This document shows positions 1 to 64,000 of a stretch of DNA of 64,000 nt, piece by piece (positions within the stretch are counted from its first letter, which is position 1; every line of letters starts with the position of its first letter). Origin of the DNA: Planctomycetota bacterium (GTDB lineage: Bacteria > Planctomycetota > Planctomycetia > Planctomycetales > Planctomycetaceae); assembly GCA_031431195.1 (NCBI GenBank), contig JANPCU010000176.1, positions 6,131 through 70,130 of the forward strand, in the 5' to 3' direction. The notes below the pieces were generated by a model. That model saw only the letters and a program-made list of their open reading frames with translations. It ran no database searches and had not been told where the DNA came from. The position numbers and the translations under genes were made by a program.

Positions 1-1528
1 CGGTCCCCTCGAAACCGGCCTGCGGCGTATAGTCCAGCTGATTGAGGAGGGTGGTGGAACCTCCCAGATAGTAATCGCTGGGGTCCGAGTAGGAACCGCT
101 GGAAGAGCCGCTGCCCGATCCTGAGCCACTGCCCGTGGAAGCGGAAATGGTCGCTTGACCGTGCTGGGCACCGCTCACCGACAGCAGTTGGAACGAGTCT
201 CCCTCGGGGTCGGAGTCATTGGTCAAAACTGAGGCATGGACCACTGAGCTGCCGGAAGCTGCCAACGTGTCATTGACCGTCACGGGAGCCTGGTTGGCCT
301 CGACATGAATCGTCAGCACGTAATCGCCGGTGCTGCCCGCTGCCGCACTGCCGCTCCCATACCCGCTGATTCCGGAACCGGTGGAGTACCCGCTCGTGGA
401 GTATCCGGAGCCGCTCCCATAGCTCCCCGACGAACTGCCGGAGCCGGAGCTAGACCCGCTGGAAGAACTCGTTGATCCTGAACCACCGCTGGAACTGCCC
501 GACCCAGAACCACCCGTATTGGGGTTCGGATTGAACGCACTGTAATACTCGTTCCCGGCGCTGGAGACACCGATCCGATATGTGCCTGCGAACACGGCTC
601 GGAACTCCAACCGGCTGTCGGTTGTGGACTGGCCTGTGAGGGGGTCGATCGAGTTGGCATTCGATTGCACCTCGATCCCCCACGCATCGAACAGCCGCAA
701 GTGGCTGTCCAGATCACCCGGCGTGGTCACCGAGATGGAAATTTTGTCCCCAGCGGCCAGCACGACCTGATACATGTCGACTTCGGTGGCCGTCGCGATT
801 GTCGCATCGTGAGTGCGAGTGAACGTCAATGCCGCCCAATCCCCCGCAAAGCTCGGTCCCGACGACGAGTGTTCGACAGCCCGGACCGACACAGTTTGCG
901 AGCCGTAACTCAGAACGTTGCTCAGGTCTTGTTCGTAGAGACCCGTCCCCGCGACCGAACGACTCACGTCCGACACCCCGTCCCCGTTGGTGTCGAACTG
1001 GAGATCGTAGGAGGAACCGGGGTCCGCATCCGTCAGCGTGAAGCTGAGTCTCGGGTCGCTGGTGCTGAAGTCGCCCGGAGTTTCCGTGTCGTGGGTGAGT
1101 CTGAGATTCGAGATCACGGGGCGGGCGGTCACGGCAAAGCTCACGTTTTGTGTGGGCTGAATGCCGTTGGCGTTTTGGCCGGTATAGGTGAAAGCGACGT
1201 TGCCGGTGTAGCTGGGATCGACCGTGAAGATCAGCTGGTCGGTGCCCGGGCCGGTGGGGTTGTCGAGTAAACTCACCGAGCCGCCGATTGACGGTTGGCT
1301 GTAGCCGGTAATTTCCAGAGGGCTGGCTGTGCTGCTGTCATTTTTCAGGACGAGAACATGCGCCGGAACGGCAGTCATGTCATAGTCGGCTAAGCCGAAC
1401 ATCAGGATGCGTTCTTCGGGGACGAGTACACGCGTCGCGAGCCGGGGGGAAGGAGTGCGCCGCCGAGGCTTCGCGGGCTTCCAGGCGAGACGATCCAAAA
1501 ACTGCTGAAACCAGGTACGCAACGACAT
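1..1528 (-). CDS. Secreted/surface repeat protein, N-terminus complete, C-terminus runs off the window (>=509 aa). Contains a cadherin/VCBS-like VLxNDxDxxGD module, a pre-peptidase-C-terminal-like beta domain and a long Ser/Gly linker.
   Basis: Absent from the ORF track because it has no stop inside the window. Hand translation of the minus frame is open from ATG 1528 to base 2; there is an in-frame TGA at 1558-1556 and GTG 1534 is an alternative start. Sequence: MSLRTWFQQFLDRLAWKP...VLVLKNDSS...DMYQVVLAAGDKISISVTTPGDLDSHLRLFDAWG...GSGSSSGGSGSTSSSSGSSSGSGSSSGSYGSGSGYSTSGYSTGSG...VTVNDTLAASGSSVVHASVLTNDSDPEGDSFQLLSVSG. Confidence 0.7.
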   Translation of the reverse strand, partial: MSLRTWFQQFLDRLAWKPAKPRRRTPSPRLATRVLVPEERILMFGLADYDMTAVPAHVLVLKNDSSTASPLEITGYSQPSIGGSVSLLDNPTGPGTDQLIFTVDPSYTGNVAFTYTGQNANGIQPTQNVSFAVTARPVISNLRLTHDTETPGDFSTSDPRLSFTLTDADPGSSYDLQFDTNGDGVSDVSRSVAGTGLYEQDLSNVLSYGSQTVSVRAVEHSSSGPSFAGDWAALTFTRTHDATIATATEVDMYQVVLAAGDKISISVTTPGDLDSHLRLFDAWGIEVQSNANSIDPLTGQSTTDSRLEFRAVFAGTYRIGVSSAGNEYYSAFNPNPNTGGSGSGSSSGGSGSTSSSSGSSSGSGSSSGSYGSGSGYSTSGYSTGSGISGYGSGSAAAGSTGDYVLTIHVEANQAPVTVNDTLAASGSSVVHASVLTNDSDPEGDSFQLLSVSGAQHGQATISASTGSGSGSGSGSSSGSYSDPSDYYLGGSTTLLNQLDYTPQAGFEGT

Positions 1529-1855
1529 GAGCACAAATCCTTGGCCAAAGGAGCGTCAATCGAATTCGAAGAATGTGAAGTGTGGGCAGCGATGAGACGC
1601 GGCCCGCTGCGATTCCCACGTTTCGAGAGGCACCTCCGGAGGAGGCGGTGGAAACACTGGGCAAGCTGCGTGAGATGGTGCGGGTGGAACCCCCGCTCAG
1701 AATCGAAGTCGACTATGCCGGGCCGATTCGAGTCTGTCAATCCGAGGGACTCTGCTTTTTGGTGAAAATGTTCCGATTCTTCCGGTCCTGACGGCCCGGC
1801 TCATTCGATCGAGAACTGGCCGAAGTCATGACTTAACCAGGAGTTACCATTCATG

Positions 1856-3832
1856 TCAACGCACGGGGAGCAGGCCGGGGGCGGGGGCTTGGTCGTCGGT
1901 CAGGTGGGCGCGGCCGATGGACTCATTGGAGTCGAGGCTGCGGAAGTATTCGATCGGATACGGTTGAACTGCGTGGTCATAGAGGCTGATATGATGTGCG
2001 GGGAGTAAGCGGCCCGTGCGTTGCTGGAGCGTGGTCATCGCGAGTGTATATTCGGTGTAGCTCTGGAGGATATCTCGGCGGGCATCGGCTACGGCGCGCT
2101 GGGCGCGCAGAATCTCTTCGATAGACACTCGGTCGGGGGTGCTGTTCGAGAGAGCCTTCAAGGCATTCAGACGCTCCTCGGCGGTGGCGAGGCGGGCGGT
2201 ATGGACCTCGGCAGCGAGCCAGGTGCGGTCGATCTCGCGGAAGGCGGCGGCGAGTTCGTGGCTGATCTCGACCTCCTGCACGCGCAGCATGGCCTGCGAC
2301 TTGGCGAGTTGCAGTTCCAAGCCCTGGAGCCGGGTCTTGGCGAGACGTTGCCGCAGCGGGATGCTGTACTCGACCCCCAGCGTCCAGCCGGTCTGCTGAC
2401 CACTGAAGAGCGTGCCGTAGCCGCTCCCCAGACCTTTGTTGGTCACCCCGTCGTTGCGCGGTCCCAGGAGATCGTCCCCGAAACCGTTGGTGTGGTAATC
2501 GGAGACGAAATCAAGTTGCGGACGCAGCAGATTCTCCGCCGCCTGGAGTTGCAGCTGGAGGCTGCGGATGTGCCACTTTTGCTTGCGCAACTCGGGACGG
2601 GCGATCAGGGCCGTGCCCAGCGAATGGTGCCAATCGAAGGTCATGTCGGCGGTCACGGGATCGTCGATCGTTTGTAGTAACCGCCCATCGTTGACGCTCA
2701 GTCCGAGGATGCGGCGGAGTTCCGCTTCGGCGGTATACAGCTGATCGCGGGCGGCGGCGACTTGCAGGACCGATTGCTGGTACTGCTCGCGGGCGGCGGT
2801 CTCTTCGAGGGCTCCGCTGCCGAGTCCTCCGGCGGTGCGGCGGGACTGCGCGATATGCAGGGCCAGTTTCGTTTTCGCTTGCATCTCCTCTTCCAGAGCG
2901 AGCGAATGCTGGGCAATGGCCAGTTGCCAATATTGCGTTTCCACATCGCGCACGAGATTCGTGAGGGCCAGCTCGAAGTCGATGAGAGACATATCTTCGT
3001 TGATGCGGGCGATGACGATTCCCTGCGTCAGGCCGGTGATATTATTCGCGTTCCCCGAGATCGGTCCGGCGATCCGCGTATAATCGATTCCAGCTCCCGC
3101 CATCAGGGGCTGACGGAATTGCAGACCGAGGTTGCCGTCATAGGCCGAGGTAAACAGCCGCTGCGTGGAATTGTTCGACCCATAATTCCATTGCTGGTTT
3201 AAGGAGACTTGACCGCCGGTGATTAAACTCTTCGTGAGTGCGGAATTCCACTGGGCGGTGTCAGAGGCCAGCGTGTCACCGGGATTCAGTCCACCGGCGA
3301 GGAAGTTGTTGTTCTGGATCTGCTCTTCGCGTCCCCATTTCATGTTGGTGCTGAACTGGGCATCGAAGTCGGAGAGGGCCGCTTCGACGCCGCGCTGACC
3401 GAAGAGGTAGCCGCGCTGCTGAATGGCGGGATCGTAGGCCGAGCGCACTCCTTCCGGGTTGGCCAGGATGGGATTGGAGGGGCTGCCCAGCTGACCCGCC
3501 GTGCGAATGACATCGCTGTTGCGGAGCGCGTACTGAACGGCATCTTCGAGCGTGATCGGCCAGGGAGCGGCGAGTTCCTCGTGCCGTAGACGCCGGGGTT
3601 CTTCGGCAAACGGCATCTCGGAGAGGAGCAACGACTCAACACTCTCGCTGGGTTCCAGCTCGATCGACTCGGCTTCGTAATACTCGGCACTCTCGTCGAC
3701 GATGGGCAGGACGGATGAGGTCCGGCAGCCGCCATTCATGGTCGCGAGGAGTCCCAGCGCAATCCACACCCCGCAGGCTCGGAATAATCCGGCCTGTCGG
3801 GGGGAGCATGGCAGGGGTTGGCGGCGGCCCAT
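1856..3832 (-). CDS. TolC-family outer membrane efflux protein (outer membrane factor)
   Basis: 658-aa ORF. N-terminal hydrophobic signal with Cys (LLATMNGGC). OEP-type opening LTLEDAVQYALRNSDVIR, two long coiled helical repeats, and a Gly/Asn/Gln-rich beta-barrel segment. Confidence 0.85.
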   Translation of the reverse strand: MGRRQPLPCSPRQAGLFRACGVWIALGLLATMNGGCRTSSVLPIVDESAEYYEAESIELEPSESVESLLLSEMPFAEEPRRLRHEELAAPWPITLEDAVQYALRNSDVIRTAGQLGSPSNPILANPEGVRSAYDPAIQQRGYLFGQRGVEAALSDFDAQFSTNMKWGREEQIQNNNFLAGGLNPGDTLASDTAQWNSALTKSLITGGQVSLNQQWNYGSNNSTQRLFTSAYDGNLGLQFRQPLMAGAGIDYTRIAGPISGNANNITGLTQGIVIARINEDMSLIDFELALTNLVRDVETQYWQLAIAQHSLALEEEMQAKTKLALHIAQSRRTAGGLGSGALEETAAREQYQQSVLQVAAARDQLYTAEAELRRILGLSVNDGRLLQTIDDPVTADMTFDWHHSLGTALIARPELRKQKWHIRSLQLQLQAAENLLRPQLDFVSDYHTNGFGDDLLGPRNDGVTNKGLGSGYGTLFSGQQTGWTLGVEYSIPLRQRLAKTRLQGLELQLAKSQAMLRVQEVEISHELAAAFREIDRTWLAAEVHTARLATAEERLNALKALSNSTPDRVSIEEILRAQRAVADARRDILQSYTEYTLAMTTLQQRTGRLLPAHHISLYDHAVQPYPIEYFRSLDSNESIGRAHLTDDQAPAPGLLPVR

Positions 3833-4045
3833 CCGTGGAACCTGACCTGTCGAAGCGGTGATACCGATTGTGCGGGCGGTCGAGAGCCTCCGGCTCTCGG
3901 GGTATCATTTCTATCGACGGTCTGACGACTGCCCGCGATGTGGAGCGGCATTCGCATACTCACCGGGAGAATCGGCACAGGCGGGCGAGCGCTCCGCTTC
4001 GAGGACTTCGCGTCGCGGCTAATCGGCAGCGCTGGAATTGCCTCG

Positions 4046-6073
4046 CTACCACCAGAGCTTGCGGCGGAGGAATTCCACAAGGTCGCCGAACAGCACATAC
4101 CCCAGGCTCTTCTGCCCGCATTCGATCTTGGCAGTGACTTCCGCTCCGATGCGGCGGTGCGGGAGGTCGTCAGGATTCAGGCGGGCATACGCTTCGACGA
4201 TCGTCCCGGCCTCTTGGGAGTGATTCGAACGTGAGGCCACTTCCGTGAGCGTTGCCGCGTAGGTCTTCTCGACAGCTGTCGCGGGGACGTACTCGACGGG
4301 GAGCGTGCCATCGGTGGACTGCTCCAGAGCGGTCAGCAGATGGCCCATCCGGTATTCGGAGACCTCCAGTTCCAGCCGCCACGGACCGGTGTCGTCCATG
4401 ACCTGCAATAGTCGTTCGCCGCGCTGGACCGGGCGGTGTTGCAGCTGCTGCTGGAGCTGGAACGTGGCGATCACTCCGTGAGCGGGGGACTTCACGGTCA
4501 GCTTCTCTCGTCGCTGCTGGAGGAGCAATAGTTCCTGTTCTGCTCCACCGAGTTCGAGGCGGGCCTGGACCAGTTCGCCCTGGAGACGCACGGCGTCCTC
4601 GGTGGCCCCGCGACGATCGGCCTCCTGAAACTGAGCGGTCAGGGAGGAAACCTGTTTGCGTTTCTCGCGGACCTTGTTGTCGACCGTCAGATGTTGGGTG
4701 TCGAGGTCGTCACTGTGCAGGATGAGTAAAACTTGCCCCTCCGTCACGCGCTGGCCACTCACAACTTGGAGTTCCTCAACATCCCCATCCCACGGGGCGA
4801 AGACATCGTGTTGCCGGGTGGGCATCGCCAGTCCCTGGGCCTCGACGCGGAAGTTCCACGGCAGCCAGGTCAGTGTCGCTCCCACGCCGCCCAGCAGTAG
4901 TAGAATCAACGCGGCCCACCAGAGCCGTCGGCCATGCAGCCAGTTCAGCATGCGACCGATCGAGCGCCACAGCGGGAGTAAAAAGATCGACTCGTGCGCC
5001 AGTGAGTTCGTCAGCGCGACGGAGACATGCTCGATCAGCAGTTCGGTCTTCGCGGACAGGCCCGGCTGCGGCTGACTGACCGCCGACTGCTCGACGATCA
5101 GTGCCCCCATCACGGCTCGCAGCTTCCGCCGAGGCCCCTCGTCGGCGCGCGGGTCGACGGTCGGTGCCGGAGCGAATAACGGAACAATCCAGACCAGTCG
5201 CATGCGACTTTCGACCAGATAATCGGACAAGGCCCGATGCAGTTCATCGGGCAGCGGGAGCAGTTCCCCTTCATAGCGCAGCGGGACACCCCCGCGCACG
5301 GTGAGCTGCGCGAGGTGTTGCATCGAGCGGACCAGATTGGCCCGGCGCTGAACTTCATCCTGGCCGCTGATGGCGATGATGCGCGTGGCCTTCCCGCGCA
5401 CGAGGGCCACGCTCAATCGATCGCAGCCGAGCAGTCGACGGCCATCGTTGACCGCCGTCAGCGCGGCCTCTTCCAGGTGGAGCGTGCGATGGAGTTCAAA
5501 CAGGAACCGGTCCCACTCTTCCCAGAACGCCGCTGTCGGGGGCGGCAGTGCATCGTCTTGATGCAGTAGTCGACTGAGGCGGTCGGCCAGTTGCTCAACG
5601 GTCGGTCGGCCTCCGGAGCGTTCCGGATCGACGGTCGGTGGGGCGAGTAATTCGATCACTCCGACGACGACGCCCGCGCGTCGCAACCCAGCCAAGTAGG
5701 CGACGTGAGGCCGAAGTCCCTGCGCGTCCTGCCGGTGGTCGGCAGTCAGTGTCTCGCCGTCTTGTAGGACGCGGCTCACGCGCTGCTGGTGGGAGGGGGT
5801 GATCTTTGTCCCGTGGATGACGAACCGGCTCAGCCCCTGCTCAGCCTCGACATGAGCCTGTCCTGCGGCATCGCTCAGCCAGCACAGACCTGCCCAGCCG
5901 GGATGCTCTTCCGTGAACTGTTCCAGCAGGACGAGAATGGCCGGGCGAGGCTGCATGTGGCGATCAAGAAAATGAGGTGCTTGTCTGTGGTGGTGAGGTC
6001 CGTTAGAACAACATCTATTGACGGGCCGACGAGTCTTGAGTTCCACAGTCAGCGGCCCGCTCTCGTTTTGCAT
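4046..6073 (-). CDS. Membrane fusion (HlyD-family) protein with N-terminal tandem GAF-like domains and one TM helix
   Basis: 675-aa ORF; ATG 5956 (MQPRPAILVLL) is a likelier start. GAF-like LLGCDRLSVALVRGKATRIIAISGQDE. TM helix WWAALILLLLGGVGATLTWLPW. The lipoyl/coiled-coil/beta-barrel HlyD pattern follows (VSGQRVTEGQVLLILHSDDLD, long coiled coil, VKSPAHGVIATF). Confidence 0.75.
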   Translation of the reverse strand: MQNESGPLTVELKTRRPVNRCCSNGPHHHRQAPHFLDRHMQPRPAILVLLEQFTEEHPGWAGLCWLSDAAGQAHVEAEQGLSRFVIHGTKITPSHQQRVSRVLQDGETLTADHRQDAQGLRPHVAYLAGLRRAGVVVGVIELLAPPTVDPERSGGRPTVEQLADRLSRLLHQDDALPPPTAAFWEEWDRFLFELHRTLHLEEAALTAVNDGRRLLGCDRLSVALVRGKATRIIAISGQDEVQRRANLVRSMQHLAQLTVRGGVPLRYEGELLPLPDELHRALSDYLVESRMRLVWIVPLFAPAPTVDPRADEGPRRKLRAVMGALIVEQSAVSQPQPGLSAKTELLIEHVSVALTNSLAHESIFLLPLWRSIGRMLNWLHGRRLWWAALILLLLGGVGATLTWLPWNFRVEAQGLAMPTRQHDVFAPWDGDVEELQVVSGQRVTEGQVLLILHSDDLDTQHLTVDNKVREKRKQVSSLTAQFQEADRRGATEDAVRLQGELVQARLELGGAEQELLLLQQRREKLTVKSPAHGVIATFQLQQQLQHRPVQRGERLLQVMDDTGPWRLELEVSEYRMGHLLTALEQSTDGTLPVEYVPATAVEKTYAATLTEVASRSNHSQEAGTIVEAYARLNPDDLPHRRIGAEVTAKIECGQKSLGYVLFGDLVEFLRRKLWW

Positions 6074-6093
6074 TCTGACGGAGAGACCGACCG

Positions 6094-7017
6094 GTGACCA
6101 GCATTCCGTCTTTCAGATTGATTGTCCTGTGTGCGGGCCTATGGGCGATCACTCTCGGCCAGCACTCGGGAGGGGAGGACAAGGTTCCTACTCGCCCTCC
6201 CGTGTTCAAGGTCGAACACTGTCGGGTTTTGTTCATCGATCGCCGAGTGATCTCTGCGGGCGGCACCGGCGTGATCGCGGAGATCGTCGACGAAGGGGCA
6301 CGAGTCAGTGCTGAAACGGTTCTGATTCAATTGCAGGACCGCGTGCCACGCGCCGCATTGGCGGCTGCGGAAGCGAAGGCCGAGAGTGATGTCGAGATCC
6401 GGCTCGCTGAGAAAGCGACCGAAGCGGCGAAACTCGATCTCGCCGCAGTGCGCGCTGCCAACGCACTGGCCCCCGAGGCGTATCCTCACGTCGAGGTCGA
6501 ACGCCTGCGGGTCAAGCAGGAACAGGCCGACCTCGAAACGGAACGGGCGCGGCAACAGCTCAAAATCGCCCAGCGCGAACGCGATCAGGCAGCTGCGGAG
6601 CTGGCTTCGACACGCATCGTGGCTCCCATCGGTGGACTGGTCACCAAACGACTGAAGGCCATTGGCGAAGGGGTCCAGCCCGCCGACCCGATCCTGGAAC
6701 TGGTCAACACCGATCGCGTCCGCATTGAAGGCTACGTCCCGCTGGAACAACTCTGGAAGCTCCAGGTCGGCCAGACGGTGCGTGTGCAACTCGATCTGGG
6801 CGGTGAACGCCCACTGCCCGTCGAACAGGAAGTCTTCACTGGCCAGCTGGGGTTCGTGGATGTCACTGTGCAGTCGGTCGCTGGAACCGCGCGCATCTGG
6901 GCGGAAGTCCCGAACCGGAAAGAGCTGCTCAAGGATGGACTCTCCGCCCGTATGACGATCGACCTGTCCGATCCCCCGCCCGTGGAACCACAAGCCCCCG
7001 TGCGTCTGAAGGAATAG
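6094..7017 (+). CDS. HlyD-family periplasmic adaptor (membrane fusion protein)
   Basis: 307 aa. N-terminal TM/signal. Biotinyl-lipoyl-like segment (GVIAEIVDEGARVSAETVLIQLQD), Ala/Glu-rich coiled coil, IVAPIGGLVTKR hairpin return and a C-terminal beta domain. Divergent from 4046..6073 across about 20 bp. Confidence 0.8.
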   Translation: MTSIPSFRLIVLCAGLWAITLGQHSGGEDKVPTRPPVFKVEHCRVLFIDRRVISAGGTGVIAEIVDEGARVSAETVLIQLQDRVPRAALAAAEAKAESDVEIRLAEKATEAAKLDLAAVRAANALAPEAYPHVEVERLRVKQEQADLETERARQQLKIAQRERDQAAAELASTRIVAPIGGLVTKRLKAIGEGVQPADPILELVNTDRVRIEGYVPLEQLWKLQVGQTVRVQLDLGGERPLPVEQEVFTGQLGFVDVTVQSVAGTARIWAEVPNRKELLKDGLSARMTIDLSDPPPVEPQAPVRLKE

Positions 7018-7029
7018 GGGAGATTTTGG

Positions 7030-7157
7030 AACACTAATCTCCGCTAATAACCACTAATAAGAACAGGGAGGATGTGGCCATGATAAATCGTCGCTAGTGG
7101 TCAAAACGCCCGCTAACTCCCTCCCCTCTGGATTAGTGTTGATCAGCGGAGATTAGT
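7030..7157. promoter_or_regulatory. Cluster of ACTAATC/GATTAGT half-sites forming two alternative inverted repeats
   Basis: AACACTAATC (7030-7039) matches GATTAGTGTT (7131-7140). ACTAATCTCCGCT (7033-7045) matches AGCGGAGATTAGT (7145-7157). Further ACTAAT/GCTAA copies sit at 7046-7058 and 7112-7117. The site lies between two adaptor genes. Confidence 0.4.
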
Positions 7158-7166
7158 ATTCCTTTG

Positions 7167-7208
7167 CCTCCTTCCTCCTTCCTCCTTCATCCTTCATCCT
7201 TCATCCTT
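7167..7208. repeat. Heptamer tandem array (CCTCCTT)x3 (CATCCTT)x3
   Basis: Read directly: cctcctt cctcctt cctcctt catcctt catcctt catcctt, followed by ctctccctcccccc and ATG 7223. Confidence 0.9.
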
Positions 7209-7222
7209 CTCTCCCTCCCCCC

Positions 7223-9448
7223 ATGCAAACCGCTCCCGCGTCCTCCATGCGTCCCTCCTCGCAGCAGCCGATCCCGCTGCGGCGGAGGCAGGATGTCGTG
7301 GTCGAGTGGATCAAGTATCGCGATGTGGCCCATGCCGTCATCAAAGACCCCTGCGGCCTGAAGTACGCCCAGCTCCAGCCCGAGCAGTATGAAATCTGGT
7401 CCCTGCTCGATGGTCAGCGGCCCCTCGAAGAACTCCGTGACCTGTTGCAGAAGTCGCACCCCAGCGTGCATCTGACGCTGCTCGATGTGCAGGCTCTGAT
7501 TCACGATCTGCATGAGAAGCAGCTGCTCGTCAGCGAGCGGCCCGGACAGGGACGGGAACTGATTCAGCAGCGCCGGACACGGAAGTGGAAGGCGTTCTGG
7601 TCGGTGGTCCGGAATCCCCTGAGCGTGCGACTCTCGGGGTGGGACCCCGACCGCACACTGACGGTTCTGCATGCCTGCTGCGGGTGGTTGTTCTCGGCAT
7701 GGGCAGTGGCTTCGGTGACGCTCATCACGGGTGGTGCCGCCCTGTTCCTGATGATGCGTGTCGAAAACATCCGCCAGCGGCTGCCGGAGTTCCAGCAGTT
7801 CTTCGCCTGGCCGAATCTGGTCTACCTGTGGCTGACGATGGGAGCCATTCGTGTCCTCCACGAGTTCGGACACGGTCTGGCCTGCAAGCATTTTGGCGGG
7901 GAGTGCCACAAGATGGGGGTGATGCTGCTGGTCTTCAGCCCCACGCTCTACTGCGATGCCTCCGATGCCGGGATGCTGCGCAACAAGTGGCAGCGGATCT
8001 TTGTCTCGGCAGCGGGGATGTATGTGGAGATCATCCTGTCGACGCTGGCGTTTGCACTCTGGTGGCATTCCCAGCCGGGACTGCTCCAGAATCTGTGCCT
8101 GAATCTCTTCTTTATTTCCACATTGACGACAGTGCTGTTTAATGCCAATCCGCTCATGCGGTTCGATGGTTATTATATTCTGCTCGACTGGTTGGAGATC
8201 CCCAACTTGCGTCCGCAGGCATCGCAAGTCTTGCAGCAGAAGTTCGCGTGGTGGTGCCTGGGGATTCAGATCCCGAAAGATCCGTTTCTCCCCACCTCCG
8301 GCTGGTTCTGGTTCATTCTGTTTACGGTGGCGTCTTTCATTTATCGCTGGATCGTGTCGTTCGGGATCATTCTGTACCTGTACACGGTGTTGCAGCCGTA
8401 CCGCTTGCAGAACATCGGAATCATGCTCGCCTGGCTCTCGGGCGGAACCGCCTTGTTCGGACTCGGTTACAGTCTCTACCAACTGCTCAAGATGCCTCGA
8501 CAAGAACCACTCAGCCGCCCGAAGATCGCTGTCAGCCTGCTGCTATTGGCCGGTCTGATCTGCGGCGGGTTGTTAGTGCCGGTCTCGTGGTACATCCACG
8601 CCCCTGTGACGATCGAGCCGGTCGGCGTAGTCCATGTCTTGAATCGCGTTCCCGGTCAACTCGTAAAGTTGCATGGTCAACCGGGCGATGAGGTGTCTGT
8701 CGGCGATCCCCTCGCCACACTCTCGTCGGTGGAACTCGACGATCGGCTGCGAGAGTTGACGCTGGAACAATCGGTCCGCGAGGTCGAGCCCGCCACCTAT
8801 CGCCAGCTCAATCAGCCGGATCAAATGGTCCTTGCGGAAGACCGACTGCGGACCGTCAGCGAACAGCTGCAAGATGCCCGGGCGCTGTGGGAGCAGACCA
8901 TCGTCCGCGCTCCGATCGCCGGGCGGATTGTGGCCGCGCGCCGCTCACAACCATCGACGGCGGACCAGGACGACGAACGTCTGCCCCGCTGGAGTGGCAC
9001 GCCCCTTCACCCGCGCAATGTCGGAGCCTACATCGAGCAGCGCACGCATCTATGCAGCATCGCCCCCAGTGACCGCTTTGAGGCGATCCTGTTGGTGGAT
9101 CAAGTCGACCGCAATGATGTGGTCATCGGGCAGACCGTGCGACTCAAGCTGGAAGAGCTGCCGCATCTCGTGCTGGAGGGCGTCGTCACGGCGGTCTCCG
9201 ATCGGCATCTGGAGTTCGCGCCGCCCGAACTCTCCAACAAGTTCCAAGGCCCCCTCGCCACCGTCAGCGACGCCGAAGGTCGCGAGCAGCTAACCCACCT
9301 CACCTACCAGGCGACCGTTCCGCTCACCGTGGATGCCGACCTGCTCCGCAGCGGTATGCGCGGCGAAGCCCGCATCATCATCGCCCAGCGCTCCGCCGGT
9401 CAGTGGATCTGGCGCTGGCTCCGCTCGACGTTCCACTTTCGGCTGTAG
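7223..9448 (+). CDS. Fusion protein: polytopic M50-type (site-2-protease-like) zinc metalloprotease plus C-terminal HlyD-type adaptor domain
   Basis: 741 aa. HExxH motif in a TM context (RVLHEFGHGLACKHFGGECHKMGVMLLVFSPTLYCD), multiple TM helices, then an HlyD-like beta/coiled-coil region (GDEVSVGDPLATLSSVELD ... IVRAPIAGRIVAAR ... VVIGQTVRLKLEELP). Confidence 0.8.
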   Translation: MQTAPASSMRPSSQQPIPLRRRQDVVVEWIKYRDVAHAVIKDPCGLKYAQLQPEQYEIWSLLDGQRPLEELRDLLQKSHPSVHLTLLDVQALIHDLHEKQLLVSERPGQGRELIQQRRTRKWKAFWSVVRNPLSVRLSGWDPDRTLTVLHACCGWLFSAWAVASVTLITGGAALFLMMRVENIRQRLPEFQQFFAWPNLVYLWLTMGAIRVLHEFGHGLACKHFGGECHKMGVMLLVFSPTLYCDASDAGMLRNKWQRIFVSAAGMYVEIILSTLAFALWWHSQPGLLQNLCLNLFFISTLTTVLFNANPLMRFDGYYILLDWLEIPNLRPQASQVLQQKFAWWCLGIQIPKDPFLPTSGWFWFILFTVASFIYRWIVSFGIILYLYTVLQPYRLQNIGIMLAWLSGGTALFGLGYSLYQLLKMPRQEPLSRPKIAVSLLLLAGLICGGLLVPVSWYIHAPVTIEPVGVVHVLNRVPGQLVKLHGQPGDEVSVGDPLATLSSVELDDRLRELTLEQSVREVEPATYRQLNQPDQMVLAEDRLRTVSEQLQDARALWEQTIVRAPIAGRIVAARRSQPSTADQDDERLPRWSGTPLHPRNVGAYIEQRTHLCSIAPSDRFEAILLVDQVDRNDVVIGQTVRLKLEELPHLVLEGVVTAVSDRHLEFAPPELSNKFQGPLATVSDAEGREQLTHLTYQATVPLTVDADLLRSGMRGEARIIIAQRSAGQWIWRWLRSTFHFRL

Positions 9449-9457
9449 GGGATGGAA

Positions 9458-9523
9458 GGTTGATGGTTTATGGTTGATGGTTGATCGACCAGAAACCTCC
9501 CCTCCTTCGATAAACCATAAACC
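9458..9523. repeat. Heptamer tandem array (GGTTGAT/GGTTTAT)x4 plus complementary (ATAAACC)x2; potential stem-loop
   Basis: GGTTGAT 9458, GGTTTAT 9465, GGTTGAT 9472, GGTTGAT 9479; ATAAACC 9510 and 9517. GGTTTATGGTT (9465-9475) is complementary to AACCATAAACC (9513-9523). Confidence 0.85.
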
Positions 9524-9539
9524 TCTTGCCCCTCCCCCC

Positions 9540-11456
9540 ATGCTGTCCCGCACCTTCCCCTTCTGGCAAGCCAACCCTCTGCCCCGCTGGCAACGGCAGG
9601 CGGAGCGTATCCTCACGCAGCGGCGTACGCTCGAAGCCCTCAGTGCCGACGAGTTACAACAACGCATTCGCAATGCCGCGTGGCAAGCCAAGTCGGGCGT
9701 GCCATTGGCCCAGCTGTGCCCCGAGGTCTATCCACTGGCCATCGAAGCGACGCGGCGAGTCACCGGGAAGACGCACTACCCGGTGCAGGTCATGGGCGCG
9801 CTGGCGCTGTTCGAAGGTCACATCGCCGAGATGCAGACCGGTGAAGGGAAGACGCTCACGGCGGTGCTGCCCGTCACGCTGCGTGCGCTGGTCGGACGGG
9901 GTGTCCATGTCATCACCGCCAACGATTATTTGGCTCAACGCGATGCCGCAGAGCTGGGGGTGATCTACGAAGTCCTTGGTCTGACGACCGCCTGCGTCCA
10001 CCCGGAGCTAGAGGATCAAGATCGCCAAGCCGCCTACGCGTGCGACATCACCTACGGCACCGCCAGCGAGATGGGCTTCGACTTCCTCCGCGATCGATTG
10101 CGACAAGGGGCGAGTGCCGAGGAAGACCGCCCCTCCCGGCAGTTCTTCCAAGCCCACAGTCCGCGCGAACCGACCGTCCAGCGGGGTCACTATTTCGCGT
10201 TGATCGACGAGGCCGACAGCATCCTGATTGATGAGTCCCGCACCCCGCTGATCATCGGCCTCGAACAGGCTAGCCCCCCCGCCAAGGTCAGCTTGTATCG
10301 CTGGTGCATCCACATCGCGAGACAACTCCAGCTGCGAGTGGACTTCGAGTTCGATCCCCGGAAACGGCAGGCTCACCTGACCGAGCGCGGGTCGCGGAAC
10401 GTGGTCCTGCTGGCCAAGCCGGTCCTGATGGACACGATCGACATGGAGCAAATCTGTCACCATGTGGAGACCGCTCTGACGGCTCATCTGGCGTACGATC
10501 TCGACCGCGACTACGTGATTGCCGACGACGAGATCGTGATCGTCGATGAAAGCACCGGTCGCAAAATGGACGGACGCAAGTGGCAGGATGGCCTGCATCA
10601 GCTGGTCGAAGCCAAGGAACAAGTCCCGATCACCCCGCCCACGTGCAGTGCCGCCCGCATCACGATCCAGTCGTTCTATCGTCGCTACGAACATCTCGCG
10701 GGGATGACCGGCACGGCCATGCCCGCCCAGGCTGAGTTCCGACGCACCTACAAACTCCCGGTCAGCGTCATCCCCACCCACCGTCCCTGCATCCGCCAAG
10801 GCCACCCGCCGCGCGTGTTCGTCGATCAACAGTCGAAGCGACAGGCCATCGTTCTCTCAGTGCAGGAACTGATCGAGCAAGGCCGGTCGATCCTGATCGG
10901 CACCCCCTCGGTCGAAGCCTCCGAAGGCGTCGCCGCCGTACTCCTGCAACACGGCATCGAACACACGGTGTTGAATGCCCGGTTCCACGACATCGAAGCC
11001 GAGATCATCCAGCGGGCCGGAGTCCCCCGCGCGGTCACCATCGCCACCAACATGGCCGGACGCGGCACCGACATCCTATTGGACGAGGCCGTCCGCTACG
11101 CCGGGGGACTGCACGTCATCGCCACTGAAATGCACACTTCGAAACGCATCGACCGCCAACTCATCGGCCGCGCCGCCCGGCAAGGCGACCCCGGCACCTT
11201 CCAGTTCTTCCTCTCCCTCGAAGACGAACTGCTTCGCGTCCTGCCCCCATTGAAACGCCAACAACTCATCCAACAAGCCCGCCCCAACCCCCACGGCGAA
11301 CTCACCGCCCGCTCGCTCCAGACTTTCACCCGCACCCAACAACAACTCGAAACCCAACAAGTCCAACAACGCCGCCACCTCCTCGACTTCGAAACCGCAC
11401 AAACCAAAAAATACCGCCGCCTTGGCCTGGACCCCTACCTGGAACTCGCCGAGTGA
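9540..11456 (+). CDS. SecA-like ATPase (short paralogue of the preprotein translocase motor, 638 aa)
   Basis: SecA DEAD-motor signature AEMQTGEGKTLTAVLPVTLRALVGRGVHVITANDYLAQRDAAELG...ACDITYGTASEMGFDFLRDRL, then LIDEADSILIDESRTPLII, MTGTA and TNMAGRGTDI. The ORF-track start 9333 overlaps the upstream gene. ATG 9540 (residue 70, MLSRTFPF) follows the spacer. Confidence 0.85.
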   Translation: MLSRTFPFWQANPLPRWQRQAERILTQRRTLEALSADELQQRIRNAAWQAKSGVPLAQLCPEVYPLAIEATRRVTGKTHYPVQVMGALALFEGHIAEMQTGEGKTLTAVLPVTLRALVGRGVHVITANDYLAQRDAAELGVIYEVLGLTTACVHPELEDQDRQAAYACDITYGTASEMGFDFLRDRLRQGASAEEDRPSRQFFQAHSPREPTVQRGHYFALIDEADSILIDESRTPLIIGLEQASPPAKVSLYRWCIHIARQLQLRVDFEFDPRKRQAHLTERGSRNVVLLAKPVLMDTIDMEQICHHVETALTAHLAYDLDRDYVIADDEIVIVDESTGRKMDGRKWQDGLHQLVEAKEQVPITPPTCSAARITIQSFYRRYEHLAGMTGTAMPAQAEFRRTYKLPVSVIPTHRPCIRQGHPPRVFVDQQSKRQAIVLSVQELIEQGRSILIGTPSVEASEGVAAVLLQHGIEHTVLNARFHDIEAEIIQRAGVPRAVTIATNMAGRGTDILLDEAVRYAGGLHVIATEMHTSKRIDRQLIGRAARQGDPGTFQFFLSLEDELLRVLPPLKRQQLIQQARPNPHGELTARSLQTFTRTQQQLETQQVQQRRHLLDFETAQTKKYRRLGLDPYLELAE

Positions 11457-11698
11457 ACCGATATCGGTGCAAGAGGTGAACAAGCCGTACTTCTCTCGAA
11501 TCGTTCGATTCCAGCAAGAGAATGTCCCTCGACGTAGGGAAGTGAGCGGATAAGTCGATTCGCGTCTGGCATCCCCATCGGAGCGCGATTGCGGTCGGTG
11601 TCGTGGCCACAAGTGATGTCCCAGTCCTGTATGCCACTGGGGGCGGTTCTGCGGGCTCGGGCGGCAGGGGATGAGAGATGTTCTCTCCGTTCTTTGAG

Positions 11699-11771
11699 TT
11701 ATCCACAGACTGTTTTGATTTCGCGGGGGTGTTAAATACTTGTGTTATATAGAGTGTTACGCTGTGGATAA
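11699..11771. promoter_or_regulatory. oriV part 1: two inverted DnaA boxes flanking an AT-rich stretch
   Basis: TTATCCACA at 11699-11707 and TGTGGATAA at 11763-11771. AT-rich gttaaatacttgtgttatatagagtgttac lies between them (11731-11760). Confidence 0.65.
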
Positions 11772-11814
11772 CCCTTGGCAACTGCTTGAACTTGCGGGTG
11801 TTTTGGAAGTGGGC

Positions 11815-11987
11815 GGTGTGTAAACCATCGAAGATTGGTGTGTGAACCATCGAAAGACGGTGTGCAAACCATCGAAGTCTTTCGGTCATTGTTAGGGGCA
11901 AATGTGGGTGGTGGGTGAAGTATCGAAACGGGACGTTCGGTGTGTGAAATGTCGAAACTGCTTGACTTGGTGGGTGATCTATCGAAG
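11815..11987 (+). repeat. oriV part 2: six direct iterons, consensus GGTGKGTRAAnnATCGAAR
   Basis: Copies start at 11815, 11837 and 11859 (exact 22-bp phasing) and at 11910, 11939 and 11969 (29-30 bp). They end 10 bp before the repA ATG 11998. Confidence 0.8.
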
Positions 11988-11997
11988 TATCGGCGGC

Positions 11998-13065
11998 ATG
12001 GAATTGGAATCGACAGTATCGAGTGACCGCTCCCCTCTCCTGCCCGATCGGCGGGAGGCGGACTTCTTTGTCTGTGATCTGATGGATGCGACTCCGAAAG
12101 GAGACATGGCGTCGATGGAGCATCCGATCTTTTCGCTGTCGACGAAGCCGGATCATCGCGTGCGTCGGTATGAGCATGGGGCGGTGTTTGTCGAGGTCAA
12201 ACCCTCTTCGGATGGCCTCGCGACGGTGCATGATCGCGATATTCTCATTTACTGCATCAGCCAGTTGATGGCAGCCATGAATGCGAAGCAACCGGTGACT
12301 TCGGTGCTGCGATTCACCGCTCATGATTTACTGAAAGCCACGAACCGGATGACGAATGGTCAGGGGTATGAAGCTCTCAAGGCGGCTTTGGAGCGGCTGT
12401 CGGGGACGCGAATCAGCACGAACATCACAACCGGTGGTCAAGAGGTGTTCGAAACGTTCGGTCTGATCGAGCGTGCGAAGATCGTCCGTGAGACGCGCGA
12501 GGGGCGAATGCAGGAGATCGAGGTCAAGCTCTCCGACTGGGTGTTCAACGCGATTCAACATCAAGAGGTGCTGACGCTGCACCGGGATTATTTCCGGCTG
12601 CGGAAACCGCTCGAACGGCGGATGTACGAACTTGCTCGCAAACACTGCGGACACCAAGGGGAATGGAAGATCTCGCTACTGGTTCTTCAGAAGAAGTGCG
12701 GGTCGGCGTCGACCGAGAAGGAGTTTCGAAGACTCGTCACGAAAATTGTGCAAGAGGACCAGCGGCATCAGCATATGCCCGACTATTCGGTGATGCTCGA
12801 TGACAGCGACATCATCACGTTCCGCAGCCGGGGCACCGTTTCCAGTGCCGAACAGGCAGCCACGCTCCCTGTCAGAGTTGGCCAGCTCGATCCTGAGTCC
12901 TACGCGATTGCCCGACAAATCGCTCCGGCCTGGGATGTGTATTACCTCGAACGGGAATGGCGGGAGTGGATGACCGAGGCACCGCGCGACCCGGACGCCG
13001 CGTTTATTGGGTTCTGCAAGAAATGGATCGCCCGCAGGGAGTCGGGCGACGGGCTGACGTTTTGA
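11998..13065 (+). CDS. repA: Plasmid replication initiator protein (RepA, 'replication initiator protein A' type)
   Basis: DFFVCDLMDATPKGDMASMEHPIFSLSTKPDHRVRRYEHGAVFVEVKPSSDGLATVHDRDILIYCISQL is the typical N-terminus of this initiator family. The track ORF starts at 11902, but that extension is made of the iterons, so ATG 11998 (residue 33) is preferred. Confidence 0.85.
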   Translation: MELESTVSSDRSPLLPDRREADFFVCDLMDATPKGDMASMEHPIFSLSTKPDHRVRRYEHGAVFVEVKPSSDGLATVHDRDILIYCISQLMAAMNAKQPVTSVLRFTAHDLLKATNRMTNGQGYEALKAALERLSGTRISTNITTGGQEVFETFGLIERAKIVRETREGRMQEIEVKLSDWVFNAIQHQEVLTLHRDYFRLRKPLERRMYELARKHCGHQGEWKISLLVLQKKCGSASTEKEFRRLVTKIVQEDQRHQHMPDYSVMLDDSDIITFRSRGTVSSAEQAATLPVRVGQLDPESYAIARQIAPAWDVYYLEREWREWMTEAPRDPDAAFIGFCKKWIARRESGDGLTF

Positions 13066-13206
13066 AGGAGGGGTGAGAGAGGAGAGAGGAGTGACGAGAG
13101 CGAAGAGCCAGCGGGGCTGAGCGGCGCTACTCCGTCAATCATGTCAGATACCCATGTCGTTTGAGCCACGGCTTGTTGTGTTCCGAGAGAACTGGAAACC
13201 GCAAGC

Positions 13207-15018
13207 TCAACGTACGGATGCCTGTGCCGAAGACTCCACAATCTTCTTGAACATTTTGAGATACGGAGACTCTTTCGGAAGCACAGGGTCCAATTCTTCT
13301 CCGTCAACCACCTTCTTAAGCATCAAAATACCAGCATCGATCAGTTCGATTTTCCCCAATGCCTTTCCTACTAATCGGGAGCGCATTCCTTGAAATCCAA
13401 GCGTCACTCTCGCACTCTCCTTGCCACCCTTTCGTTCCACAACGCTCAATATCTTGCTCACTTCCTCATCGGCCTTGACGAGTTTTGCATAAAGCTCACT
13501 CGCGTCTGAGGACTGTGCGTTTAACAGCAACTTGTGGCATCTGATGCTGGCAAGGGAGTTCCTCACTTCCAATTCGCACTTCAGGGAAGCGATGGACTCC
13601 GGGACATCTTTTCCGATGTTCACATTCCCTCGTACATTTTCAAAGATGGACAACAGCTCATCTTCGTGATCGCCGTATTTCACGTGCATGGCAGGACTTT
13701 GACTGAGAAGCTGCATTGATTCCTTGATACAGACCAGAAGTTCCATGGTGACAACGATACGATCAGCTTCAGAGAGCCTGGCGAGTTGGTTAAGTTTTGT
13801 GAATTTTGTCTCCAGCAGCCGATAGTCCTCCATCGGCACCACTTCGTCGTAGACGGACTGCCGCGCTGACAGGGCTTCAATTAGGAACCTGTACCGTCGA
13901 TAACTCTCCAGCTTTTGAACGCGTAATCTTCCACGATCAATTGCCGCTGTGACCTGCGTTTTCATTCCCGACAGAGGCGGTAGCGCGGAATCACTTCCAG
14001 AGAGTTTGAGACTCAATGCACCATTCACGATGGCATAATCGTCTTGGATTCGGGCATCACCGAACACAACTGGAGCAATTTCGAGACCTTGGCATTCTTG
14101 AAAGACGATTGCAGCTTCTTTGAATTCTTTCTGCTGAAAATGGAACACCCCTACCAAGTAAGCAACCGTCGAATTGGCAGGATAGCTGCGACGAAGTGAA
14201 GTGAGAGTCTTTTTGCACTTCTCAAGTTGACCTTGGTGCATGTACGCCTTGGCCAGCACGATTTGCGACATAGGCCACAGGCGTTGGTTCTGGGTCGACA
14301 CTTGGGACAGTTCAGCTTCAGCCAACTGACTTTCTCCTGTGAGATCAAGAGCAATCCCAGACAGGTAGTGGAGTCGGTCGACTAGAACCACCGGTGGATT
14401 GTCGATTGTGGAAAGGCGAGTCTTCATCTCTTCCAGCTGAGCCAAGATGGCAACAACTTCTCGATATCTGGACTGAACCTTCGCGGCAGCGAGTAGGTCT
14501 TCTGGTGCTTGCGGACCTCCCTCCAGAACTGGTCGAAAATCACTGTCCTGCGAAAACGGTTCAAGCTCATTGGTGAGACGCTCAGTATCAGCTTCAATGG
14601 GCTCAATGACTTTGGATCGTCGTACCTCTTCCAATTGATCAATAAAGGCCATTCCCTGAAACAGCCCCCAGTAGGTCATGAATGCCGTGAGGAAGAAGAT
14701 CACTGCTCGCCCGGCCACTGAGATTCGAACTGTTGACAACAGGCTTTCAGTTTGAATGGACACCCGATCAATATCAGGATTGGTGATCGGTGTTTTGAGC
14801 GTTTCGGTCATCGGGTCTGCGGGTTTGATCGCGATCGTGACGACAATCGCCATCGAGATCGCCACAATCGTCAACACGATTGAGCGCGGGTCTCCGTTGA
14901 GGGGATTTGCCTTGAGGATGAAGACTGTTGCAACGACCGTGAACAGCATGAGAACAAATGCGGCAACCACGATGAACAGACGATTCCCAAACTGGGAATC
15001 AGAAGGCTTGCCTACCAT
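13207..15018 (-). CDS. Membrane-anchored protein (about 3 N-terminal TM helices) with a helical TPR-like cytoplasmic region; function unknown
   Basis: 603-aa ORF in an AT-richer islet. TM segments LFIVVAAFVLMLFTVVATVFIL, IVLTIVAISMAIVVTIAI and AVIFFLTAFMTYWGLF. TPR-like LAKAYMHQGQLEKCKKTLTSLRRSYPANSTVAYLVGVFHFQQKEFKEAAIVFQE. Confidence 0.7.
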   Translation of the reverse strand: MVGKPSDSQFGNRLFIVVAAFVLMLFTVVATVFILKANPLNGDPRSIVLTIVAISMAIVVTIAIKPADPMTETLKTPITNPDIDRVSIQTESLLSTVRISVAGRAVIFFLTAFMTYWGLFQGMAFIDQLEEVRRSKVIEPIEADTERLTNELEPFSQDSDFRPVLEGGPQAPEDLLAAAKVQSRYREVVAILAQLEEMKTRLSTIDNPPVVLVDRLHYLSGIALDLTGESQLAEAELSQVSTQNQRLWPMSQIVLAKAYMHQGQLEKCKKTLTSLRRSYPANSTVAYLVGVFHFQQKEFKEAAIVFQECQGLEIAPVVFGDARIQDDYAIVNGALSLKLSGSDSALPPLSGMKTQVTAAIDRGRLRVQKLESYRRYRFLIEALSARQSVYDEVVPMEDYRLLETKFTKLNQLARLSEADRIVVTMELLVCIKESMQLLSQSPAMHVKYGDHEDELLSIFENVRGNVNIGKDVPESIASLKCELEVRNSLASIRCHKLLLNAQSSDASELYAKLVKADEEVSKILSVVERKGGKESARVTLGFQGMRSRLVGKALGKIELIDAGILMLKKVVDGEELDPVLPKESPYLKMFKKIVESSAQASVR

Positions 15019-15164
15019 GCTTGAGACTCCTCTGCGAAATTGGCCCGCAGTTTGGATTCAGAGCGAAGGGGTGACGGCACACGTACTCCCTCAAATCGTA
15101 CGTGCATCAGGCTTCAGTGGTGAGGCAGGTTTCGACGGATTTTTCCAAAATGTAGCAAGTTCAG

Positions 15165-15632
15165 TCACCTTTCCGCAGATCGCCCAGTTCGCTCATTTGC
15201 CGTTCGGTTTTGCCAAGAATCGATTGAGGATTCTCCAACCAATTGAATTGAAAACGGCGGTGTGAGCATGGCCGTGCGTCGACGAGGAACCCCAAGTGGA
15301 TGGAAATTGATACGACCAGAATCCGAATCCCGGCACCGATTGAAACACAAGAACGAGGGCTTTTGAGTGCTGTCGCACACGAAGTACAGGTGAGTTTTCT
15401 TGAGGAACTCGTTGGCCCATTTCACAAGACTCTGCTTGTCGTCCGAGGAATCGGAGAATCTCCGTTCAAACTCTTCTGTGATTGGTTGGCTCAGGGTTTT
15501 TACGATGTGGTTGTCGACTGCATACCGTAATCTCCGCTGCCATTCAATCAATTGCTCGATGTTTGAAGTCTCAGGTGGAGTCAGCTCTCTCACCACTGCA
15601 TCAGCCAGATCATGTTGGGGAGTTTGTGTCAC
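15165..15632 (-). CDS. Hypothetical protein (155 aa)
   Basis: Coherent ORF in the same AT-richer islet, same strand, upstream of 13207..15018. No motif recognised. Confidence 0.55.
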   Translation of the reverse strand: MTQTPQHDLADAVVRELTPPETSNIEQLIEWQRRLRYAVDNHIVKTLSQPITEEFERRFSDSSDDKQSLVKWANEFLKKTHLYFVCDSTQKPSFLCFNRCRDSDSGRINFHPLGVPRRRTAMLTPPFSIQLVGESSIDSWQNRTANERTGRSAER

Positions 15633-15699
15633 ACTGATTTGCTTCCTAGACCGGCTGTTTGAGCTTCCTCTTCGGCTTCGATCAGCATCTTGTTGCGTT

Positions 15700-15987
15700 T
15701 CATGGCAAATACCCGTGTTGTTTCAGCCACGGCTCGATGGCCTCTTCGAGGAACTCTTGCAAGGTGTTCGGTTCGATCCCTTTGAGCTGGCGTTCGAGTG
15801 AGGCTCGTTTGAGAGCAGTGGCGAAGTCGGAACGGATGCGGGTGGTGAGGGGTGAGCGGGTTTGTTGTGGCGTCGGGGCGGGAGTCTCGGCAGTGGGTTG
15901 AGGCTTGGGTTGAAACACGAAGCTCTTCTCGACGGAAGGATCGACGGGCGGCTTCAGTCCTTCGACGAGTGGGCGGCGGTTCTTCAT
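15700..15987 (-). CDS. Small partition-partner/centromere-binding candidate (95 aa, C-terminal RHH-like)
   Basis: ATG 15987 overlaps the parA stop in an ATGA. MKNRRPLVEGLKPP...TRIRSDFATALKRASLERQLKGIEPNTLQEFLEEAIEPWLKQHGYLP. It is the in-frame inner part of track ORF 15700..16359. Confidence 0.6.
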   Translation of the reverse strand: MKNRRPLVEGLKPPVDPSVEKSFVFQPKPQPTAETPAPTPQQTRSPLTTRIRSDFATALKRASLERQLKGIEPNTLQEFLEEAIEPWLKQHGYLP

Positions 15988-16670
15988 TGGTCCCTCCCCT
16001 TCTTCTTCGGCTTGGTCTTCCGTGACGTGAGCCTGGCTTTGCAGGCTTGTGGCAGGATTTCGCGAAACAGCTGTTCGACTTCGACGGCGGCATCGCTCGC
16101 TCGTGATCCCATGTTCCAGACGACTTCGCCTTGGCCGGGGGCGTCGGCGTAGATCTGGCGGAGAATCATGGCGGCGGTAGCGAGCGGCAGATTGAGAGCT
16201 GCCGCAGCGTCTTTCATATCTTTGGTGAGGCGATAGTTTTTGCCGACCATGCTGAGGACGATGATCGCTTGGGGCTGACCAGCACGGATGTCTTGGGCTT
16301 GGCGGAGAACGTCGGTGGCTTTGGCGAGCGCCCTCACCTCTAACATGCTGGCCTTGCAAGGCACGATTGCCATGTCGGCACGGAGCAGCAAGGCACGGCT
16401 AGTTTCGGTTTGGCTGCCGGGGCCGTCGGCGACCACGTAGTCGGCCTCCTGGGCCAGAATCGGCAACTCGTTCAGGATGATGTCTGGGTTATCGAGGCGA
16501 ACGGCCTTCACGCCCGGTGCCGCTTCTCGAATCCACTCGGATGAGGACTGCTGGGTATCGCAGTCGGCGAGCGTCACGCTGTGGCCCTGTTGGTGGAGCC
16601 AGGCGGCGAGGTGAACGGCCAGTGTCGACTTCCCGACACCGCCTTTGGAGTTTGCTACGACAATAATCAT
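15984..16670 (-). CDS. parA: ParA-family partition ATPase (small, deviant Walker A)
   Basis: MIIVVANSKGGVGKSTLAVHLAAWL (KGGxGKS/T deviant Walker A) and DYVVADGPG. Confidence 0.9.
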   Translation of the reverse strand: MIIVVANSKGGVGKSTLAVHLAAWLHQQGHSVTLADCDTQQSSSEWIREAAPGVKAVRLDNPDIILNELPILAQEADYVVADGPGSQTETSRALLLRADMAIVPCKASMLEVRALAKATDVLRQAQDIRAGQPQAIIVLSMVGKNYRLTKDMKDAAAALNLPLATAAMILRQIYADAPGQGEVVWNMGSRASDAAVEVEQLFREILPQACKARLTSRKTKPKKKGRDQ

Positions 16671-16689
16671 GCAGCCTGTTTACCTGCCT

Positions 16690-16950
16690 TTGGGCTGGTT
16701 GGCAAGCACTATTTCATGTTGTCTTGCTGGCAGGCTTCACGAATGGCGTGACGGGTTGCTGGCTAGCTGTCATGCCATCTTGTTATTGAGCCAGCGACAC
16801 AGGGAGCAAGCCATCAAGCGTGCCGTCCACACGACAAGACAGCAAGCCAGCCCGCATTCATTCCGTCTTGCCGTAAGGCTGGCAGGACAGCCCGCCAGCA
16901 TGATGACTGACTGACGTGCCATATGGCTGGCTGGTCGGCTGGCCTGCCGA
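16690..16950. repeat. Dense GCTGGC/GCCAGC (TTGCTGGCAGGC-like) repeats upstream of parA: candidate centromere/operator
   Basis: gggctggttggcaagc 16691-16706; ttgctggcaggc 16725-16736; ttgctggctagc 16757-16768; gagccagcg 16788-16796; agcaagccagcc 16841-16852; ggctggcagg 16877-16886; gccagc 16894-16899; ggctggctggtcggctggcc 16925-16944. Confidence 0.4.
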
Positions 16951-17238
16951 CTTTCCCGGTGAAAGTCGTCCTAAGCAACGCTTAGGGGAGATGTCTGACA
17001 AATTCATACACGCCGGCAGGTGCAAACACGGGTACGCGCGTTCACATAGTTTTCGGGGATTGGCAAGGGTGTTTTTCGGGGTTCCAGGAGTGGGCCGAAA
17101 GGCTCGATTGGACTGCTTCGGGAACGGCAGGTCGGGGCTGGACGCTGGCTTTCCGGAGTGCGACGCGGGAGAGACGCTCCATGACTCGGCAGGCTGACGC
17201 CGTGCCGCTCTCAGGTGGGGCGTGGTTCGCAGTCAGGA

Positions 17239-17409
17239 TTACGGCGAGCGGTGCTTCTCGGCGAGGGCTTGCTCGAAGAGTTCGAACGCACGGCGGCGGG
17301 TGGCCTCGCTGTCGGGCGGGCCACCACAGAGGGCTGCCTGTTCCAGGTAGGCAGTCAGAGCGGCAGCATGGAACGGGCAATCAAGTGGATCGAACTCGGG
17401 AGCGTTCAT
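17239..17409 (-). CDS. Small hypothetical protein (56 aa)
   Basis: Below the track size cutoff. Hand translation: MNAPEFDPLDCPFHAAALTAYLEQAALCGGPPDSEATRRRAFELFEQALAEKHRSP*. The ATG overlaps the stop of 17406..17615 as ATGA. Confidence 0.35.
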   Translation of the reverse strand: MNAPEFDPLDCPFHAAALTAYLEQAALCGGPPDSEATRRRAFELFEQALAEKHRSP

Positions 17410-17615
17410 GACTCTGGCTCTCGATTGTCGGTGGTGGTACGGGCGTGGGGCATGCCTTCACGTAGCCCAGCTTGGAAGGCTCGGTCAAGTGCCTTTTGCA
17501 CAGCCCCGACATACACATCGTGGAAGTCGAGGCTGTCGAGGCCACGGACCGTGAGGGTCTCGATGCTGAGTTCCTCGGCAGCGATCAGCGCGAAGAGAGT
17601 CGAATGTTTTGTCAT
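17406..17615 (-). CDS. Small hypothetical protein (69 aa)
   Basis: ORF 10 bp downstream of the methyltransferase gene on the same strand. Protein-like composition. Confidence 0.5.
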   Translation of the reverse strand: MTKHSTLFALIAAEELSIETLTVRGLDSLDFHDVYVGAVQKALDRAFQAGLREGMPHARTTTDNREPES

Positions 17616-17624
17616 GGCGACCTC

Positions 17625-18365
17625 CTACGCTTTCTCGAACAGCATGCACACATCGTGCAGGCCGGGGATGAATGTCGAGCGATAGACCTTCTTCGAACTG
17701 CTGGCTCCGTGACTGAAGCGGATGATGTCGGTGCCGTGTTGCTTGAGTCCCGCAGCGAATGCTAATCGCTTCGTGTGGAAGGTGAGGGGGACGAACCCGG
17801 CCTGGCGGTCGGAGTAGTCGCCCATCAGGACGGCGAACTTGCCGCCGGGCTTGAGGGCTTTGGCGGCGTTGCGGATGAACTGGCCGTAACGCTGGAGGAA
17901 CTGGTCGAGCGTTGGTGACCGGCTCAAGTCACGGCTGTCGGTCGCATAGAGCTTCTGTCTCCAGTAGGGCGGATGGCTCCAGATGAAGTCGAACGTCTCG
18001 CCGTCGCCGAACCCTTGTGAGTCGCATGCGTCAATGCCCTGGTGGATGTCCCATGCGACGCAGGGGATGCTCAGATGGTCGCACACATCGCGGCAGGTTC
18101 CACTCCCCGACATGGGGTCGAGAACTAACCCCGGTTTGAAGTACAGCAGCAGATCACGAATCAAATTGCCTCCGCAGTTGCCGGGATAGCCACGGTCTCC
18201 GTAGTCACCGGCCTGATCGTCGTGATACAGGCTCGTGAGGTGCGGGACTGGGCTGCCGTTGATGGGAGCCAAGGGCAGCTTGGCCATCACGGGTTGCCGC
18301 TCGCGAGTCATGCGAGAGGCAAACGCGGGGTTGATGAGAGAGTTGAGAGTGAGTGTCTGGTACAT
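17625..18365 (-). CDS. Orphan DNA methyltransferase (amino-MTase, motif I before motif IV)
   Basis: Motif I VLDPMSGSGT and motif IV-like FIWSHPPY (xPPY). No adjacent endonuclease candidate. Confidence 0.8.
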   Translation of the reverse strand: MYQTLTLNSLINPAFASRMTRERQPVMAKLPLAPINGSPVPHLTSLYHDDQAGDYGDRGYPGNCGGNLIRDLLLYFKPGLVLDPMSGSGTCRDVCDHLSIPCVAWDIHQGIDACDSQGFGDGETFDFIWSHPPYWRQKLYATDSRDLSRSPTLDQFLQRYGQFIRNAAKALKPGGKFAVLMGDYSDRQAGFVPLTFHTKRLAFAAGLKQHGTDIIRFSHGASSSKKVYRSTFIPGLHDVCMLFEKA

Positions 18366-18367
18366 AG

Positions 18368-18994
18368 TCAGTTTCCTTTCGGGTAAGTAGATGGAGATTG
18401 TGGGTAGAGATCATGGGCGACCTGATCAAGCACGTCCCAGTTAATGCCGACGCAGGCGTCGCTGTGGCGTTTCACGGATTGCAAGACTTCCCAGGCTTGC
18501 TCGTCCGTCAGCCAATCGCATTGGGACTGCACGTCATCGATCGACCAGATGAGAGCGATCTGTCGTCGTGTGGCCAGAAGCCTATGGATGTCACTCGCCA
18601 GAGACTGAGGCACATCACGGACGACTGGTTGTTCGCCCAGTTCTTCGATGTAGTACCGGTACGCTTGGTCACAGATCGACGGGAAGTCGAAGCCAGTTGA
18701 GTCGCACCAGTGCAACGCATCGGTCAGTACGTCGGCGAGACTGGTTTGCAGATCGTCGTTGCCCGTTTGGTAACGCTTGAGGATGCGTTCGGCACGGGCA
18801 GCACGTTGGAGGTTGGTCATCTCCGAGAGGTCTGAGACATCATCGGTGTCGGCTTCGTGGAATAACTCCTGGATCTCGAAGAGCCGCTTCTCCAACAGGT
18901 CGATCTGCGGTGTGGTGAATGAGGGATCATCGCTCGATTGCAGTTCGTCCAAGAGGTTGTCGAGCAGTCGTGTGATCGTGGGGATAGTGGTCAT
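18368..18994 (-). CDS. Hypothetical acidic protein (208 aa)
   Basis: ATG 18994 is preceded by GGAGGA (complement of 19001-19006). The track ORF extends to 19153 through a non-protein-like extension. Confidence 0.65.
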   Translation of the reverse strand: MTTIPTITRLLDNLLDELQSSDDPSFTTPQIDLLEKRLFEIQELFHEADTDDVSDLSEMTNLQRAARAERILKRYQTGNDDLQTSLADVLTDALHWCDSTGFDFPSICDQAYRYYIEELGEQPVVRDVPQSLASDIHRLLATRRQIALIWSIDDVQSQCDWLTDEQAWEVLQSVKRHSDACVGINWDVLDQVAHDLYPQSPSTYPKGN

Positions 18995-19007
18995 GGTGAT
19001 TCCTCCT

Positions 19008-19637
19008 TCAAACGTGAGCATCAACGAGAACCAACGAGTGGTCCGCGTAGCTGCTAAGAATTGCTTCGGCCTCGGTGTGCCAGTCGGCGGTCTCCTTGCC
19101 GTCGATGACAGCTCCCCACCAGCCCATGCGGCCTTGCTCGTGCCACACGCCATCGGGCGTGATGATGGCGAACGGGATTTTCTGACGAGTGATTACTTGC
19201 TCAACAGTGGCGAAATTGTCAGTGACTGAAGAGTGCTTGGGGTCGCGATCATGCAGCCAGCCATTCCAGCGTCCGCCGATTTGGAACCAGTCCCACTTGC
19301 CAGCGGGGTTGTACGTCGACAACGGTTCTTGTCGACTATTGAAGTGTTCGTGGCACCTCACGTAGTCCCGGTACTTCTGCTCGGGTGTCGATTGCCGCAG
19401 TTCATCAAGTGCCTCTTGGCAGCGGGCTAAGTTGTAGGCCGGATGCTGCTTCTCGATGATCTGGGTGAAGTGCCGAATCTCGCGTTTTAGGTCCAGCTGG
19501 GCCTGCTCCAGCGAGTAGCAGACATACGGTGCGACTTTGATGCTCTCGTCGTAGGGAGCCATTTGAGCTTCGACGAAGCTGTTGATGTCGTCGAGTTGAT
19601 CGGACGGGATGATGATCCCCACGGTGTAATGTGACAT
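19008..19637 (-). CDS. Hypothetical protein (209 aa)
   Basis: MSHYTVGIIIPSD... start at 19637 with AAGGAA upstream. The track ORF is longer (to 19796). Confidence 0.65.
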   Translation of the reverse strand: MSHYTVGIIIPSDQLDDINSFVEAQMAPYDESIKVAPYVCYSLEQAQLDLKREIRHFTQIIEKQHPAYNLARCQEALDELRQSTPEQKYRDYVRCHEHFNSRQEPLSTYNPAGKWDWFQIGGRWNGWLHDRDPKHSSVTDNFATVEQVITRQKIPFAIITPDGVWHEQGRMGWWGAVIDGKETADWHTEAEAILSSYADHSLVLVDAHV

Positions 19638-19696
19638 AAGATTCCTTTCTGAAGTGAAGGGGCGAGCCGTGATGACCCGCCCGATTGATTTGAGTG

Positions 19697-19912
19697 CTAT
19701 TCCTGCTTGTCGCCGATGACGCGGAGAGTGATGCGGCCATCGAGCGGCACGCAGTCGAGCTGGATGTTGAACCCCTGGCTGTCGGCGTGTGCCCAAGCAG
19801 AACCGATGCGGGTCCAGAACGATTTCTGGCCTTGGCGGTCGCGAACTTGATAGGCCGTGTGGGTGGGAAGTTTGCTCGGGCTGGGGGCGGTGGAACTGGC
19901 GGTGTTAGTCAT
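19697..19912 (-). CDS. Small conserved-looking plasmid/ICE protein (71 aa; loosely DUF736-like)
   Basis: YQVRDRQGQKSFWTRIGSAWAHADSQGFNIQLDCVPLDGRITL. The DUF736 resemblance is from memory only. Confidence 0.45.
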   Translation of the reverse strand: MTNTASSTAPSPSKLPTHTAYQVRDRQGQKSFWTRIGSAWAHADSQGFNIQLDCVPLDGRITLRVIGDKQE

Positions 19913-20012
19913 AATGTGTCTCCTTGTGTTGTTTGCAGGCCGCGATCATCGCGACCTGATGGCACGTGATTCAAAAGCCGCTTGAGCGGGGGCGAGCCTG
20001 CGAGCGCACTGC

Positions 20013-20063
20013 TCCAGCGGAAAATTGGGGGCGACCTTCAGGGGGAACCGATTTTCCGCTGGA
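20013..20063. promoter_or_regulatory. 13-bp perfect inverted repeat (candidate oriT or operator hairpin)
   Basis: TCCAGCGGAAAAT (20013-20025) and ATTTTCCGCTGGA (20051-20063), with a 25-nt loop. It lies in a ~500-bp divergent intergenic region. Confidence 0.3.
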
Positions 20064-20432
20064 ACAGCCCGGCGGCGGCTTTAACGTGACCAATCAGGAC
20101 GTGTGGTTCGTGGCTGCATCCCGACAGACGGAAGGGGACCGAGTGACCGACCTCCCAGTGATGACCCTAGTCTGGCGGACCTGACCTGACTCACTGCCCT
20201 GGGACGCATTGACCTCAAAAAGAAGAGGGGGGCGAACCTCAGCGAGGGTTCAGGGTCCAATCGCAGCGGGGAGGGGGCCAGCTCGGGAGTGTTCCGCAGG
20301 CTCATCACCGCGTCGGAGCCGATGAGAGAGGAGTACGGCCAATCGGGCGGGCCACGGCTGATTGAACAGAAAGAGGCTGACTGCGATCACAATCCGTGGT
20401 AGGAAATCGTTTCGAAACGAGTGGAGGTGAAC

Positions 20433-20843
20433 ATGACAGACAAAGAGACAGGCTCGCCTGATCACCAGACGATCAGTGCCGAAGCATTAGAGGAGAGGAC
20501 CAAGCGGGCACGGGCCTTGTTGGAGAAATATGCCAGTGAGCAGAAGATCAAGCCGCTCCCGCTCGACCACGTTGACCCGTGGCCCGAAGAAGAATCTGCC
20601 GAAGACATGGTGTTCGACATCTATGCTCGGCGCAAGGGGCGTGAACCTCTTCGCATCACGATCTCGAATGCCTCGTGGGAAATCCTCTTCAAGGTCGCTG
20701 ACGGTGAAGACCTCGCGACCTTTGTCGGACACCTGGTCGACTACATCGTCCTTGATGCGAGAACCCTTCTGGGCAGGGAAAGAATCGAGAGTGCCCGAAC
20801 TCAACGTCCAGCCGGTCCAGCCACTCCGACTCAAGAAACCTGA
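20433..20843 (+). CDS. Hypothetical protein (136 aa)
   Basis: ATG 20433 is 4 nt after GGAGG (20424-20428). The track uses GTG 20421. Confidence 0.55.
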   Translation: MTDKETGSPDHQTISAEALEERTKRARALLEKYASEQKIKPLPLDHVDPWPEEESAEDMVFDIYARRKGREPLRITISNASWEILFKVADGEDLATFVGHLVDYIVLDARTLLGRERIESARTQRPAGPATPTQET

Positions 20844-20894
20844 TGACTCCGGCTCGAAGCTGTGGTAGAATCAAGCAGAAGTGAGGAACCACAC

Positions 20895-21200
20895 ATGACT
20901 CTGAATGCTGAAGTTGCCGACAAAACTGAGCAGAAGTTTCGCCAACGTGCGGCGTCGTCCGGGCAGGACGTAGCGGCGTTCGTTGGAAAGATCCTCGACC
21001 GCATTGCGGACAGCGATGACCTGACGATCTGGGAAGCTGCGAACGACAGCCATCCGGTGACCGATTCTCTGGAAGCTCGTCGCGCTCGAATTGGTCGCAC
21101 GTTTGCAGAACGGCTCGATGCCTGGATCGCCCGTCACCCGGTTTTGGATCATGAAATCGACATCAGTACGGAATCGATCTACAAAGGCTGCGGTGAATGA
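20895..21200 (+). CDS. Putative antitoxin partner of the PIN toxin
   Basis: Small acidic ORF whose stop overlaps the vapC ATG (ATGA at 21197-21200). Confidence 0.55.
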   Translation: MTLNAEVADKTEQKFRQRAASSGQDVAAFVGKILDRIADSDDLTIWEAANDSHPVTDSLEARRARIGRTFAERLDAWIARHPVLDHEIDISTESIYKGCGE

Positions 21201-21655
21201 GAATCGGCGTCGACGCAAATTTATTGTTACGGGTTGCTCAAGTCGTCAGTCCACAACACAAGACTGCCCGTGCCGCGATCATTCGGCTCAAAGACGAGAA
21301 TCACGAGCTATGTGCCGTTCCCCAAGTGTTCTACGAGTATTGGGCGGTTGCCACGCGGCCCGTGGGCGAGAACGGTTTGATTCTACCGATTGAGGTTGTT
21401 GCGGAACTGATCGATAACTTGCTGCTGGATTTCACGCTGCTTGAAGATCAACCGCAGGTATTTCCTCGCTGGCTTGATATGGTCAAGAACCATGCCGCTC
21501 GCGGCAAGCCCTCGCACGATGCCCGGATCGCAGCAGCAATGCTTTGTCACGGAGTCACGCATTTGCTGACCTTCAATGGAAGTGACTTCGCAAGGTTTCA
21601 GGAGATCGCGTTGATCTCTCCCGAAGACGTTGTGGCAGGCAAGTGGTCTCAATAG
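21197..21655 (+). CDS. vapC: PIN-domain toxin (VapC-like)
   Basis: MRIGVDANLLLR (first acidic motif), SHDARIAAAMLCHGVTHLLTFNGSDF (C-terminal PIN motifs). Confidence 0.85.
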   Translation: MRIGVDANLLLRVAQVVSPQHKTARAAIIRLKDENHELCAVPQVFYEYWAVATRPVGENGLILPIEVVAELIDNLLLDFTLLEDQPQVFPRWLDMVKNHAARGKPSHDARIAAAMLCHGVTHLLTFNGSDFARFQEIALISPEDVVAGKWSQ

Positions 21656-21732
21656 GTCAGTCTCTCGATCTGACACACAATTCTTGAACGCTCATTAACC
21701 CTTCGGCAACCAGTGCGGGGGTATAATGGGGC

Positions 21733-24414
21733 ATGCTACGGATCAATCAGAACAGTTCGGCGGGTGGGGCGAAGACGTACTACACGCAGGCGGATTATTA
21801 CACCGAGGGACAGGAACTCGCCGGATATTGGCGGGGCATGGGGGCTGAGAAGCTGGGCCTCTCGGGGACGGTCGACAAGGCCGATTGGGAATCGCTGTGC
21901 GACAACCGTTATCCCGGCACGAACCTGCCACTGACGCTGCGGCGGAAGCAAGAACGGCGGGTCGGGTATGACTTCAACTTCCATGTGCCGAAAAGTGTTT
22001 CACTGCTGTACAGCTTGACGCGCGATGAACGGTTGCTGGAAGCATTCCGCGAATCGGTCCGTGACACGATGACCGAGATGGAAGCGGAGATGCAGACTCG
22101 CGTCCGCAAATCGGGCTGCAATGAGGACCGCACGACGGGCAACATGGTGTGGGGCGAGTTCGTGCATTTCACTTCGCGGCCGATCGACGGGGTGCCTGAT
22201 CCGCATCTGCACGCTCACTGCTTCGTGTTCAATACGACGTATGACCAAAAGGAAGTGGCGTGGAAGGCGGGGCAGTTCAGCTCGCTGAAGCGGGATGCTC
22301 CATACTTCGAAGCTCGGTTCCATGTGCGTCTCGCTCGAAGGCTGGGAGAACTCGGACTCGATGTCACACGTCATAAGATGGGCTGGGAGTTGTCGGGACT
22401 CGACAAGAAGACGCTCGACAAGTTTTCTCGCCGCACTGCTCTCATCGAGGAAGAAGCCCGTCGCAAGGGGATACTTGATCCCGTCGAAAAATCGGAACTC
22501 GGGGCGAAGACTCGTGAGAAGAAGCAGAAGGATCTGACGCTCGATCAGCTGCGGGTCGAGTGGCGATCCCGATTGACCGATGACGAGCGGGACCAGTTGG
22601 GCGGCGTGCAGAGCCTCGTCGGGGCCACGCCGATTCCTGAGCAATCGGAACAAGCCCCAACTGTCATGCAGCAATCAATCAGCCATTGCTTCGAACGGAA
22701 ATCGGTCCTGCCTGAGCGAACGCTGTTCGCTGATGCTCTGAAGCGCGGCGTCGGTCGTCTCTCGATCGCGACAGCTGAGAGAGCGTTTCAGGAACAGAAT
22801 CTCATCAACGCCGACCGCGACGGGCGACGTTGGGTCACGACCCGTGAGGTGTTGGCCGAAGAGCGGAAGATGATCGTCTTCGCTCGCCACGGTCGCGGGA
22901 CGCAGTTGCGACTCGGCACGGGGAACCATGTGTTGAAGCGGACTTGGCTCAACCGCGACCAGCAGCGGGCCGTCGAGCATATCCTCGGCTCACGCGACCG
23001 TGTGATCCTGATTCGCGGGGCTGCCGGTGTTGGCAAGACCGCGATGATGCAGGAAGCGGTCGAGGGTGTCACTGCCAACGGTGGTCAAGTCTTCGCATTC
23101 GCTCCGTCCGCTGATGCCAGCCGGGGCACGCTCCGTGAAGTCGGGTTCGAGCGGGCCGATACGGTCGCTCGCCTGCTCCTCGACGAGAATCTGCAACGTG
23201 AAGTTCACGGCCACGTCATCTGGATCGACGAGGCCGGACTCCTCGGCACCCGCACGATGGGCCAGCTGTTCGACCTGGCGGAAAAACTCGAAGCCCGCGT
23301 GGTTCTGTCGGGCGACCGGCGGCAGCACGGGTCCGTCGAACGCGGGGCGGCGTTGCGACTGCTCGAAGAAGAAGCGGGGCTCGTCCCTGCCGAGATCCGC
23401 GAAATCCAGCGGCAGAAAGGCGACTACAAGCAAGCCATCCACGCCCTTTCGGAAGGCCGCATCGACGACGGGTTCCGCCTACTCGACAAGCTTGGATGGG
23501 TGAAAGAAGTCTCTACCGAAGATCGCTATCAAGCCCTCGCGTTCGATTATGTCTCCACCATCGAGGCCCACAAAACCGCTCTCGTTGTTTCTCCGACTCA
23601 CAAGGAAGGCGAAAAGATCACTGCCGAAATCCGCGACCGACTCAAACAATCCGGCCAGCTGCGAGGAGACGAGCATCTGCTGTTGCGGCTGGAGAGTCTG
23701 AACATGACCGAGGTCGAGCGCGGTGAGGCTGAGCAGTACCTCCCTGATGATGTGATCGAGTTCCACCAAAACGCCAAGGGGTTCATAAAGGGAAACCGCG
23801 TCACCGTCGGCGACTCTCCGCTCCCGCTCGAACACGCGAAGCGTTTCCAATCCTATCGCCCCACCGAAATCTCCCTCGCAGCGGGCGACCTGATCCGCGT
23901 CACCAAAAACGGCCAAACGCTCGACGAGCAGCACCGCCTCAACAACGGGTCGATCTATCGCGTTCGCGACTTCGACGCACGCGGGAACATCGTCCTCGAC
24001 AACGGCTGGACCGTCTCGAAAGAGTTCGGCCACCTGTCGCACGGCTACGTCGTCACCTCACACGCCAGCCAAGGCAAAACCGTCGACCGCGTCTTCATCG
24101 GCGAATCCGCCGAATCCCTCGGAGCAGCTTCCCGCGAACAGTTCTATGTCTCCGCATCCAGAGGCCGCGAACAAGTCACCGTCTATACCGATGACAAATC
24201 CCGCCTCCTCGAAGCCATCAGCAGAAGCGACGACCGTCTCACTGCGACCGAACTGGTCCAAACCTCGCGACCCCCGAAAGACAGACCGGGAGCCCAGATT
24301 TCATTCCAACAACACCGTGCCCGGATGCGAAGACAACTCCTTCTCCACAGCGTCTCTCTCCCGGTGAACCCAGCCACGGAACACCAACGATCGGAGCGTG
24401 ATCATGACCGATAG
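21733..24414 (+). CDS. Conjugative relaxase, TrwC/TraI (MOBF) type, with C-terminal RecD-like helicase
   Basis: MLRINQNSSAGGAKTYYTQADYYTEGQELAGYWRGMGAEKLGL, FHVPKSVS, HFTSRPIDGVPDPHLHAHCFVFNTT (His triad). Helicase Walker A ILIRGAAGVGKT and Walker B-like VIWIDEAG. Confidence 0.9.
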   Translation: MLRINQNSSAGGAKTYYTQADYYTEGQELAGYWRGMGAEKLGLSGTVDKADWESLCDNRYPGTNLPLTLRRKQERRVGYDFNFHVPKSVSLLYSLTRDERLLEAFRESVRDTMTEMEAEMQTRVRKSGCNEDRTTGNMVWGEFVHFTSRPIDGVPDPHLHAHCFVFNTTYDQKEVAWKAGQFSSLKRDAPYFEARFHVRLARRLGELGLDVTRHKMGWELSGLDKKTLDKFSRRTALIEEEARRKGILDPVEKSELGAKTREKKQKDLTLDQLRVEWRSRLTDDERDQLGGVQSLVGATPIPEQSEQAPTVMQQSISHCFERKSVLPERTLFADALKRGVGRLSIATAERAFQEQNLINADRDGRRWVTTREVLAEERKMIVFARHGRGTQLRLGTGNHVLKRTWLNRDQQRAVEHILGSRDRVILIRGAAGVGKTAMMQEAVEGVTANGGQVFAFAPSADASRGTLREVGFERADTVARLLLDENLQREVHGHVIWIDEAGLLGTRTMGQLFDLAEKLEARVVLSGDRRQHGSVERGAALRLLEEEAGLVPAEIREIQRQKGDYKQAIHALSEGRIDDGFRLLDKLGWVKEVSTEDRYQALAFDYVSTIEAHKTALVVSPTHKEGEKITAEIRDRLKQSGQLRGDEHLLLRLESLNMTEVERGEAEQYLPDDVIEFHQNAKGFIKGNRVTVGDSPLPLEHAKRFQSYRPTEISLAAGDLIRVTKNGQTLDEQHRLNNGSIYRVRDFDARGNIVLDNGWTVSKEFGHLSHGYVVTSHASQGKTVDRVFIGESAESLGAASREQFYVSASRGREQVTVYTDDKSRLLEAISRSDDRLTATELVQTSRPPKDRPGAQISFQQHRARMRRQLLLHSVSLPVNPATEHQRSERDHDR

Positions 24415-24799
24415 CATTCTCTCCAAATACACCACCCGCTCCACCACCGAGCCGGATGACCCACTGCTCGAAACTGAAGACCTTGGAGCTTTTGGCTGGC
24501 TGCGTGGCCTGCGCGAGCGGGCCGTGATGCTCGAACTCCGCCACAAGAGCGGCAACGTGACCGCCATCGCCTACGCCATGATCGAGAAGCTGGAGTTCAA
24601 CCCCAGCGACGGCATCACAATCCATGCCCTGGGCCAACGGTTCCGCCTCCAGGGCCGCAACCTCAATACCGAAGCACGTCCACAAGTCCGCCTGTTCCAG
24701 GGGCTTACCCGGCACCGTGTTCCTTGGATTCAAGAGGCCGACGAACCCGCCAGAATTGAATCAACCAGCGGAACGGTGATCGAAAGGATTGAGGTGTAG
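24398..24799 (+). CDS. Hypothetical protein downstream of the relaxase (133 aa)
   Basis: Overlaps the relaxase stop by 17 nt. Coherent composition. Confidence 0.5.
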   Translation: MIMTDSILSKYTTRSTTEPDDPLLETEDLGAFGWLRGLRERAVMLELRHKSGNVTAIAYAMIEKLEFNPSDGITIHALGQRFRLQGRNLNTEARPQVRLFQGLTRHRVPWIQEADEPARIESTSGTVIERIEV

Positions 24800-24964
24800 A
24801 CTCGGTCTTGATGCAGATTTTGATTGCGCAAGTATTTCCGATGTGATATTCTATAAGATGTATTAACCATCATCGTTAATCTGATTTATGAACGGTCACG
24901 AAGCCCAAATATCAAGAGTCAGATACGGCTATCCCGTCAGCGGGGCTGGGGAAGCGAGCGGTTC

Positions 24965-27900
24965 TTGAGCATGCGTCGCAAGCCTCCGCATAAGGATCAG
25001 AAGTCGCTGTTCTCGCTGGACAATGACTCACGGGCCGTGAATCATCCGGCTGCACCACAATCAACAGAAGACACCCCTCATGCAGTACAAAACGATCATT
25101 CTCGAACTCCTGCGGCAACAGCGGTCGCTGCACGAACGGTTACGGAAGAGCGACACGCTGTTGGAGACACTGAACGAACAAGCGTTACGACTGCGGGAGC
25201 GGCATCTGGAGTGGTTGGCGGTGTTGCTGGAAGCGACACCGGGGAGCGAACCGAGCCAGCTCACTGCAATGGCGTTCGAACTGGCCCGAGCGGAGTGGGA
25301 GACGAGTCTGGCGACCGACTCGCTGCCAGCGGATCTCGAACCGCTCTGCCTCGACGACGCGATGAAGTTCCTCCATCGTCATTCGTCGCCCGAGTAGCCC
25401 CGCAGCGATATTCACGTTCGCTGTTTGATCCACCTTCAAATCAGATCGCGAAGCCAGCACCCGCTGCGGTTACGCAGAACCGCCCAACGATAGCGACGAC
25501 GACTGGTTCTGCGAGAACGCTCGAACCTTTGGCCTCGGACTCGCCACCGGCGATCCCCCTTATCGCGAGTGGTGAGAAGTCGAAGGCTCGTGATCTCATT
25601 GCGGCGATTCGCACGCTGCAATTCATAGAGCAGGAACACCGCCCCGCGACCGCCGACGAGCGAAACACGCTCGCTCGCTTCGCAGGCTTTGGACCAGTCG
25701 CTCTCTCGCTCTTTCCCGATCCGGTCACGGGGCGATTCAAGGATGAGGGCTGGCGGTCGCTTGGGGAAGAGCTGCAAGGGCTGCTCACTTCGGAAGAATA
25801 TGACAGTGCGAAACGAACGACGTTCAATGCGTTCTACACCTCGCCCACGGTCATCACGGCGATTCATGAAGCGATTGGCCGACTGGGGATTCCGGACGGG
25901 GCCACGATCCTGGAGCCGGGCTGCGGGATTGGCAATTTCATGAGCTACGGCCAGCCTGGGCAGCGGTTTATCGGCATCGAGATGGATGCGATTTCGGGCC
26001 GCATCGCCAAGGCCTGTCATCCCCAGCACGACATTCGCATCGAGAACTTTCGGGATACGAATCTGCCGACCAACCGCATTGATGCGGTGGTGGGGAACGT
26101 CCCGTTTGCCGACCTGAAGCTCGACCATCGCGGGCAGAAGCTGGCACTGCATGACTACTTCTTCGCGAAGTCGATGGACGCTCTCAGGCCGGGCGGCGTG
26201 ATCGGTTTAGTCACGAGCCGCTTCACGCTCGATAAACAGAATGCAGCTGTGCGAGATCTGCTCGCGGAGCAAGCGGATTTCGTGGGAGCGATCCGGCTCC
26301 CCTCCGACGCCTTCAAACGGGAAGGGACAGCTGTCGTCACCGACATCGTGTTCTTGCGGAAGCGAGTGCCGGGCGAACCCGCCCGCCCTGTCGATCCCGA
26401 CTGGCTACAGACGGCACCGCTCCGCATTGAAGGCCATGACTTCCCGATCAACCGCTACTTTATCAATCACCCCGAGATGGTGCTGGGCACACTGTCGCGC
26501 CAAGACACGCTCTATGGCAGCGAAGGCTTTTCGGTCGTTGGGTCTGGGAATTTACAGAGCGACCTTCAGCGGGCGATTCAGCAGCTGCCGAAGTTCGAGC
26601 CAATCAAGGTCACGGCGGAGTCTCACACAGCAGCACCCGCCTTCGTCCCCCCACCTGCCGAGCGGCATGTCAGCGAAGGGAGTTTCTTCGTCAACCAGCA
26701 ACGAGTGGTGCATCAGGTCACAGAAGGACAGGGAGTGCCCGTCGTCTATGGCGGCACGACCCTGCGGGCTGATGGCACGATGACGGGCCAGCGGATATCC
26801 GCACTCATCGAGCTGCGTGACCAAGCCCGACGGGTCTTGCAGTCGCAGAACGAAGGGTGGCCGGTCGAGCCTCGCGATCAAGCCCGTACCGACCTCAATC
26901 GTACCTATGACCGCTTCGTCCGGGCCTATGGTCCCATCAATCACACAACTTTCGGCCACACGAAAGACGGCACTGTCATTCGCCGGATGCCGAATCTCGT
27001 CAAGTTCCGTGAAGACCCTGATGCGATGCTCGTCATGTCTCTGGAAGACTACGACGATGCCACAGGCCGAGCCACCAAAGCGGCGATCCTGCTGCGCGAT
27101 GTGGTGGGGAAGATCCCACCGGTGACGCACGTCCCCACCGCCGAGGCGGGGCTGTTGGTGTCGCTTAACCAGCGGGGACGGGTTGAATTGGAATTCATCA
27201 GACAACTCTACGGCAAATCCGAACCGGAGATCATCGAGGAGCTGGGCGACCTGATTTATTGTGACCCCGTCTCCAAAGCGTGGGAGACCGCCGATGTGTA
27301 TCTGTCCGGCAATGTGCGAGCCAAGCTCGCCACTGCCGCGATCGCCGTTCCCGAGTATGCCCGCAACGCAGCTGCCCTGCGAGCGGTGCAACCCGACGAT
27401 GTGTTGCCCGGCGAGATCGACGCGAACCTCGGTGCCCCGTGGATTCCCGCCACCGATGTTCAAGCCTTTGCCGCTGATCTGTTTCATGTCGATCCGTCAT
27501 CGGTCCCCGTCGGCCACTTGATGCAGGATGCGGTGTGGAACGTGGAACCTGACTACCGGGCGGAACGTTCGGTGGCTGCGACCTCGGATTATGGAACCGC
27601 TCGCGCCAACGGCACATGGCTGCTGGGACTGGCCCTCAACATGAAATCTCCAACGATCTACGACACGCTCCATGACGGCACGCGAGAAGTCAAAACCGTG
27701 AATCAGACGGAAACGCTGGCGGCTCGCGAAAAACAAAAATTGATCAAGGAGAAGTTCCGGGCGTGGGTCTTCACCGATTCGGATCGGACAGAGCGTCTCG
27801 TGCGGCTGTATAACGACACGTACAACAATCTGAGGCCGCGTCAGTTCGATGGCTCGCATCTCGACTTCCCTGGCCTCAACCAGACGCTCTCGCTCCGACC

Positions 27901-30652
27901 GCATCAGGTCGATGCGGTCTGGCGGGGGATGAGTGCGGGGAACACACTGCTGGCTCATACAGTCGGGGCGGGTAAGACGTTCACGATGGCTGCCACCGGC
28001 ATGAAGATGAAGCAGGCGGGCCTCATTCAGAAGCCGATGTATGTCGTCCCCAATCACCTGCTGGAGCAGTTCTCCCGCGAGTTCATGCAACTCTATCCGA
28101 ACGCCCATTTGCTGGTCGCAGCCAAGGAAGACCTGACGCGGGATCGTCGCAAATTCCTGACCGCGAAGATCGCCAGCGGTCAGTGGGACGGCATCATCGT
28201 GACTCACAGCAGCTTCGAGCGGATCGGCATGTCCCGCGGATATCAGGAGAAATTCCTGCTCGAACAGATTGAGAGTTACGACCAGTTGCTGTGCGAGTAC
28301 GCCGGTCAGCGGGGTCAGCACCGCAACCTCATCAAGACCATCGAGAAGCAGAAAGCAGGGCGAGCCGAACGCCTCAAGAACCTTCTGGCCGAAGACAAGA
28401 AGGACGACGGGCTGGTGTTCGACGAACTGGGGGTCGATCATCTCTTTGTCGACGAAGCGCAGTCGTTCAAGAATCTGGAGACGCCGACCAAGATGGATCG
28501 GGTGGCAGGCATTCAGACGGGTGGCTCGGAGCGGGCATTCGATCTCTTACTGAAATCGCAATATCTCAGCGAGCAACATCCGGGGCATGGAGTCACGTTT
28601 GCGACGGGAACACCGATCTCGAACACGATGGTCGAGATGTACACGATGCAGCGGTTCCTCGACCCCGCTGGCTTACGCAGCCGGGGGATCGAGCATTTTG
28701 ATGCGTGGGCGGCGACATTTGGGGAAGTCGTCGAGACGCTGGAACTCTCCCCCGATGGAGCGGGGTTGCGTCCCCGCAGCCGCTTCGCCCGCTTCACGAA
28801 TCTGCCCGAGCTGCAACAGATGTTCCGTGCGTTTTCGGATGTGCAAACGGCGGAGATGCTTGATCTGCCGCGTCCTCACCTGGAAGGCGACAAGGCTCAC
28901 ATCGTCGCCTGTCCAATGTCGCCCCAGCAGGTCGCGTTGCAGAAGCAACTGGTCGAACGCTACGAACGCATTCGCAATGAACGGGTCGATCCGCGTGAAG
29001 ACAACGCTCTGGCGATCACCACCGATGGTCGCAAACTGGCGACCGATGCGCGAATGCTCTCTGCCAACGCTCCGGACTTTCCCGAATCGAAAGTCAATCG
29101 GCTCGTGGAGAACGTCGTCGAGGTTTGGAAACGCACCGCAGCCACTCGCGGCACGCAGATGGTGTTTTCTGATCTCGGCATCAACCCGACGCCGTGGGGA
29201 TATTCGCTCTATGATGAGGTGATTGAAAAACTCGTCGCAGGTGGAATCCCGCGTGACCAAATCGCGGCGATGGGGGACGCCGAATCGGATGCCAAGAAAC
29301 AAGCCCTGTTCGAGCGAGTGCGAAACGGCTCGGTGCGGGTACTGCTCGGCAGCACGCAGAAGATGGGGACCGGGACGAATGTGCAGAAGCGGCTGGTCGC
29401 ATTGCATCATCTCGATGCTCCGTGGAAACCCGCCGAGGTCGAACAGCGTGAAGGCCGAATTTTGCGACAGGGGAACGAGAACGCCGAGGTGTCGATCTAT
29501 CGTTACGTGACCGCTGGTTCGTTCGATGCCTACATGTGGCAGGCCCTGGAAACCAAGGCGAAATTCATCTCGCAGGTGATGAGCGGCCACAACGCCACCC
29601 GTCGCGCCGATGACATCGGCGGACAGGAACTCTCGTATGCGGAAGTCAAAGCCATCGCCTCGGGCAACCCAGCTGTGCTGACCCTCGCCGAAGCCGACGC
29701 CGATCTTCAGCGGTTACACATCCTCAAGAAGAATCACCTCGATGAACAGTTCGTCGCCCGCCGGAATATCCGCGATCTGCCGACAACGATCAGCCGACTC
29801 ACCGAGCAACTGGCCAATCTGTCCACAGATGCCGCCACCCTCGCGCAGCACGCCGATGATCCGCTCGTGATCGCTGGCCGAACATGCCTTCCTGATGAAG
29901 CCATGAAAATGTTGACCAGCTCGCTGAATAGAATCCCCGAACGGGTGCGAGAGACTACCCGCGTGCCGCTGGGAACCTACCGTGGTCTCCGCTTCGGATT
30001 GGTTTTGCACACGAATCAATCCTCCGAGGTCTTCCTGGAAGGGGCGACTTCGCAGCACGCAGGATTATCTCGCGATCACCACGGCCCGCGAGCGATTTTG
30101 AATGCTCTGGAACGAATCACCAGCGAGACACGCAACGACTGCCAGAAACTGGAGCAGCACCTGTCGCTCGCACAAACCCAACTCCAAGACTACCAGTCCC
30201 GCCTCGGAAATGTGTTCGTCCATGCGTCCTACCTCGATGAACTCACCGACCTCCGCGATCAACTCAAAGTTCTTCTGTCCCACACGAATCACACTTCCAC
30301 GGACGAGACCAATCAGGCGGCAACCGATGGCTCACCCGCAACTCCCGAGCCACCGACCGTCTCCGACATCGCAGCCAGAATCAAATCCCTCAAAGCCAGT
30401 CACGCCTTCGAATCCACTCCGCACCGCTCCGTCTCGCAACCCTCCACCGCCGAAGAACCCGTCACCACTCGCATCCGCCGCAAGACATCCATCCAACCGG
30501 CGTCCACTGGTCCAGAAACGACGCTCAGCGTTTCCGCCGCCAAAGTACCTCACCAAACTCACGAACCCGATCTTGCCCCCGTTCTCACCAGCTTCCAACA
30601 ACGCACCCTCCACCAACGCTCCCGCCCCGATCAAGCCCAAACTCCCGCCTGA
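24965..30652 (+). CDS. Giant N6-adenine DNA methyltransferase / SNF2-type helicase fusion typical of conjugative elements (true start probably after 25397)
   Basis: GEKSKARDLIAAIRTLQFIEQEHRPAT, motif I ILEPGCGIGNF, motif IV VVGNVPFAD. Helicase motifs LLAHTVGAGKTFTM and LFVDEAQSFKN, and the C-lobe GTGTNVQKRLVALHHLDAPWKPAEVEQREGRILRQGN. The first ~145 codons are Ala/Gly/Arg/Thr-rich shadow-like sequence overlapping 25080..25397. Confidence 0.85.
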   Translation: MSMRRKPPHKDQKSLFSLDNDSRAVNHPAAPQSTEDTPHAVQNDHSRTPAATAVAARTVTEERHAVGDTERTSVTTAGAASGVVGGVAGSDTGERTEPAHCNGVRTGPSGVGDESGDRLAASGSRTALPRRRDEVPPSSFVARVAPQRYSRSLFDPPSNQIAKPAPAAVTQNRPTIATTTGSARTLEPLASDSPPAIPLIASGEKSKARDLIAAIRTLQFIEQEHRPATADERNTLARFAGFGPVALSLFPDPVTGRFKDEGWRSLGEELQGLLTSEEYDSAKRTTFNAFYTSPTVITAIHEAIGRLGIPDGATILEPGCGIGNFMSYGQPGQRFIGIEMDAISGRIAKACHPQHDIRIENFRDTNLPTNRIDAVVGNVPFADLKLDHRGQKLALHDYFFAKSMDALRPGGVIGLVTSRFTLDKQNAAVRDLLAEQADFVGAIRLPSDAFKREGTAVVTDIVFLRKRVPGEPARPVDPDWLQTAPLRIEGHDFPINRYFINHPEMVLGTLSRQDTLYGSEGFSVVGSGNLQSDLQRAIQQLPKFEPIKVTAESHTAAPAFVPPPAERHVSEGSFFVNQQRVVHQVTEGQGVPVVYGGTTLRADGTMTGQRISALIELRDQARRVLQSQNEGWPVEPRDQARTDLNRTYDRFVRAYGPINHTTFGHTKDGTVIRRMPNLVKFREDPDAMLVMSLEDYDDATGRATKAAILLRDVVGKIPPVTHVPTAEAGLLVSLNQRGRVELEFIRQLYGKSEPEIIEELGDLIYCDPVSKAWETADVYLSGNVRAKLATAAIAVPEYARNAAALRAVQPDDVLPGEIDANLGAPWIPATDVQAFAADLFHVDPSSVPVGHLMQDAVWNVEPDYRAERSVAATSDYGTARANGTWLLGLALNMKSPTIYDTLHDGTREVKTVNQTETLAAREKQKLIKEKFRAWVFTDSDRTERLVRLYNDTYNNLRPRQFDGSHLDFPGLNQTLSLRPHQVDAVWRGMSAGNTLLAHTVGAGKTFTMAATGMKMKQAGLIQKPMYVVPNHLLEQFSREFMQLYPNAHLLVAAKEDLTRDRRKFLTAKIASGQWDGIIVTHSSFERIGMSRGYQEKFLLEQIESYDQLLCEYAGQRGQHRNLIKTIEKQKAGRAERLKNLLAEDKKDDGLVFDELGVDHLFVDEAQSFKNLETPTKMDRVAGIQTGGSERAFDLLLKSQYLSEQHPGHGVTFATGTPISNTMVEMYTMQRFLDPAGLRSRGIEHFDAWAATFGEVVETLELSPDGAGLRPRSRFARFTNLPELQQMFRAFSDVQTAEMLDLPRPHLEGDKAHIVACPMSPQQVALQKQLVERYERIRNERVDPREDNALAITTDGRKLATDARMLSANAPDFPESKVNRLVENVVEVWKRTAATRGTQMVFSDLGINPTPWGYSLYDEVIEKLVAGGIPRDQIAAMGDAESDAKKQALFERVRNGSVRVLLGSTQKMGTGTNVQKRLVALHHLDAPWKPAEVEQREGRILRQGNENAEVSIYRYVTAGSFDAYMWQALETKAKFISQVMSGHNATRRADDIGGQELSYAEVKAIASGNPAVLTLAEADADLQRLHILKKNHLDEQFVARRNIRDLPTTISRLTEQLANLSTDAATLAQHADDPLVIAGRTCLPDEAMKMLTSSLNRIPERVRETTRVPLGTYRGLRFGLVLHTNQSSEVFLEGATSQHAGLSRDHHGPRAILNALERITSETRNDCQKLEQHLSLAQTQLQDYQSRLGNVFVHASYLDELTDLRDQLKVLLSHTNHTSTDETNQAATDGSPATPEPPTVSDIAARIKSLKASHAFESTPHRSVSQPSTAEEPVTTRIRRKTSIQPASTGPETTLSVSAAKVPHQTHEPDLAPVLTSFQQRTLHQRSRPDQAQTPA
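25080..25397 (+). CDS. Small helical hypothetical protein (105 aa)
   Basis: MQYKTIILELLRQQRSLHERLRKSDTLLETLNEQALRLRERHLEWLAVLLE... is clearly more protein-like than the overlapping frame of the giant ORF. Confidence 0.6.
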   Translation: MQYKTIILELLRQQRSLHERLRKSDTLLETLNEQALRLRERHLEWLAVLLEATPGSEPSQLTAMAFELARAEWETSLATDSLPADLEPLCLDDAMKFLHRHSSPE

Positions 30653-31014
30653 CTCCACCCGGCCCTCGGCCTCCGTGGGTCGGGTCTCCCCTCCGAATCG
30701 AACCCTGTTCGTTCGCCCCAAGCCACGCATTTTGGCGGACGGAACAAAACCTTCCCCAAACGGGGAACGGGCGGTCCAGGACTGGCCCGCAGGAGGGCAC
30801 CGCTCTGCACAAGCGAGTCCCCGAGCGCGGAAGAGTGGGAGGCAGCCCAGCGGCCAGCGCGGCCCCGATCCTAGACCGCCCGTGGGGTGTCCCCCCGCTT
30901 CATGCCGTCAGGCGAACAACAGCGCCGCAGGCGACCGAATGTCAGGCCAAAGGCCGCAGCACCAGCGAGCCGCAAGGGGCGTCTCGCCGTTCCTCGCAGA
31001 GAACCGATTTTTTC

Positions 31015-31043
31015 TTGACATCAACACATCACAAATGTACGAT
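31015..31043 (+). promoter_or_regulatory. Sigma70-type promoter TTGACA-N17-TACGAT, predicting a leaderless or near-leaderless mRNA
   Basis: TTGACA 31015-31020, a 17-nt spacer, and TACGAT 31038-31043. ATG 31049 begins 6 nt after the -10 element. A T-tract lies upstream (31008-31013). Confidence 0.5.
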
Positions 31044-31048
31044 GAGAA

Positions 31049-31366
31049 ATGGATGAGAAAGAACCCCCAAAGGGAAAGCCCCCACCACTTGACGAGTCGC
31101 CGCTCGCAAGGTTGGCGGATTTGTTCGGATTGATCGGAGGGCTGCATGAGCAAGAAAAGATTTCGCTCGACGAACGCAATGACCTATTGTCCAGAATCTA
31201 TGACAAGCTCCTTCAAGAGTCGTTTCCAAGAACACAGTTCACTAATCCTGGGCAGTCTCTGTACACAGCAACTGCTATCGTCGATGCGATCACCGCAAGC
31301 ACGATACGCCAAATAACCCAAATGCATCCTGGAATCATCATTGGCACGCTTCCCCTCCACCGCTGA
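31049..31366 (+). CDS. Operon gene 1: small hypothetical protein (105 aa)
   Basis: First ORF of the AT-richer four-gene operon. No motif recognised. Confidence 0.6.
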   Translation: MDEKEPPKGKPPPLDESPLARLADLFGLIGGLHEQEKISLDERNDLLSRIYDKLLQESFPRTQFTNPGQSLYTATAIVDAITASTIRQITQMHPGIIIGTLPLHR

Positions 31367-31384
31367 CCTGAAGCAACTAAATCA

Positions 31385-32476
31385 ATGTCTCCAACTGAAG
31401 TGGCCATTGGCATCGGAAGCACGCACCTGTCAAGCAGCGCATATGTGCTCAACATTGGGACTGGCGAGCTATACAAAGTAGATGGAAGGTCATTAAACAA
31501 GCATGCGATTCAAGAGAATGAATTCACCTCTCGCCTTCTGACGCTATACTCGGACCTAAACCGATTGACCACGTACGCTGGCTTCGACTTGCGGCAATGC
31601 ACTGGACATGTCACCATAAGCCTCCCGGGTGTTGCGTTGCCAAACCAACAGCGGAGCGCCCTTGTTCATTCTCAGAGTGTCTTTCGAGGCCCTCGGGTCG
31701 GCATCTCGATTCTTGACGACACGTGGGCTACCTACTATGCAGAGTCTCTCTCAATGACTGGGATCAGCGCAATCGCTGGAGTTGGAGCATCCGTGTGCAT
31801 AGCGGATCAGGGTTTTCGTCTACATGAAAACTACAAAATGGATGGCTGGGGTCCAGTGATCGGTGATTTCGGAAGTGCCTTTGATATTTCTGTGAACTAC
31901 TTCCGAACGTTAAACCGCAAAAAGGACTCAACGCCAGAAGTCAACTGCACCATTTTCCCATTGATCAAAGAGCTATTCTCGAAAACGGATTTTGTTCTCA
32001 GTTCGCCATCTCATGTGCAGAATTGGTGTGATGGCGTGGCTGCGAGCGTTGGATCTGAGTGGCGGGCACCATTTTCGCTGACAGCAAAGGCGATATCGTA
32101 TGCGGCGGATGCACCAATGGGAACAAACAGCGATGCGAGGACTCTCATCATAGATGCGGCAGCACGTTTTTCTGAGACGGTCGTCTTGGCTGTAAAGAGA
32201 GCCTTGTCATTCGATGTTGCACCGAAGAGCATCGTAATACACGGTGAAATGATTTCTTGGTCTTGCTTGTACACGGATGTGCTCAAGAGTAGGGTGTATT
32301 CACAAGTTGGAGTTCCGCTGGTATACTCCAGATTCGGACCTGCCATTGGCGCTCTCCTTTGGTCTTGCTTTCGCGACAATGTAGAATGCCTTCCCGATCG
32401 AATTCACCTCCGGAACCCCGATGCGATTGATCTCGAGTATCTCCAATCGGTCAGGACTAGGGCACTAGAGATGTAG
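31385..32476 (+). CDS. Operon gene 2: ASKHA-fold ATPase of the BadF/BadG/BcrA/BcrD / N-acetylglucosamine-kinase-like type, with a degenerate phosphate-1 motif
   Basis: VAIGIGSTHL (compare GIDGGGTKT), ILDDTWATYY, ISAIAGVGASVCI (compare iaGTGS), MDGWGPVIGDFGSAFDI (compare GGWGxllGDeGSg), IVIHGEM. 18-bp gap after gene 1. Confidence 0.65.
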   Translation: MSPTEVAIGIGSTHLSSSAYVLNIGTGELYKVDGRSLNKHAIQENEFTSRLLTLYSDLNRLTTYAGFDLRQCTGHVTISLPGVALPNQQRSALVHSQSVFRGPRVGISILDDTWATYYAESLSMTGISAIAGVGASVCIADQGFRLHENYKMDGWGPVIGDFGSAFDISVNYFRTLNRKKDSTPEVNCTIFPLIKELFSKTDFVLSSPSHVQNWCDGVAASVGSEWRAPFSLTAKAISYAADAPMGTNSDARTLIIDAAARFSETVVLAVKRALSFDVAPKSIVIHGEMISWSCLYTDVLKSRVYSQVGVPLVYSRFGPAIGALLWSCFRDNVECLPDRIHLRNPDAIDLEYLQSVRTRALEM

Positions 32477-32503
32477 GCATCGCTATCAGCATAGGAGCTA
32501 CGC

Positions 32504-34450
32504 ATGAATTCTCCAAAATCTTCAGGGAACTCCGAACTTGCTAAGCGAGCGTTTGGAAGCAATGACTTACAGACGCTTACGGCTTCAATGCTGACTGACA
32601 AGAAGGTACTTCGTAGGCTCTACGCGAGAGTATCCGACACTGCTTCGAGATACGATATGGCTATTCAGATGTTCTCATTTTTGCCGAGCAACAACTTGTG
32701 TGTGCTTCTGGATTTTGATGTCATTCATTCTTACATCACTCCAGAAAAAGACCGTCTGGATGATCGTGAAAGCATGGAACAGGCTGCACATATAGCTCAC
32801 TTTTTTGAAAGAGCGACGGTTCCCTACCAACTTGCTCATGGAGCCGTTCGTGATCTACGGCGATTCTTGGTTAGATACAGCCCCTTCGTCAACTTGTCAA
32901 CAGAAGAGGAATGCGACAGTCTGCTGCAACAGATTATGGATATTACCAAGAAGAGCGTTAAGGAAGTCGACGTTGTAAATGAGTATGAAGAGTGGAAGGC
33001 CGCTGTGGAAGCGTCGAAGCGAAGTGACTGCGTTGAGGATCGAGTGCTTGTCCGAAGATTACATACCGTGCTGTTTGGCTCGCCAGCCACACTGAGTCGA
33101 TTCCGTGGAGTGGTAGGGGGCTACAACGATGCGCTTGCGGTGCGTTTTGCTCGTTCGTTGGATGATCTGTTCCAGACAGAGAAGAAGCGCACTCGTCAAA
33201 GGCTTGGGCGTTCTTCTGACATCGAATCCCATCGACATAAGTTCCGTGCCGTTGAACGCAACGATGGGATCAATCTTGCCACAGCATGTCGGCTGAACAG
33301 TGATGCCAAGTCTTCTAACGATGAGTCAGAGCCACACTATGTGGTTCTCACTAAAAGGGAAGATGTTTACAATATTTCGTGCGATTATATCGACGATCCG
33401 CGGAACGATTGTGACTACCGATTTGCAATGCTGCCATCGCAAATGTATTGGCTAGACATCACCGGCTTCGTAAATTGGGGAGATGCTGTATGCGAGTCGG
33501 CGGAAGTATGCAAGGAGTCATTGAACGACCTGGCGAAATCATTACGAGTTCAAATGCGGAATGTAAATTACGGCGGAGCAGAATGGCTGCCTGTATCGCT
33601 ACGCAATGCAATGACACGATGGTCTTCCGAAGTAAATGCGTTTACCCTCCTAGACATTGAGCAGAGCGTTTCGGAGTCCAGATTCATACCATCCGGAGAT
33701 AAGGATTCACTTGAGTCAGAGAGCTTCTTTAAACTGCTGTTAAACATTCGTTCGATAGCGATCTCCGCGCCGATTCGTGCATTTGTGTCGCGAGCGAGTA
33801 TGGATAATGGTCGTGCTTCGTACGCGATATGCGATGATTCGCCCGGAAGGACAGGATGGCTATGCGATCTGATTGTAGGCGACAGCGGCAGGTGGACTGT
33901 ACTTTTTTCAGTGCATGGAAACTTCTTTTCATTTGTCAGAGCCTATGCAATGCTCATGTCGGAGTGCGATTCTCCTGCCGTAGCCGATCCAGTAGATGTG
34001 GTGTGTTGCGGCCCAGAGGGTCACTTTGAGGGAAATGGGATTCGTGTCACAACCTCCTATGGAGTACTTTGGTATGTCGTTTCTGGATCAGTGAGCACTA
34101 TTCCCAGCCGCATAGACTCTTTGTCAAAGCTTGCTGCCGAAGCTACCCAATTGCTGACAAGAGGTAGGGACACAGTGTCTGCCGCAACAGAGGAAAGACG
34201 CGAGATCGTACCGCGAGTCCTCTCAATTGCTGTTATTAGTGATCCGTATGAAGTGGAGTTCTCTCTCCAGCCATCCGATGGGGAAAATCGCAAGTTTTGT
34301 GTTCTTCGTGGTCGCGGGAAACTGCTGGGTAAGGTCGCGGCATTTGTTCATTTGTTGGGGGCCACATTGCTACCGGAGGAAACCCTTCAGGACATGCTTG
34401 CGTGCAGAGTGAATGGGAATCCGAAACCAAGAGGAGATCTCCATGATTGA
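32504..34450 (+). CDS. Operon gene 3: large orphan protein (648 aa), no confident domain; possible split PIN-like N-terminal region
   Basis: GGAG lies 6 nt upstream of ATG 32504. CVLLDFDVIHSYI and NDGINLATACRLNS...HYVVLTKREDV faintly resemble PIN motifs. Confidence 0.6.
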   Translation: MNSPKSSGNSELAKRAFGSNDLQTLTASMLTDKKVLRRLYARVSDTASRYDMAIQMFSFLPSNNLCVLLDFDVIHSYITPEKDRLDDRESMEQAAHIAHFFERATVPYQLAHGAVRDLRRFLVRYSPFVNLSTEEECDSLLQQIMDITKKSVKEVDVVNEYEEWKAAVEASKRSDCVEDRVLVRRLHTVLFGSPATLSRFRGVVGGYNDALAVRFARSLDDLFQTEKKRTRQRLGRSSDIESHRHKFRAVERNDGINLATACRLNSDAKSSNDESEPHYVVLTKREDVYNISCDYIDDPRNDCDYRFAMLPSQMYWLDITGFVNWGDAVCESAEVCKESLNDLAKSLRVQMRNVNYGGAEWLPVSLRNAMTRWSSEVNAFTLLDIEQSVSESRFIPSGDKDSLESESFFKLLLNIRSIAISAPIRAFVSRASMDNGRASYAICDDSPGRTGWLCDLIVGDSGRWTVLFSVHGNFFSFVRAYAMLMSECDSPAVADPVDVVCCGPEGHFEGNGIRVTTSYGVLWYVVSGSVSTIPSRIDSLSKLAAEATQLLTRGRDTVSAATEERREIVPRVLSIAVISDPYEVEFSLQPSDGENRKFCVLRGRGKLLGKVAAFVHLLGATLLPEETLQDMLACRVNGNPKPRGDLHD

Positions 34451-35921
34451 TCGAATCTGCCGAGTGGCGGGTGAAGTTACTCCACAGTCATTCGAGTCAC
34501 TCATGAGACTGCGTGATTGTGCTCATGCGAAGTCATGGACAATAAGTCATGATGGTGTCCGAGTAGATGTAGCGGTTACTGTTGGATCGTCATGCGACAG
34601 TTCTGCCGCTAACCCAAAATGCCCAAACGCGTTCTCTTCGGCTGTTTGCGTTTATGCAGTGAGAAGGCCCGTCAGTAACGCTGAGGGCGAACGCCGTAAT
34701 GCGATTGTTAGAGTCACACTTGGAGTAAGAGATGATGCCACGGTGGCATTTGTCGATCGCGGTGGTCAAGTGGTCAGGACAATATTGATAGAACTGTGTC
34801 CCGAAGGTCCGGTGCGCAATCAGAAGAATCTTAGTGTGTTTTCTCAGGCGTGTCAGATGACACATTGCGGAGACGGCGTGGCACGCGTTTCTGTCGTGGT
34901 CGAGGTGCTTGCTGAAGTCACGCTCAGAGAATCAAAGTATGGTAGCGTTACTGCCACGCACTATGTTGTCCACACGGTTGAGGACCGGCTGTTCGTCGAG
35001 TCACGGCATATTGGCACTGTGGTTACTCCAGCGAGCGTAATAATAGCGAGTAGAATGGACGAGCTTCAGAATGGAAGCTTGCCACGACACGCGATTGTGG
35101 ACTTGTCGTGGTTTGAGTGTGTACCAAACTATTTGCGTGTAGAGAGCAAGCAATACATGATGTCAGTAAAAGCGCTGGTTGATGAGTCAATGAATGTTCG
35201 AGAAGAAGTTGGGGGATTCTTGGTCTGGGGCAGGTCTGGAGTCGGGAAGACGAGCTTCTTTGTTGGTGCGTCTGAGAGCTTGTCGGGGGCGGAGTTGATT
35301 GACGGAAAGATCCAGGGATCTTGGGACGATAAATGGCAGAACCTGCAGAGATGTCTAAATGAAAAGCGACCTGTCATTTTGTTTGTGGACGAGGCGGATT
35401 GCGAGCCTGCCGACAAGCGATTCTTTCAGGTCTTGTTGGACAAGATTGACGATCTGGTGAAATCTGGTGTCCCTTCTCTGGTCGTTCTTGCTGGAAGCGC
35501 TGTTGGCGGAATGTCACAAATGGTCGCGAAAATCGAGAACTCGGATCGTGGAATCGACGTTCTGACGCGGCTAGCCAAGCGTGTGTCTATTCCTGATTTG
35601 AGTTCTACAGAGGTTGTTGTCGCATTCTGTTCCGCATTGTTCAGACATGCGAAGAAGGGTGGTGTGTCTCTATCTCAGTGTTTTGTCGAATGGCGTCTAG
35701 CCTTGGCTCTTGCGGGGCAAGGTTTTGAGAATCTCAGAGATGTAGATAGAATGGCTAAGGAGGTCGCTCTGGCGAAGCAAATGAGAGGCATTCCTTGGTC
35801 TGTGTCTTTGGCTGACGTTGAATCGCTGGGCGTATTGAAGGCAGATGTACTGGAGATAGCTAAGAGCAGAATAATCGTGGCCGAGTGGTGTGAACTTGTG
35901 TGGCATCGGACGAAGTCATAG
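34443..35921 (+). CDS. Operon gene 4: AAA+ ATPase (classic-clade-like) with a ~250-aa beta-rich N-terminal domain of unknown type
   Basis: Walker A FLVWGRSGVGKTS, Walker B PVILFVDEAD, and LVVLAGSAV...IDVLTRLAKRVSIPDLSSTE. ATG 34443 overlaps the gene 3 stop (ATGATTGA). The track uses GTG 34413. Confidence 0.75.
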   Translation: MIDRICRVAGEVTPQSFESLMRLRDCAHAKSWTISHDGVRVDVAVTVGSSCDSSAANPKCPNAFSSAVCVYAVRRPVSNAEGERRNAIVRVTLGVRDDATVAFVDRGGQVVRTILIELCPEGPVRNQKNLSVFSQACQMTHCGDGVARVSVVVEVLAEVTLRESKYGSVTATHYVVHTVEDRLFVESRHIGTVVTPASVIIASRMDELQNGSLPRHAIVDLSWFECVPNYLRVESKQYMMSVKALVDESMNVREEVGGFLVWGRSGVGKTSFFVGASESLSGAELIDGKIQGSWDDKWQNLQRCLNEKRPVILFVDEADCEPADKRFFQVLLDKIDDLVKSGVPSLVVLAGSAVGGMSQMVAKIENSDRGIDVLTRLAKRVSIPDLSSTEVVVAFCSALFRHAKKGGVSLSQCFVEWRLALALAGQGFENLRDVDRMAKEVALAKQMRGIPWSVSLADVESLGVLKADVLEIAKSRIIVAEWCELVWHRTKS

Positions 35922-36065
35922 ATGGGCGTGGTGAATAATGCCCAAACAAAAGGGGTTGTTTGCACTGCTCCTGCCTCCCTGCCACTTCCGAATCCTGTTG
36001 ACACGTCCCTCCCGTTGTGGCACTCCTGACTCGAAACGGGTGGTCACAGCAAACAGGGAGGTTGT

Positions 36066-36329
36066 ATGGAAAATGGTCGAGGGGTTCAGACATGGCGGGG
36101 GCAGATTGATTCGTCGGGGCGGTTGTTGATTCCGGCGGAGTCGCGGGCGGCGATGGGGTGGGAACGGGGGACCGATGTCGTGCTGGAGTCGGATGGCGAC
36201 AGCTTGCGGGTGCTGACGCTGGACCAGTTCACGCGCGAGGTACAGTCGATGTTTGGGCGGGTCGTGCCGGGTGAGCCGCTGTGGTCGGACGGTCTGGTAG
36301 AGGCTCGGAAACGCGAGGGCGAACAGTGA
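36066..36329 (+). CDS. vapB: AbrB/SpoVT/MazE-type antitoxin (VapB-like)
   Basis: GQIDSSGRLLIPAESRAAMGWERGTDVVLESDGDSLRV (swapped-hairpin pattern). GGGAGG lies 5 nt before the ATG. Confidence 0.8.
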   Translation: MENGRGVQTWRGQIDSSGRLLIPAESRAAMGWERGTDVVLESDGDSLRVLTLDQFTREVQSMFGRVVPGEPLWSDGLVEARKREGEQ

Positions 36330-36718
36330 AGCGGGTGGTGGTGGATGCCTCGGCATGGCTGGCGTTTTTGCGGGTGGAGCCGGGGGCTGAGGTGGCGGTG
36401 AAGTACATGTTGTTTGCCGCGATGTCGGCGGTGAATTTGTCGGAAGTGCTGGAAACGTGCGTTCACAATGAGCTGGCGGTGAACAAGGTTTTGGCACTCC
36501 TCAAGAACTGGGGGATCGAGATTGTGCCGTTCGATATCAAGCAAGCGACCATCGCAGCTGAGATCAAATGGCAGACGGGGGAAGCGACGTTGACGATCTC
36601 CGAGCGGGCGTGTCTGGCCTTGGCTCGGTCGCGAGGAATTCCGGTGCTGACCTCGAATCGTGAGTGGTCGAAGCTCGACCTGGGAATTGAAGTGATTCAG
36701 ATTCGTGAGGGGACATGA
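36326..36718 (+). CDS. vapC: PIN-domain toxin (VapC-like)
   Basis: GTG 36326 overlaps the vapB stop (GTGA). VKRVVVDASAWLAFL..., ERACLALARSRGIPVLTSNREW. Confidence 0.8.
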   Translation: MKRVVVDASAWLAFLRVEPGAEVAVKYMLFAAMSAVNLSEVLETCVHNELAVNKVLALLKNWGIEIVPFDIKQATIAAEIKWQTGEATLTISERACLALARSRGIPVLTSNREWSKLDLGIEVIQIREGT

Positions 36719-37791
36719 GCGAAGGACTCACCCCTGGTTCGTCTCCCGATCAAGAGGCAGAGCAAGCACGAAAAGTTCCCGAACAGGCACGGGGCAACAT
36801 AATTGCCGCGACCGAGCTGGTCGCCTATGCAGGAACTTCCTCCTTGCAGAAAACAGAGGGGACAAAAGGCGAAGCATTGCCCGCGCTGCTGGCCCGAACG
36901 GGAACGGCGGGGCAGTTCGCCTGGGACGAATTCTTCAGCGGGCAGCTGCGAAACAAGCACACGCGAGCGGCGTATTTGCACGCGGTGCGGCGGTTTCTGG
37001 AGTGGCTCGAAGGGCGGGAGCCAGACCTGGCTCGCGTGACTCCCGGTCTGGTCGGTCGGTACTTCGACGATCTGCCCGTTGCGATCCCGACGAAGAAGCT
37101 GCATTTAGCCGCGATCCGAAGGTTCTTTGATCTGCTGGTACAGAGGCATGTCGTGGTTCTCAACGCGGCGCATTCGGTACGGATGGAACGGTTCTCCGTG
37201 ACTGAAGGGAAAACGCCAGCGATCACCACAGACCAAGCTCGCCAACTCCTGAAATCGATCGACTGCTGCACCCCCGCCGACTTCCGCGACAAGGCCGTCA
37301 TCGCCACGCTGATCTTCACCGCCGCACGGGCCGGAGCCGTCGCCAAGCTGCGAGTGCGTGATCTAATCGACGAAGGCGGGCAGTACGTCCTCAATTTCCA
37401 CGAAAAGGGTGGCAAGCAGCGGAGCATCCCCGTGCGATTCGATTTGCAGCAACTGCTGCTCGACTACCTCAACATCGCCGACCCGCTACGAACCCAAAAA
37501 GACGCTCCACTGTTTCGGTCATTGGAGACGAGCGGCACGCTGTCGTCTCGCCCGCTCAACGGCGTGAACATCTGCCGCATGATGAAACGGCGACTGGCCG
37601 CTGCGAAGTTGCCGACGCACATCTCCCCGCACTCGTTCCGGTCCTGCACCGCGACGGATCTCCTTTTGCAGGGCGTTTCCCTGGAAGATGTCCAATACCT
37701 TCTCGGCCACAGCGACAGCCGAATCACCAAGCTCTACGACCGCCGCCAGCATCAGGTGACGCGGAACATCGTCGAGCGGATTTCGGTCTGA
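36715..37791 (+). CDS. Tyrosine recombinase (XerC/D-like; candidate multimer-resolution or second integrase)
   Basis: The ATG overlaps the vapC stop (ATGA). SAM-like N-domain AAYLHAVRRFLEWL. Catalytic region HSFRSCTATDLLLQGVSLEDVQYLLGHSDSRITKLYD. Confidence 0.85.
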   Translation: MSEGLTPGSSPDQEAEQARKVPEQARGNIIAATELVAYAGTSSLQKTEGTKGEALPALLARTGTAGQFAWDEFFSGQLRNKHTRAAYLHAVRRFLEWLEGREPDLARVTPGLVGRYFDDLPVAIPTKKLHLAAIRRFFDLLVQRHVVVLNAAHSVRMERFSVTEGKTPAITTDQARQLLKSIDCCTPADFRDKAVIATLIFTAARAGAVAKLRVRDLIDEGGQYVLNFHEKGGKQRSIPVRFDLQQLLLDYLNIADPLRTQKDAPLFRSLETSGTLSSRPLNGVNICRMMKRRLAAAKLPTHISPHSFRSCTATDLLLQGVSLEDVQYLLGHSDSRITKLYDRRQHQVTRNIVERISV

Positions 37792-37897
37792 CGTTTCAAT
37801 TGTTGCGACCCGTTAACGAAATCGTTACCAAGCTGGTGTATGCTCAAAGAACGGTCACTCGTGACCGATTTGCAATGCCTAACATAGAGAGGTTGAT

Positions 37898-38476
37898 ATG
37901 GCCAGAAAGAAGAAAGTCACAGCACCAGTTGAAACCGAAACGGGCACAGCCACGGCGGTCGCTGAGTTACCCATCCTTCCGGTGAAAGCTCCGAGGAAAA
38001 AGAGATCTGTTTCGGTCGAAGCCAACGCTGCTCCCGTGGAATCGATCGCCGCTCCTGTGTCCAGCTCGGTCAATAACGTGGAAGCCGCTCCATTCGATAC
38101 GGTCGACACCCCGCCTGCTCCCTCTCTCGCCGAAGCTGGGTCAACGCCCGCTGCAACCACTGCTGCCGCCGTCGCACCGTCAGTGCCCGAAGAGCAACCC
38201 GACCGCCCCCGCTTCCGCAGCTGGACCGTTCGCACCACTTCGGGATACGAAAAACTCACCGATGCCAAACGCGGTCTGCTCGTCCTGAAGTTCCACGATC
38301 GGCCCAGCCAAGAGATTCTCAATGCAGTGAAGGACGGCGGATTCCAGTACCACCCAGACTACGAAAGCCAAGGCAAAGTCTGGCTTCGCAAGAATGACTT
38401 CGAAGGCCGAGTCCAGGTCGACAAGATCGAAGCAGCGTTGAGGCAACTCGAACAAGCCCAAGTGCCTGGGCGGTAG
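37898..38476 (+). CDS. Hypothetical protein (192 aa; Ala/Pro-rich linker plus a C-terminal globular domain)
   Basis: GAGAGG lies before ATG 37898. Coherent C-terminal domain. Confidence 0.6.
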   Translation: MARKKKVTAPVETETGTATAVAELPILPVKAPRKKRSVSVEANAAPVESIAAPVSSSVNNVEAAPFDTVDTPPAPSLAEAGSTPAATTAAAVAPSVPEEQPDRPRFRSWTVRTTSGYEKLTDAKRGLLVLKFHDRPSQEILNAVKDGGFQYHPDYESQGKVWLRKNDFEGRVQVDKIEAALRQLEQAQVPGR

Positions 38477-38623
38477 CCTGTAGGGTTTGAGCTTTTTCGG
38501 TGTTGCGTACTTTTGATGTCGGACCACGAACGTGAAGTCTGCGGTGATGCGGTCGGGCATTGGGAATGAATGGTGCAATGGTTATACTCCTGTCGTGAAT
38601 GATTTCCCCTCTGAGGTCGTCAG

Positions 38624-39514
38624 GTGATGGACAGACACGTCCCTCGTTGGATCTGGGAAGAACCGCATCGTCTGGAGTGCGGTGATGATTGGCGAGTAAC
38701 GACTCGCGGAGCTGATGGTGTAGAATACCATGCCGACGGTCGTCATCTCCAGACTTTGATCTTCGGTTGCGGAGAACAATTTCAGACACCCGAGCATGTG
38801 GTCGAAATCCTTCGAACTTTGGAAGAGCGGCTTGGGCTGGACCCAGGAGAATGGCGCTGGCAAGCCCCGTTCTACGATCAATTCATCCGTAGCTTTTTTC
38901 GGGACCACTCGACGCCTTCTTGGATTAAGATCGCCAATTCGCGGCTCAGTTTTCGGCAACGTGTGGGAGTCGATCGTGGCGTGGCCAGGCATTTTGGACA
39001 GAGTACGCGGCGGTTGTTTCGCTCGAAGTACCTAGGAAGTGAAACGCTTCCGTTTCACGACACGGTTTTGCCAACTCGGTTCTTGCGGATGAAATACCGA
39101 TCAGGGCTGCCGCTGTCGGATTTGAATCTATATGAAGTGAAGATCTATCGAACTTTGGCCGACGACGGACTCGGTGGACCGGTGGCCTGTCAGGAGAACT
39201 GGTTACAACTCGGCAGTCGCGACCGAGAGGACCGCTTGGCGAGAAAAAATGGGGTGAATCTGGCGATCAAAGAGTATCCTGCCGCTGACCCGTGGGGGCG
39301 AATGTCGCCGCTGGTCTCCTTTTGCCGGATGTCTCAGGACCGCAAATGGGTCCACAGCCGCTGTGTCAGTCTCTGCCCTGGAAGTGGTGAAGCGATCGAT
39401 TTCCGGTCCGTGATCCACCGTGCCGACTTCTATTGTCGTTCGGACCTGTCCAACGCATCACTGCTGTCTCAAGTCGTGACACCGGGACAGTACGAGAGGT
39501 TTGCGAATGGCTGA
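38624..39514 (+). CDS. Hypothetical protein (296 aa)
   Basis: Trp/Arg-rich ORF, coupled to the next gene by an 8-nt overlap. Confidence 0.55.
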   Translation: MMDRHVPRWIWEEPHRLECGDDWRVTTRGADGVEYHADGRHLQTLIFGCGEQFQTPEHVVEILRTLEERLGLDPGEWRWQAPFYDQFIRSFFRDHSTPSWIKIANSRLSFRQRVGVDRGVARHFGQSTRRLFRSKYLGSETLPFHDTVLPTRFLRMKYRSGLPLSDLNLYEVKIYRTLADDGLGGPVACQENWLQLGSRDREDRLARKNGVNLAIKEYPAADPWGRMSPLVSFCRMSQDRKWVHSRCVSLCPGSGEAIDFRSVIHRADFYCRSDLSNASLLSQVVTPGQYERFANG

Positions 39515-40403
39515 AACTGCCACGAAGGCTCATCAGCGAGTTCAGTTGCTGGGTAATCTCCTGTGGGGGCTCGTCGACTTGTCGACGTTGAAGCCCTGTC
39601 GTGAACCGGTCGAAACGAATCCTGGATCAGGCTTCGTTCTGGAGTGTGCCTTGCAGGCACTCTTACCGATTTCGCGGAAGGAGCTTCCGAGAGGATTTCT
39701 GGCCGTCGCGGGTGAGAGCCGATTTCTGCGGACACAGTTCCCCGACAATTTGCTGACGATTGTTTCCGAACAGGTCGGTCTCTTAATCCAGACGCTGAGA
39801 ATGAGTCCCGTGGGCTCGCTCGCGAGCAATACGGGAGATCAATATCGAATTGTGTTGGCGATTCACCCGAGTCGTGATATGGCTCGGACATGGATTGAGG
39901 CTCAGAATCATGTGACACAGAAAGATCCCCCGACACCACCCGCAAGTCAGATGTCACCCGCGAAGTGGGTGGCTCTCGCACTGCGAGTTCTTCCGGCAGA
40001 CTATGAGGGCCGTTATCAAGCACTCAAGACTTTCCAGAACGAGATTCGCACGGAAGTCGCAGTTCTGCTCCAGCCCGTATTGCAAGAGCAAGCTGCCGCG
40101 ATGCCGATGGACACCTATGCCGAGAAGCAGCATGTCTCCATGTGGGTCAATTCGCAGCTGCGAGAGTTGGGACTGTCTATTCGCTGCCCGCATACTGGTC
40201 GCCCGGCGATTCTGGTGGCTGACCTGCGAGATGCGGAGACGCAATCGAGCCGCTTCCGGTATGCGATCCGCGATGAGCGAGGCCGACAGACGAAGACGGT
40301 CTCGTCCAAGCAGTTCCCCGATTTGGAATTGATGGCGGATGAACCTCGCCAGGAATCGCGGGCCAAAGGCCCTGCGGCAGGACGAGTTCCACGGGATGAA
40401 TAA
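39507..40403 (+). CDS. Hypothetical protein (298 aa)
   Basis: ATGGCTGA overlap with the upstream stop. The track start is 39501. Confidence 0.55.
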   Translation: MAETATKAHQRVQLLGNLLWGLVDLSTLKPCREPVETNPGSGFVLECALQALLPISRKELPRGFLAVAGESRFLRTQFPDNLLTIVSEQVGLLIQTLRMSPVGSLASNTGDQYRIVLAIHPSRDMARTWIEAQNHVTQKDPPTPPASQMSPAKWVALALRVLPADYEGRYQALKTFQNEIRTEVAVLLQPVLQEQAAAMPMDTYAEKQHVSMWVNSQLRELGLSIRCPHTGRPAILVADLRDAETQSSRFRYAIRDERGRQTKTVSSKQFPDLELMADEPRQESRAKGPAAGRVPRDE

Positions 40404-40618
40404 TTTTTGAAAATGACCACTTGCCTGACACGGCGGGGTGCTTGTACAATACCCCAGTCGAGAACGAAGGCTGTTCGGCCTTGCTCTTGCCTCTGTTTCT
40501 GTCTTGCGGGGTGCATATACATGAACCCTTTGAGGCGGGAACGTCCGTTTCCTGTCAGACCAGAACGGTCGTGAGTCGCGGCCTGCGTGGTCGGCAAGTC
40601 CCAGAAAGGACGAGTTCG

Positions 40619-40834
40619 ATGCTTCCTTTGATTCCGATTCTGTGTATTGCCGCGCTCATTGGGGGTGCGGGTGGGCTGGCTTGGTACGAGTCTCTCTCGA
40701 AGGACGAGCAGGAGAAGGCGGACAAGCTGGCCGGTGAGTTGGCCTGGAGTCTGTACCAGAAGTCGCTGAAGAATCTGACCCGCGATCAGGCGGAGAACGT
40801 GGCGGCGATGGTGCAGCGGAAGATGGGGGCCTAG
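40619..40834 (+). CDS. Small single-TM protein (71 aa)
   Basis: MLPLIPILCIAALIGGAGGLAWY, then a charged helix. The upstream part of the track ORF looks non-coding. Confidence 0.45.
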   Translation: MLPLIPILCIAALIGGAGGLAWYESLSKDEQEKADKLAGELAWSLYQKSLKNLTRDQAENVAAMVQRKMGA

Positions 40835-40946
40835 GCCCTCGTCGCGGTGTTCCGGGGGTGGGGGCCGCTGGGTCGCCCCCGCTCTCTTCTATGCAGCGTG
40901 TGATGTGGAATCGCAGCTGCCAGTCTTCAAACTAGGAGTCTTTGTC

Positions 40947-41222
40947 ATGCTGGAAACAATCAAGTTGTTGATGATGTGCGGCACGCTCATTGTGATCGCG
41001 TTTGGCGTATTGCTCGCGATGCCGAAGAGTGAGTTGCGAACGTTTCTGATGCCGATTGTGGGGTGGACGTTCGCCATCTTCGCCGGTGCGTATTGCCTGT
41101 CTCCTATCGACGTTGTCCCGGAGATTGTCGCTGGTCCCATTGGTCTTATCGATGACGTAGCCGTTGCTATCGCGGGTTACGCTGCGGCAAAGGCCGCGAT
41201 GAAGGCGAAACAAGAGGCATGA
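40947..41222 (+). CDS. DUF1232 (YkvA-like) membrane protein
   Basis: YCLSPIDVVPEIVAGPIGLIDDVAVAIAG matches the Y-x-x-S/P-x-D-x-IPD...G-x-x-DD pattern of that family (from memory). Confidence 0.6.
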   Translation: MLETIKLLMMCGTLIVIAFGVLLAMPKSELRTFLMPIVGWTFAIFAGAYCLSPIDVVPEIVAGPIGLIDDVAVAIAGYAAAKAAMKAKQEA

Positions 41223-41277
41223 CCTCATCCGCTGTCCGTGTTCGGACCTCACCTGTCTGCTCTGATCGGAGTCCGCC

Positions 41278-41766
41278 ATGAGCTTCCTGTCTTTCCTCTT
41301 TCGTGGTGCGTCCGACCGCCAGAAGGTCAATCGACGAACGAACAAGGCCATGCGGCGCTTGGGTCGTCCAGTGCGGGAGGTGAGTGAAGGGCGTTGGGAA
41401 GTGGTGCAGGAGCCGCCTCTTCAAGGCTATCTCATCTCGCTTCAGGCTTGGGAGTTCCCGGATCGGGCGGAGTTCATGGCCTTCGCGGATGTCGTGATTG
41501 ATCGCGACTGGTATCAGCGGGGCATGGCCCTCTGGTTGCTCGAAGAGAACGACAAGCTGCGTTGCGGGTCGTTGCGGCTGATCGAGACGCGCGAGGGGCT
41601 GACGCTGGCCGTCGGGCGGGTATGTGAGTTCCCGCTCTATACGGAAGCGGCGCTCAGCCGGGTGGCAGCTGAGCTGCTGAGTGAAACGTCACGGGTCATT
41701 CAGAAGTTGCTGGCGATGGAGTTCATCAGTCGTCGGACGGGCGGCGAACAGTCGCCAGCGAAGTAA
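41278..41766 (+). CDS. Hypothetical protein (162 aa)
   Basis: Coherent ORF directly upstream of parB. Confidence 0.55.
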   Translation: MSFLSFLFRGASDRQKVNRRTNKAMRRLGRPVREVSEGRWEVVQEPPLQGYLISLQAWEFPDRAEFMAFADVVIDRDWYQRGMALWLLEENDKLRCGSLRLIETREGLTLAVGRVCEFPLYTEAALSRVAAELLSETSRVIQKLLAMEFISRRTGGEQSPAK

Positions 41767-41817
41767 CGTCGGTCCGACTTTCCCCGCGAAATCCTTTCTT
41801 CCACAAGAGGTGTCCTC

Positions 41818-42654
41818 ATGGTTCTTCCCAGTACCAACTCGGACGATGAGATCCGAGAGATTCTGATTGCTGATGTTATTGTCGATCCGCAGGTGCGGAA
41901 GGAGTTTGCGTCGTCGTCGCTGGAAGAACTGGCGGCGTCTTTGAAGGAAGCAGGGCAGCTGCAACCGATTCTGGTGCGGCAGCGTGGAGACAAGTTCCCA
42001 CTGGTCTGTGGCGAGCGGCGGGTGCGGGCGGCAGAGCTGGCAGGTTGGAAGAAAATTCGGGCGATTGTCACGCACGTCGATTTGACCGAGAGCGAAATCC
42101 TCCAGCGTCAGTTGATCGAGAACATGCAGCGGGTCGACCTTTGCCCCATCGAAAAGGCCAAGGGGACGCAGCAGTTGATGGAGCTGAACGGGTTGAAGGC
42201 GGGAGTGGTCGCCACTCGATTGGGGGTGAGTGCCACCAAGGTGACAAAGCAACTGAGTCTGCTGACACTCTCGAAGGCGATTCAGGAGAAGGTGGCTAGC
42301 GGAGAGATTTCCGCCAGTGCGGCTTATGAACTCTCGCGGGTGACCAGCGATGCGGAGCGCGATCAGCTGGCTGACGATCTGGTGGCCGGGCGGCTGACTC
42401 GGGACGGTCTTGTCGGAGCGATCAAGTCTCGGTCGAAGCCGGACAAGCCGAAGCAGAGCGAAGTGACGACTCGCGTGACCGCTCTGCTGGGCGGTGGACG
42501 AACGGTCACGGTGTTGGGACCGTCGCTCAACCTCGAAGGGTTCATTGAACTGCTGGAGGAGTTGTTGGCGAAGGCCCGCAAGGTGCGACCGCAGGGCGTG
42601 GAACTGGGAACGTTCTCCAAGATGCTCCGCGATCAGGCGATGCAACAGTTGTAG
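41818..42654 (+). CDS. parB: ParB/KorB-like nuclease-fold DNA-binding protein
   Basis: QLQPILVRQRGDKFPLVCGERRVRAAELAG (GERRxRA box), followed by an HTH region. Confidence 0.85.
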   Translation: MVLPSTNSDDEIREILIADVIVDPQVRKEFASSSLEELAASLKEAGQLQPILVRQRGDKFPLVCGERRVRAAELAGWKKIRAIVTHVDLTESEILQRQLIENMQRVDLCPIEKAKGTQQLMELNGLKAGVVATRLGVSATKVTKQLSLLTLSKAIQEKVASGEISASAAYELSRVTSDAERDQLADDLVAGRLTRDGLVGAIKSRSKPDKPKQSEVTTRVTALLGGGRTVTVLGPSLNLEGFIELLEELLAKARKVRPQGVELGTFSKMLRDQAMQQL

Positions 42655-42684
42655 CAGACATCGCAGCTGGAGAGGAGTCTTCTC

Positions 42685-44166
42685 ATGTGGCCGTTTCGTA
42701 AACGAAACCAACCGCCGCCCGCGACTCTGAAGTGGTTGTTGACTGATCCCGTGTTGTGGTTCTCGGGTCGTGATCCCTGGACCATCGGGGATGCCTGTCA
42801 AGGGTGCCAGATCTGGGGGGCCACAGGTTCTGGGAAGACCAGCGGAAGCCTCTCCTGGACCACGAGGTCGTATCTCTCGATGGGATTCGGAGGGATCTTT
42901 CTCACGGTCAAGCCGGGGGACCGTGAGGTCTACGAGGGGTACTGTCGTGCGACGGGACGGCTCAATGATCTGGTGTTGTTCGGTCCGGGGCATCCGGCTC
43001 GATTCAACTTCATCGACAGTGAGTTGCAGCGGACCGATCGCGGCGCGGGTCACGTCGAGAATCTGGTCAGCCTGTTCTCAACCATACTGGAGATCAGCGA
43101 CCGCAATCGCAGTCGCGGCGGTGGGGAGGGCGACCAGTATTGGAAGCTCACGAACCGCCAGCTCACTCGCAACGCGATGGAGTTGCTGATTCAGGCCAAG
43201 GGGACGATTACGATTCCCGATTTGTATCGGCTCGTGGTGAGCGCTCCGACCTCGTTCGAGCAGCTGCAATCGGAAGCGTGGCGGGCGAGCTCGTTTTGCT
43301 TTCATTGCCTGACCGAAGCGGATGCGAAGGTCTCGCCCGAGAAGCGAGCCGACCTCCAACTGGCGACGGATTTCTTCTGCGTCGAGTGGCCCCAGCTTAG
43401 CGAAAAAACGCGGTCGATTGTTCAAAGTACATTGACTTCGATGCTCGATGTCTTGAATCGCGGCGTGGTCAGAGAGTTACTCTCGCCTGCCGAGACAACC
43501 GTGCGGCCCGAGATGGCGTGCGACGGGAAGATCATCCTCGTCGACATGCCACTGAAGCTGTTCGGAGAGGTCGGACAGTTCGTGCAGACCGTATGGAAAT
43601 ATTGCTTTCAGCAGGCGATGGAACGTCGCGACGTGGCGACGAATCCACGGCCTGTGTTCATCGTCGTCGACGAGAGTCATCTGCTCGCGACATCGAGTGA
43701 TCAAGTGTTCCAGACCACGGCGAGAAGCTCGCGCACAGCTGTGGTGTATGCCACGCAATCGATCTCGAACTATCTGGCGGCGTTTGGCGGTGAGCAGTCG
43801 GAAGCGGAAGTTCACAGCTTGCTCGGCAACTTGCAAACCCAATTCTTTCACCAACAGGCTGACACCCGAACGAACACCTACGCCGCTGAGTTGATCGGTC
43901 GCACGAAGCAATACTTCATGAACTCGAACACGAACTGGGGACCGACCGACTGGAGCAGCGTGCTGCTCGGCGGTCGGACGGATACCGGCAGTTCAGCGGG
44001 TATGTCGGAGCAGTTTGAGTTCGAGGTGCAACCGAGTGAGTTCACCACGCTGCGGCAGGGCGGACCGCCTGACTGGCTGGTCGATGCCATTGTCGTCCGT
44101 GGCGGAAAGCGGTTCGCTCAGACGGGCCGACCGTGGCTGCCGGTGACGATTCGTCAGCATTTCTAA
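42685..44166 (+). CDS. Type IV coupling protein-like ATPase (TraG/TraD/VirD4 family) without an obvious N-terminal TM anchor
   Basis: Walker A IWGATGSGKTSG, Walker B PVFIVVDESHLL, then SRTAVVYATQSISN. Confidence 0.75.
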   Translation: MWPFRKRNQPPPATLKWLLTDPVLWFSGRDPWTIGDACQGCQIWGATGSGKTSGSLSWTTRSYLSMGFGGIFLTVKPGDREVYEGYCRATGRLNDLVLFGPGHPARFNFIDSELQRTDRGAGHVENLVSLFSTILEISDRNRSRGGGEGDQYWKLTNRQLTRNAMELLIQAKGTITIPDLYRLVVSAPTSFEQLQSEAWRASSFCFHCLTEADAKVSPEKRADLQLATDFFCVEWPQLSEKTRSIVQSTLTSMLDVLNRGVVRELLSPAETTVRPEMACDGKIILVDMPLKLFGEVGQFVQTVWKYCFQQAMERRDVATNPRPVFIVVDESHLLATSSDQVFQTTARSSRTAVVYATQSISNYLAAFGGEQSEAEVHSLLGNLQTQFFHQQADTRTNTYAAELIGRTKQYFMNSNTNWGPTDWSSVLLGGRTDTGSSAGMSEQFEFEVQPSEFTTLRQGGPPDWLVDAIVVRGGKRFAQTGRPWLPVTIRQHF

Positions 44167-44392
44167 CAGCAGCGAGCGGGTGGGCGTCAGCCCCCCGTGC
44201 AGCCCGGCACGTTTCGCTCAGGCCGGTTGTGTCTCGCTCCCAGTTGTCATCACTGAACTCCACCTGGGGGAACAGGACACGACCCACGTGGCACGGCGGA
44301 CTCACGTCCGCCGCTTGCTGTCGACTACGGACGGGCAAATGTGCCCGTCCCACGATCCGCTCGTCTCTCTTCATACCTTGGAATCGCGACCC

Positions 44393-44992
44393 ATGTCTCA
44401 ACCACAATCACAGCCGGAACCCTCCGATATCCAGAGCAGCATGAACCTGCTGATGGTGGTGCTTCATATCTATTCGACCTCGATCGAAGTCTTCCTGCAT
44501 CGCGGGATGGGGGCACGGTATCTCGGCCTGCAAGCAGTCTTCGTGCTGTTCCTGGTGCCGCTGCACACGGGCTTCATGCGAACGAAAGATCCGTCGTTGA
44601 CTGGTCTCTTTCTGCTAGCCTACCTCGGAGCTTGTCTCGGACAACGCGCATTCATCCTCGCCCGAAACAGGACAGGACAGGTCGTGCATTCCCGCTACAA
44701 CGGCTACCCGTGGTTGCTCGGGGCCAAGTCGCGGTTCGATGAACTGAACTGGAAGGGACGGGCTGAACCGCTCCTCATCCTCGCAGGCGGACTGCTGTTC
44801 GCAGTCATCGACGAAGGCTTTGGTTCGTACATCATGACAGCTGGTGGAGCGATGTTCTTCAAGAACCTCCTGCACCAGCAACTCCGCAGTCAGGAACTCA
44901 TGGACATGCAAGACAGCCTCGTCGAGCAACAACATCGGGCCGCAGAGTTCCGCCAAATGAACGACGGCTACGATCGCTCGCCAAGGCGGTAG
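44393..44992 (+). CDS. Polytopic membrane protein (199 aa)
   Basis: The start at MSQPQSQ is preferred. TM helices LLMVVLHIYS, LQAVFVLFLVPL, LTGLFLLAYLGACL and LLILAGGLLFAVI. Confidence 0.55.
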   Translation: MSQPQSQPEPSDIQSSMNLLMVVLHIYSTSIEVFLHRGMGARYLGLQAVFVLFLVPLHTGFMRTKDPSLTGLFLLAYLGACLGQRAFILARNRTGQVVHSRYNGYPWLLGAKSRFDELNWKGRAEPLLILAGGLLFAVIDEGFGSYIMTAGGAMFFKNLLHQQLRSQELMDMQDSLVEQQHRAAEFRQMNDGYDRSPRR

Positions 44993-45091
44993 TGTCGTTC
45001 GTCGTGTCCACGCTGCACTCCACTTCAATCGGGCACGTCGAGCCAGGGCGACGGCTCACGCTTCTCACTTCCAACGATCAGGATCTCCCGC

Positions 45092-45415
45092 ATGTCCACT
45101 CCCAAACCCAGCGACGACAAACCCCAAGCCAAGATCGGCACTGGCCACGCCAACGCCATGTTCCGGCAAGGTCTCAGCGAACTGCGAGCCAGTCTCTATA
45201 CCGGCTCCAACATTGCCCAATCCGCTGAATACGGCCTCTATGGACATCAGACACCTGGTGAGATCGCCGCCGACCGCAAGCCCGATCCGACGCCGACACT
45301 CGAAGAAGAACCCGTCCAGTCACCGCTCCAGCAATCGATGAAAGAGGCCGAGTCTCGCTCTCAAGATAGGTCTCCCGCTCGCGAACGAGATCAGAACAAG
45401 GATCGTGATCGGTGA
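45092..45415 (+). CDS. Hypothetical hydrophilic protein (107 aa)
   Basis: ORF only. Confidence 0.45.
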   Translation: MSTPKPSDDKPQAKIGTGHANAMFRQGLSELRASLYTGSNIAQSAEYGLYGHQTPGEIAADRKPDPTPTLEEEPVQSPLQQSMKEAESRSQDRSPARERDQNKDRDR

Positions 45416-45544
45416 TGAGAGTCGCCTTCTCCCTCCCTAAAGAGCGTTCTTTCGCGGAACGAAAGACGACGAAGAGCAAAACGCTCCCCATTGATTCATA
45501 TCACGTCACTCGTTCCCCTCCTCCTAACATAAACTACCTCGCTC

Positions 45545-45793
45545 ATGGACCAAGCCCCCTCTCCCCGTCTGCTCACCATCAGTGAGACTGCGACGTGCCT
45601 TGGCTGTTCTGAGGCCAACGTGTACGCACTGATCGACTCGGGCAAGCTGCCGTATGTCCCGGTCGGTAAACGGAAGGGCTACCGCGTGTCGCTCGAAGAT
45701 GTGCGGACCTTTATCGACGCCCGCAAGGTCCAGAAACAACCGACGGAGACGAAGCCGAACTATCGACCTCGCCTCCGTCATATTCGCCTGTGA
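45545..45793 (+). CDS. xis: Excisionase-family HTH DNA-binding protein
   Basis: LLTISETATCLGCSEANVYALIDSGKLPYVPVGKRKGYRVSLEDVRTFI. Convergent with int. Confidence 0.75.
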   Translation: MDQAPSPRLLTISETATCLGCSEANVYALIDSGKLPYVPVGKRKGYRVSLEDVRTFIDARKVQKQPTETKPNYRPRLRHIRL

Positions 45794-45831
45794 GACGATC
45801 GACGATCGCGTTCACCGTTGCTGTATCCGAC

Positions 45832-47028
45832 TTACCCCACGGGCGTGGCCCGCTTTGCCTGTGCCAGCATGTGTTCGGGGTTATGGCTCAGATGCTGATA
45901 CACCCTCGCGAGCGTACTGGGGTCGGAATGTCCCATCAGGATCGCCACCGTCAGCCCGTCCAACCCCGACTCCAACGCCCTGGTCGCCCACGCATGTCGC
46001 AAATCATACAGCGAATATCGCAGAGCGAACTTCTTCGCGTGCTGACGACGAGCGATATTTCGCGACTGATCCCGCAGGTACTCGGGAGTCTTGGCCACCA
46101 ACTGTCCGCCGACCTGACGATGCGTCTTCAGCTTGACTCTGATCTGGTCGACCAATTCCTTCGGGACGGGGATTCCCTGGCGTTCGTACTCAGCCTTGCC
46201 AATCCGACTTTGCAACTGACCGAACTTCCGGCAGACCTTGTTGGGCTTCCACGGCACACCATTCGTCTGTCGCATGATCGGGCCGATGGGATTTCGTTCA
46301 CAACAACGCGAGACGATCTCCAACGCCACCTCCGTGAGATAGATGATCCTCGGTTGCCGTTTCCCCTTCGCCTCCGCCTTTGGAAACACGATCCGTTGGC
46401 GAGCCACATCGACATGCCGAGCCTCGATCCGCACCGACTCTTGAGGTCGAGATCCCGTCTCCCACGTCAACACGACCAAATCCCGAAATCCCGCATCAGT
46501 GATCTCGGCGAGCAACCGCAAATAGTCGGCCACTGGAATCGTGACCTCGCGGTATTCACTCGGGGGAAGTGGCAACATCAGCAGCGGGTTCTTCTCGATG
46601 TAGCCTTGATGCAGCGACCACCGCACGCACGCCTTCACCGAGCGAATGCGGTTCCGCCGTGAAGACTTCGACAGATGCGGCGACTCGTCGACCCACTGCT
46701 GCACATGAAAGGGCTTCAACTCTGCCACCGTCAGGGTCGGATGCTTCTTGCAAAAGATCTGCAACTGCTGGCGATACCAGACATACGTCCCAGCCGAACG
46801 GTTGGCCTTCACCCATTCCAAATACGCATCCGCCAACACCGCCACGAGCGGACTACGCACACCCGCTGCTGCCAACCCCAGCGGAGTCCGATGCTGCACC
46901 TGCATCAGTGCGTGGTACTGCTGAAAGGCTGCGTCCTTATCTGGACCCAGACAGTGTTGCTTGCGGTCAATCTCGACATACCACAGCTGCCGAGCCTGCT
47001 TGAAAAACGGTTTCGGAAAGTGAGCCAT
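45832..47028 (-). CDS. int: Tyrosine integrase
   Basis: SLYDLRHAWATRALESGLDGLTVAILMGHSDPSTLARVYQHL. Start ATG 47028 (MAHFPKPFFKQARQLWYVEI); the track maximum is 47100. Confidence 0.9.
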   Translation of the reverse strand: MAHFPKPFFKQARQLWYVEIDRKQHCLGPDKDAAFQQYHALMQVQHRTPLGLAAAGVRSPLVAVLADAYLEWVKANRSAGTYVWYRQQLQIFCKKHPTLTVAELKPFHVQQWVDESPHLSKSSRRNRIRSVKACVRWSLHQGYIEKNPLLMLPLPPSEYREVTIPVADYLRLLAEITDAGFRDLVVLTWETGSRPQESVRIEARHVDVARQRIVFPKAEAKGKRQPRIIYLTEVALEIVSRCCERNPIGPIMRQTNGVPWKPNKVCRKFGQLQSRIGKAEYERQGIPVPKELVDQIRVKLKTHRQVGGQLVAKTPEYLRDQSRNIARRQHAKKFALRYSLYDLRHAWATRALESGLDGLTVAILMGHSDPSTLARVYQHLSHNPEHMLAQAKRATPVG

Positions 47029-47339
47029 TGCGAACCTCAAGTCCAAGGAATCACCCAGAGGCGACCTTCGGTTCGCTTCGCGACTGAGCGGGGGCGGCAA
47101 CCCTCGCTCAATCGTCTTTCACCGCACTTCTCGGACAAGTTTTCGGACACCGACGAATTTCGTCAAGCCCCCTCGTCGTAAGTCCTGACCATGATTCCGC
47201 ATCGGGAACACCCCTCTCTGGGTGCGAAAGGCACAAGAGGTACATAGTGATCAACCTCTCGGCACAAGACCCTCTTTCGGCTGCGCCACCCCGGTCGCCC
47301 AAAGCGGCAACCGGGCCACCCAGCAGCATGGTGTGTATG

Positions 47340-47648
47340 TCATCCGCAGGCAAACATCGTGCGGTCGGGATATTCGCGTGCCTTCCAATGCTTCTTGATG
47401 CGTGCTGCTGCACTCTGAAATCTCTTGCCGTCGTCATCTTCCGGCATCGCCTCAATAAGTGAAACCTCTCCAGTCGCCTTCAAGACTCGCAAGACGCCCC
47501 TGTTCTGCCCGACAAGCATTGACCGGCTGCTGTATCTCGGATCAGGCTCATACACGTCTGAAACAAACGCATACAACGCATCTTCATCCGTCTCGGCAAT
47601 TTTCTCGATGCCGATGCACATCCAATCAACTGTACGATTGTTTCCCAT
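47340..47648 (-). CDS. Small hypothetical protein (102 aa from MGNNRTVDW)
   Basis: ORF 17 nt downstream of the sigma54 activator gene. Confidence 0.5.
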   Translation of the reverse strand: MGNNRTVDWMCIGIEKIAETDEDALYAFVSDVYEPDPRYSSRSMLVGQNRGVLRVLKATGEVSLIEAMPEDDDGKRFQSAAARIKKHWKAREYPDRTMFACG

Positions 47649-47664
47649 GCCAGTTTGATCTGCC

Positions 47665-49764
47665 CTAGGCGTCCTCCGCACCCTCATCTTCTTCGACTCC
47701 GTCCGGCCTGGCGAACCCGTACTTCTTTAGCCGTCGATCCAAGGTCGTGCGTTCAATCCCCAGCATCCGGGCCGCTTGCGACTTGTTCCACCCGCACGAC
47801 CGCAGGACGGCCTCGATGTAGAGCCGTTCGACATCGTCGAGGGTGCGGTTGGCTTGGATCAGGCTGTCCCACAGGCGGTAGCGGGGGTCGAAGGCGGTCT
47901 CGCCGCTGGGGACATCCGGTTCGGATTCCGGTTCGGGGGGGGGAGTGGGCACTGTCGCGGGAGCCACGACCGCGACCGGCGTGACGTGCGGGTGCAGCTC
48001 CAGCTTCGAGAGGACGATGTCCTCCTCGTTGATGAACTCCCGCTCGCACAGGATCACGGCCCGCTCGATCACGTTTCGCAGCTCGCGGACGTTCCCGGGC
48101 CAGGTGTGCTTGCTGAGCTTGTCAATCGCCGACCGGTCGAACCCCCGCACCTTCGAACGCTGGCTGCGGACGAAGCGCTCGACGAAGTGCCGGGCGAGGT
48201 CGGGGATGTCCTCGGGATGTTCGCGCAGCGGAGGGGCGAACAGTTCGATCACCTGCAGCCGGTAGAAGAGGTCGCTGCGATAGAGTTTGTCGCGAACGGC
48301 TTGCTCCAGGTCGCGATTCGTCGCGCACACGACGCGGACATCGACGCGGATCGTCTTGCCGCCGCCGACCCTTTCGAACTCCCTCGTCTCCAACACGCGG
48401 AGGAATTTGGTCTGTACTTCGAGGCTCATCTCCCCGACCTCGTCGAGGAATAGCGTGCCGCCGTGGGCTTGCTCGAACTTGCCCGCCTTCATCCCGGTGG
48501 CCCCGGTGAACGACCCCTTCTCGTGCCCGAACAGTTCGCTCTCCAGCAGCGACTCGGTCAGCGCGGCACAGTTCACGCAGATGATCGGCCCGTCGCGGCG
48601 GGGGCTGTTAAAGTGGACCGCGCGGGCGACCAGTTCCTTGCCGACGCCGCTCTCGCCGCGAATCAACACCGTGGCGTCGGACCGGGCCACGCGACCAATC
48701 GCCTGCTTCAGCTTTTGCACGGCCTGGCTGTTGCCGATCAACTCGGACTCCATGCCGAGCTGGGCCTGGTACTCCTTGCTGCGTTGCTCCGAGATGAGGA
48801 GGTTCTGGGCCAGCTTCTGGCGGTCGCGGGTCTTGCGGACGAGGCCCGCCATGTGGTCGGCCACGGCCAAGGTGTACTCCAAGTGCCGACCATCCAGCGG
48901 GTCGGTGACCGAGGTCGAGTAGAGATGGATCACGCCGATCGGTCGCCCTTCGAGGCGGATCGGCGCACAGACCACGCTCTCTGCCGCCAGGATTTCGAGA
49001 CTCTTGCTCCGAGCCAGCGAGGTGTTCTGCGACACGTCATGGGCCAAGATCGCCTCCAACGACCGAAATACCTGCTCTGACAAATGGGACGAGAACCGCA
49101 GCTCCTTCGGCTGATCCTCGGGGATCCGCATCGCCATCACTTTGAGGAGCTTGGGGTCCGAGACCTCGGCGTCTTCCGGGAGCAGCAAGAGCGCCGCCAT
49201 CGCCGCTGGGATCACTCTCAGCAGCCCATCGAGGGTGATGTCCGCCAGAGCCTCGATGTCATCGGCCACCTGCATTGCCTGCGACAGCTTGAACAGGTCG
49301 GCGGCCCCCAACGGGTTGACTCGTGTGTGCGAGATGCTCTCGGAGTTGTTGTATTGCGTCACCGATTTACGTTCGATGATGGCAAAGCCGTCTTGGTCAT
49401 CCGTCGAGGTCGCGAGTGAATTCCCCAGCCCGTCGACGGGTGTTTGTTCTGGATGAAAGGCCGTCATCTGGATCGTGAAGTCGCCGACCGAAATCGTCTG
49501 CCCGATCTGGACGACGGTATCGCCATCGATCTTCGCGCCTTCGACAAACACTCCATTCCGGCTTTGGTTGTCGCGGACATACCATGTCCCGTTGCCGCAG
49601 AAGACCTCGCAATGGACGCGGCTGCATTTGCGATCCGGGACGACGAGAGTGTTGCCGGGGGTGCGTCCAATCGTCACCCGTTGACCAGGCCGGATCTCCA
49701 CCACCTGGAGCCGGGCCGCGCCGCGCTGGAGGATCAGGTAGCGAGTGTCGGAGGCCATTTGCAT
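47665..49764 (-). CDS. Sigma54-dependent transcriptional activator with FHA and GAF domains and a Fis-type HTH
   Basis: FHA: [26 protein letters not shown]...[17 protein letters not shown] core: [46 protein letters not shown]: [26 protein letters not shown]. Confidence 0.9.
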
Positions 49765-49804
49765 GCGTTGCTCGCGGGGGAGGATCGTTAAGGGTTGAGG
49801 GTTG

Positions 49805-49836
49805 AGAAAAGCCCACAGGTTGCAACCGGTGGGCTT
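49805..49836 (-). terminator. Rho-independent terminator after the UDG gene
   Basis: On the minus strand: AGCCCAC-CGGTTGCAACCT-GTGGGCT, followed by TTTTCT (stem arms at 49810-49816 and 49829-49835). Confidence 0.55.
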
Positions 49837-49845
49837 GATTGTGGA

Positions 49846-50754
49846 CTAAGCCGGCGGCGTGTGTCCCATGTCGGCCATGAGCACCTTCATGTCTTCCCAC
49901 ACCGGCTTCTTGGCCTCGGGGTTTCGCAACAGATACGACGGGTGATAGGTACACAGCACCTTGGCCCGGCCATGCGTGTAGAACCTCCCGCGCAGCTTGC
50001 CGATCGTCTCTTCACTAGCCAGTAGATTCTGAGCGGCGGTCGAACCCCAGCAGACGATGTACTCGGGATCGACAATCGCGATTTGCCCGTTGAGGTACTC
50101 GCGGCAATTGTTCGCTTCTTCGGGAGCGGGGGCTCGGTTCCCCGGAGGACGACACCGCAGGATGTTGCAGATGTACAACTCCTCGCGGGTCCAGCCGCAC
50201 GCGATGATGATCTTCGTGAGCAGTTGCCCCGCACGACCGACGAACGGTTCGCCCTGCTCGTCCTCGTCAGCCCCGGGAGCTTCGCCGATGAACATGACGC
50301 GGGCCTTGGGATTGCCGACACCGAAGACCGTCTGCTGACGCGTGGTCGACAATTCCTGGCAGCGCGTGCATTGGGCGACACGCGCGGCCAGAGCGGCCAA
50401 CCGGGTCTCGCGGCTCCCCTTTTGGGCGATCTCGGGTGCCAAGGCGATGACCGGAAGTTCAGGAAGTGGTGCGGCCTGGGGAGCATTGGACTTGCGAGCC
50501 ATATCGGTCTGGTCATCCTCATTCGGAGTCGGGGGATTCACGGAGGTGGGAACGGAAGCTGAGTGGGACTCGACGAGAACGGCCGCAGGAATCTGCTGCA
50601 CCAGCATCGCTTCGACCGCAGCCACCCTCTGCAAATGACTCAACCCCGCTGAGTTCCAGCTGCGAAGAATCTGGTGAAGTACACGCCCCGTCGACATGCG
50701 ACCCGCCCCGTTGCGATCTGAATGTCCTTCGAGTGGAGGACGCGATTGTTGCAT
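49846..50754 (-). CDS. Family 4 uracil-DNA glycosylase with an N-terminal extension
   Basis: [41 protein letters not shown]. The start is uncertain (50754 or 50697). Confidence 0.85.
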
Positions 50755-50911
50755 GGTAGCGAGAAACCGCTGGCCGGTCGCTCGTCACGGCGGTGGATGC
50801 ACACACGACTCCCTGTGTGTGCATCAGGATCGTCGACAGCTCCCCTCTCCCCACCTGCGTCGTAACATTTGGCGAGGACACGACTGTAAGGAGTGTTCAC
50901 GGAGGTAGGCG

Positions 50912-51680
50912 ATGGCGCGGTATGGATTGTCGGACGAGCCGTGGGCGGTGTGGCCACAGGTGTTGCCGCCGGAGGCCTCGACGGGGCGACCGCCGCATGA
51001 TCGGCGGCGGATCATCGAGGGCATTTTGTTCGTCCTCAAGACCGGGTGTCCGAGGCGGGATGTGCCCGTCGAGTTCGGCAACTGGTCGACGGTCTACGAG
51101 CGGTTTCGGCTCTGGTCACATGCGGGTCTGTGGGAGCAAATTCTGGCGGCGCTACAGGCCCGCCAGCACGCCTCGGGCGAGATTCTACTTCGCGCAGGTC
51201 AGATCGAGGCGTACGACGGACGTCCTCGTCTGCCTACTCCCCGAGTTTTTCACACGGACGGACAAGGATGTCCGTCCTACGAAATGCCTCATTTCTCTCC
51301 GCGCGAAGTCTGACTGGGATCTGTTTTGCATTGATGGCACCGTGATCGGCGCTCATAAAGCCGCAGCTGGGGCCTCGAAAAAAAGTGACCGATGAGCCCG
51401 CTGACCAGGCGTTGGGACGGTCGCCAAGGCGGCTTTGGCACCAAGCTGCAAGTGTTGTGCGACGCGAGCGGCTGGCTGTTGACGGTGGCTCTGACACCGG
51501 GTCAAACGCACGAGACGCAAGCCCCGGAATTCACCACGGGGGCACGGGGGCACGGAGAAGACCGGCACCGGACAAGACGCGGTCCCGTTCCGAGGGCCAG
51601 GGACACACTTCTGAAGGATCGCGGATCGCTTGCGGTCGCTCAATCGACTGATGTGAATATCGTCTCGGAGCGATTCTGAA
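50912..51680 (+). pseudogene. Decayed IS5-family transposase (DUF4096-type N-terminus plus a DDE fragment), frameshifted, interrupted and truncated
   Basis: MARYGLSDEPWAVWPQVLPP...RRIIEGILFVLKTGCPRRDVP...WSTVYERFRLWSHAGLWEQIL, then after an insertion DWDLFCIDGTVIGAHKAAAGA. The remainder (GRQGGFGTKLQVLCDASGWLLTVALTPGQTHE) is in other frames. Confidence 0.7.
51185..51311. mobile_element. MITE family 1, copy 1 (inserted in the IS5 transposase reading frame)
   Basis: Terminal inverted repeats ACTTCGCGC (51187-51195) and GCGCGAAGT (51301-51309). Internal long hairpin CGTACGACGGACGTCCTCGTC / GACAAGGATGTCCGTCCTACG. It splits ...ASGEI | DWDLFCIDG.... Confidence 0.6.
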
Positions 51681-51714
51681 CACCCCCCGCTCTTCTCCGT
51701 GCCTCCCTGGTGAA
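51526..51714. repeat. MITE/REP-like family 2, copy A
   Basis: Left end GGAATTCACCACGGGGGCACGGGGGCACGGAGAAGA. Right end CTCTTCTCCGTGCCTCCCTGGTGAA (its reverse complement). Confidence 0.5.
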
Positions 51715-51881
51715 ACTCTGCCGCTGCCGACTTCTCTGATGCACACACGCCGGAACGGGAGACATTCGCCCCTGGGCAGTCCCCCTGCTGTTCTGCGGCA
51801 CACCCCCCGAGACGCACAACTTCCCGCTACTCTTGCTCCTCGTTTCCGCATCCCTCATGCTGCCTGCAGGAGACACCCCCC

Positions 51882-53312
51882 ATGAACGAGCCACTGTCGC
51901 AGATCCCGCCTCTCGGCGGACTCTGTACTTACGAAGAGGCCAGCCGGACCGCATTGTCCGTCGAGGACTGTGTCGAGTGGCTCAAGCGGTTGCATTATGT
52001 CTGGAAGCGACTGCACCAGATTTTCACCTCGCACATCACCGCAGAGCCGATCTACGAGTTGAAGACGGCGTTCAGTCTGCATGCTCATCTCTGTGCCGAA
52101 CATGCGCAAGCGATCCGGACTCGTGTCTCCGAGATGCGCGAACCACCGTTGGGGTTGGAAGTGGTCCCGCACCCCGCACTCGCGCTGGCGTGCGATGAGG
52201 TTCTTTGTGCCCCGACGACTCGCCAACGATGTCTGGGACTCTATGGGGTCTTACTACCAGCGCTGAATGAATCGATTCACGGCTATCTGGAGACGACAAA
52301 CCACTTGGCTGATGCCCCGAGTGTCCGCATACTGCGGTTCGCCCGGTTGGAACTGGGGGACATGCTGGCCTTCGGGGAACAGGCCCTCCAGGCATGGGAA
52401 GCGGCCCCGGTTGAAGCGAGCGAATGGCCAGAGAGTACGGCTGTCTATTACCAAGGAATGTGGCAATCGCTCGCCAGTGCCGGCAGCCTGAGCGGTCGCG
52501 AGGCGATCACCATATCGCCTCCCGCTCCTGTCTACTCCGCAACGCCGCTCCAGTACGACCGCGTTCCGCGCCGCGACACCCGGTTTCAGGACTCCTTCAA
52601 CGCCGGAGTGAACCCCGAGGCGTTCCTCTACGACCCCGAGTTCTCCCCGCGCGACAAGACGCTGATGATGTTCTACAAACGCCTCCGCGAGATCGATGTG
52701 CCGGAAATGATGGCCAGCATTCTGGTCGAAATGCCTCACAAGCCGTGGGGCTTCCAACGCGATATGACCCGCCAGCTGTGGGACGAGGCCCGGCATGCCA
52801 TGCTCGGTGAAGTCGGCTTTCGCCAAGCCGGGATCGACTGGACCCGCATCCCGATCAGCTTCCTCTGGTCATACAACCTCAACACCCAGCTGACCGCACA
52901 AGAGCGGCACGCGGTGCTGTTTTTCATTGAGCAGGGGCTGATGCCGAAGTCCGGGAAGCGTTACGAGTGGGAGGTCGCCAAAGCCTCGGGGAATCCGCTG
53001 GCCGCACTGTTCCAAGACTTCGACTGGGCCGATGAGGTACTGCATGCGCAGATTGGTCGCGAGTGGTACGTGAAGGGTTTCGGCGATCTGCACGGGGCGT
53101 TGGCTTATGGCGATCAGTGCTGGTCCAAGGTCATGTCGCACTGGCGGGAGTATCTCGATCAGGGCCTCACAGAACACCACAACTGGTGGCCCGAGATCTA
53201 TCGACAGGCCTGCCGCAACTGGGGTGTCGAGCCTGACCCGCGGGCACTGTCGTTCCAGGAGACGTATGAGACGATTCGGGCCGATCTGAAAGAGATCACG
53301 GGTCCCGCGTGA
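51882..53312 (+). CDS. Ferritin-like (DUF455-like di-iron type) protein
   Basis: 476 aa. DEARHAMLGEVGF and WADEVLHAQIGREW (ExxH pairs). Confidence 0.6.
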   Translation: MNEPLSQIPPLGGLCTYEEASRTALSVEDCVEWLKRLHYVWKRLHQIFTSHITAEPIYELKTAFSLHAHLCAEHAQAIRTRVSEMREPPLGLEVVPHPALALACDEVLCAPTTRQRCLGLYGVLLPALNESIHGYLETTNHLADAPSVRILRFARLELGDMLAFGEQALQAWEAAPVEASEWPESTAVYYQGMWQSLASAGSLSGREAITISPPAPVYSATPLQYDRVPRRDTRFQDSFNAGVNPEAFLYDPEFSPRDKTLMMFYKRLREIDVPEMMASILVEMPHKPWGFQRDMTRQLWDEARHAMLGEVGFRQAGIDWTRIPISFLWSYNLNTQLTAQERHAVLFFIEQGLMPKSGKRYEWEVAKASGNPLAALFQDFDWADEVLHAQIGREWYVKGFGDLHGALAYGDQCWSKVMSHWREYLDQGLTEHHNWWPEIYRQACRNWGVEPDPRALSFQETYETIRADLKEITGPA

Positions 53313-53830
53313 GGTCCGCGTCTGACCACTGAGGACATGCTCTCGCTGGACAGCGCCCGGTTCTGTGTCTTGTGTTCGCGTAAAACTTAGCCTCTTCAGC
53401 AGAATCCGTGGTCGCTCTCCCCACAGGCGGCGCGACTTTCGGGGAGGGCTGGGGTGGACTGATGAAACGTACCGATGTTGGGCAGCCTGGGGCTTCTCGG
53501 CGAATGCGGTTTTGTGAGGCAGCGCTGCCCTCTTGCCGCCTCAAATCGGGGCTGGACCGGACATCAAATCTGTGTACAGACACACCGATCCAGAACAGCC
53601 TGAGCAGAGGGGATTTGTACACAAAGGGTACAGATTTTCACAGATTTCAGAGCTTTGGCTGTGACGACTCAGGGGGCATGGAATGGGTCGAGAGTGCTGG
53701 GTCCGCTTCAAGAAGGGCACGGAGAACGCTCAATATCGTGGCCTGGAATCTCGATCAATTCACGAATCCTTCGGCGGGCACAACTCCGTTTCATCAGTCC
53801 AGGGCCGGGCGGTGGGCCGAGGTGAGAAGC

Positions 53831-53959
53831 GATACTTCACGCGGGACGGATTGAAACGTACGACGGATGTCCTCGTCCGTCGCTCATCGAGGCTTTCCAC
53901 ACGGACGGACGAGGACGTCTGACCTACGAAATGTCTCAGTTCTCACCGCGCCAAGTATC
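53831..53959. mobile_element. MITE family 1, copy 2
   Basis: GATACTTCACGCGG...CGTACGACGGATGTCCTCGTCCGTC...CACACGGACGGACGAGGACGTCTGACCTACGAAATG...CCGCGCCAAGTATC. Collinear with copy 1. Confidence 0.6.
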
Positions 53960-54216
53960 GGCAACAACCCTCACGCCGCCCGCTTCCCCGCTATGACAAT
54001 GTCGCTGCACTTCTCTCCGCTCAACGGGATGAAAACGCAGAACCTGGTTGCCGCCCGACTTCCCTGAAGATCGTCCGGCTCTCCGGCCCGGCCCGGGAAT
54101 CCCGTTCGCCCTCCTTGCATCTTGCAGAGGATCGTCTTCCGTGTTCCAATGGAGGGAGCACAAACCCCAGTTGATCGAATCTGGCTCGACCTGCTGTCCC
54201 CCTGGTGAGTTGTTTC

Positions 54217-55608
54217 ATGGCCCGTCCTGCCACTCGTCGTGACTTCCTTCGCCGGTTTGGGCTGAGCGCAGCTGCGTTTCCGTTTCTCTGCAACCTCCCG
54301 AGTTTGGGTTTTGCGAATTCGGGGGGACGCAAGAAGCGGCTGGTCATTATGTTCAGCCCCAACGGCGTCGTGCCGTCGGCGTTCTGGCCGGAAGTCGACA
54401 AAGAAAAGGACATCGTTAAGGAGTTCCTGACCAGTGTGGGGCAACGCATCGCGGGACCGATGGGGTCCGAGATGCCGCTGACCGGATTTAAGGAAATCCT
54501 GTCCCCGCTTGAGCCGTATCGCGATCGCACCCTCACGCTGCACGGCGTTTGCGACAAAATCCGCGGCGACGGCGATAACCATATGCGCGGGATTGGCTGC
54601 CTGCTGACTGGGATCGAGCTGTTCCCCGGCAATATTCAGGGCGGCTCGGACACTCCGGCGGGCTGGTCGAGCGGGATGTCGATCGACCAGGAGTTGAAGA
54701 CCTACTTGCAAGCTGAGGCAGAGACCCACACGCGGTTCGGCTCGTTGGAATTCGGAGTCGTGGTCCCCGACCGGGCCGACACCTGGACCCGCATGGTTTA
54801 TGCCGGACCGAACAAGCCGATCACTCCGGTTGATGACCCGTACCAGATGCTCACCAAGCTGTACGGCAACGTGGCCGACCGCGAAACGCTGAAGAGTGTG
54901 CTGGATGATCTGAAGACCGATCTCGACAAGTTGAAGTCCGTGGTCGGCAGCGAGGACCGCCATCTGCTGGAAGAGCAGGCGACCTTCGTCCGCGAGATGG
55001 AGAAGGATCTCGCCGCCTCACAAGCGGCCACCCTCGGCCACGCGATCCCCCAACTCGAACCCGGCATTCGCGAGTCAAACGATAACCTGCCCAAGATCAG
55101 CCAGATGCAGATCGACCTGCTTGTCCACAGCTTGGCTGCCGACTTCACCCGCGTCGCGACCTTGCAGTTCACGAACTCCGTCGGGCAGGCAAAGATGACT
55201 TGGCTGGGCATCGACGAGAACCACCACACCCTCTCGCACGAAGACGACAGCAACGCCGACGCCCAGGCCAAACTCACCAAGATCAACAAGTGGTACTGTG
55301 AGCAGCTCGCCTACCTGACGAAGAAGCTGGCGGAGACACCGGAGCCGGGCGGGATGGGGAGCCTGCTCGATAATACGCAGATCGTATGGACGAACGAGCT
55401 GGGCAAGGGGAACTCGCACACGCTTGATAACATCCCGTTCGTGCTGGTCGGTGGCGGCTTCGACTACAAGGGCGGCCGCGCACTCGAATTCGGCGGCGTC
55501 CCGCACAACCGCCTGCTGCTGTCGTTTGCCCATGGAATGGGCCACATGCTCGACCGCTTCGGCAACCCCGACTACTGCGGAGACGGTCCCCTGAGCGGAC
55601 TGGTGTAG
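54217..55608 (+). CDS. DUF1552-family protein with a twin-arginine signal
   Basis: [78 protein letters not shown]. Confidence 0.8.
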
Positions 55609-55842
55609 CTCAGCCAGTGAATCGCCGTGGTTGCCAGGAAGGGTTTCCACGTAGGGTGGGACCAGCCGCTCTGGGCGCAGGCCCACCATTGCCTGCCAAT
55701 CAACGTCGCACATGGTGTACCAGCGGCACCAGAGGTGTTCAGACGGGCAGTTCTCGCAGCCAGAACCTCCGGTGACCAAGCCACCCGGTAGATTCCTGAG
55801 CGAATCAACCGGAGTTACTCCTTTTTTTGATTTCCCACGACC

Positions 55843-56565
55843 TCAATAATCCCCCAACATCAATGGAAATGTTTCTTTGAATAAGGATGGATCCAATTCG
55901 ATCAGTAGCCCGTTGGACGGGTGCATTTTGACAATGGAAATGGCATATGAGGTAATTTTGAACAGCGGCCCATCGCTACGCCATTCGGTGACATGGATGT
56001 CATGTCCCCAACCATCGTTGAAGCAGGTCAGCGGGTTTTGACCTCGACTAAGTTCTTGAACTGCCGACTTGAGACGGCTGGAGTAGGACGGAAGTGGCTG
56101 CATCGGGTGAAGAATGATGTCGTTGCCTCGCACTTCCCATTTTCCGATAACGTCGAAACACATCGGCCCCGATGTACCACCGCCGAAAAGACCGCACCCC
56201 TGGAAGTACTCGATCTTTCGGGCATGAAACGTTCGATCGGAATGAAAATGATATTCGAGGCGAGGTACTCCGCAGGGAATCCCGGGTAGTTCTTCGTCCC
56301 AGCGATCAATCTCATCAACGCTGCCTACCGCCCATGTCCCGACTAGCAGTTGCTCGTGGGCACTCAGAGGGCGGATTTTGTCCCACAACATCCACGCAAA
56401 CGGCAACAGTGAGACGGCGAAACAGCCAGTCACTAACCAACCGATCATTCGACCGAATCGTCGCGGCGGTTGGGGTGGAGTCTTTGATGCTTTCGCAGCG
56501 AGCAACTCAGCCCCTGCCACGACGGTCCCGGTCCGATCCGCAGTTGATATCAAATCCACAGACAT
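55843..56565 (-). CDS. Hypothetical membrane-anchored protein (240 aa)
   Basis: TM helix IGWLVTGCFAVSLLPFAWML. AT-richer than its neighbours. Confidence 0.6.
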   Translation of the reverse strand: MSVDLISTADRTGTVVAGAELLAAKASKTPPQPPRRFGRMIGWLVTGCFAVSLLPFAWMLWDKIRPLSAHEQLLVGTWAVGSVDEIDRWDEELPGIPCGVPRLEYHFHSDRTFHARKIEYFQGCGLFGGGTSGPMCFDVIGKWEVRGNDIILHPMQPLPSYSSRLKSAVQELSRGQNPLTCFNDGWGHDIHVTEWRSDGPLFKITSYAISIVKMHPSNGLLIELDPSLFKETFPLMLGDY

Positions 56566-56716
56566 GTCGGCACTTCCTGTGGTTGCTGACGTGGGAGAGA
56601 TGATGCTACTGGATGATATCAGCGGAGTGAAAGACCACTTGTTATAGTGATCCCCAGGTTCACGCGGGGATCGCGGGCAGCAATCGAGGAAGTGAGTCGG
56701 AGTTCGAGCCCCAAGA

Positions 56717-57280
56717 CTACATCACCTCTTCATAGCGTACGTCCACAAGGGTCACGAGTGGAGGTCGCACACTGACAGAATACTCCACCACGACATGTCC
56801 CAGGCGTGCCTCGTAAACACCATCGGCACGGCGGAGCCCCAGCCTGCGGGGATCGCGCTGGATCATGGCTTCGAGGTGGTCGACTTCGGGAATGACCGTT
56901 CCGCGTGAGACAGAATCGAACACCCGCTGAAGAGCATCCAGGTAAGCTAATGGACGGACGAGAGTGTGCTGGTGCGGGCAGAGCTTCACGGCCAAGACTC
57001 GCACCAGCAGGTCGGCATCGGAGATGTCGTAGATGATGGCCAGTCGGCCACGCCGAGCGACCCAGTAGCCATTGTCCATCGTCACGCCAGCGCGGTGCGG
57101 GTGGCTGCGGAGGTCTTGTTCGAGTGCGTTGGCATCGCGACCCGTCAGGGGATCTTCCGCATAATATTCCGCGTACAGGGCCTCGATCTCGCGTGCGTAC
57201 TCAATGCGATGCCGCATGTTCCGGACTCCGTGGGCGAGGCCCAATTCAGCGGATGTCAGACGCCGCAGCTGTTCTCTCAA
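56717..57280 (-). CDS. Protein with two RelE/ParE-like repeats (tentative toxin)
   Basis: Two segments end in the toxin-like pattern: YWVARRGRLAIIYDISDADLLVRVLAV and VYEARLGHVVVEYSVSVRPPLVTLVDVRY. Alternative start at 57217. Confidence 0.45.
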   Translation of the reverse strand: MREQLRRLTSAELGLAHGVRNMRHRIEYAREIEALYAEYYAEDPLTGRDANALEQDLRSHPHRAGVTMDNGYWVARRGRLAIIYDISDADLLVRVLAVKLCPHQHTLVRPLAYLDALQRVFDSVSRGTVIPEVDHLEAMIQRDPRRLGLRRADGVYEARLGHVVVEYSVSVRPPLVTLVDVRYEEVM

Positions 57281-57467
57281 TCAATTCACGAAACTCTCCG
57301 CCGCTCTGAAAGTGGGCCGCACGTCGGGTGGCCTCGACGATTTCGACTTCCGTAAATCCATACTCCAATTTCGCAAATACCTGTCCTCGACCATCGACGA
57401 TCTCAACCGTTTCGGTCGCCTCGTCGATGAGTCGCAGCTGTTCGGGTGTGAGTTTGATCTGAATCAT
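57246..57467 (-). CDS. Small putative antitoxin (73 aa)
   Basis: MIQIKLTPEQLRLIDEATETVEIVDGRGQVFAKLEYGFTEVEI..., immediately upstream of the ParE-like gene. Confidence 0.4.
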   Translation of the reverse strand: MIQIKLTPEQLRLIDEATETVEIVDGRGQVFAKLEYGFTEVEIVEATRRAAHFQSGGEFRELIERTAAASDIR

Positions 57468-57758
57468 TGTGCATTGGTCCTCATGCCCGCATTGTCTTCC
57501 ATGCCGAATGACAAATCCAGGCCACTTTGAAATTACGGGGATTCGGTGTGAGCATTTCAATCCAGGCAGAGTCCGGTCGCGTGAAGTGGCTCGACTGCCT
57601 ACGATACTGGAAGAGTATGGGCCGTGGTCGCTATCAGGCGGCGGGTGGCTCGCTCAACTTCGATCGGGAGCAGATCGGTGACAGAGGGATTGAATCAGTC
57701 GTGGGATAGGCTTCCAGCCTGTCAGCTCTTACCTCATGACAGGCTGCATGCCTATCCC

Positions 57759-59462
57759 ATGTGGCTCACCAGGCTGCTGTGTCTGCTCGGCTTGTTCGCC
57801 AGCCCGCTCTACGCCGCCGATGTCCCGACTCCCGTGATCGACGCCCAGCAGGCCCGCATCGCCACAATTCAAAAGGCGATGCCCGCCGTCGTGGCCATCT
57901 TCGACAACGAAGGTAAGGGGGGCGGGTCCGGTGTCCTGATCACGGCGGACGGTTACACCATCACCAACTTCCATGTGGTCGAGGGCATGGGCGGGGCGTT
58001 CATGAAGTGCGGACTGAGTGATGGAAAGCTGTATGAAGCGGTGCTGGTCGGGATCGATCCGACGGGGGATGTAGCGATCATTCAGATGCTGGGCCGGACC
58101 GATTTTCCGGTCGCAGAGATCGGAAACAGCGACGAAGTCCAGATGGGCGATTGGTGCTATGCGATGGGGAATCCGTTCCTGCTCGCGACCGATTATCAAC
58201 CGACCGTGACGTATGGGACGGTGGCCGGGACGCACCGCTATCAGTTCCCGGCGGGGTCATTTCTCGAGTACACCGACTGCCTGCAAGTCGACGCTTCAAT
58301 TAATCCCGGCAACTCAGGCGGCCCGCTGTTCAACGCCCGTGGTCAGCTGATCGGGATTAACGGACGAATCTCCGTCGAGAAGCGCGGCCGCGTGAACATC
58401 GGCGCTGGGTATGCGATCTCCATCAACCAGGTGATGAACTTCCGCGAGCATTTGATGAGCGGGCGTGTGGTGGACCACGCAACGTTAGGGGCCACCGTGA
58501 CGACAGACTCCGAGGGGCGGGTCGTGATCGGCCAAATCCTCGAACAGTCCGAGGCGTATCGTCGCGGGCTGCGCTCCGGGGACGAACTCGTCGAGTTCGC
58601 GGGCCGACCGATTCGCAGCGTCAATCAATTCAAGAACATCCTCGGCATCTACCCGAACGGTTGGAAGCTGCCGCTGACCTACAAGCATGAAGGCGAGCAG
58701 AAGTCGGTGATCGTGCGGTTGCGAACGCTGCACCGGGCGTCGGAACTGAACCCCGAGCAGGAGGAGCTACCCGAGCCGCCGAAGCTCCCGAAGCTGCCAA
58801 TCCCGATCCCTGGCCTCGATCTGCTCACTAAGCCAGACAACCCGCATGCGTACCTCTATGAAGAGAAGTCGGGGTTCGCGAACTTCCACTTCAACAAGGT
58901 CGCGGTCGAGCGGGCCGTGGAGTCGATGCTCCCCTGGGGCAGCTTTGCGAAAGCTCAGGGTCCGTGGAGTTTGACACTCCAGGACCACCGCGGGGCGGTG
59001 ATGCAGGTCAAGCTGACCGATACGACGGTGGCTGTGAAGATTGGCGAGACGCCGTACATCCAGGAGTTGGCCGACCCGCTGCTCGACAAGCCGCCGGGGA
59101 GCGGGGGGCTACTGATCGCGTTTGACCATTTGCGACGGATGCTCATCAATCCGCAGTCGAGGTTTTCGGACTTCTACTACGTCGGTGCCGAGCCGCTCGA
59201 CGGGACCGGGCCGAAAGTCGATGTCCTCGTCGCGCTGCAAGGCACAGCGATCAGTCGCTGGTACTTCCAGCGCGAGCCAGTGGCCCTCGTGGGCTGGGAC
59301 ACCGCCATCGAGGAAGACGCCGACGAGTGCGAGATCCGGTTCACCGAATTGGCCGACTTCGAGGGCCGCAAGCTGCCGAAGAAGCTCACGATCCGCCGGG
59401 CCGAGACGTTGATCGGCGAGTACACGCTGGAAACGGCCACACTGCAGGGAGCGAAGCCATGA
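57759..59462 (+). CDS. HtrA/DegP-like trypsin-fold serine protease with a PDZ domain and a long C-terminal extension
   Basis: Signal MWLTRLLCLLGLFASPLYAADV. Catalytic His in ITNFHVV, Asp in DVAIIQM, Ser in NPGNSGGPLF. PDZ: GLRSGDELVEFAGRPI. Confidence 0.85.
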   Translation: MWLTRLLCLLGLFASPLYAADVPTPVIDAQQARIATIQKAMPAVVAIFDNEGKGGGSGVLITADGYTITNFHVVEGMGGAFMKCGLSDGKLYEAVLVGIDPTGDVAIIQMLGRTDFPVAEIGNSDEVQMGDWCYAMGNPFLLATDYQPTVTYGTVAGTHRYQFPAGSFLEYTDCLQVDASINPGNSGGPLFNARGQLIGINGRISVEKRGRVNIGAGYAISINQVMNFREHLMSGRVVDHATLGATVTTDSEGRVVIGQILEQSEAYRRGLRSGDELVEFAGRPIRSVNQFKNILGIYPNGWKLPLTYKHEGEQKSVIVRLRTLHRASELNPEQEELPEPPKLPKLPIPIPGLDLLTKPDNPHAYLYEEKSGFANFHFNKVAVERAVESMLPWGSFAKAQGPWSLTLQDHRGAVMQVKLTDTTVAVKIGETPYIQELADPLLDKPPGSGGLLIAFDHLRRMLINPQSRFSDFYYVGAEPLDGTGPKVDVLVALQGTAISRWYFQREPVALVGWDTAIEEDADECEIRFTELADFEGRKLPKKLTIRRAETLIGEYTLETATLQGAKP

Positions 59463-59465
59463 GGG

Positions 59466-59695
59466 GGAATTCACCACGGAGACACGGCGGCACAGAGAAG
59501 AAACGAGCATCGGTAAAGTGTGAAAAGTGCCTCACGCCGAGGCGCGAAGGCGCGAAGCAGACAGTCTTCCTGTTCCTTCGCGCCTTCGCGCCTTCGCGTG
59601 AGGCCCTTCCGACTCAGCGATGCACAATTCAAAAGCCCTCTCCTCTGTGCAGCCTCCCTGTTCACCGCTTCGTGCCTCCGTGCCTCCGTGGTGAA
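59466..59695. repeat. MITE/REP-like family 2, copy B (fills the whole intergenic spacer) with an inner GC-rich hairpin
   Basis: Left end GGAATTCACCACGGAGACACGGCGGCACAGAGAAGA. Right end GTGCCTCCGTGCCTCCGTGGTGAA. Inner palindrome GCCTCACGCCGAGGCGCGAAGGCGCGAAG...CTTCGCGCCTTCGCGCCTTCGCGTGAGGC. Confidence 0.55.
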
Positions 59696-60718
59696 ATGAT
59701 CCGTTGCTTATCGACAATGACGATCATCCTCTGTCTCCTTGCCATAACGCTTCACGCTGCGGATCGAAACGTTGTGGAGGCCGAGGTCCAATCGAAAGTC
59801 GTCAAGCTCTTCGGAGCGGGCGGGCTGGCGGGGCTGCAAGGGTACGGCACTGGGTTTGTGATCTCGCCGAATGGGCACATCGCCACGGTGTGGAGCCATT
59901 TGCTGGATGGCGACACGGTGTCGGTGGTCCTCTCGAATGGCAAGCGAATCACCGGCAAGGTGCTGGCTGCCGAGCCGAAGCTCGACCTCGCGGTCATCAA
60001 GATCGAGGCCGAAGGGCTCGACTACTTTGACCTCTCCACCATTGCCACGGGCGGGCCGGGCACGCGGATCTACGCCTTCAGTAACATGTTCAAGGTGGCT
60101 GCGGGGGACGAACCGCTCTCCGTCCAGCACGGCATCATCTCGGCCCGCACTCAACTCAGTGCGCGGCGGGGCCGGTTTGCCTCGAACTACGCTGGGCCGG
60201 TGTACGTGGTCGATGCGATCACGAACAACCCTGGAGCCGCTGGGGGCGTGCTGACCAATCGCGACGGAAAGCTGCTCGGGATGCTGGGACGGGAATTAAG
60301 GGATTCGCAGTCGCAGGTGTGGGTGAACTATGTCGTGCCGATTGGCGAACTGGCCCCGACGTTGACAGCGATGATGCAGGGGGACTACACCCTCGCCAAA
60401 GTCATCGATCCGCTCGCTGTGGCCCGCAACATTCCGCCGCGTACGTTCGGCATGATTTTAGTCCCGGACATTGTCTTTCGTACCCCCGCCTATATCGATG
60501 AGGTCCTCCCCGGCACCGATGCGGAGAAGTTCAAGCTCCAGCCGGATGACTTGATCGTGTTCCTGAATGGCAAGGTCGTGAACTCCGTCCGCACCCTGCA
60601 AGCCGAACTCAATCTGCTCCAGCCCGGTCAGGACGCCGAGTTCGTGATCCGCCGGGGGAGTGAGTTGATTACCGTGAAGTTCCCGGTGCCGCTCGATTTG
60701 GACGAGAAGAAGCCGTGA
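59696..60718 (+). CDS. HtrA-like paralogue lacking the catalytic serine (pseudoprotease) with a PDZ-like C-terminus
   Basis: ITNNPGAAGGVLTNRDGKLLGMLGR aligns with INPGNSGGPLFNARGQLIGINGR of the upstream paralogue (Ser to Ala). His (VWSHLL) and Asp (DLAVIKI) are retained. Confidence 0.75.
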   Translation: MIRCLSTMTIILCLLAITLHAADRNVVEAEVQSKVVKLFGAGGLAGLQGYGTGFVISPNGHIATVWSHLLDGDTVSVVLSNGKRITGKVLAAEPKLDLAVIKIEAEGLDYFDLSTIATGGPGTRIYAFSNMFKVAAGDEPLSVQHGIISARTQLSARRGRFASNYAGPVYVVDAITNNPGAAGGVLTNRDGKLLGMLGRELRDSQSQVWVNYVVPIGELAPTLTAMMQGDYTLAKVIDPLAVARNIPPRTFGMILVPDIVFRTPAYIDEVLPGTDAEKFKLQPDDLIVFLNGKVVNSVRTLQAELNLLQPGQDAEFVIRRGSELITVKFPVPLDLDEKKP

Positions 60719-60805
60719 TCGTCAGTTCGAGGTGTTCTGCATGGTCTCATGACAATCCTCGAAATCGGTTCGCGTCTTGTTCAGTCGATGTGATAGGATC
60801 TCCTG

Positions 60806-61054
60806 ATGGCCACCACGGTTCTTGACCGGCTAATCGAGCCGATTGCGGAATGCCTGACAATTGAAGCAGCGACAAAGGTTGCTTCACTGAGGGCTGATGT
60901 TGTGGACCAGCAGCGGCTCGACGAATTGGCCGAGAAGGCGAATCAAGGGACATTGTCCGCCGAGGAGCGGTCGGACTACGATCGCCTGCTGGCGGCATTT
61001 CACTTCATGACGATCATCCAAGCTCGTGCCCGTCGCCTGCTTCAGGCGGGATGA
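60806..61054 (+). CDS. Small helical hypothetical protein (82 aa)
   Basis: ORF ending 3 nt before the HNH gene. Confidence 0.5.
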   Translation: MATTVLDRLIEPIAECLTIEAATKVASLRADVVDQQRLDELAEKANQGTLSAEERSDYDRLLAAFHFMTIIQARARRLLQAG

Positions 61055-61057
61055 GGA

Positions 61058-61456
61058 ATGGATGCCGACACTCGCCAATTCGTATTTGTCCGCGCTCTCT
61101 ATCAATGTGAGTATTGTCGACTTCCGCAGTCAGCCGCTCCCTACTTCACGTTTCATGTCGAGCATATCGAGGCACAACAGCACATCACTGACGACTCTTT
61201 CGACAACTTGGCGCTGGCCTGTCCTGACTGCAATCGTTACAAAGGGCCAAACCTGGCCACTCTGGATCTGCGGACTCGCGAGATCGTGCGATTGTTTCAT
61301 CCGCGGCACGATCACTGGACGGATCATTTCGAATTTAGGGGTGCCATCCTCATCGGACGATCCGTTCTCGGCGATGCCACGATTCGGCTTCTGCAAATCA
61401 ATACGGTTGATCGAGTGGAGATGAGAGCGGAGTTGCAAGCCGCAGGAGAGATGTAG
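61058..61456 (+). CDS. HNH endonuclease
   Basis: CEYCRLP...FHVEHIEAQQH...NLALACPDCNRYKG. Confidence 0.85.
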   Translation: MDADTRQFVFVRALYQCEYCRLPQSAAPYFTFHVEHIEAQQHITDDSFDNLALACPDCNRYKGPNLATLDLRTREIVRLFHPRHDHWTDHFEFRGAILIGRSVLGDATIRLLQINTVDRVEMRAELQAAGEM

Positions 61457-61639
61457 TCTGTGGTGAGTTCCAGACATCGCTATGGATGTCTGGTCACGAA
61501 GGAGCAAGAGGGATTGAAAGGTGAGCGTGCCACTGCGACCTCTTGTTGTTGCACAACCCAGACGCTCAAAACCGCGTCTGGGCCAGGACTCCGAGTTCCC
61601 GATGCCACTCGATTTGGAAGTGGGGAAGCCGTGACCGCG

Positions 61640-62335
61640 ATGAAGACCAAGCTGGAGGAGACGCCTCTTAAAAACCGGCGGGTGGGTGGGGTGATCGCAT
61701 TGTTCCTGATTGGCGTCGTGGCCTTGATCGCCTACGGAATTCAAGAATCCCGCCGCAGTTTGATTCTGATGCAGACTCATCAAGACCTGAAATGGATCGG
61801 GATGGCACTACATCGATACCACGATCAACACGGTCATTTTCCACTGGTGGTCGAACTGGATAATCGCGGATCACCCACGCACTCTTGGCGGGCCCTCATC
61901 CAGCCCCATCTCGCCGCTGAAGTCAAGACTTCAGACAACTTCCAAGCCTATGACTTCAAACAGAGATGGGACAGCCCCGCCAACTCCGCTGCGGTTCACC
62001 GACATCGCTTCGGAGATCATCGGTATCAGTTTCTGGCTGTGGTCGGCCCGCATGCGGCATGGAGCCGAGAGGGTTCGCGGAAGTTGTCCGACTTCAAAGA
62101 CGGAACATCGAATACCATCCTCGTGATCGGAATTCGTGATTCGGGTATCGGCTGGAACGAGCTGCGAGATGCGGAGTTCGATGGTCAAACACTTACAATC
62201 GGAGGCCGACCGCTCGACCCATCACAGCCACTCTTTGTGCTCATGGCGGACGGAAGTGTGAGATATGGACTCACCGGGGAGAGCTTGGCGTCGTTGTTAT
62301 CCATCGATGCGAAAGATGTTGTCTCCGAGTGGTGA
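61640..62335 (+). CDS. DUF1559-like protein (planctomycete pseudopilin-associated family) with an N-terminal TM helix
   Basis: VIALFLIGVVALIAY, DLKWIGMALHRYHDQHGHFP, HSWRALIQPHL, FKDGTSNTILV, MADGSVRY. Confidence 0.7.
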   Translation: MKTKLEETPLKNRRVGGVIALFLIGVVALIAYGIQESRRSLILMQTHQDLKWIGMALHRYHDQHGHFPLVVELDNRGSPTHSWRALIQPHLAAEVKTSDNFQAYDFKQRWDSPANSAAVHRHRFGDHRYQFLAVVGPHAAWSREGSRKLSDFKDGTSNTILVIGIRDSGIGWNELRDAEFDGQTLTIGGRPLDPSQPLFVLMADGSVRYGLTGESLASLLSIDAKDVVSEW

Positions 62336-62685
62336 ATCGAGGGCTCGCGAGCCGTGATCGCGTAGAAGACTTCGCTGGAGGAGTCGCCCCGCCGATTGAC
62401 GAGGGAACCCAGCTGGGCCTCGTCGAGCGGGTTGTCTTCGTAGATATCGATCCCAAGTTCGTCTGTACTTTTTGGCGTAGCTTCTGACGGGACTTGTCGC
62501 AGTGATGTGTCATTGAAGCACGTCACCTTGACGTAGCAGGACAAGACATGAAACGACAGGAACTAGAGCCTCATCCACGCTTATACTTCGGGTTGAGCGT
62601 CACCGGCCGGGAGGGCATAGCTCCTGCGGGGCCGCGAGCCACGGGACACGTCGACTGGCACGAGCGGCGCGGCAGGAGCCTGGCC

Positions 62686-62905
62686 CCAGTGCTGTGAACA
62701 TGATTGTGGCACAGTCATTCGCTGTGGGACACGTTTTCTGCGGGCTCTTCGCCTCTCCGACCGTCGCTCATGTCGCTCCGCGACTGAGATTCCTCTCCCC
62801 AGCCCCCCTTCGATTTCTGGGGAACCTCCGCGTCGAGTCCTTCATCCGGCGGAATGCGAGTCGCGGAACGACATCGCCTACACTCAATCATGTTCACAGC
62901 ACTGG
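62686..62905. repeat. Perfect 21-bp inverted repeat pair flanking 178 bp
   Basis: CCAGTGCTGTGAACATGATTG (62686-62706) and CAATCATGTTCACAGCACTGG (62885-62905). Confidence 0.8.
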
Positions 62906-62990
62906 CCTCGCCCTCCCGACGGGGTGGAACCCCCCAAATCAGCGTGGACAGGGCACTCGCCCTGGCGGGTGGCCGAGACACAAATGAACA

Positions 62991-63010
62991 CGGCGGACTG
63001 ACGTCCGCCG
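62991..63010 (-). terminator. Possible terminator hairpin downstream of 63039..63986
   Basis: CGGCGGAC-tgac-GTCCGCCG. Only a weak T-rich tail on the minus strand (GTGTTCATTTGTGT). Confidence 0.35.
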
Positions 63011-63038
63011 CTCGCTAGATTTAAGACTCTCAACGTTC

Positions 63039-63986
63039 TTAACGCTTGGATGAGAATCTGCCAGCGGCCTGGGGCACGCGGTAGCCTTCTGACTGGGGCT
63101 CGTCCTGGGTCTGGTACTCGTACTTTTGTTGTTCGATCGTCGCCTGTCGCTGGCGGACTTTCTGCCACTCTTGGATCTGGCTCGTCTTCGGCACTGTGGG
63201 AGTCGGCAGAGTGGCGGAGTCGCTGGTCGGTACGGGGACCGGGTTGATCGGAGCCGGGTTGTACTCGGGCAACGGGGAGATGGTGGTCGGTGTCGCGATC
63301 GGGTACGGCGAACCGCCAAAGGCATACGACTGAGCACAGGCGGGAGCTGCGACCTGCTGAACGGTCTGCTGCGGCACCCACTGCGTCGTGACCTGGGGGA
63401 CGCGCTCCATCACCGTTTGTGGAACCTGACGGTACTGGACCTGGGTCTGCATCACCGTCTGGGGGACGTTCTTCGTCACCATGCGGGGCACCCAGACCTG
63501 CTGGTAGCCACCTTCGTCCATGGTCACTTGCTTGTAGGTCGTCGTCGGCACCTGGACCTGCACCGCTTCCTGCCGCATGATGGTCTTCGGCACATCGCGA
63601 TAGGTGATGATCTGCTGCGGCTGAACCACCGCTTGGGGAACCATCATCGGGGCCGACTGCGGCATCATCATGGCTGGCTGACTGCATCCACAGCCACCCA
63701 TCCCCATCGTGCCATCGCCGAACATCGAGGGACCAGAGATCCGCGTCCGGGTATGCGACCGATAGACCCACGGTCTGTTGTCGCGGGCGCGTGGCCGAGG
63801 CATGTAGGACGGGGCTCCATACGATGGCTGGCCCATCATCGGGCCCATCATCGGAGTCTGTGTGCCGCAAGAGTTGCAGCCGCCCACGGGCCACTGGGCA
63901 TCGACCTGTGCGGGGAGGAGTCCTCCCACCAGAATCAGTCCGGCTCCGACACGATGAATGAGACCGACACGATGAATGAGATTCAT
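63039..63986 (-). CDS. Secreted Gln/Val/Pro/Met-rich repeat protein
   Basis: Signal LILVGGLLPAQVDAQ. Repeated (Y)xQVPQTVM / VPQxVV units and a Cys pair GCGCS. Confidence 0.65.
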   Translation of the reverse strand: MNLIHRVGLIHRVGAGLILVGGLLPAQVDAQWPVGGCNSCGTQTPMMGPMMGQPSYGAPSYMPRPRARDNRPWVYRSHTRTRISGPSMFGDGTMGMGGCGCSQPAMMMPQSAPMMVPQAVVQPQQIITYRDVPKTIMRQEAVQVQVPTTTYKQVTMDEGGYQQVWVPRMVTKNVPQTVMQTQVQYRQVPQTVMERVPQVTTQWVPQQTVQQVAAPACAQSYAFGGSPYPIATPTTISPLPEYNPAPINPVPVPTSDSATLPTPTVPKTSQIQEWQKVRQRQATIEQQKYEYQTQDEPQSEGYRVPQAAGRFSSKR

Positions 63987-64000
63987 AACCGGCTTCCCGC

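Follow-up and report, generated by a model that had tools for sequence, protein, structure and literature searches.

A conserved three-gene module travelling on mobile elements of Planctomycetota and Acidobacteriota, a candidate undescribed conflict system

Type III CoCoNuT systems combine the Hsp70-like ASKHA protein CnuD with the McrB-type AAA+ GTPase CnuB (eLife 2024, PMC11090510), and PNP_UDP_1 domains have been proven to act as ATP-cleaving immune effectors when joined to modules other than housekeeping ones (bioRxiv 10.1101/2023.01.24.525353). The module described here, formed by three adjacent genes encoding components A, B and C, resembles type III CoCoNuT in being a multi-gene predicted conflict system in which a degenerate ASKHA protein is paired with an AAA+ NTPase. 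In both, the ASKHA protein is predicted to bind ATP and barely hydrolyse it, zinc-ribbon and Ig-like beta modules apparently recur, and the genomic contexts are of the defence type. However, the ASKHA protein of the triad belongs to the NagK/MurK/BadF branch and has no Hsp70 substrate-binding domain, its AAA+ domain is of the classic clade (Cdc48/Vps4-like) rather than McrB, and the McrC/DUF2357, coiled-coil, CSD and nuclease-tandem parts are missing. An assignment to the CoCoNuT/McrBC type was discarded, as no component matched McrB or DUF2357 in Pfam or PADLOC.

CBASS Cap17 and Detocs DtcC, defence proteins with PNP_UDP_1 ATP-nucleosidase effectors (bioRxiv 10.1101/2023.01.24.525353), offer a further likeness, since in one relative (locus L016) a PNP_UDP_1 domain, placed by PF01048 and MTA/SAH-nucleosidase similarity, stands behind a system-specific N-terminal module. 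In contrast, component C of the locus under study bears an AAA+ domain instead of a PNP domain, and neither A nor B is related to CD-NTase/SAVED or the two-component proteins of Detocs. Component A shares with NagK and MurK the fold and the motifs DDxxA, GxG.S and GWG..GD.GS, but it is devoid of the phosphate-1 Asp and of the Glu of GDEGS, and its gene invariably accompanies those of B and C on mobile islands. Likewise, C matches VAT, Cdc48/p97 and Vps4 in both Walker motifs (A and B) and in an SRH-like motif, but it has a single AAA+ module, with neither the canonical N-domain nor a second ring. This module is joined to a novel beta-rich domain with Cys/His, and in relatives it is exchanged for another domain or absent.

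The block lies within a window of 64,000 nucleotides (the whole stretch of DNA that was analysed) and comprises the following features:

31015..31043, + strand: sigma-70-type promoter TTGACA-17-TACGAT (consensus scan, 10/12 positions)
31049..31366, + strand: gene 1, ORF of 105 aa
31385..32476, + strand: gene 2, component A, ORF of 363 aa
32504..34450, + strand: gene 3, component B, ORF of 648 aa
34443..35921, + strand: gene 4, component C, ORF of 492 aa

The intergenic gaps measure 18 nt (genes 1 and 2) and 27 nt (genes 2 and 3), while the ATG of gene 4 (34443) overlaps the TGA of gene 3 (34448-34450) by 8 nt, as ATGATTGA. The four tightly packed, operon-like genes reported by an earlier sequence-only reading, with their promoter and low GC content, are real. 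Components B and C are translationally coupled. The motifs GAGGAG and GGAG are found 6 nt upstream of the start codons of genes 4 and 3, respectively. The longest ORF of gene 4 begins at 34413, yet the start at 34443 is favoured because an invariant Cys appears 4-14 residues from the start in the homologues (4-9 in seven of the nine sequences). The -10 hexamer of the promoter ends just 5 nt upstream of the ATG of gene 1, and therefore the mRNA of this gene is probably leaderless or nearly so, given the transcription start predicted from the promoter. Since nine promoter-like sites were detected in the region compared to 3.7 +/- 2.3 in shuffled sequences, a single consensus match would be weak evidence by itself. 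TTGACA precedes the ATG of gene 1 by 28, 32 and 29 nt in the window, L004 and L002/L003, respectively (the hexamer starting 34-38 nt 5′ of it), a placement kept in the two diverged homologous loci though the proteins are only 21-38% identical.

The surroundings of the block are those of an integrative and conjugative element (ICE) with relaxase, vapBC and recombinase genes, including:

21733-24414: TrwC relaxase
24965-30652: MTase/SNF2
36066-36718: MazE/PIN
36715-37791: tyrosine recombinase
42685-44166: T4 coupling protein
45832-47100: second integrase

The GC content per kb varied from 0.485 to 0.516 within the block, compared to 0.59-0.63 in the flanks, with sharp steps at about 31000 (from 0.715 to 0.48) and 36000 (from 0.51 to 0.625). 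This had been taken as a sign of later nested acquisition, a view weakened by the comparison with other loci. In a related Planctomycetota ICE (L002/L003), whose TrwC is 61% identical, the module occupies the matching position downstream of the TrwC relaxase and is preceded by the same conserved non-coding block as in the window. Moreover, the module has a lower GC content than its flanks in the window, L002, L016, L021 and L027; low GC is a trait of the module in several hosts rather than a sign of recent arrival in the window.

At least 16 distinct loci had genes A, B and C in constant order. These loci were reached separately from homologues of A and from homologues of B, most of them are from Planctomycetota or Acidobacteriota, and the triad was seen in every one whose contig sufficed to show it. 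Each of the three proteins has homologues in the other loci, with identities that rank in agreement: 54%, 44% and 43% for A, B and C between L005 and L009, and 33%, 24% and 20% between the window and L005. Furthermore, the B-C junction ranged from -23 to +6 nt in 10 of the 13 readable loci (including the window, L005, L009, L016, L018, L027, L028 and L031), wider gaps being present in L017 (18 nt), L021 (26 nt) and L002 (79 nt). Split and truncated copies of A, in L024 and L027, respectively, look decayed. The module is very rare and patchily distributed, appearing in three out of 185,579 species genomes, and it was absent from 72,556 plasmid records and from the phage and IMG/VR collections.

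Gene 1 has a narrower distribution. Its homologues are encoded immediately 5′ of A in L004 (42% identity over 85 aa, E 2e-16) and in L002/L003 (ORF 5542-5871), while no comparable ORF precedes A in the other clade, and no family match was obtained in the libraries searched, Pfam, PADLOC and NCBIfam among them. Gene 1 is best described as a lineage-specific accessory limited to one subclade (three loci). Thus, of the four-gene unit first proposed, genes 2-4 proved to be conserved and gene 1 did not extend beyond that subclade; judged by sequence comparison, the conserved unit is a previously undescribed triad that travels on mobile elements.

The expectation that homologues of genes 2-4 would co-occur in mobile-element or defence-type neighbourhoods was borne out. 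In L005, a DRT RT_UG5-nitrilase gene immediately adjoins the triad (E 1.5e-190), in L027 the triad has transposases on both sides, and in L031 its neighbours are an integrase and three toxin-antitoxin pairs. In L016 the triad lies between chromosomal two-component genes and an island, with XRE and DUF6036 nucleotidyltransferase, DUF5919 and integrase genes nearby, and one contig has a Peptidase_U49 neighbour (weak match). Across this survey of about 16 loci, most of them on short contigs, only one validated defence gene was among the neighbours. The four window proteins gave no significant match in PADLOC-DB v2.0.0, candidate PDC systems included, and therefore no link to known systems; literature searches by keyword found no description of the triad. 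The initial statement that no named defence, toxin-antitoxin or metabolic system has this composition agrees with the searches of PADLOC, Pfam, NCBIfam, PHROGs, PDB and literature keywords.

Component A bears the following motifs:

31409-31426, + strand: GIGSTH, in place of DGGG(S/T)
31715-31729, + strand: DDTWA
31775-31792, + strand: AGVGAS
31835-31876, + strand: KMDGWGPVIGDFGS

The window protein scored 24.9 bits against Pfam BcrAD_BadFG (PF01869), below the gathering cut-off of 31.5, while precomputed matches to PF01869 exist for six of seven homologues. The alignment with these seven homologues (30-55% identity) has 55 invariant columns, and the family profile matched MurK (8zo3, E 7.8e-11) and hexokinase (2e2n, E 1.6e-6) in the PDB. 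In all eight members N or G stands in place of the phosphate-1 Asp, GxGAS is seen instead of GTGS, and the Glu of GDEGS is invariably Phe (GDFGS), whereas DD(T)WA, the counterpart of the catalytic Asp, is invariant. The altered residues are presumably phosphate and sugar ligands, as we read them from NagK-family structures. Component A is accordingly assigned by these motifs and profiles to the ASKHA fold, as a member of the sugar-kinase branch (NagK/MurK/BadF) whose nucleotide site is altered, in line with the degenerate NagK/BadF-type protein initially recognized. A BcrA/BadF/HgdC-type activase was also considered and rejected: the alignment has no invariant Cys, whereas activases share a Cys pair that binds a bridging [4Fe-4S] cluster, no activase was among the PDB profile matches, and B and C have no dehydratase domain.

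Component B contains two conserved motifs:

32705-32722, + strand: LLDFDV
33260-33280, + strand: NDGINLA

These belong to a conserved split alpha/beta core (aa 58-128 and 240-330) with an acidic DxD...D.xN signature, in which identity reached 39% and 28%, respectively, compared to 17-19% elsewhere; the invariant residues are D70, D72, F100, F101, Y108, G113, R199, D254 and N257. Conservation is poor in the fast-evolving C-terminal half (aa 331-648), which is beta-strand-rich from about aa 427. A search of 1.84 billion representatives yielded only eight relatives, with lengths of 609-694 aa. Profile searches of Pfam, PADLOC, NCBIfam, PHROG and PDB returned nothing, the lone PADLOC match of gene 3 (Cas1b, E 0.045, 11 bits) being noise, and Foldseek with the AF2 model (pLDDT 70.7) found no relative in PDB or BFVD. 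Gene 3 therefore remains the orphan that it had seemed, and its putative catalytic core has no recognisable fold. A PIN nuclease, to which LLDFDV, DAxNLA and LLT had pointed, was rejected: the fourth acidic residue is absent, no PIN protein was among the top 50 Foldseek PDB matches, no PIN family emerged once the insert was removed, the core profile found nothing in the PDB, and hhalign against the VapC of the window gave a probability of 0.1.

Component C is divided as follows:

34443..35102, + strand: N-terminal module, invariant Cys/His followed by a beta-rich region
34458, 34518, 34524, 34593 and 34620, + strand: codons of C6, C26, H28, C51 and C60
35103..35921, + strand: classic-clade AAA+ C-terminal domain (Pfam and family profile)
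35229-35255, + strand: Walker A, GRSGVGKTS
35376-35399, + strand: Walker B, ILFVDEAD
35481-35498, + strand: VVLAGS, possible sensor 1 (by analogy)
35556-35570, + strand: DVLTR, SRH-like Arg (by analogy)

Residues C6, C26, H28, C51 and C60 are invariant in nine C sequences of 14-21% identity and probably form a zinc site. The profile of this N-domain had no match in the PDB, and its beta-richness is only indicative because the AF2 model is poor (pLDDT 45). Regarding the C-terminal domain, gene 4 scored 22.5 bits against Pfam AAA (PF00004), just over the cut-off of 21.2, and the AAA+ profile matched VAT, Cdc48/p97 and Vps4 (E from 1.6e-6 to 1e-4), with G48, K49, S51, D96, E97, D99, G131, S132, D152 and R156 invariant. 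With Walker A, Walker B and an SRH-like Arg all present, the domain is classified by its motifs in the classic clade, and VVLAGS and the Arg of DVLTR may act as sensor 1 and Arg finger by analogy. An AAA+ domain forms the C terminus in most loci, a short tail in L021 and L023, and in L016 a PNP_UDP_1 domain (PF01048, E 2.9e-15) with the MTA/SAH-nucleosidase motif EMEG...ISD. Hence, the fusion of an AAA+ ATPase to a beta-rich N-domain of unknown type stands for the window, but not the AAA+ domain as a fixed core, and C is construed from these alignments as a shared 'adaptor' N-module with a swappable C-terminal module.

We give an even chance to the reading that the triad is a mobile system for conflict or defence, hitherto undescribed, in which C is the output subunit. 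Its most likely function is an abortive-infection type of defence against phages or mobile elements; we infer this function from genomic context, and the roles, complex formation and trigger outlined here are equally predictions. Component A would probably bind a nucleotide or ligand with poor turnover and act as a regulatory or sensing switch. Component B would serve as a large scaffold or as a sensor, in which the invariant acidic core resembles a metal-dependent site for catalysis or binding and the fast-evolving C-terminal half may recognize the trigger; a variable half and a conserved core would fit a sensor-plus-enzyme layout. Component C would use its Cys/His N-domain for docking and produce the output with its exchangeable module, a classic-clade AAA+ unfoldase or remodeller in the window and a PNP-family nucleosidase in one relative. 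Nonetheless, a Cdc48/Vps4-type AAA+ protein would be an unusual 'effector' and could be a regulator instead. A bolder version, which we consider rather unlikely, is that of a new immune machine in which A senses a small molecule (e.g. a cell-wall or nucleotide-sugar infection signal) and signals through B, an enzyme of new fold, to C, a zinc adaptor with interchangeable killers (AAA+ unfoldase or ATP nucleosidase), B and the N-domain of C representing new folds or families.

Other functions were weighed against defence. A selfish module of the mobile element, serving post-segregational addiction or stabilisation, exclusion of competitors or counter-defence during transfer with a vapBC-like logic, is a rather unlikely alternative: the triad is indeed a conserved part of one ICE family (the window and L002/L003), at the same site downstream of TrwC, with its own conserved, constitutive-looking promoter, and integrase and toxin-antitoxin genes adjoin it in L031 and the window. 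However, some copies, such as those in L016, L027 and L005, are away from recognisable conjugation genes, the plasmid records hold no copy, and a large machine of three proteins and two NTPases greatly exceeds known addiction modules in complexity. The ASKHA fold of A, and an AAA+ domain nearest to VAT, Cdc48 and Vps4, with an SRH-like DxxxR, that is the commonest form of C, would also suit a protein-remodelling or stress module, bi-chaperone-like cargo with no immune role in which B is the substrate adaptor. This is improbable, as A falls in the sugar-kinase branch rather than in Hsp70 and has no substrate-binding domain, some loci have lost the AAA+ domain or have a nucleosidase in its place (intolerable for a core motor), and an extremely rare module in a mobile setting, whose B and C evolve fast, is unlike housekeeping proteostasis.

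Finally, it is most improbable that A is a true sugar or amino-sugar kinase, with B and C as unrecognised enzymes that serve a niche pathway for carbohydrates or for cell-wall recycling. The loss of the phosphate-1 Asp in 8/8 members, GxGAS for GTGS and Phe for the Glu of GDEGS argue against such a metabolic operon, even though the best PDB relatives of A are a MurNAc/GlcNAc kinase and hexokinase and the catalytic Asp has an invariant counterpart. Moreover, no sugar transporter, hydrolase or regulator co-occurs with the triad, its neighbours are mobile-element, toxin-antitoxin or defence genes, and no NCBIfam metabolic equivalog was matched.

If the triad were only a selfish element module, it would still be a conserved feature of one ICE family. 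The swap of AAA+ for PNP offers an experimental handle, because the PNP variant predicts depletion of ATP or nucleosides, and structures of B and of the N-domain of C would be well worth solving. If it is a defence or conflict system, it would represent a new family built from parts unseen in such a role, namely a NagK/MurK-type ASKHA core, a B protein of about 640 aa and a Cys/His adaptor that accepts different outputs, in Planctomycetota and Acidobacteriota, phyla with little-explored immune repertoires and poor coverage in current defence catalogues.

The block at 31015-35921 consists of four plus-strand genes preceded by a promoter-like sequence, with the following features:

31015-31043, plus strand, probable promoter TTGACA-17-TACGAT, matching 10/12 consensus positions
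31049-31366, plus strand, gene 1, 105 aa
31385-32476, plus strand, gene 2 (component A), 363 aa
32504-34450, plus strand, gene 3 (component B), 648 aa
34443-35921, plus strand, gene 4 (component C), 492 aa

The four ORFs were exactly as in the sequence-only reading, which had described four tightly spaced genes on this strand. The successive genes were separated by 18 nt and 27 nt, the last two sharing an 8-nt overlap (ATGATTGA), and the motifs GGAG and GAGGAG were found 6 nt upstream of the ATG of genes 3 and 4, respectively. As 9 promoter-like sites were present in the region vs. 3.7 expected, the lone consensus match at 31015-31043 carries little weight. The same arrangement, with TTGACA and a -10-like hexamer ~17-18 nt apart and the ATG 5-9 nt further on, recurred before the gene 1 homologues of locus L004 and of L002/L003, a Planctomycetota element related to that of the window. 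Given this recurring geometry, and a distance of only 5 nt from the end of the -10 hexamer to the gene 1 ATG, the promoter is probably genuine, and gene 1 probably has a leaderless or nearly leaderless mRNA.

None of the four window proteins had a match in PADLOC, NCBIfam or PHROGs, and only weak Pfam signals were obtained, for gene 2 (BcrAD_BadFG, 24.9 bits, below the cut-off) and gene 4 (AAA, 22.5 bits). All four were singletons at 90% identity among ~15 billion proteins, and a word-indexed homologue search with genes 3 and 4 returned no relatives, only the query itself. The homologues were reached through gene 2, for which seven were found (30-55% identity), and through one exhaustive phmmer run with gene 3 against 1.84 billion representatives, which gave eight relatives, all of them 609-694 aa long. 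In every contig with a gene 2 homologue, the A gene (338-387 aa) was followed on the same strand by a B-type gene (590-694 aa) and a C-type gene (347-527 aa), while each gene 3 relative with retrievable context was flanked by A and C. Moreover, BLAST showed homology between loci for each of A, B and C, and their rankings by identity were concordant. A further 3 true loci came from 185,579 species-representative genomes and 8 from 241 million metagenome records. The distinct triad loci number at least 16, the triad being complete in every contig of sufficient length. The named hosts were Planctomycetota, including Schlesneria, and one Acidobacteriia MAG, and no triad was found in 72,556 plasmid records, 50,697 phage records or IMG/VR. 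Homologues of gene 1 appeared only in the subclade of the window (the window, L004 and L002/L003), where the gene immediately precedes A in every case, so the conserved unit is A-B-C and gene 1 is a clade-specific accessory. The proposal of a four-gene system thus holds for genes 2-4 as a conserved core, but not for gene 1 as a core member.

Some copies looked decayed. In L024, A was split into two ORFs (1983-3095), being intact in the near-identical L023, and in L027 it was truncated to 276 aa (8951-9781) in a locus flanked by transposases. Furthermore, L028 (SRR20217181) held a second, divergent triad, whose B could be aligned only over the N-terminal 282 residues, at 26% identity. Its run accession is adjacent to those of the records holding the window's own copy, SRR20217180 (L001) and SRR20217191 (L029), probably from the same project, and several triad variants may coexist in one community.

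Component A was the most conserved of the three, with a mean pairwise identity of 39% and a 14-residue block that was nearly invariant (13/14 positions), K(I/M)DGWGPVIGDFGS. The profile of the family matched the MurNAc/GlcNAc kinase 8zo3 (E 7.8e-11) and an archaeal hexokinase, which places A in the sugar-kinase branch of the actin/Hsp70/sugar-kinase (ASKHA) fold. In all members, the phosphate-1 motif DGGG(S/T)K was changed to NGGH or GSTH, the His being invariant; GTGS was changed to GxGAS, and the Glu of GDEGS was always Phe. We take these changes, from what is known of NagK-type kinases, to be the loss of the Mg/phosphate-binding Asp and of one sugar ligand, and the degenerate active site previously attributed to gene 2 is therefore supported. 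Judging from these motifs, the likeliest role of A would be the binding of a ligand or nucleotide rather than efficient phosphotransfer. Two other assignments were ruled out, namely a BadF/HgdC activase, as the conserved Cys residues are absent, and a ParM-type plasmid partition system, given that A is NagK-type, that neither B nor C resembles ParR and that chromosomal islands also carry the module.

For component B, no Pfam match was found in any of 11 members, and no PDB match by sequence or profile. An AF2 model built from a 9-sequence alignment was of moderate quality (pLDDT 70.7, pTM 0.58); Foldseek searches with it gave nothing significant in the PDB (best E 0.19), and the best match in BFVD, with an E of 1e-3 but a TM of 0.11, was taken as noise. 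Conservation was focused in aa 58-128 (39%) and aa 240-330 (28%), which constitute a split alpha/beta core with the invariant residues D70, D72, F100, F101, Y108, G113, R199, D254 and N257. Identity was only 17-19% in the insert and in the C-terminal half, which is beta-rich from ~aa 427. The acidic cluster, being invariant, may mark a metal-dependent site, and the fast evolution of the C-terminal half suggests a part in recognition. A PIN-like core, which had been a motif-based lead, was ruled out by Foldseek and by a Pfam scan of insert-deleted chimeras, and both hhalign against the VapC of the window and the core profile against the PDB also spoke against it. No search supported reading the DxD strand as TIR-, REC-, HAD- or Toprim-like, possibilities taken from motif shape only.

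Component C began with a module common to all nine sequences, in which C6, C26-x-H28, C51 and C60 were invariant; the stretch after these residues is poorly conserved and probably beta-rich. The profile of this N-terminal module had no PDB relative, and the AF2 model of C from a 6-sequence alignment (pLDDT 45) was judged unusable. The C-terminus was a classic-clade AAA+ domain in the window, L005, L009, L017, L018, L027, L031 and one further contig; its profile matched VAT, Cdc48 and Vps4 at E ~1e-6, and Walker A, Walker B, the GS pair and an SRH-like DxxxR were invariant. In L016, the Acidobacteriia MAG locus, AAA+ was replaced in the C homologue (13050-14588) by a PNP_UDP_1 domain (E 2.9e-15), which showed the MTA/SAH nucleosidase signature EMEG...ISD. 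Moreover, the C proteins of L021 and L023 ended in a short tail with no domain match, and that of another contig (390 aa) was, judged by its length, too short for an AAA+ domain. Thus, the AAA+ ATPase recognized earlier in gene 4 is present in the window, but as a swappable output rather than a fixed part of the system. Many conflict systems have effector subunits of this layout, in which the docking module is shared and the C-terminal domains are exchangeable, and the L016 variant is like Cap17 and DtcC in having a PNP domain as its putative effector. In such fusions, PNP_UDP_1 domains are proven ATP-degrading immune effectors (bioRxiv 10.1101/2023.01.24.525353).

The surroundings of the module, from ~12 to 47 kb of the window, were those of an integrated conjugative or mobilisable element (ICE), with a TrwC relaxase, an MTase/SNF2 giant, MazE/PIN, a tyrosine recombinase, a T4 coupling protein and a second integrase, bordered by chromosomal genes including SecA, a sigma-54 activator and UDG. 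The L002/L003 element is a related ICE with the module at the same site: its TrwC was 61% identical to that of the window, a 137-aa gene 48% and a methylase-region ORF (homologue of window 17625-18365) 69%, and the GC-rich, non-coding block at window 30829-31007, which precedes the module in both elements, was ~70% identical to L002 5250-5427. L002/L003 lacked the MTase/SNF2 giant (1895 aa, window 24965-30652; compared with L002 4846-5250), and the indel between the two elements is the gene of this giant, not the module, which is older than their split in this ICE family. The GC content per kb was 0.485-0.516 within the block vs. 0.59-0.63 outside, with sharp steps at ~31000 and ~36000. Since the module was also lower in GC than its flanks in L002, L016, L021 and L027, low GC is a property of the module and not a sign of recent arrival in the element of the window. 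No convincing flanking repeats marking a nested insertion were found, only short 14-24 nt pairs at chance level. The later nested acquisition proposed from base composition was therefore unsupported, the module being low in GC in several hosts and at the same site in L002/L003.

Other observations concern the rest of the element. Between the MTase/SNF2 gene and the promoter of the module there is a GC-rich (0.67-0.72) non-coding block at 30653-31014, which may serve the ICE as an operator, as a small RNA or as some other cis element; an inverted repeat in this intergenic region (30767-30781/30869-30883) straddles the start of the conserved stretch 30829-31007. Rfam gave no match within the window. 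Long proline-/arginine-rich ORFs at 28.5-31 kb (30102-31133 on the plus strand and others), overlapping the SNF2 gene and the intergenic region, are most likely high-GC artefacts and not genes; the source's gene caller placed three small minus-strand genes there instead (L001 185-1201). A second lower-GC patch at 13000-16000 (0.505-0.53 vs. ~0.6), at the left end of the element, contained a minus-strand gene for a 603-aa TPR protein (13207-15018), which may be another cargo gene.

The neighbourhoods of the other loci were also of mobile or defence type. In L005, a Planctomycetota MAG, a defence-associated reverse transcriptase gene (DRT, RT_UG5-nitrilase; 5490-7811, minus strand; PADLOC E 1.5e-190) lay directly after the triad, in convergent orientation. 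The neighbours in L016 were an XRE HTH regulator and a DUF6036 nucleotidyltransferase, weakly AbiEii-like, at 8443-9655, DUF5919 at 14654-15475 and an integrase at 17217-18350. In L027, the triad lay between transposases in an 8.7-Mb genome, and in L031 (5011-8673) an integrase and three toxin-antitoxin pairs (PIN/Phd, Phd/ParE and MazE genes) came after it, a setting of the type seen in the window, where vapBC and a recombinase lie beside the module. Furthermore, a DUF5615 toxin-like gene was found ~6 kb away in L021, an HNH/AP2 gene in L022 and a weak Peptidase_U49 (Lit-like) match downstream in one contig.

The conservation, coupling, modularity and context of the triad, and the absence of a known-system signature, were observed directly, and for the functional roles of all three components we infer a scheme in which A would be a switch that binds a nucleotide or ligand, B would have a metal-dependent core and act as sensor or scaffold, and C would be the output subunit, acting in the window via its AAA+ unfoldase or remodeller. 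We would give about an even chance to the best-supported reading, a conflict or defence system that has three components and is mobile. That the triad is instead a selfish module of the ICE, serving in stabilisation, exclusion or anti-defence, is possible but doubtful, and a chaperone-like remodelling module is improbable. A sugar-kinase metabolic operon is very improbable indeed, with the catalytic residues lost in A and neighbourhoods that disfavour it.

As for known systems, the nearest analogy to the triad is CoCoNuT type III, which likewise contains a degenerate ASKHA protein, Hsp70-like in that case, and an AAA+ NTPase (PMC11090510). The two systems nevertheless differ in ASKHA branch, in AAA+ clade and in every other part, and as homology was not detected either, the triad resembles CoCoNuT type III without belonging to it. 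A literature keyword search gave no description of BadF-, BcrAD_BadFG- or ASKHA-type proteins tied to defence or conflict. The sequence-only reading was justified in treating the module as a candidate defence or conflict system, in view of the lack of a known-system signature, the conserved triad and the mobile or defence-type context. Although the triad is of great rarity, its hosts belong to phyla that are difficult to culture and its function is a prediction, it includes two protein modules for which no relatives could be detected and gives experiments a clear starting point, and it is an undescribed set of gene families with a familiar logic, that of NTPase-based conflict systems with exchangeable effectors.
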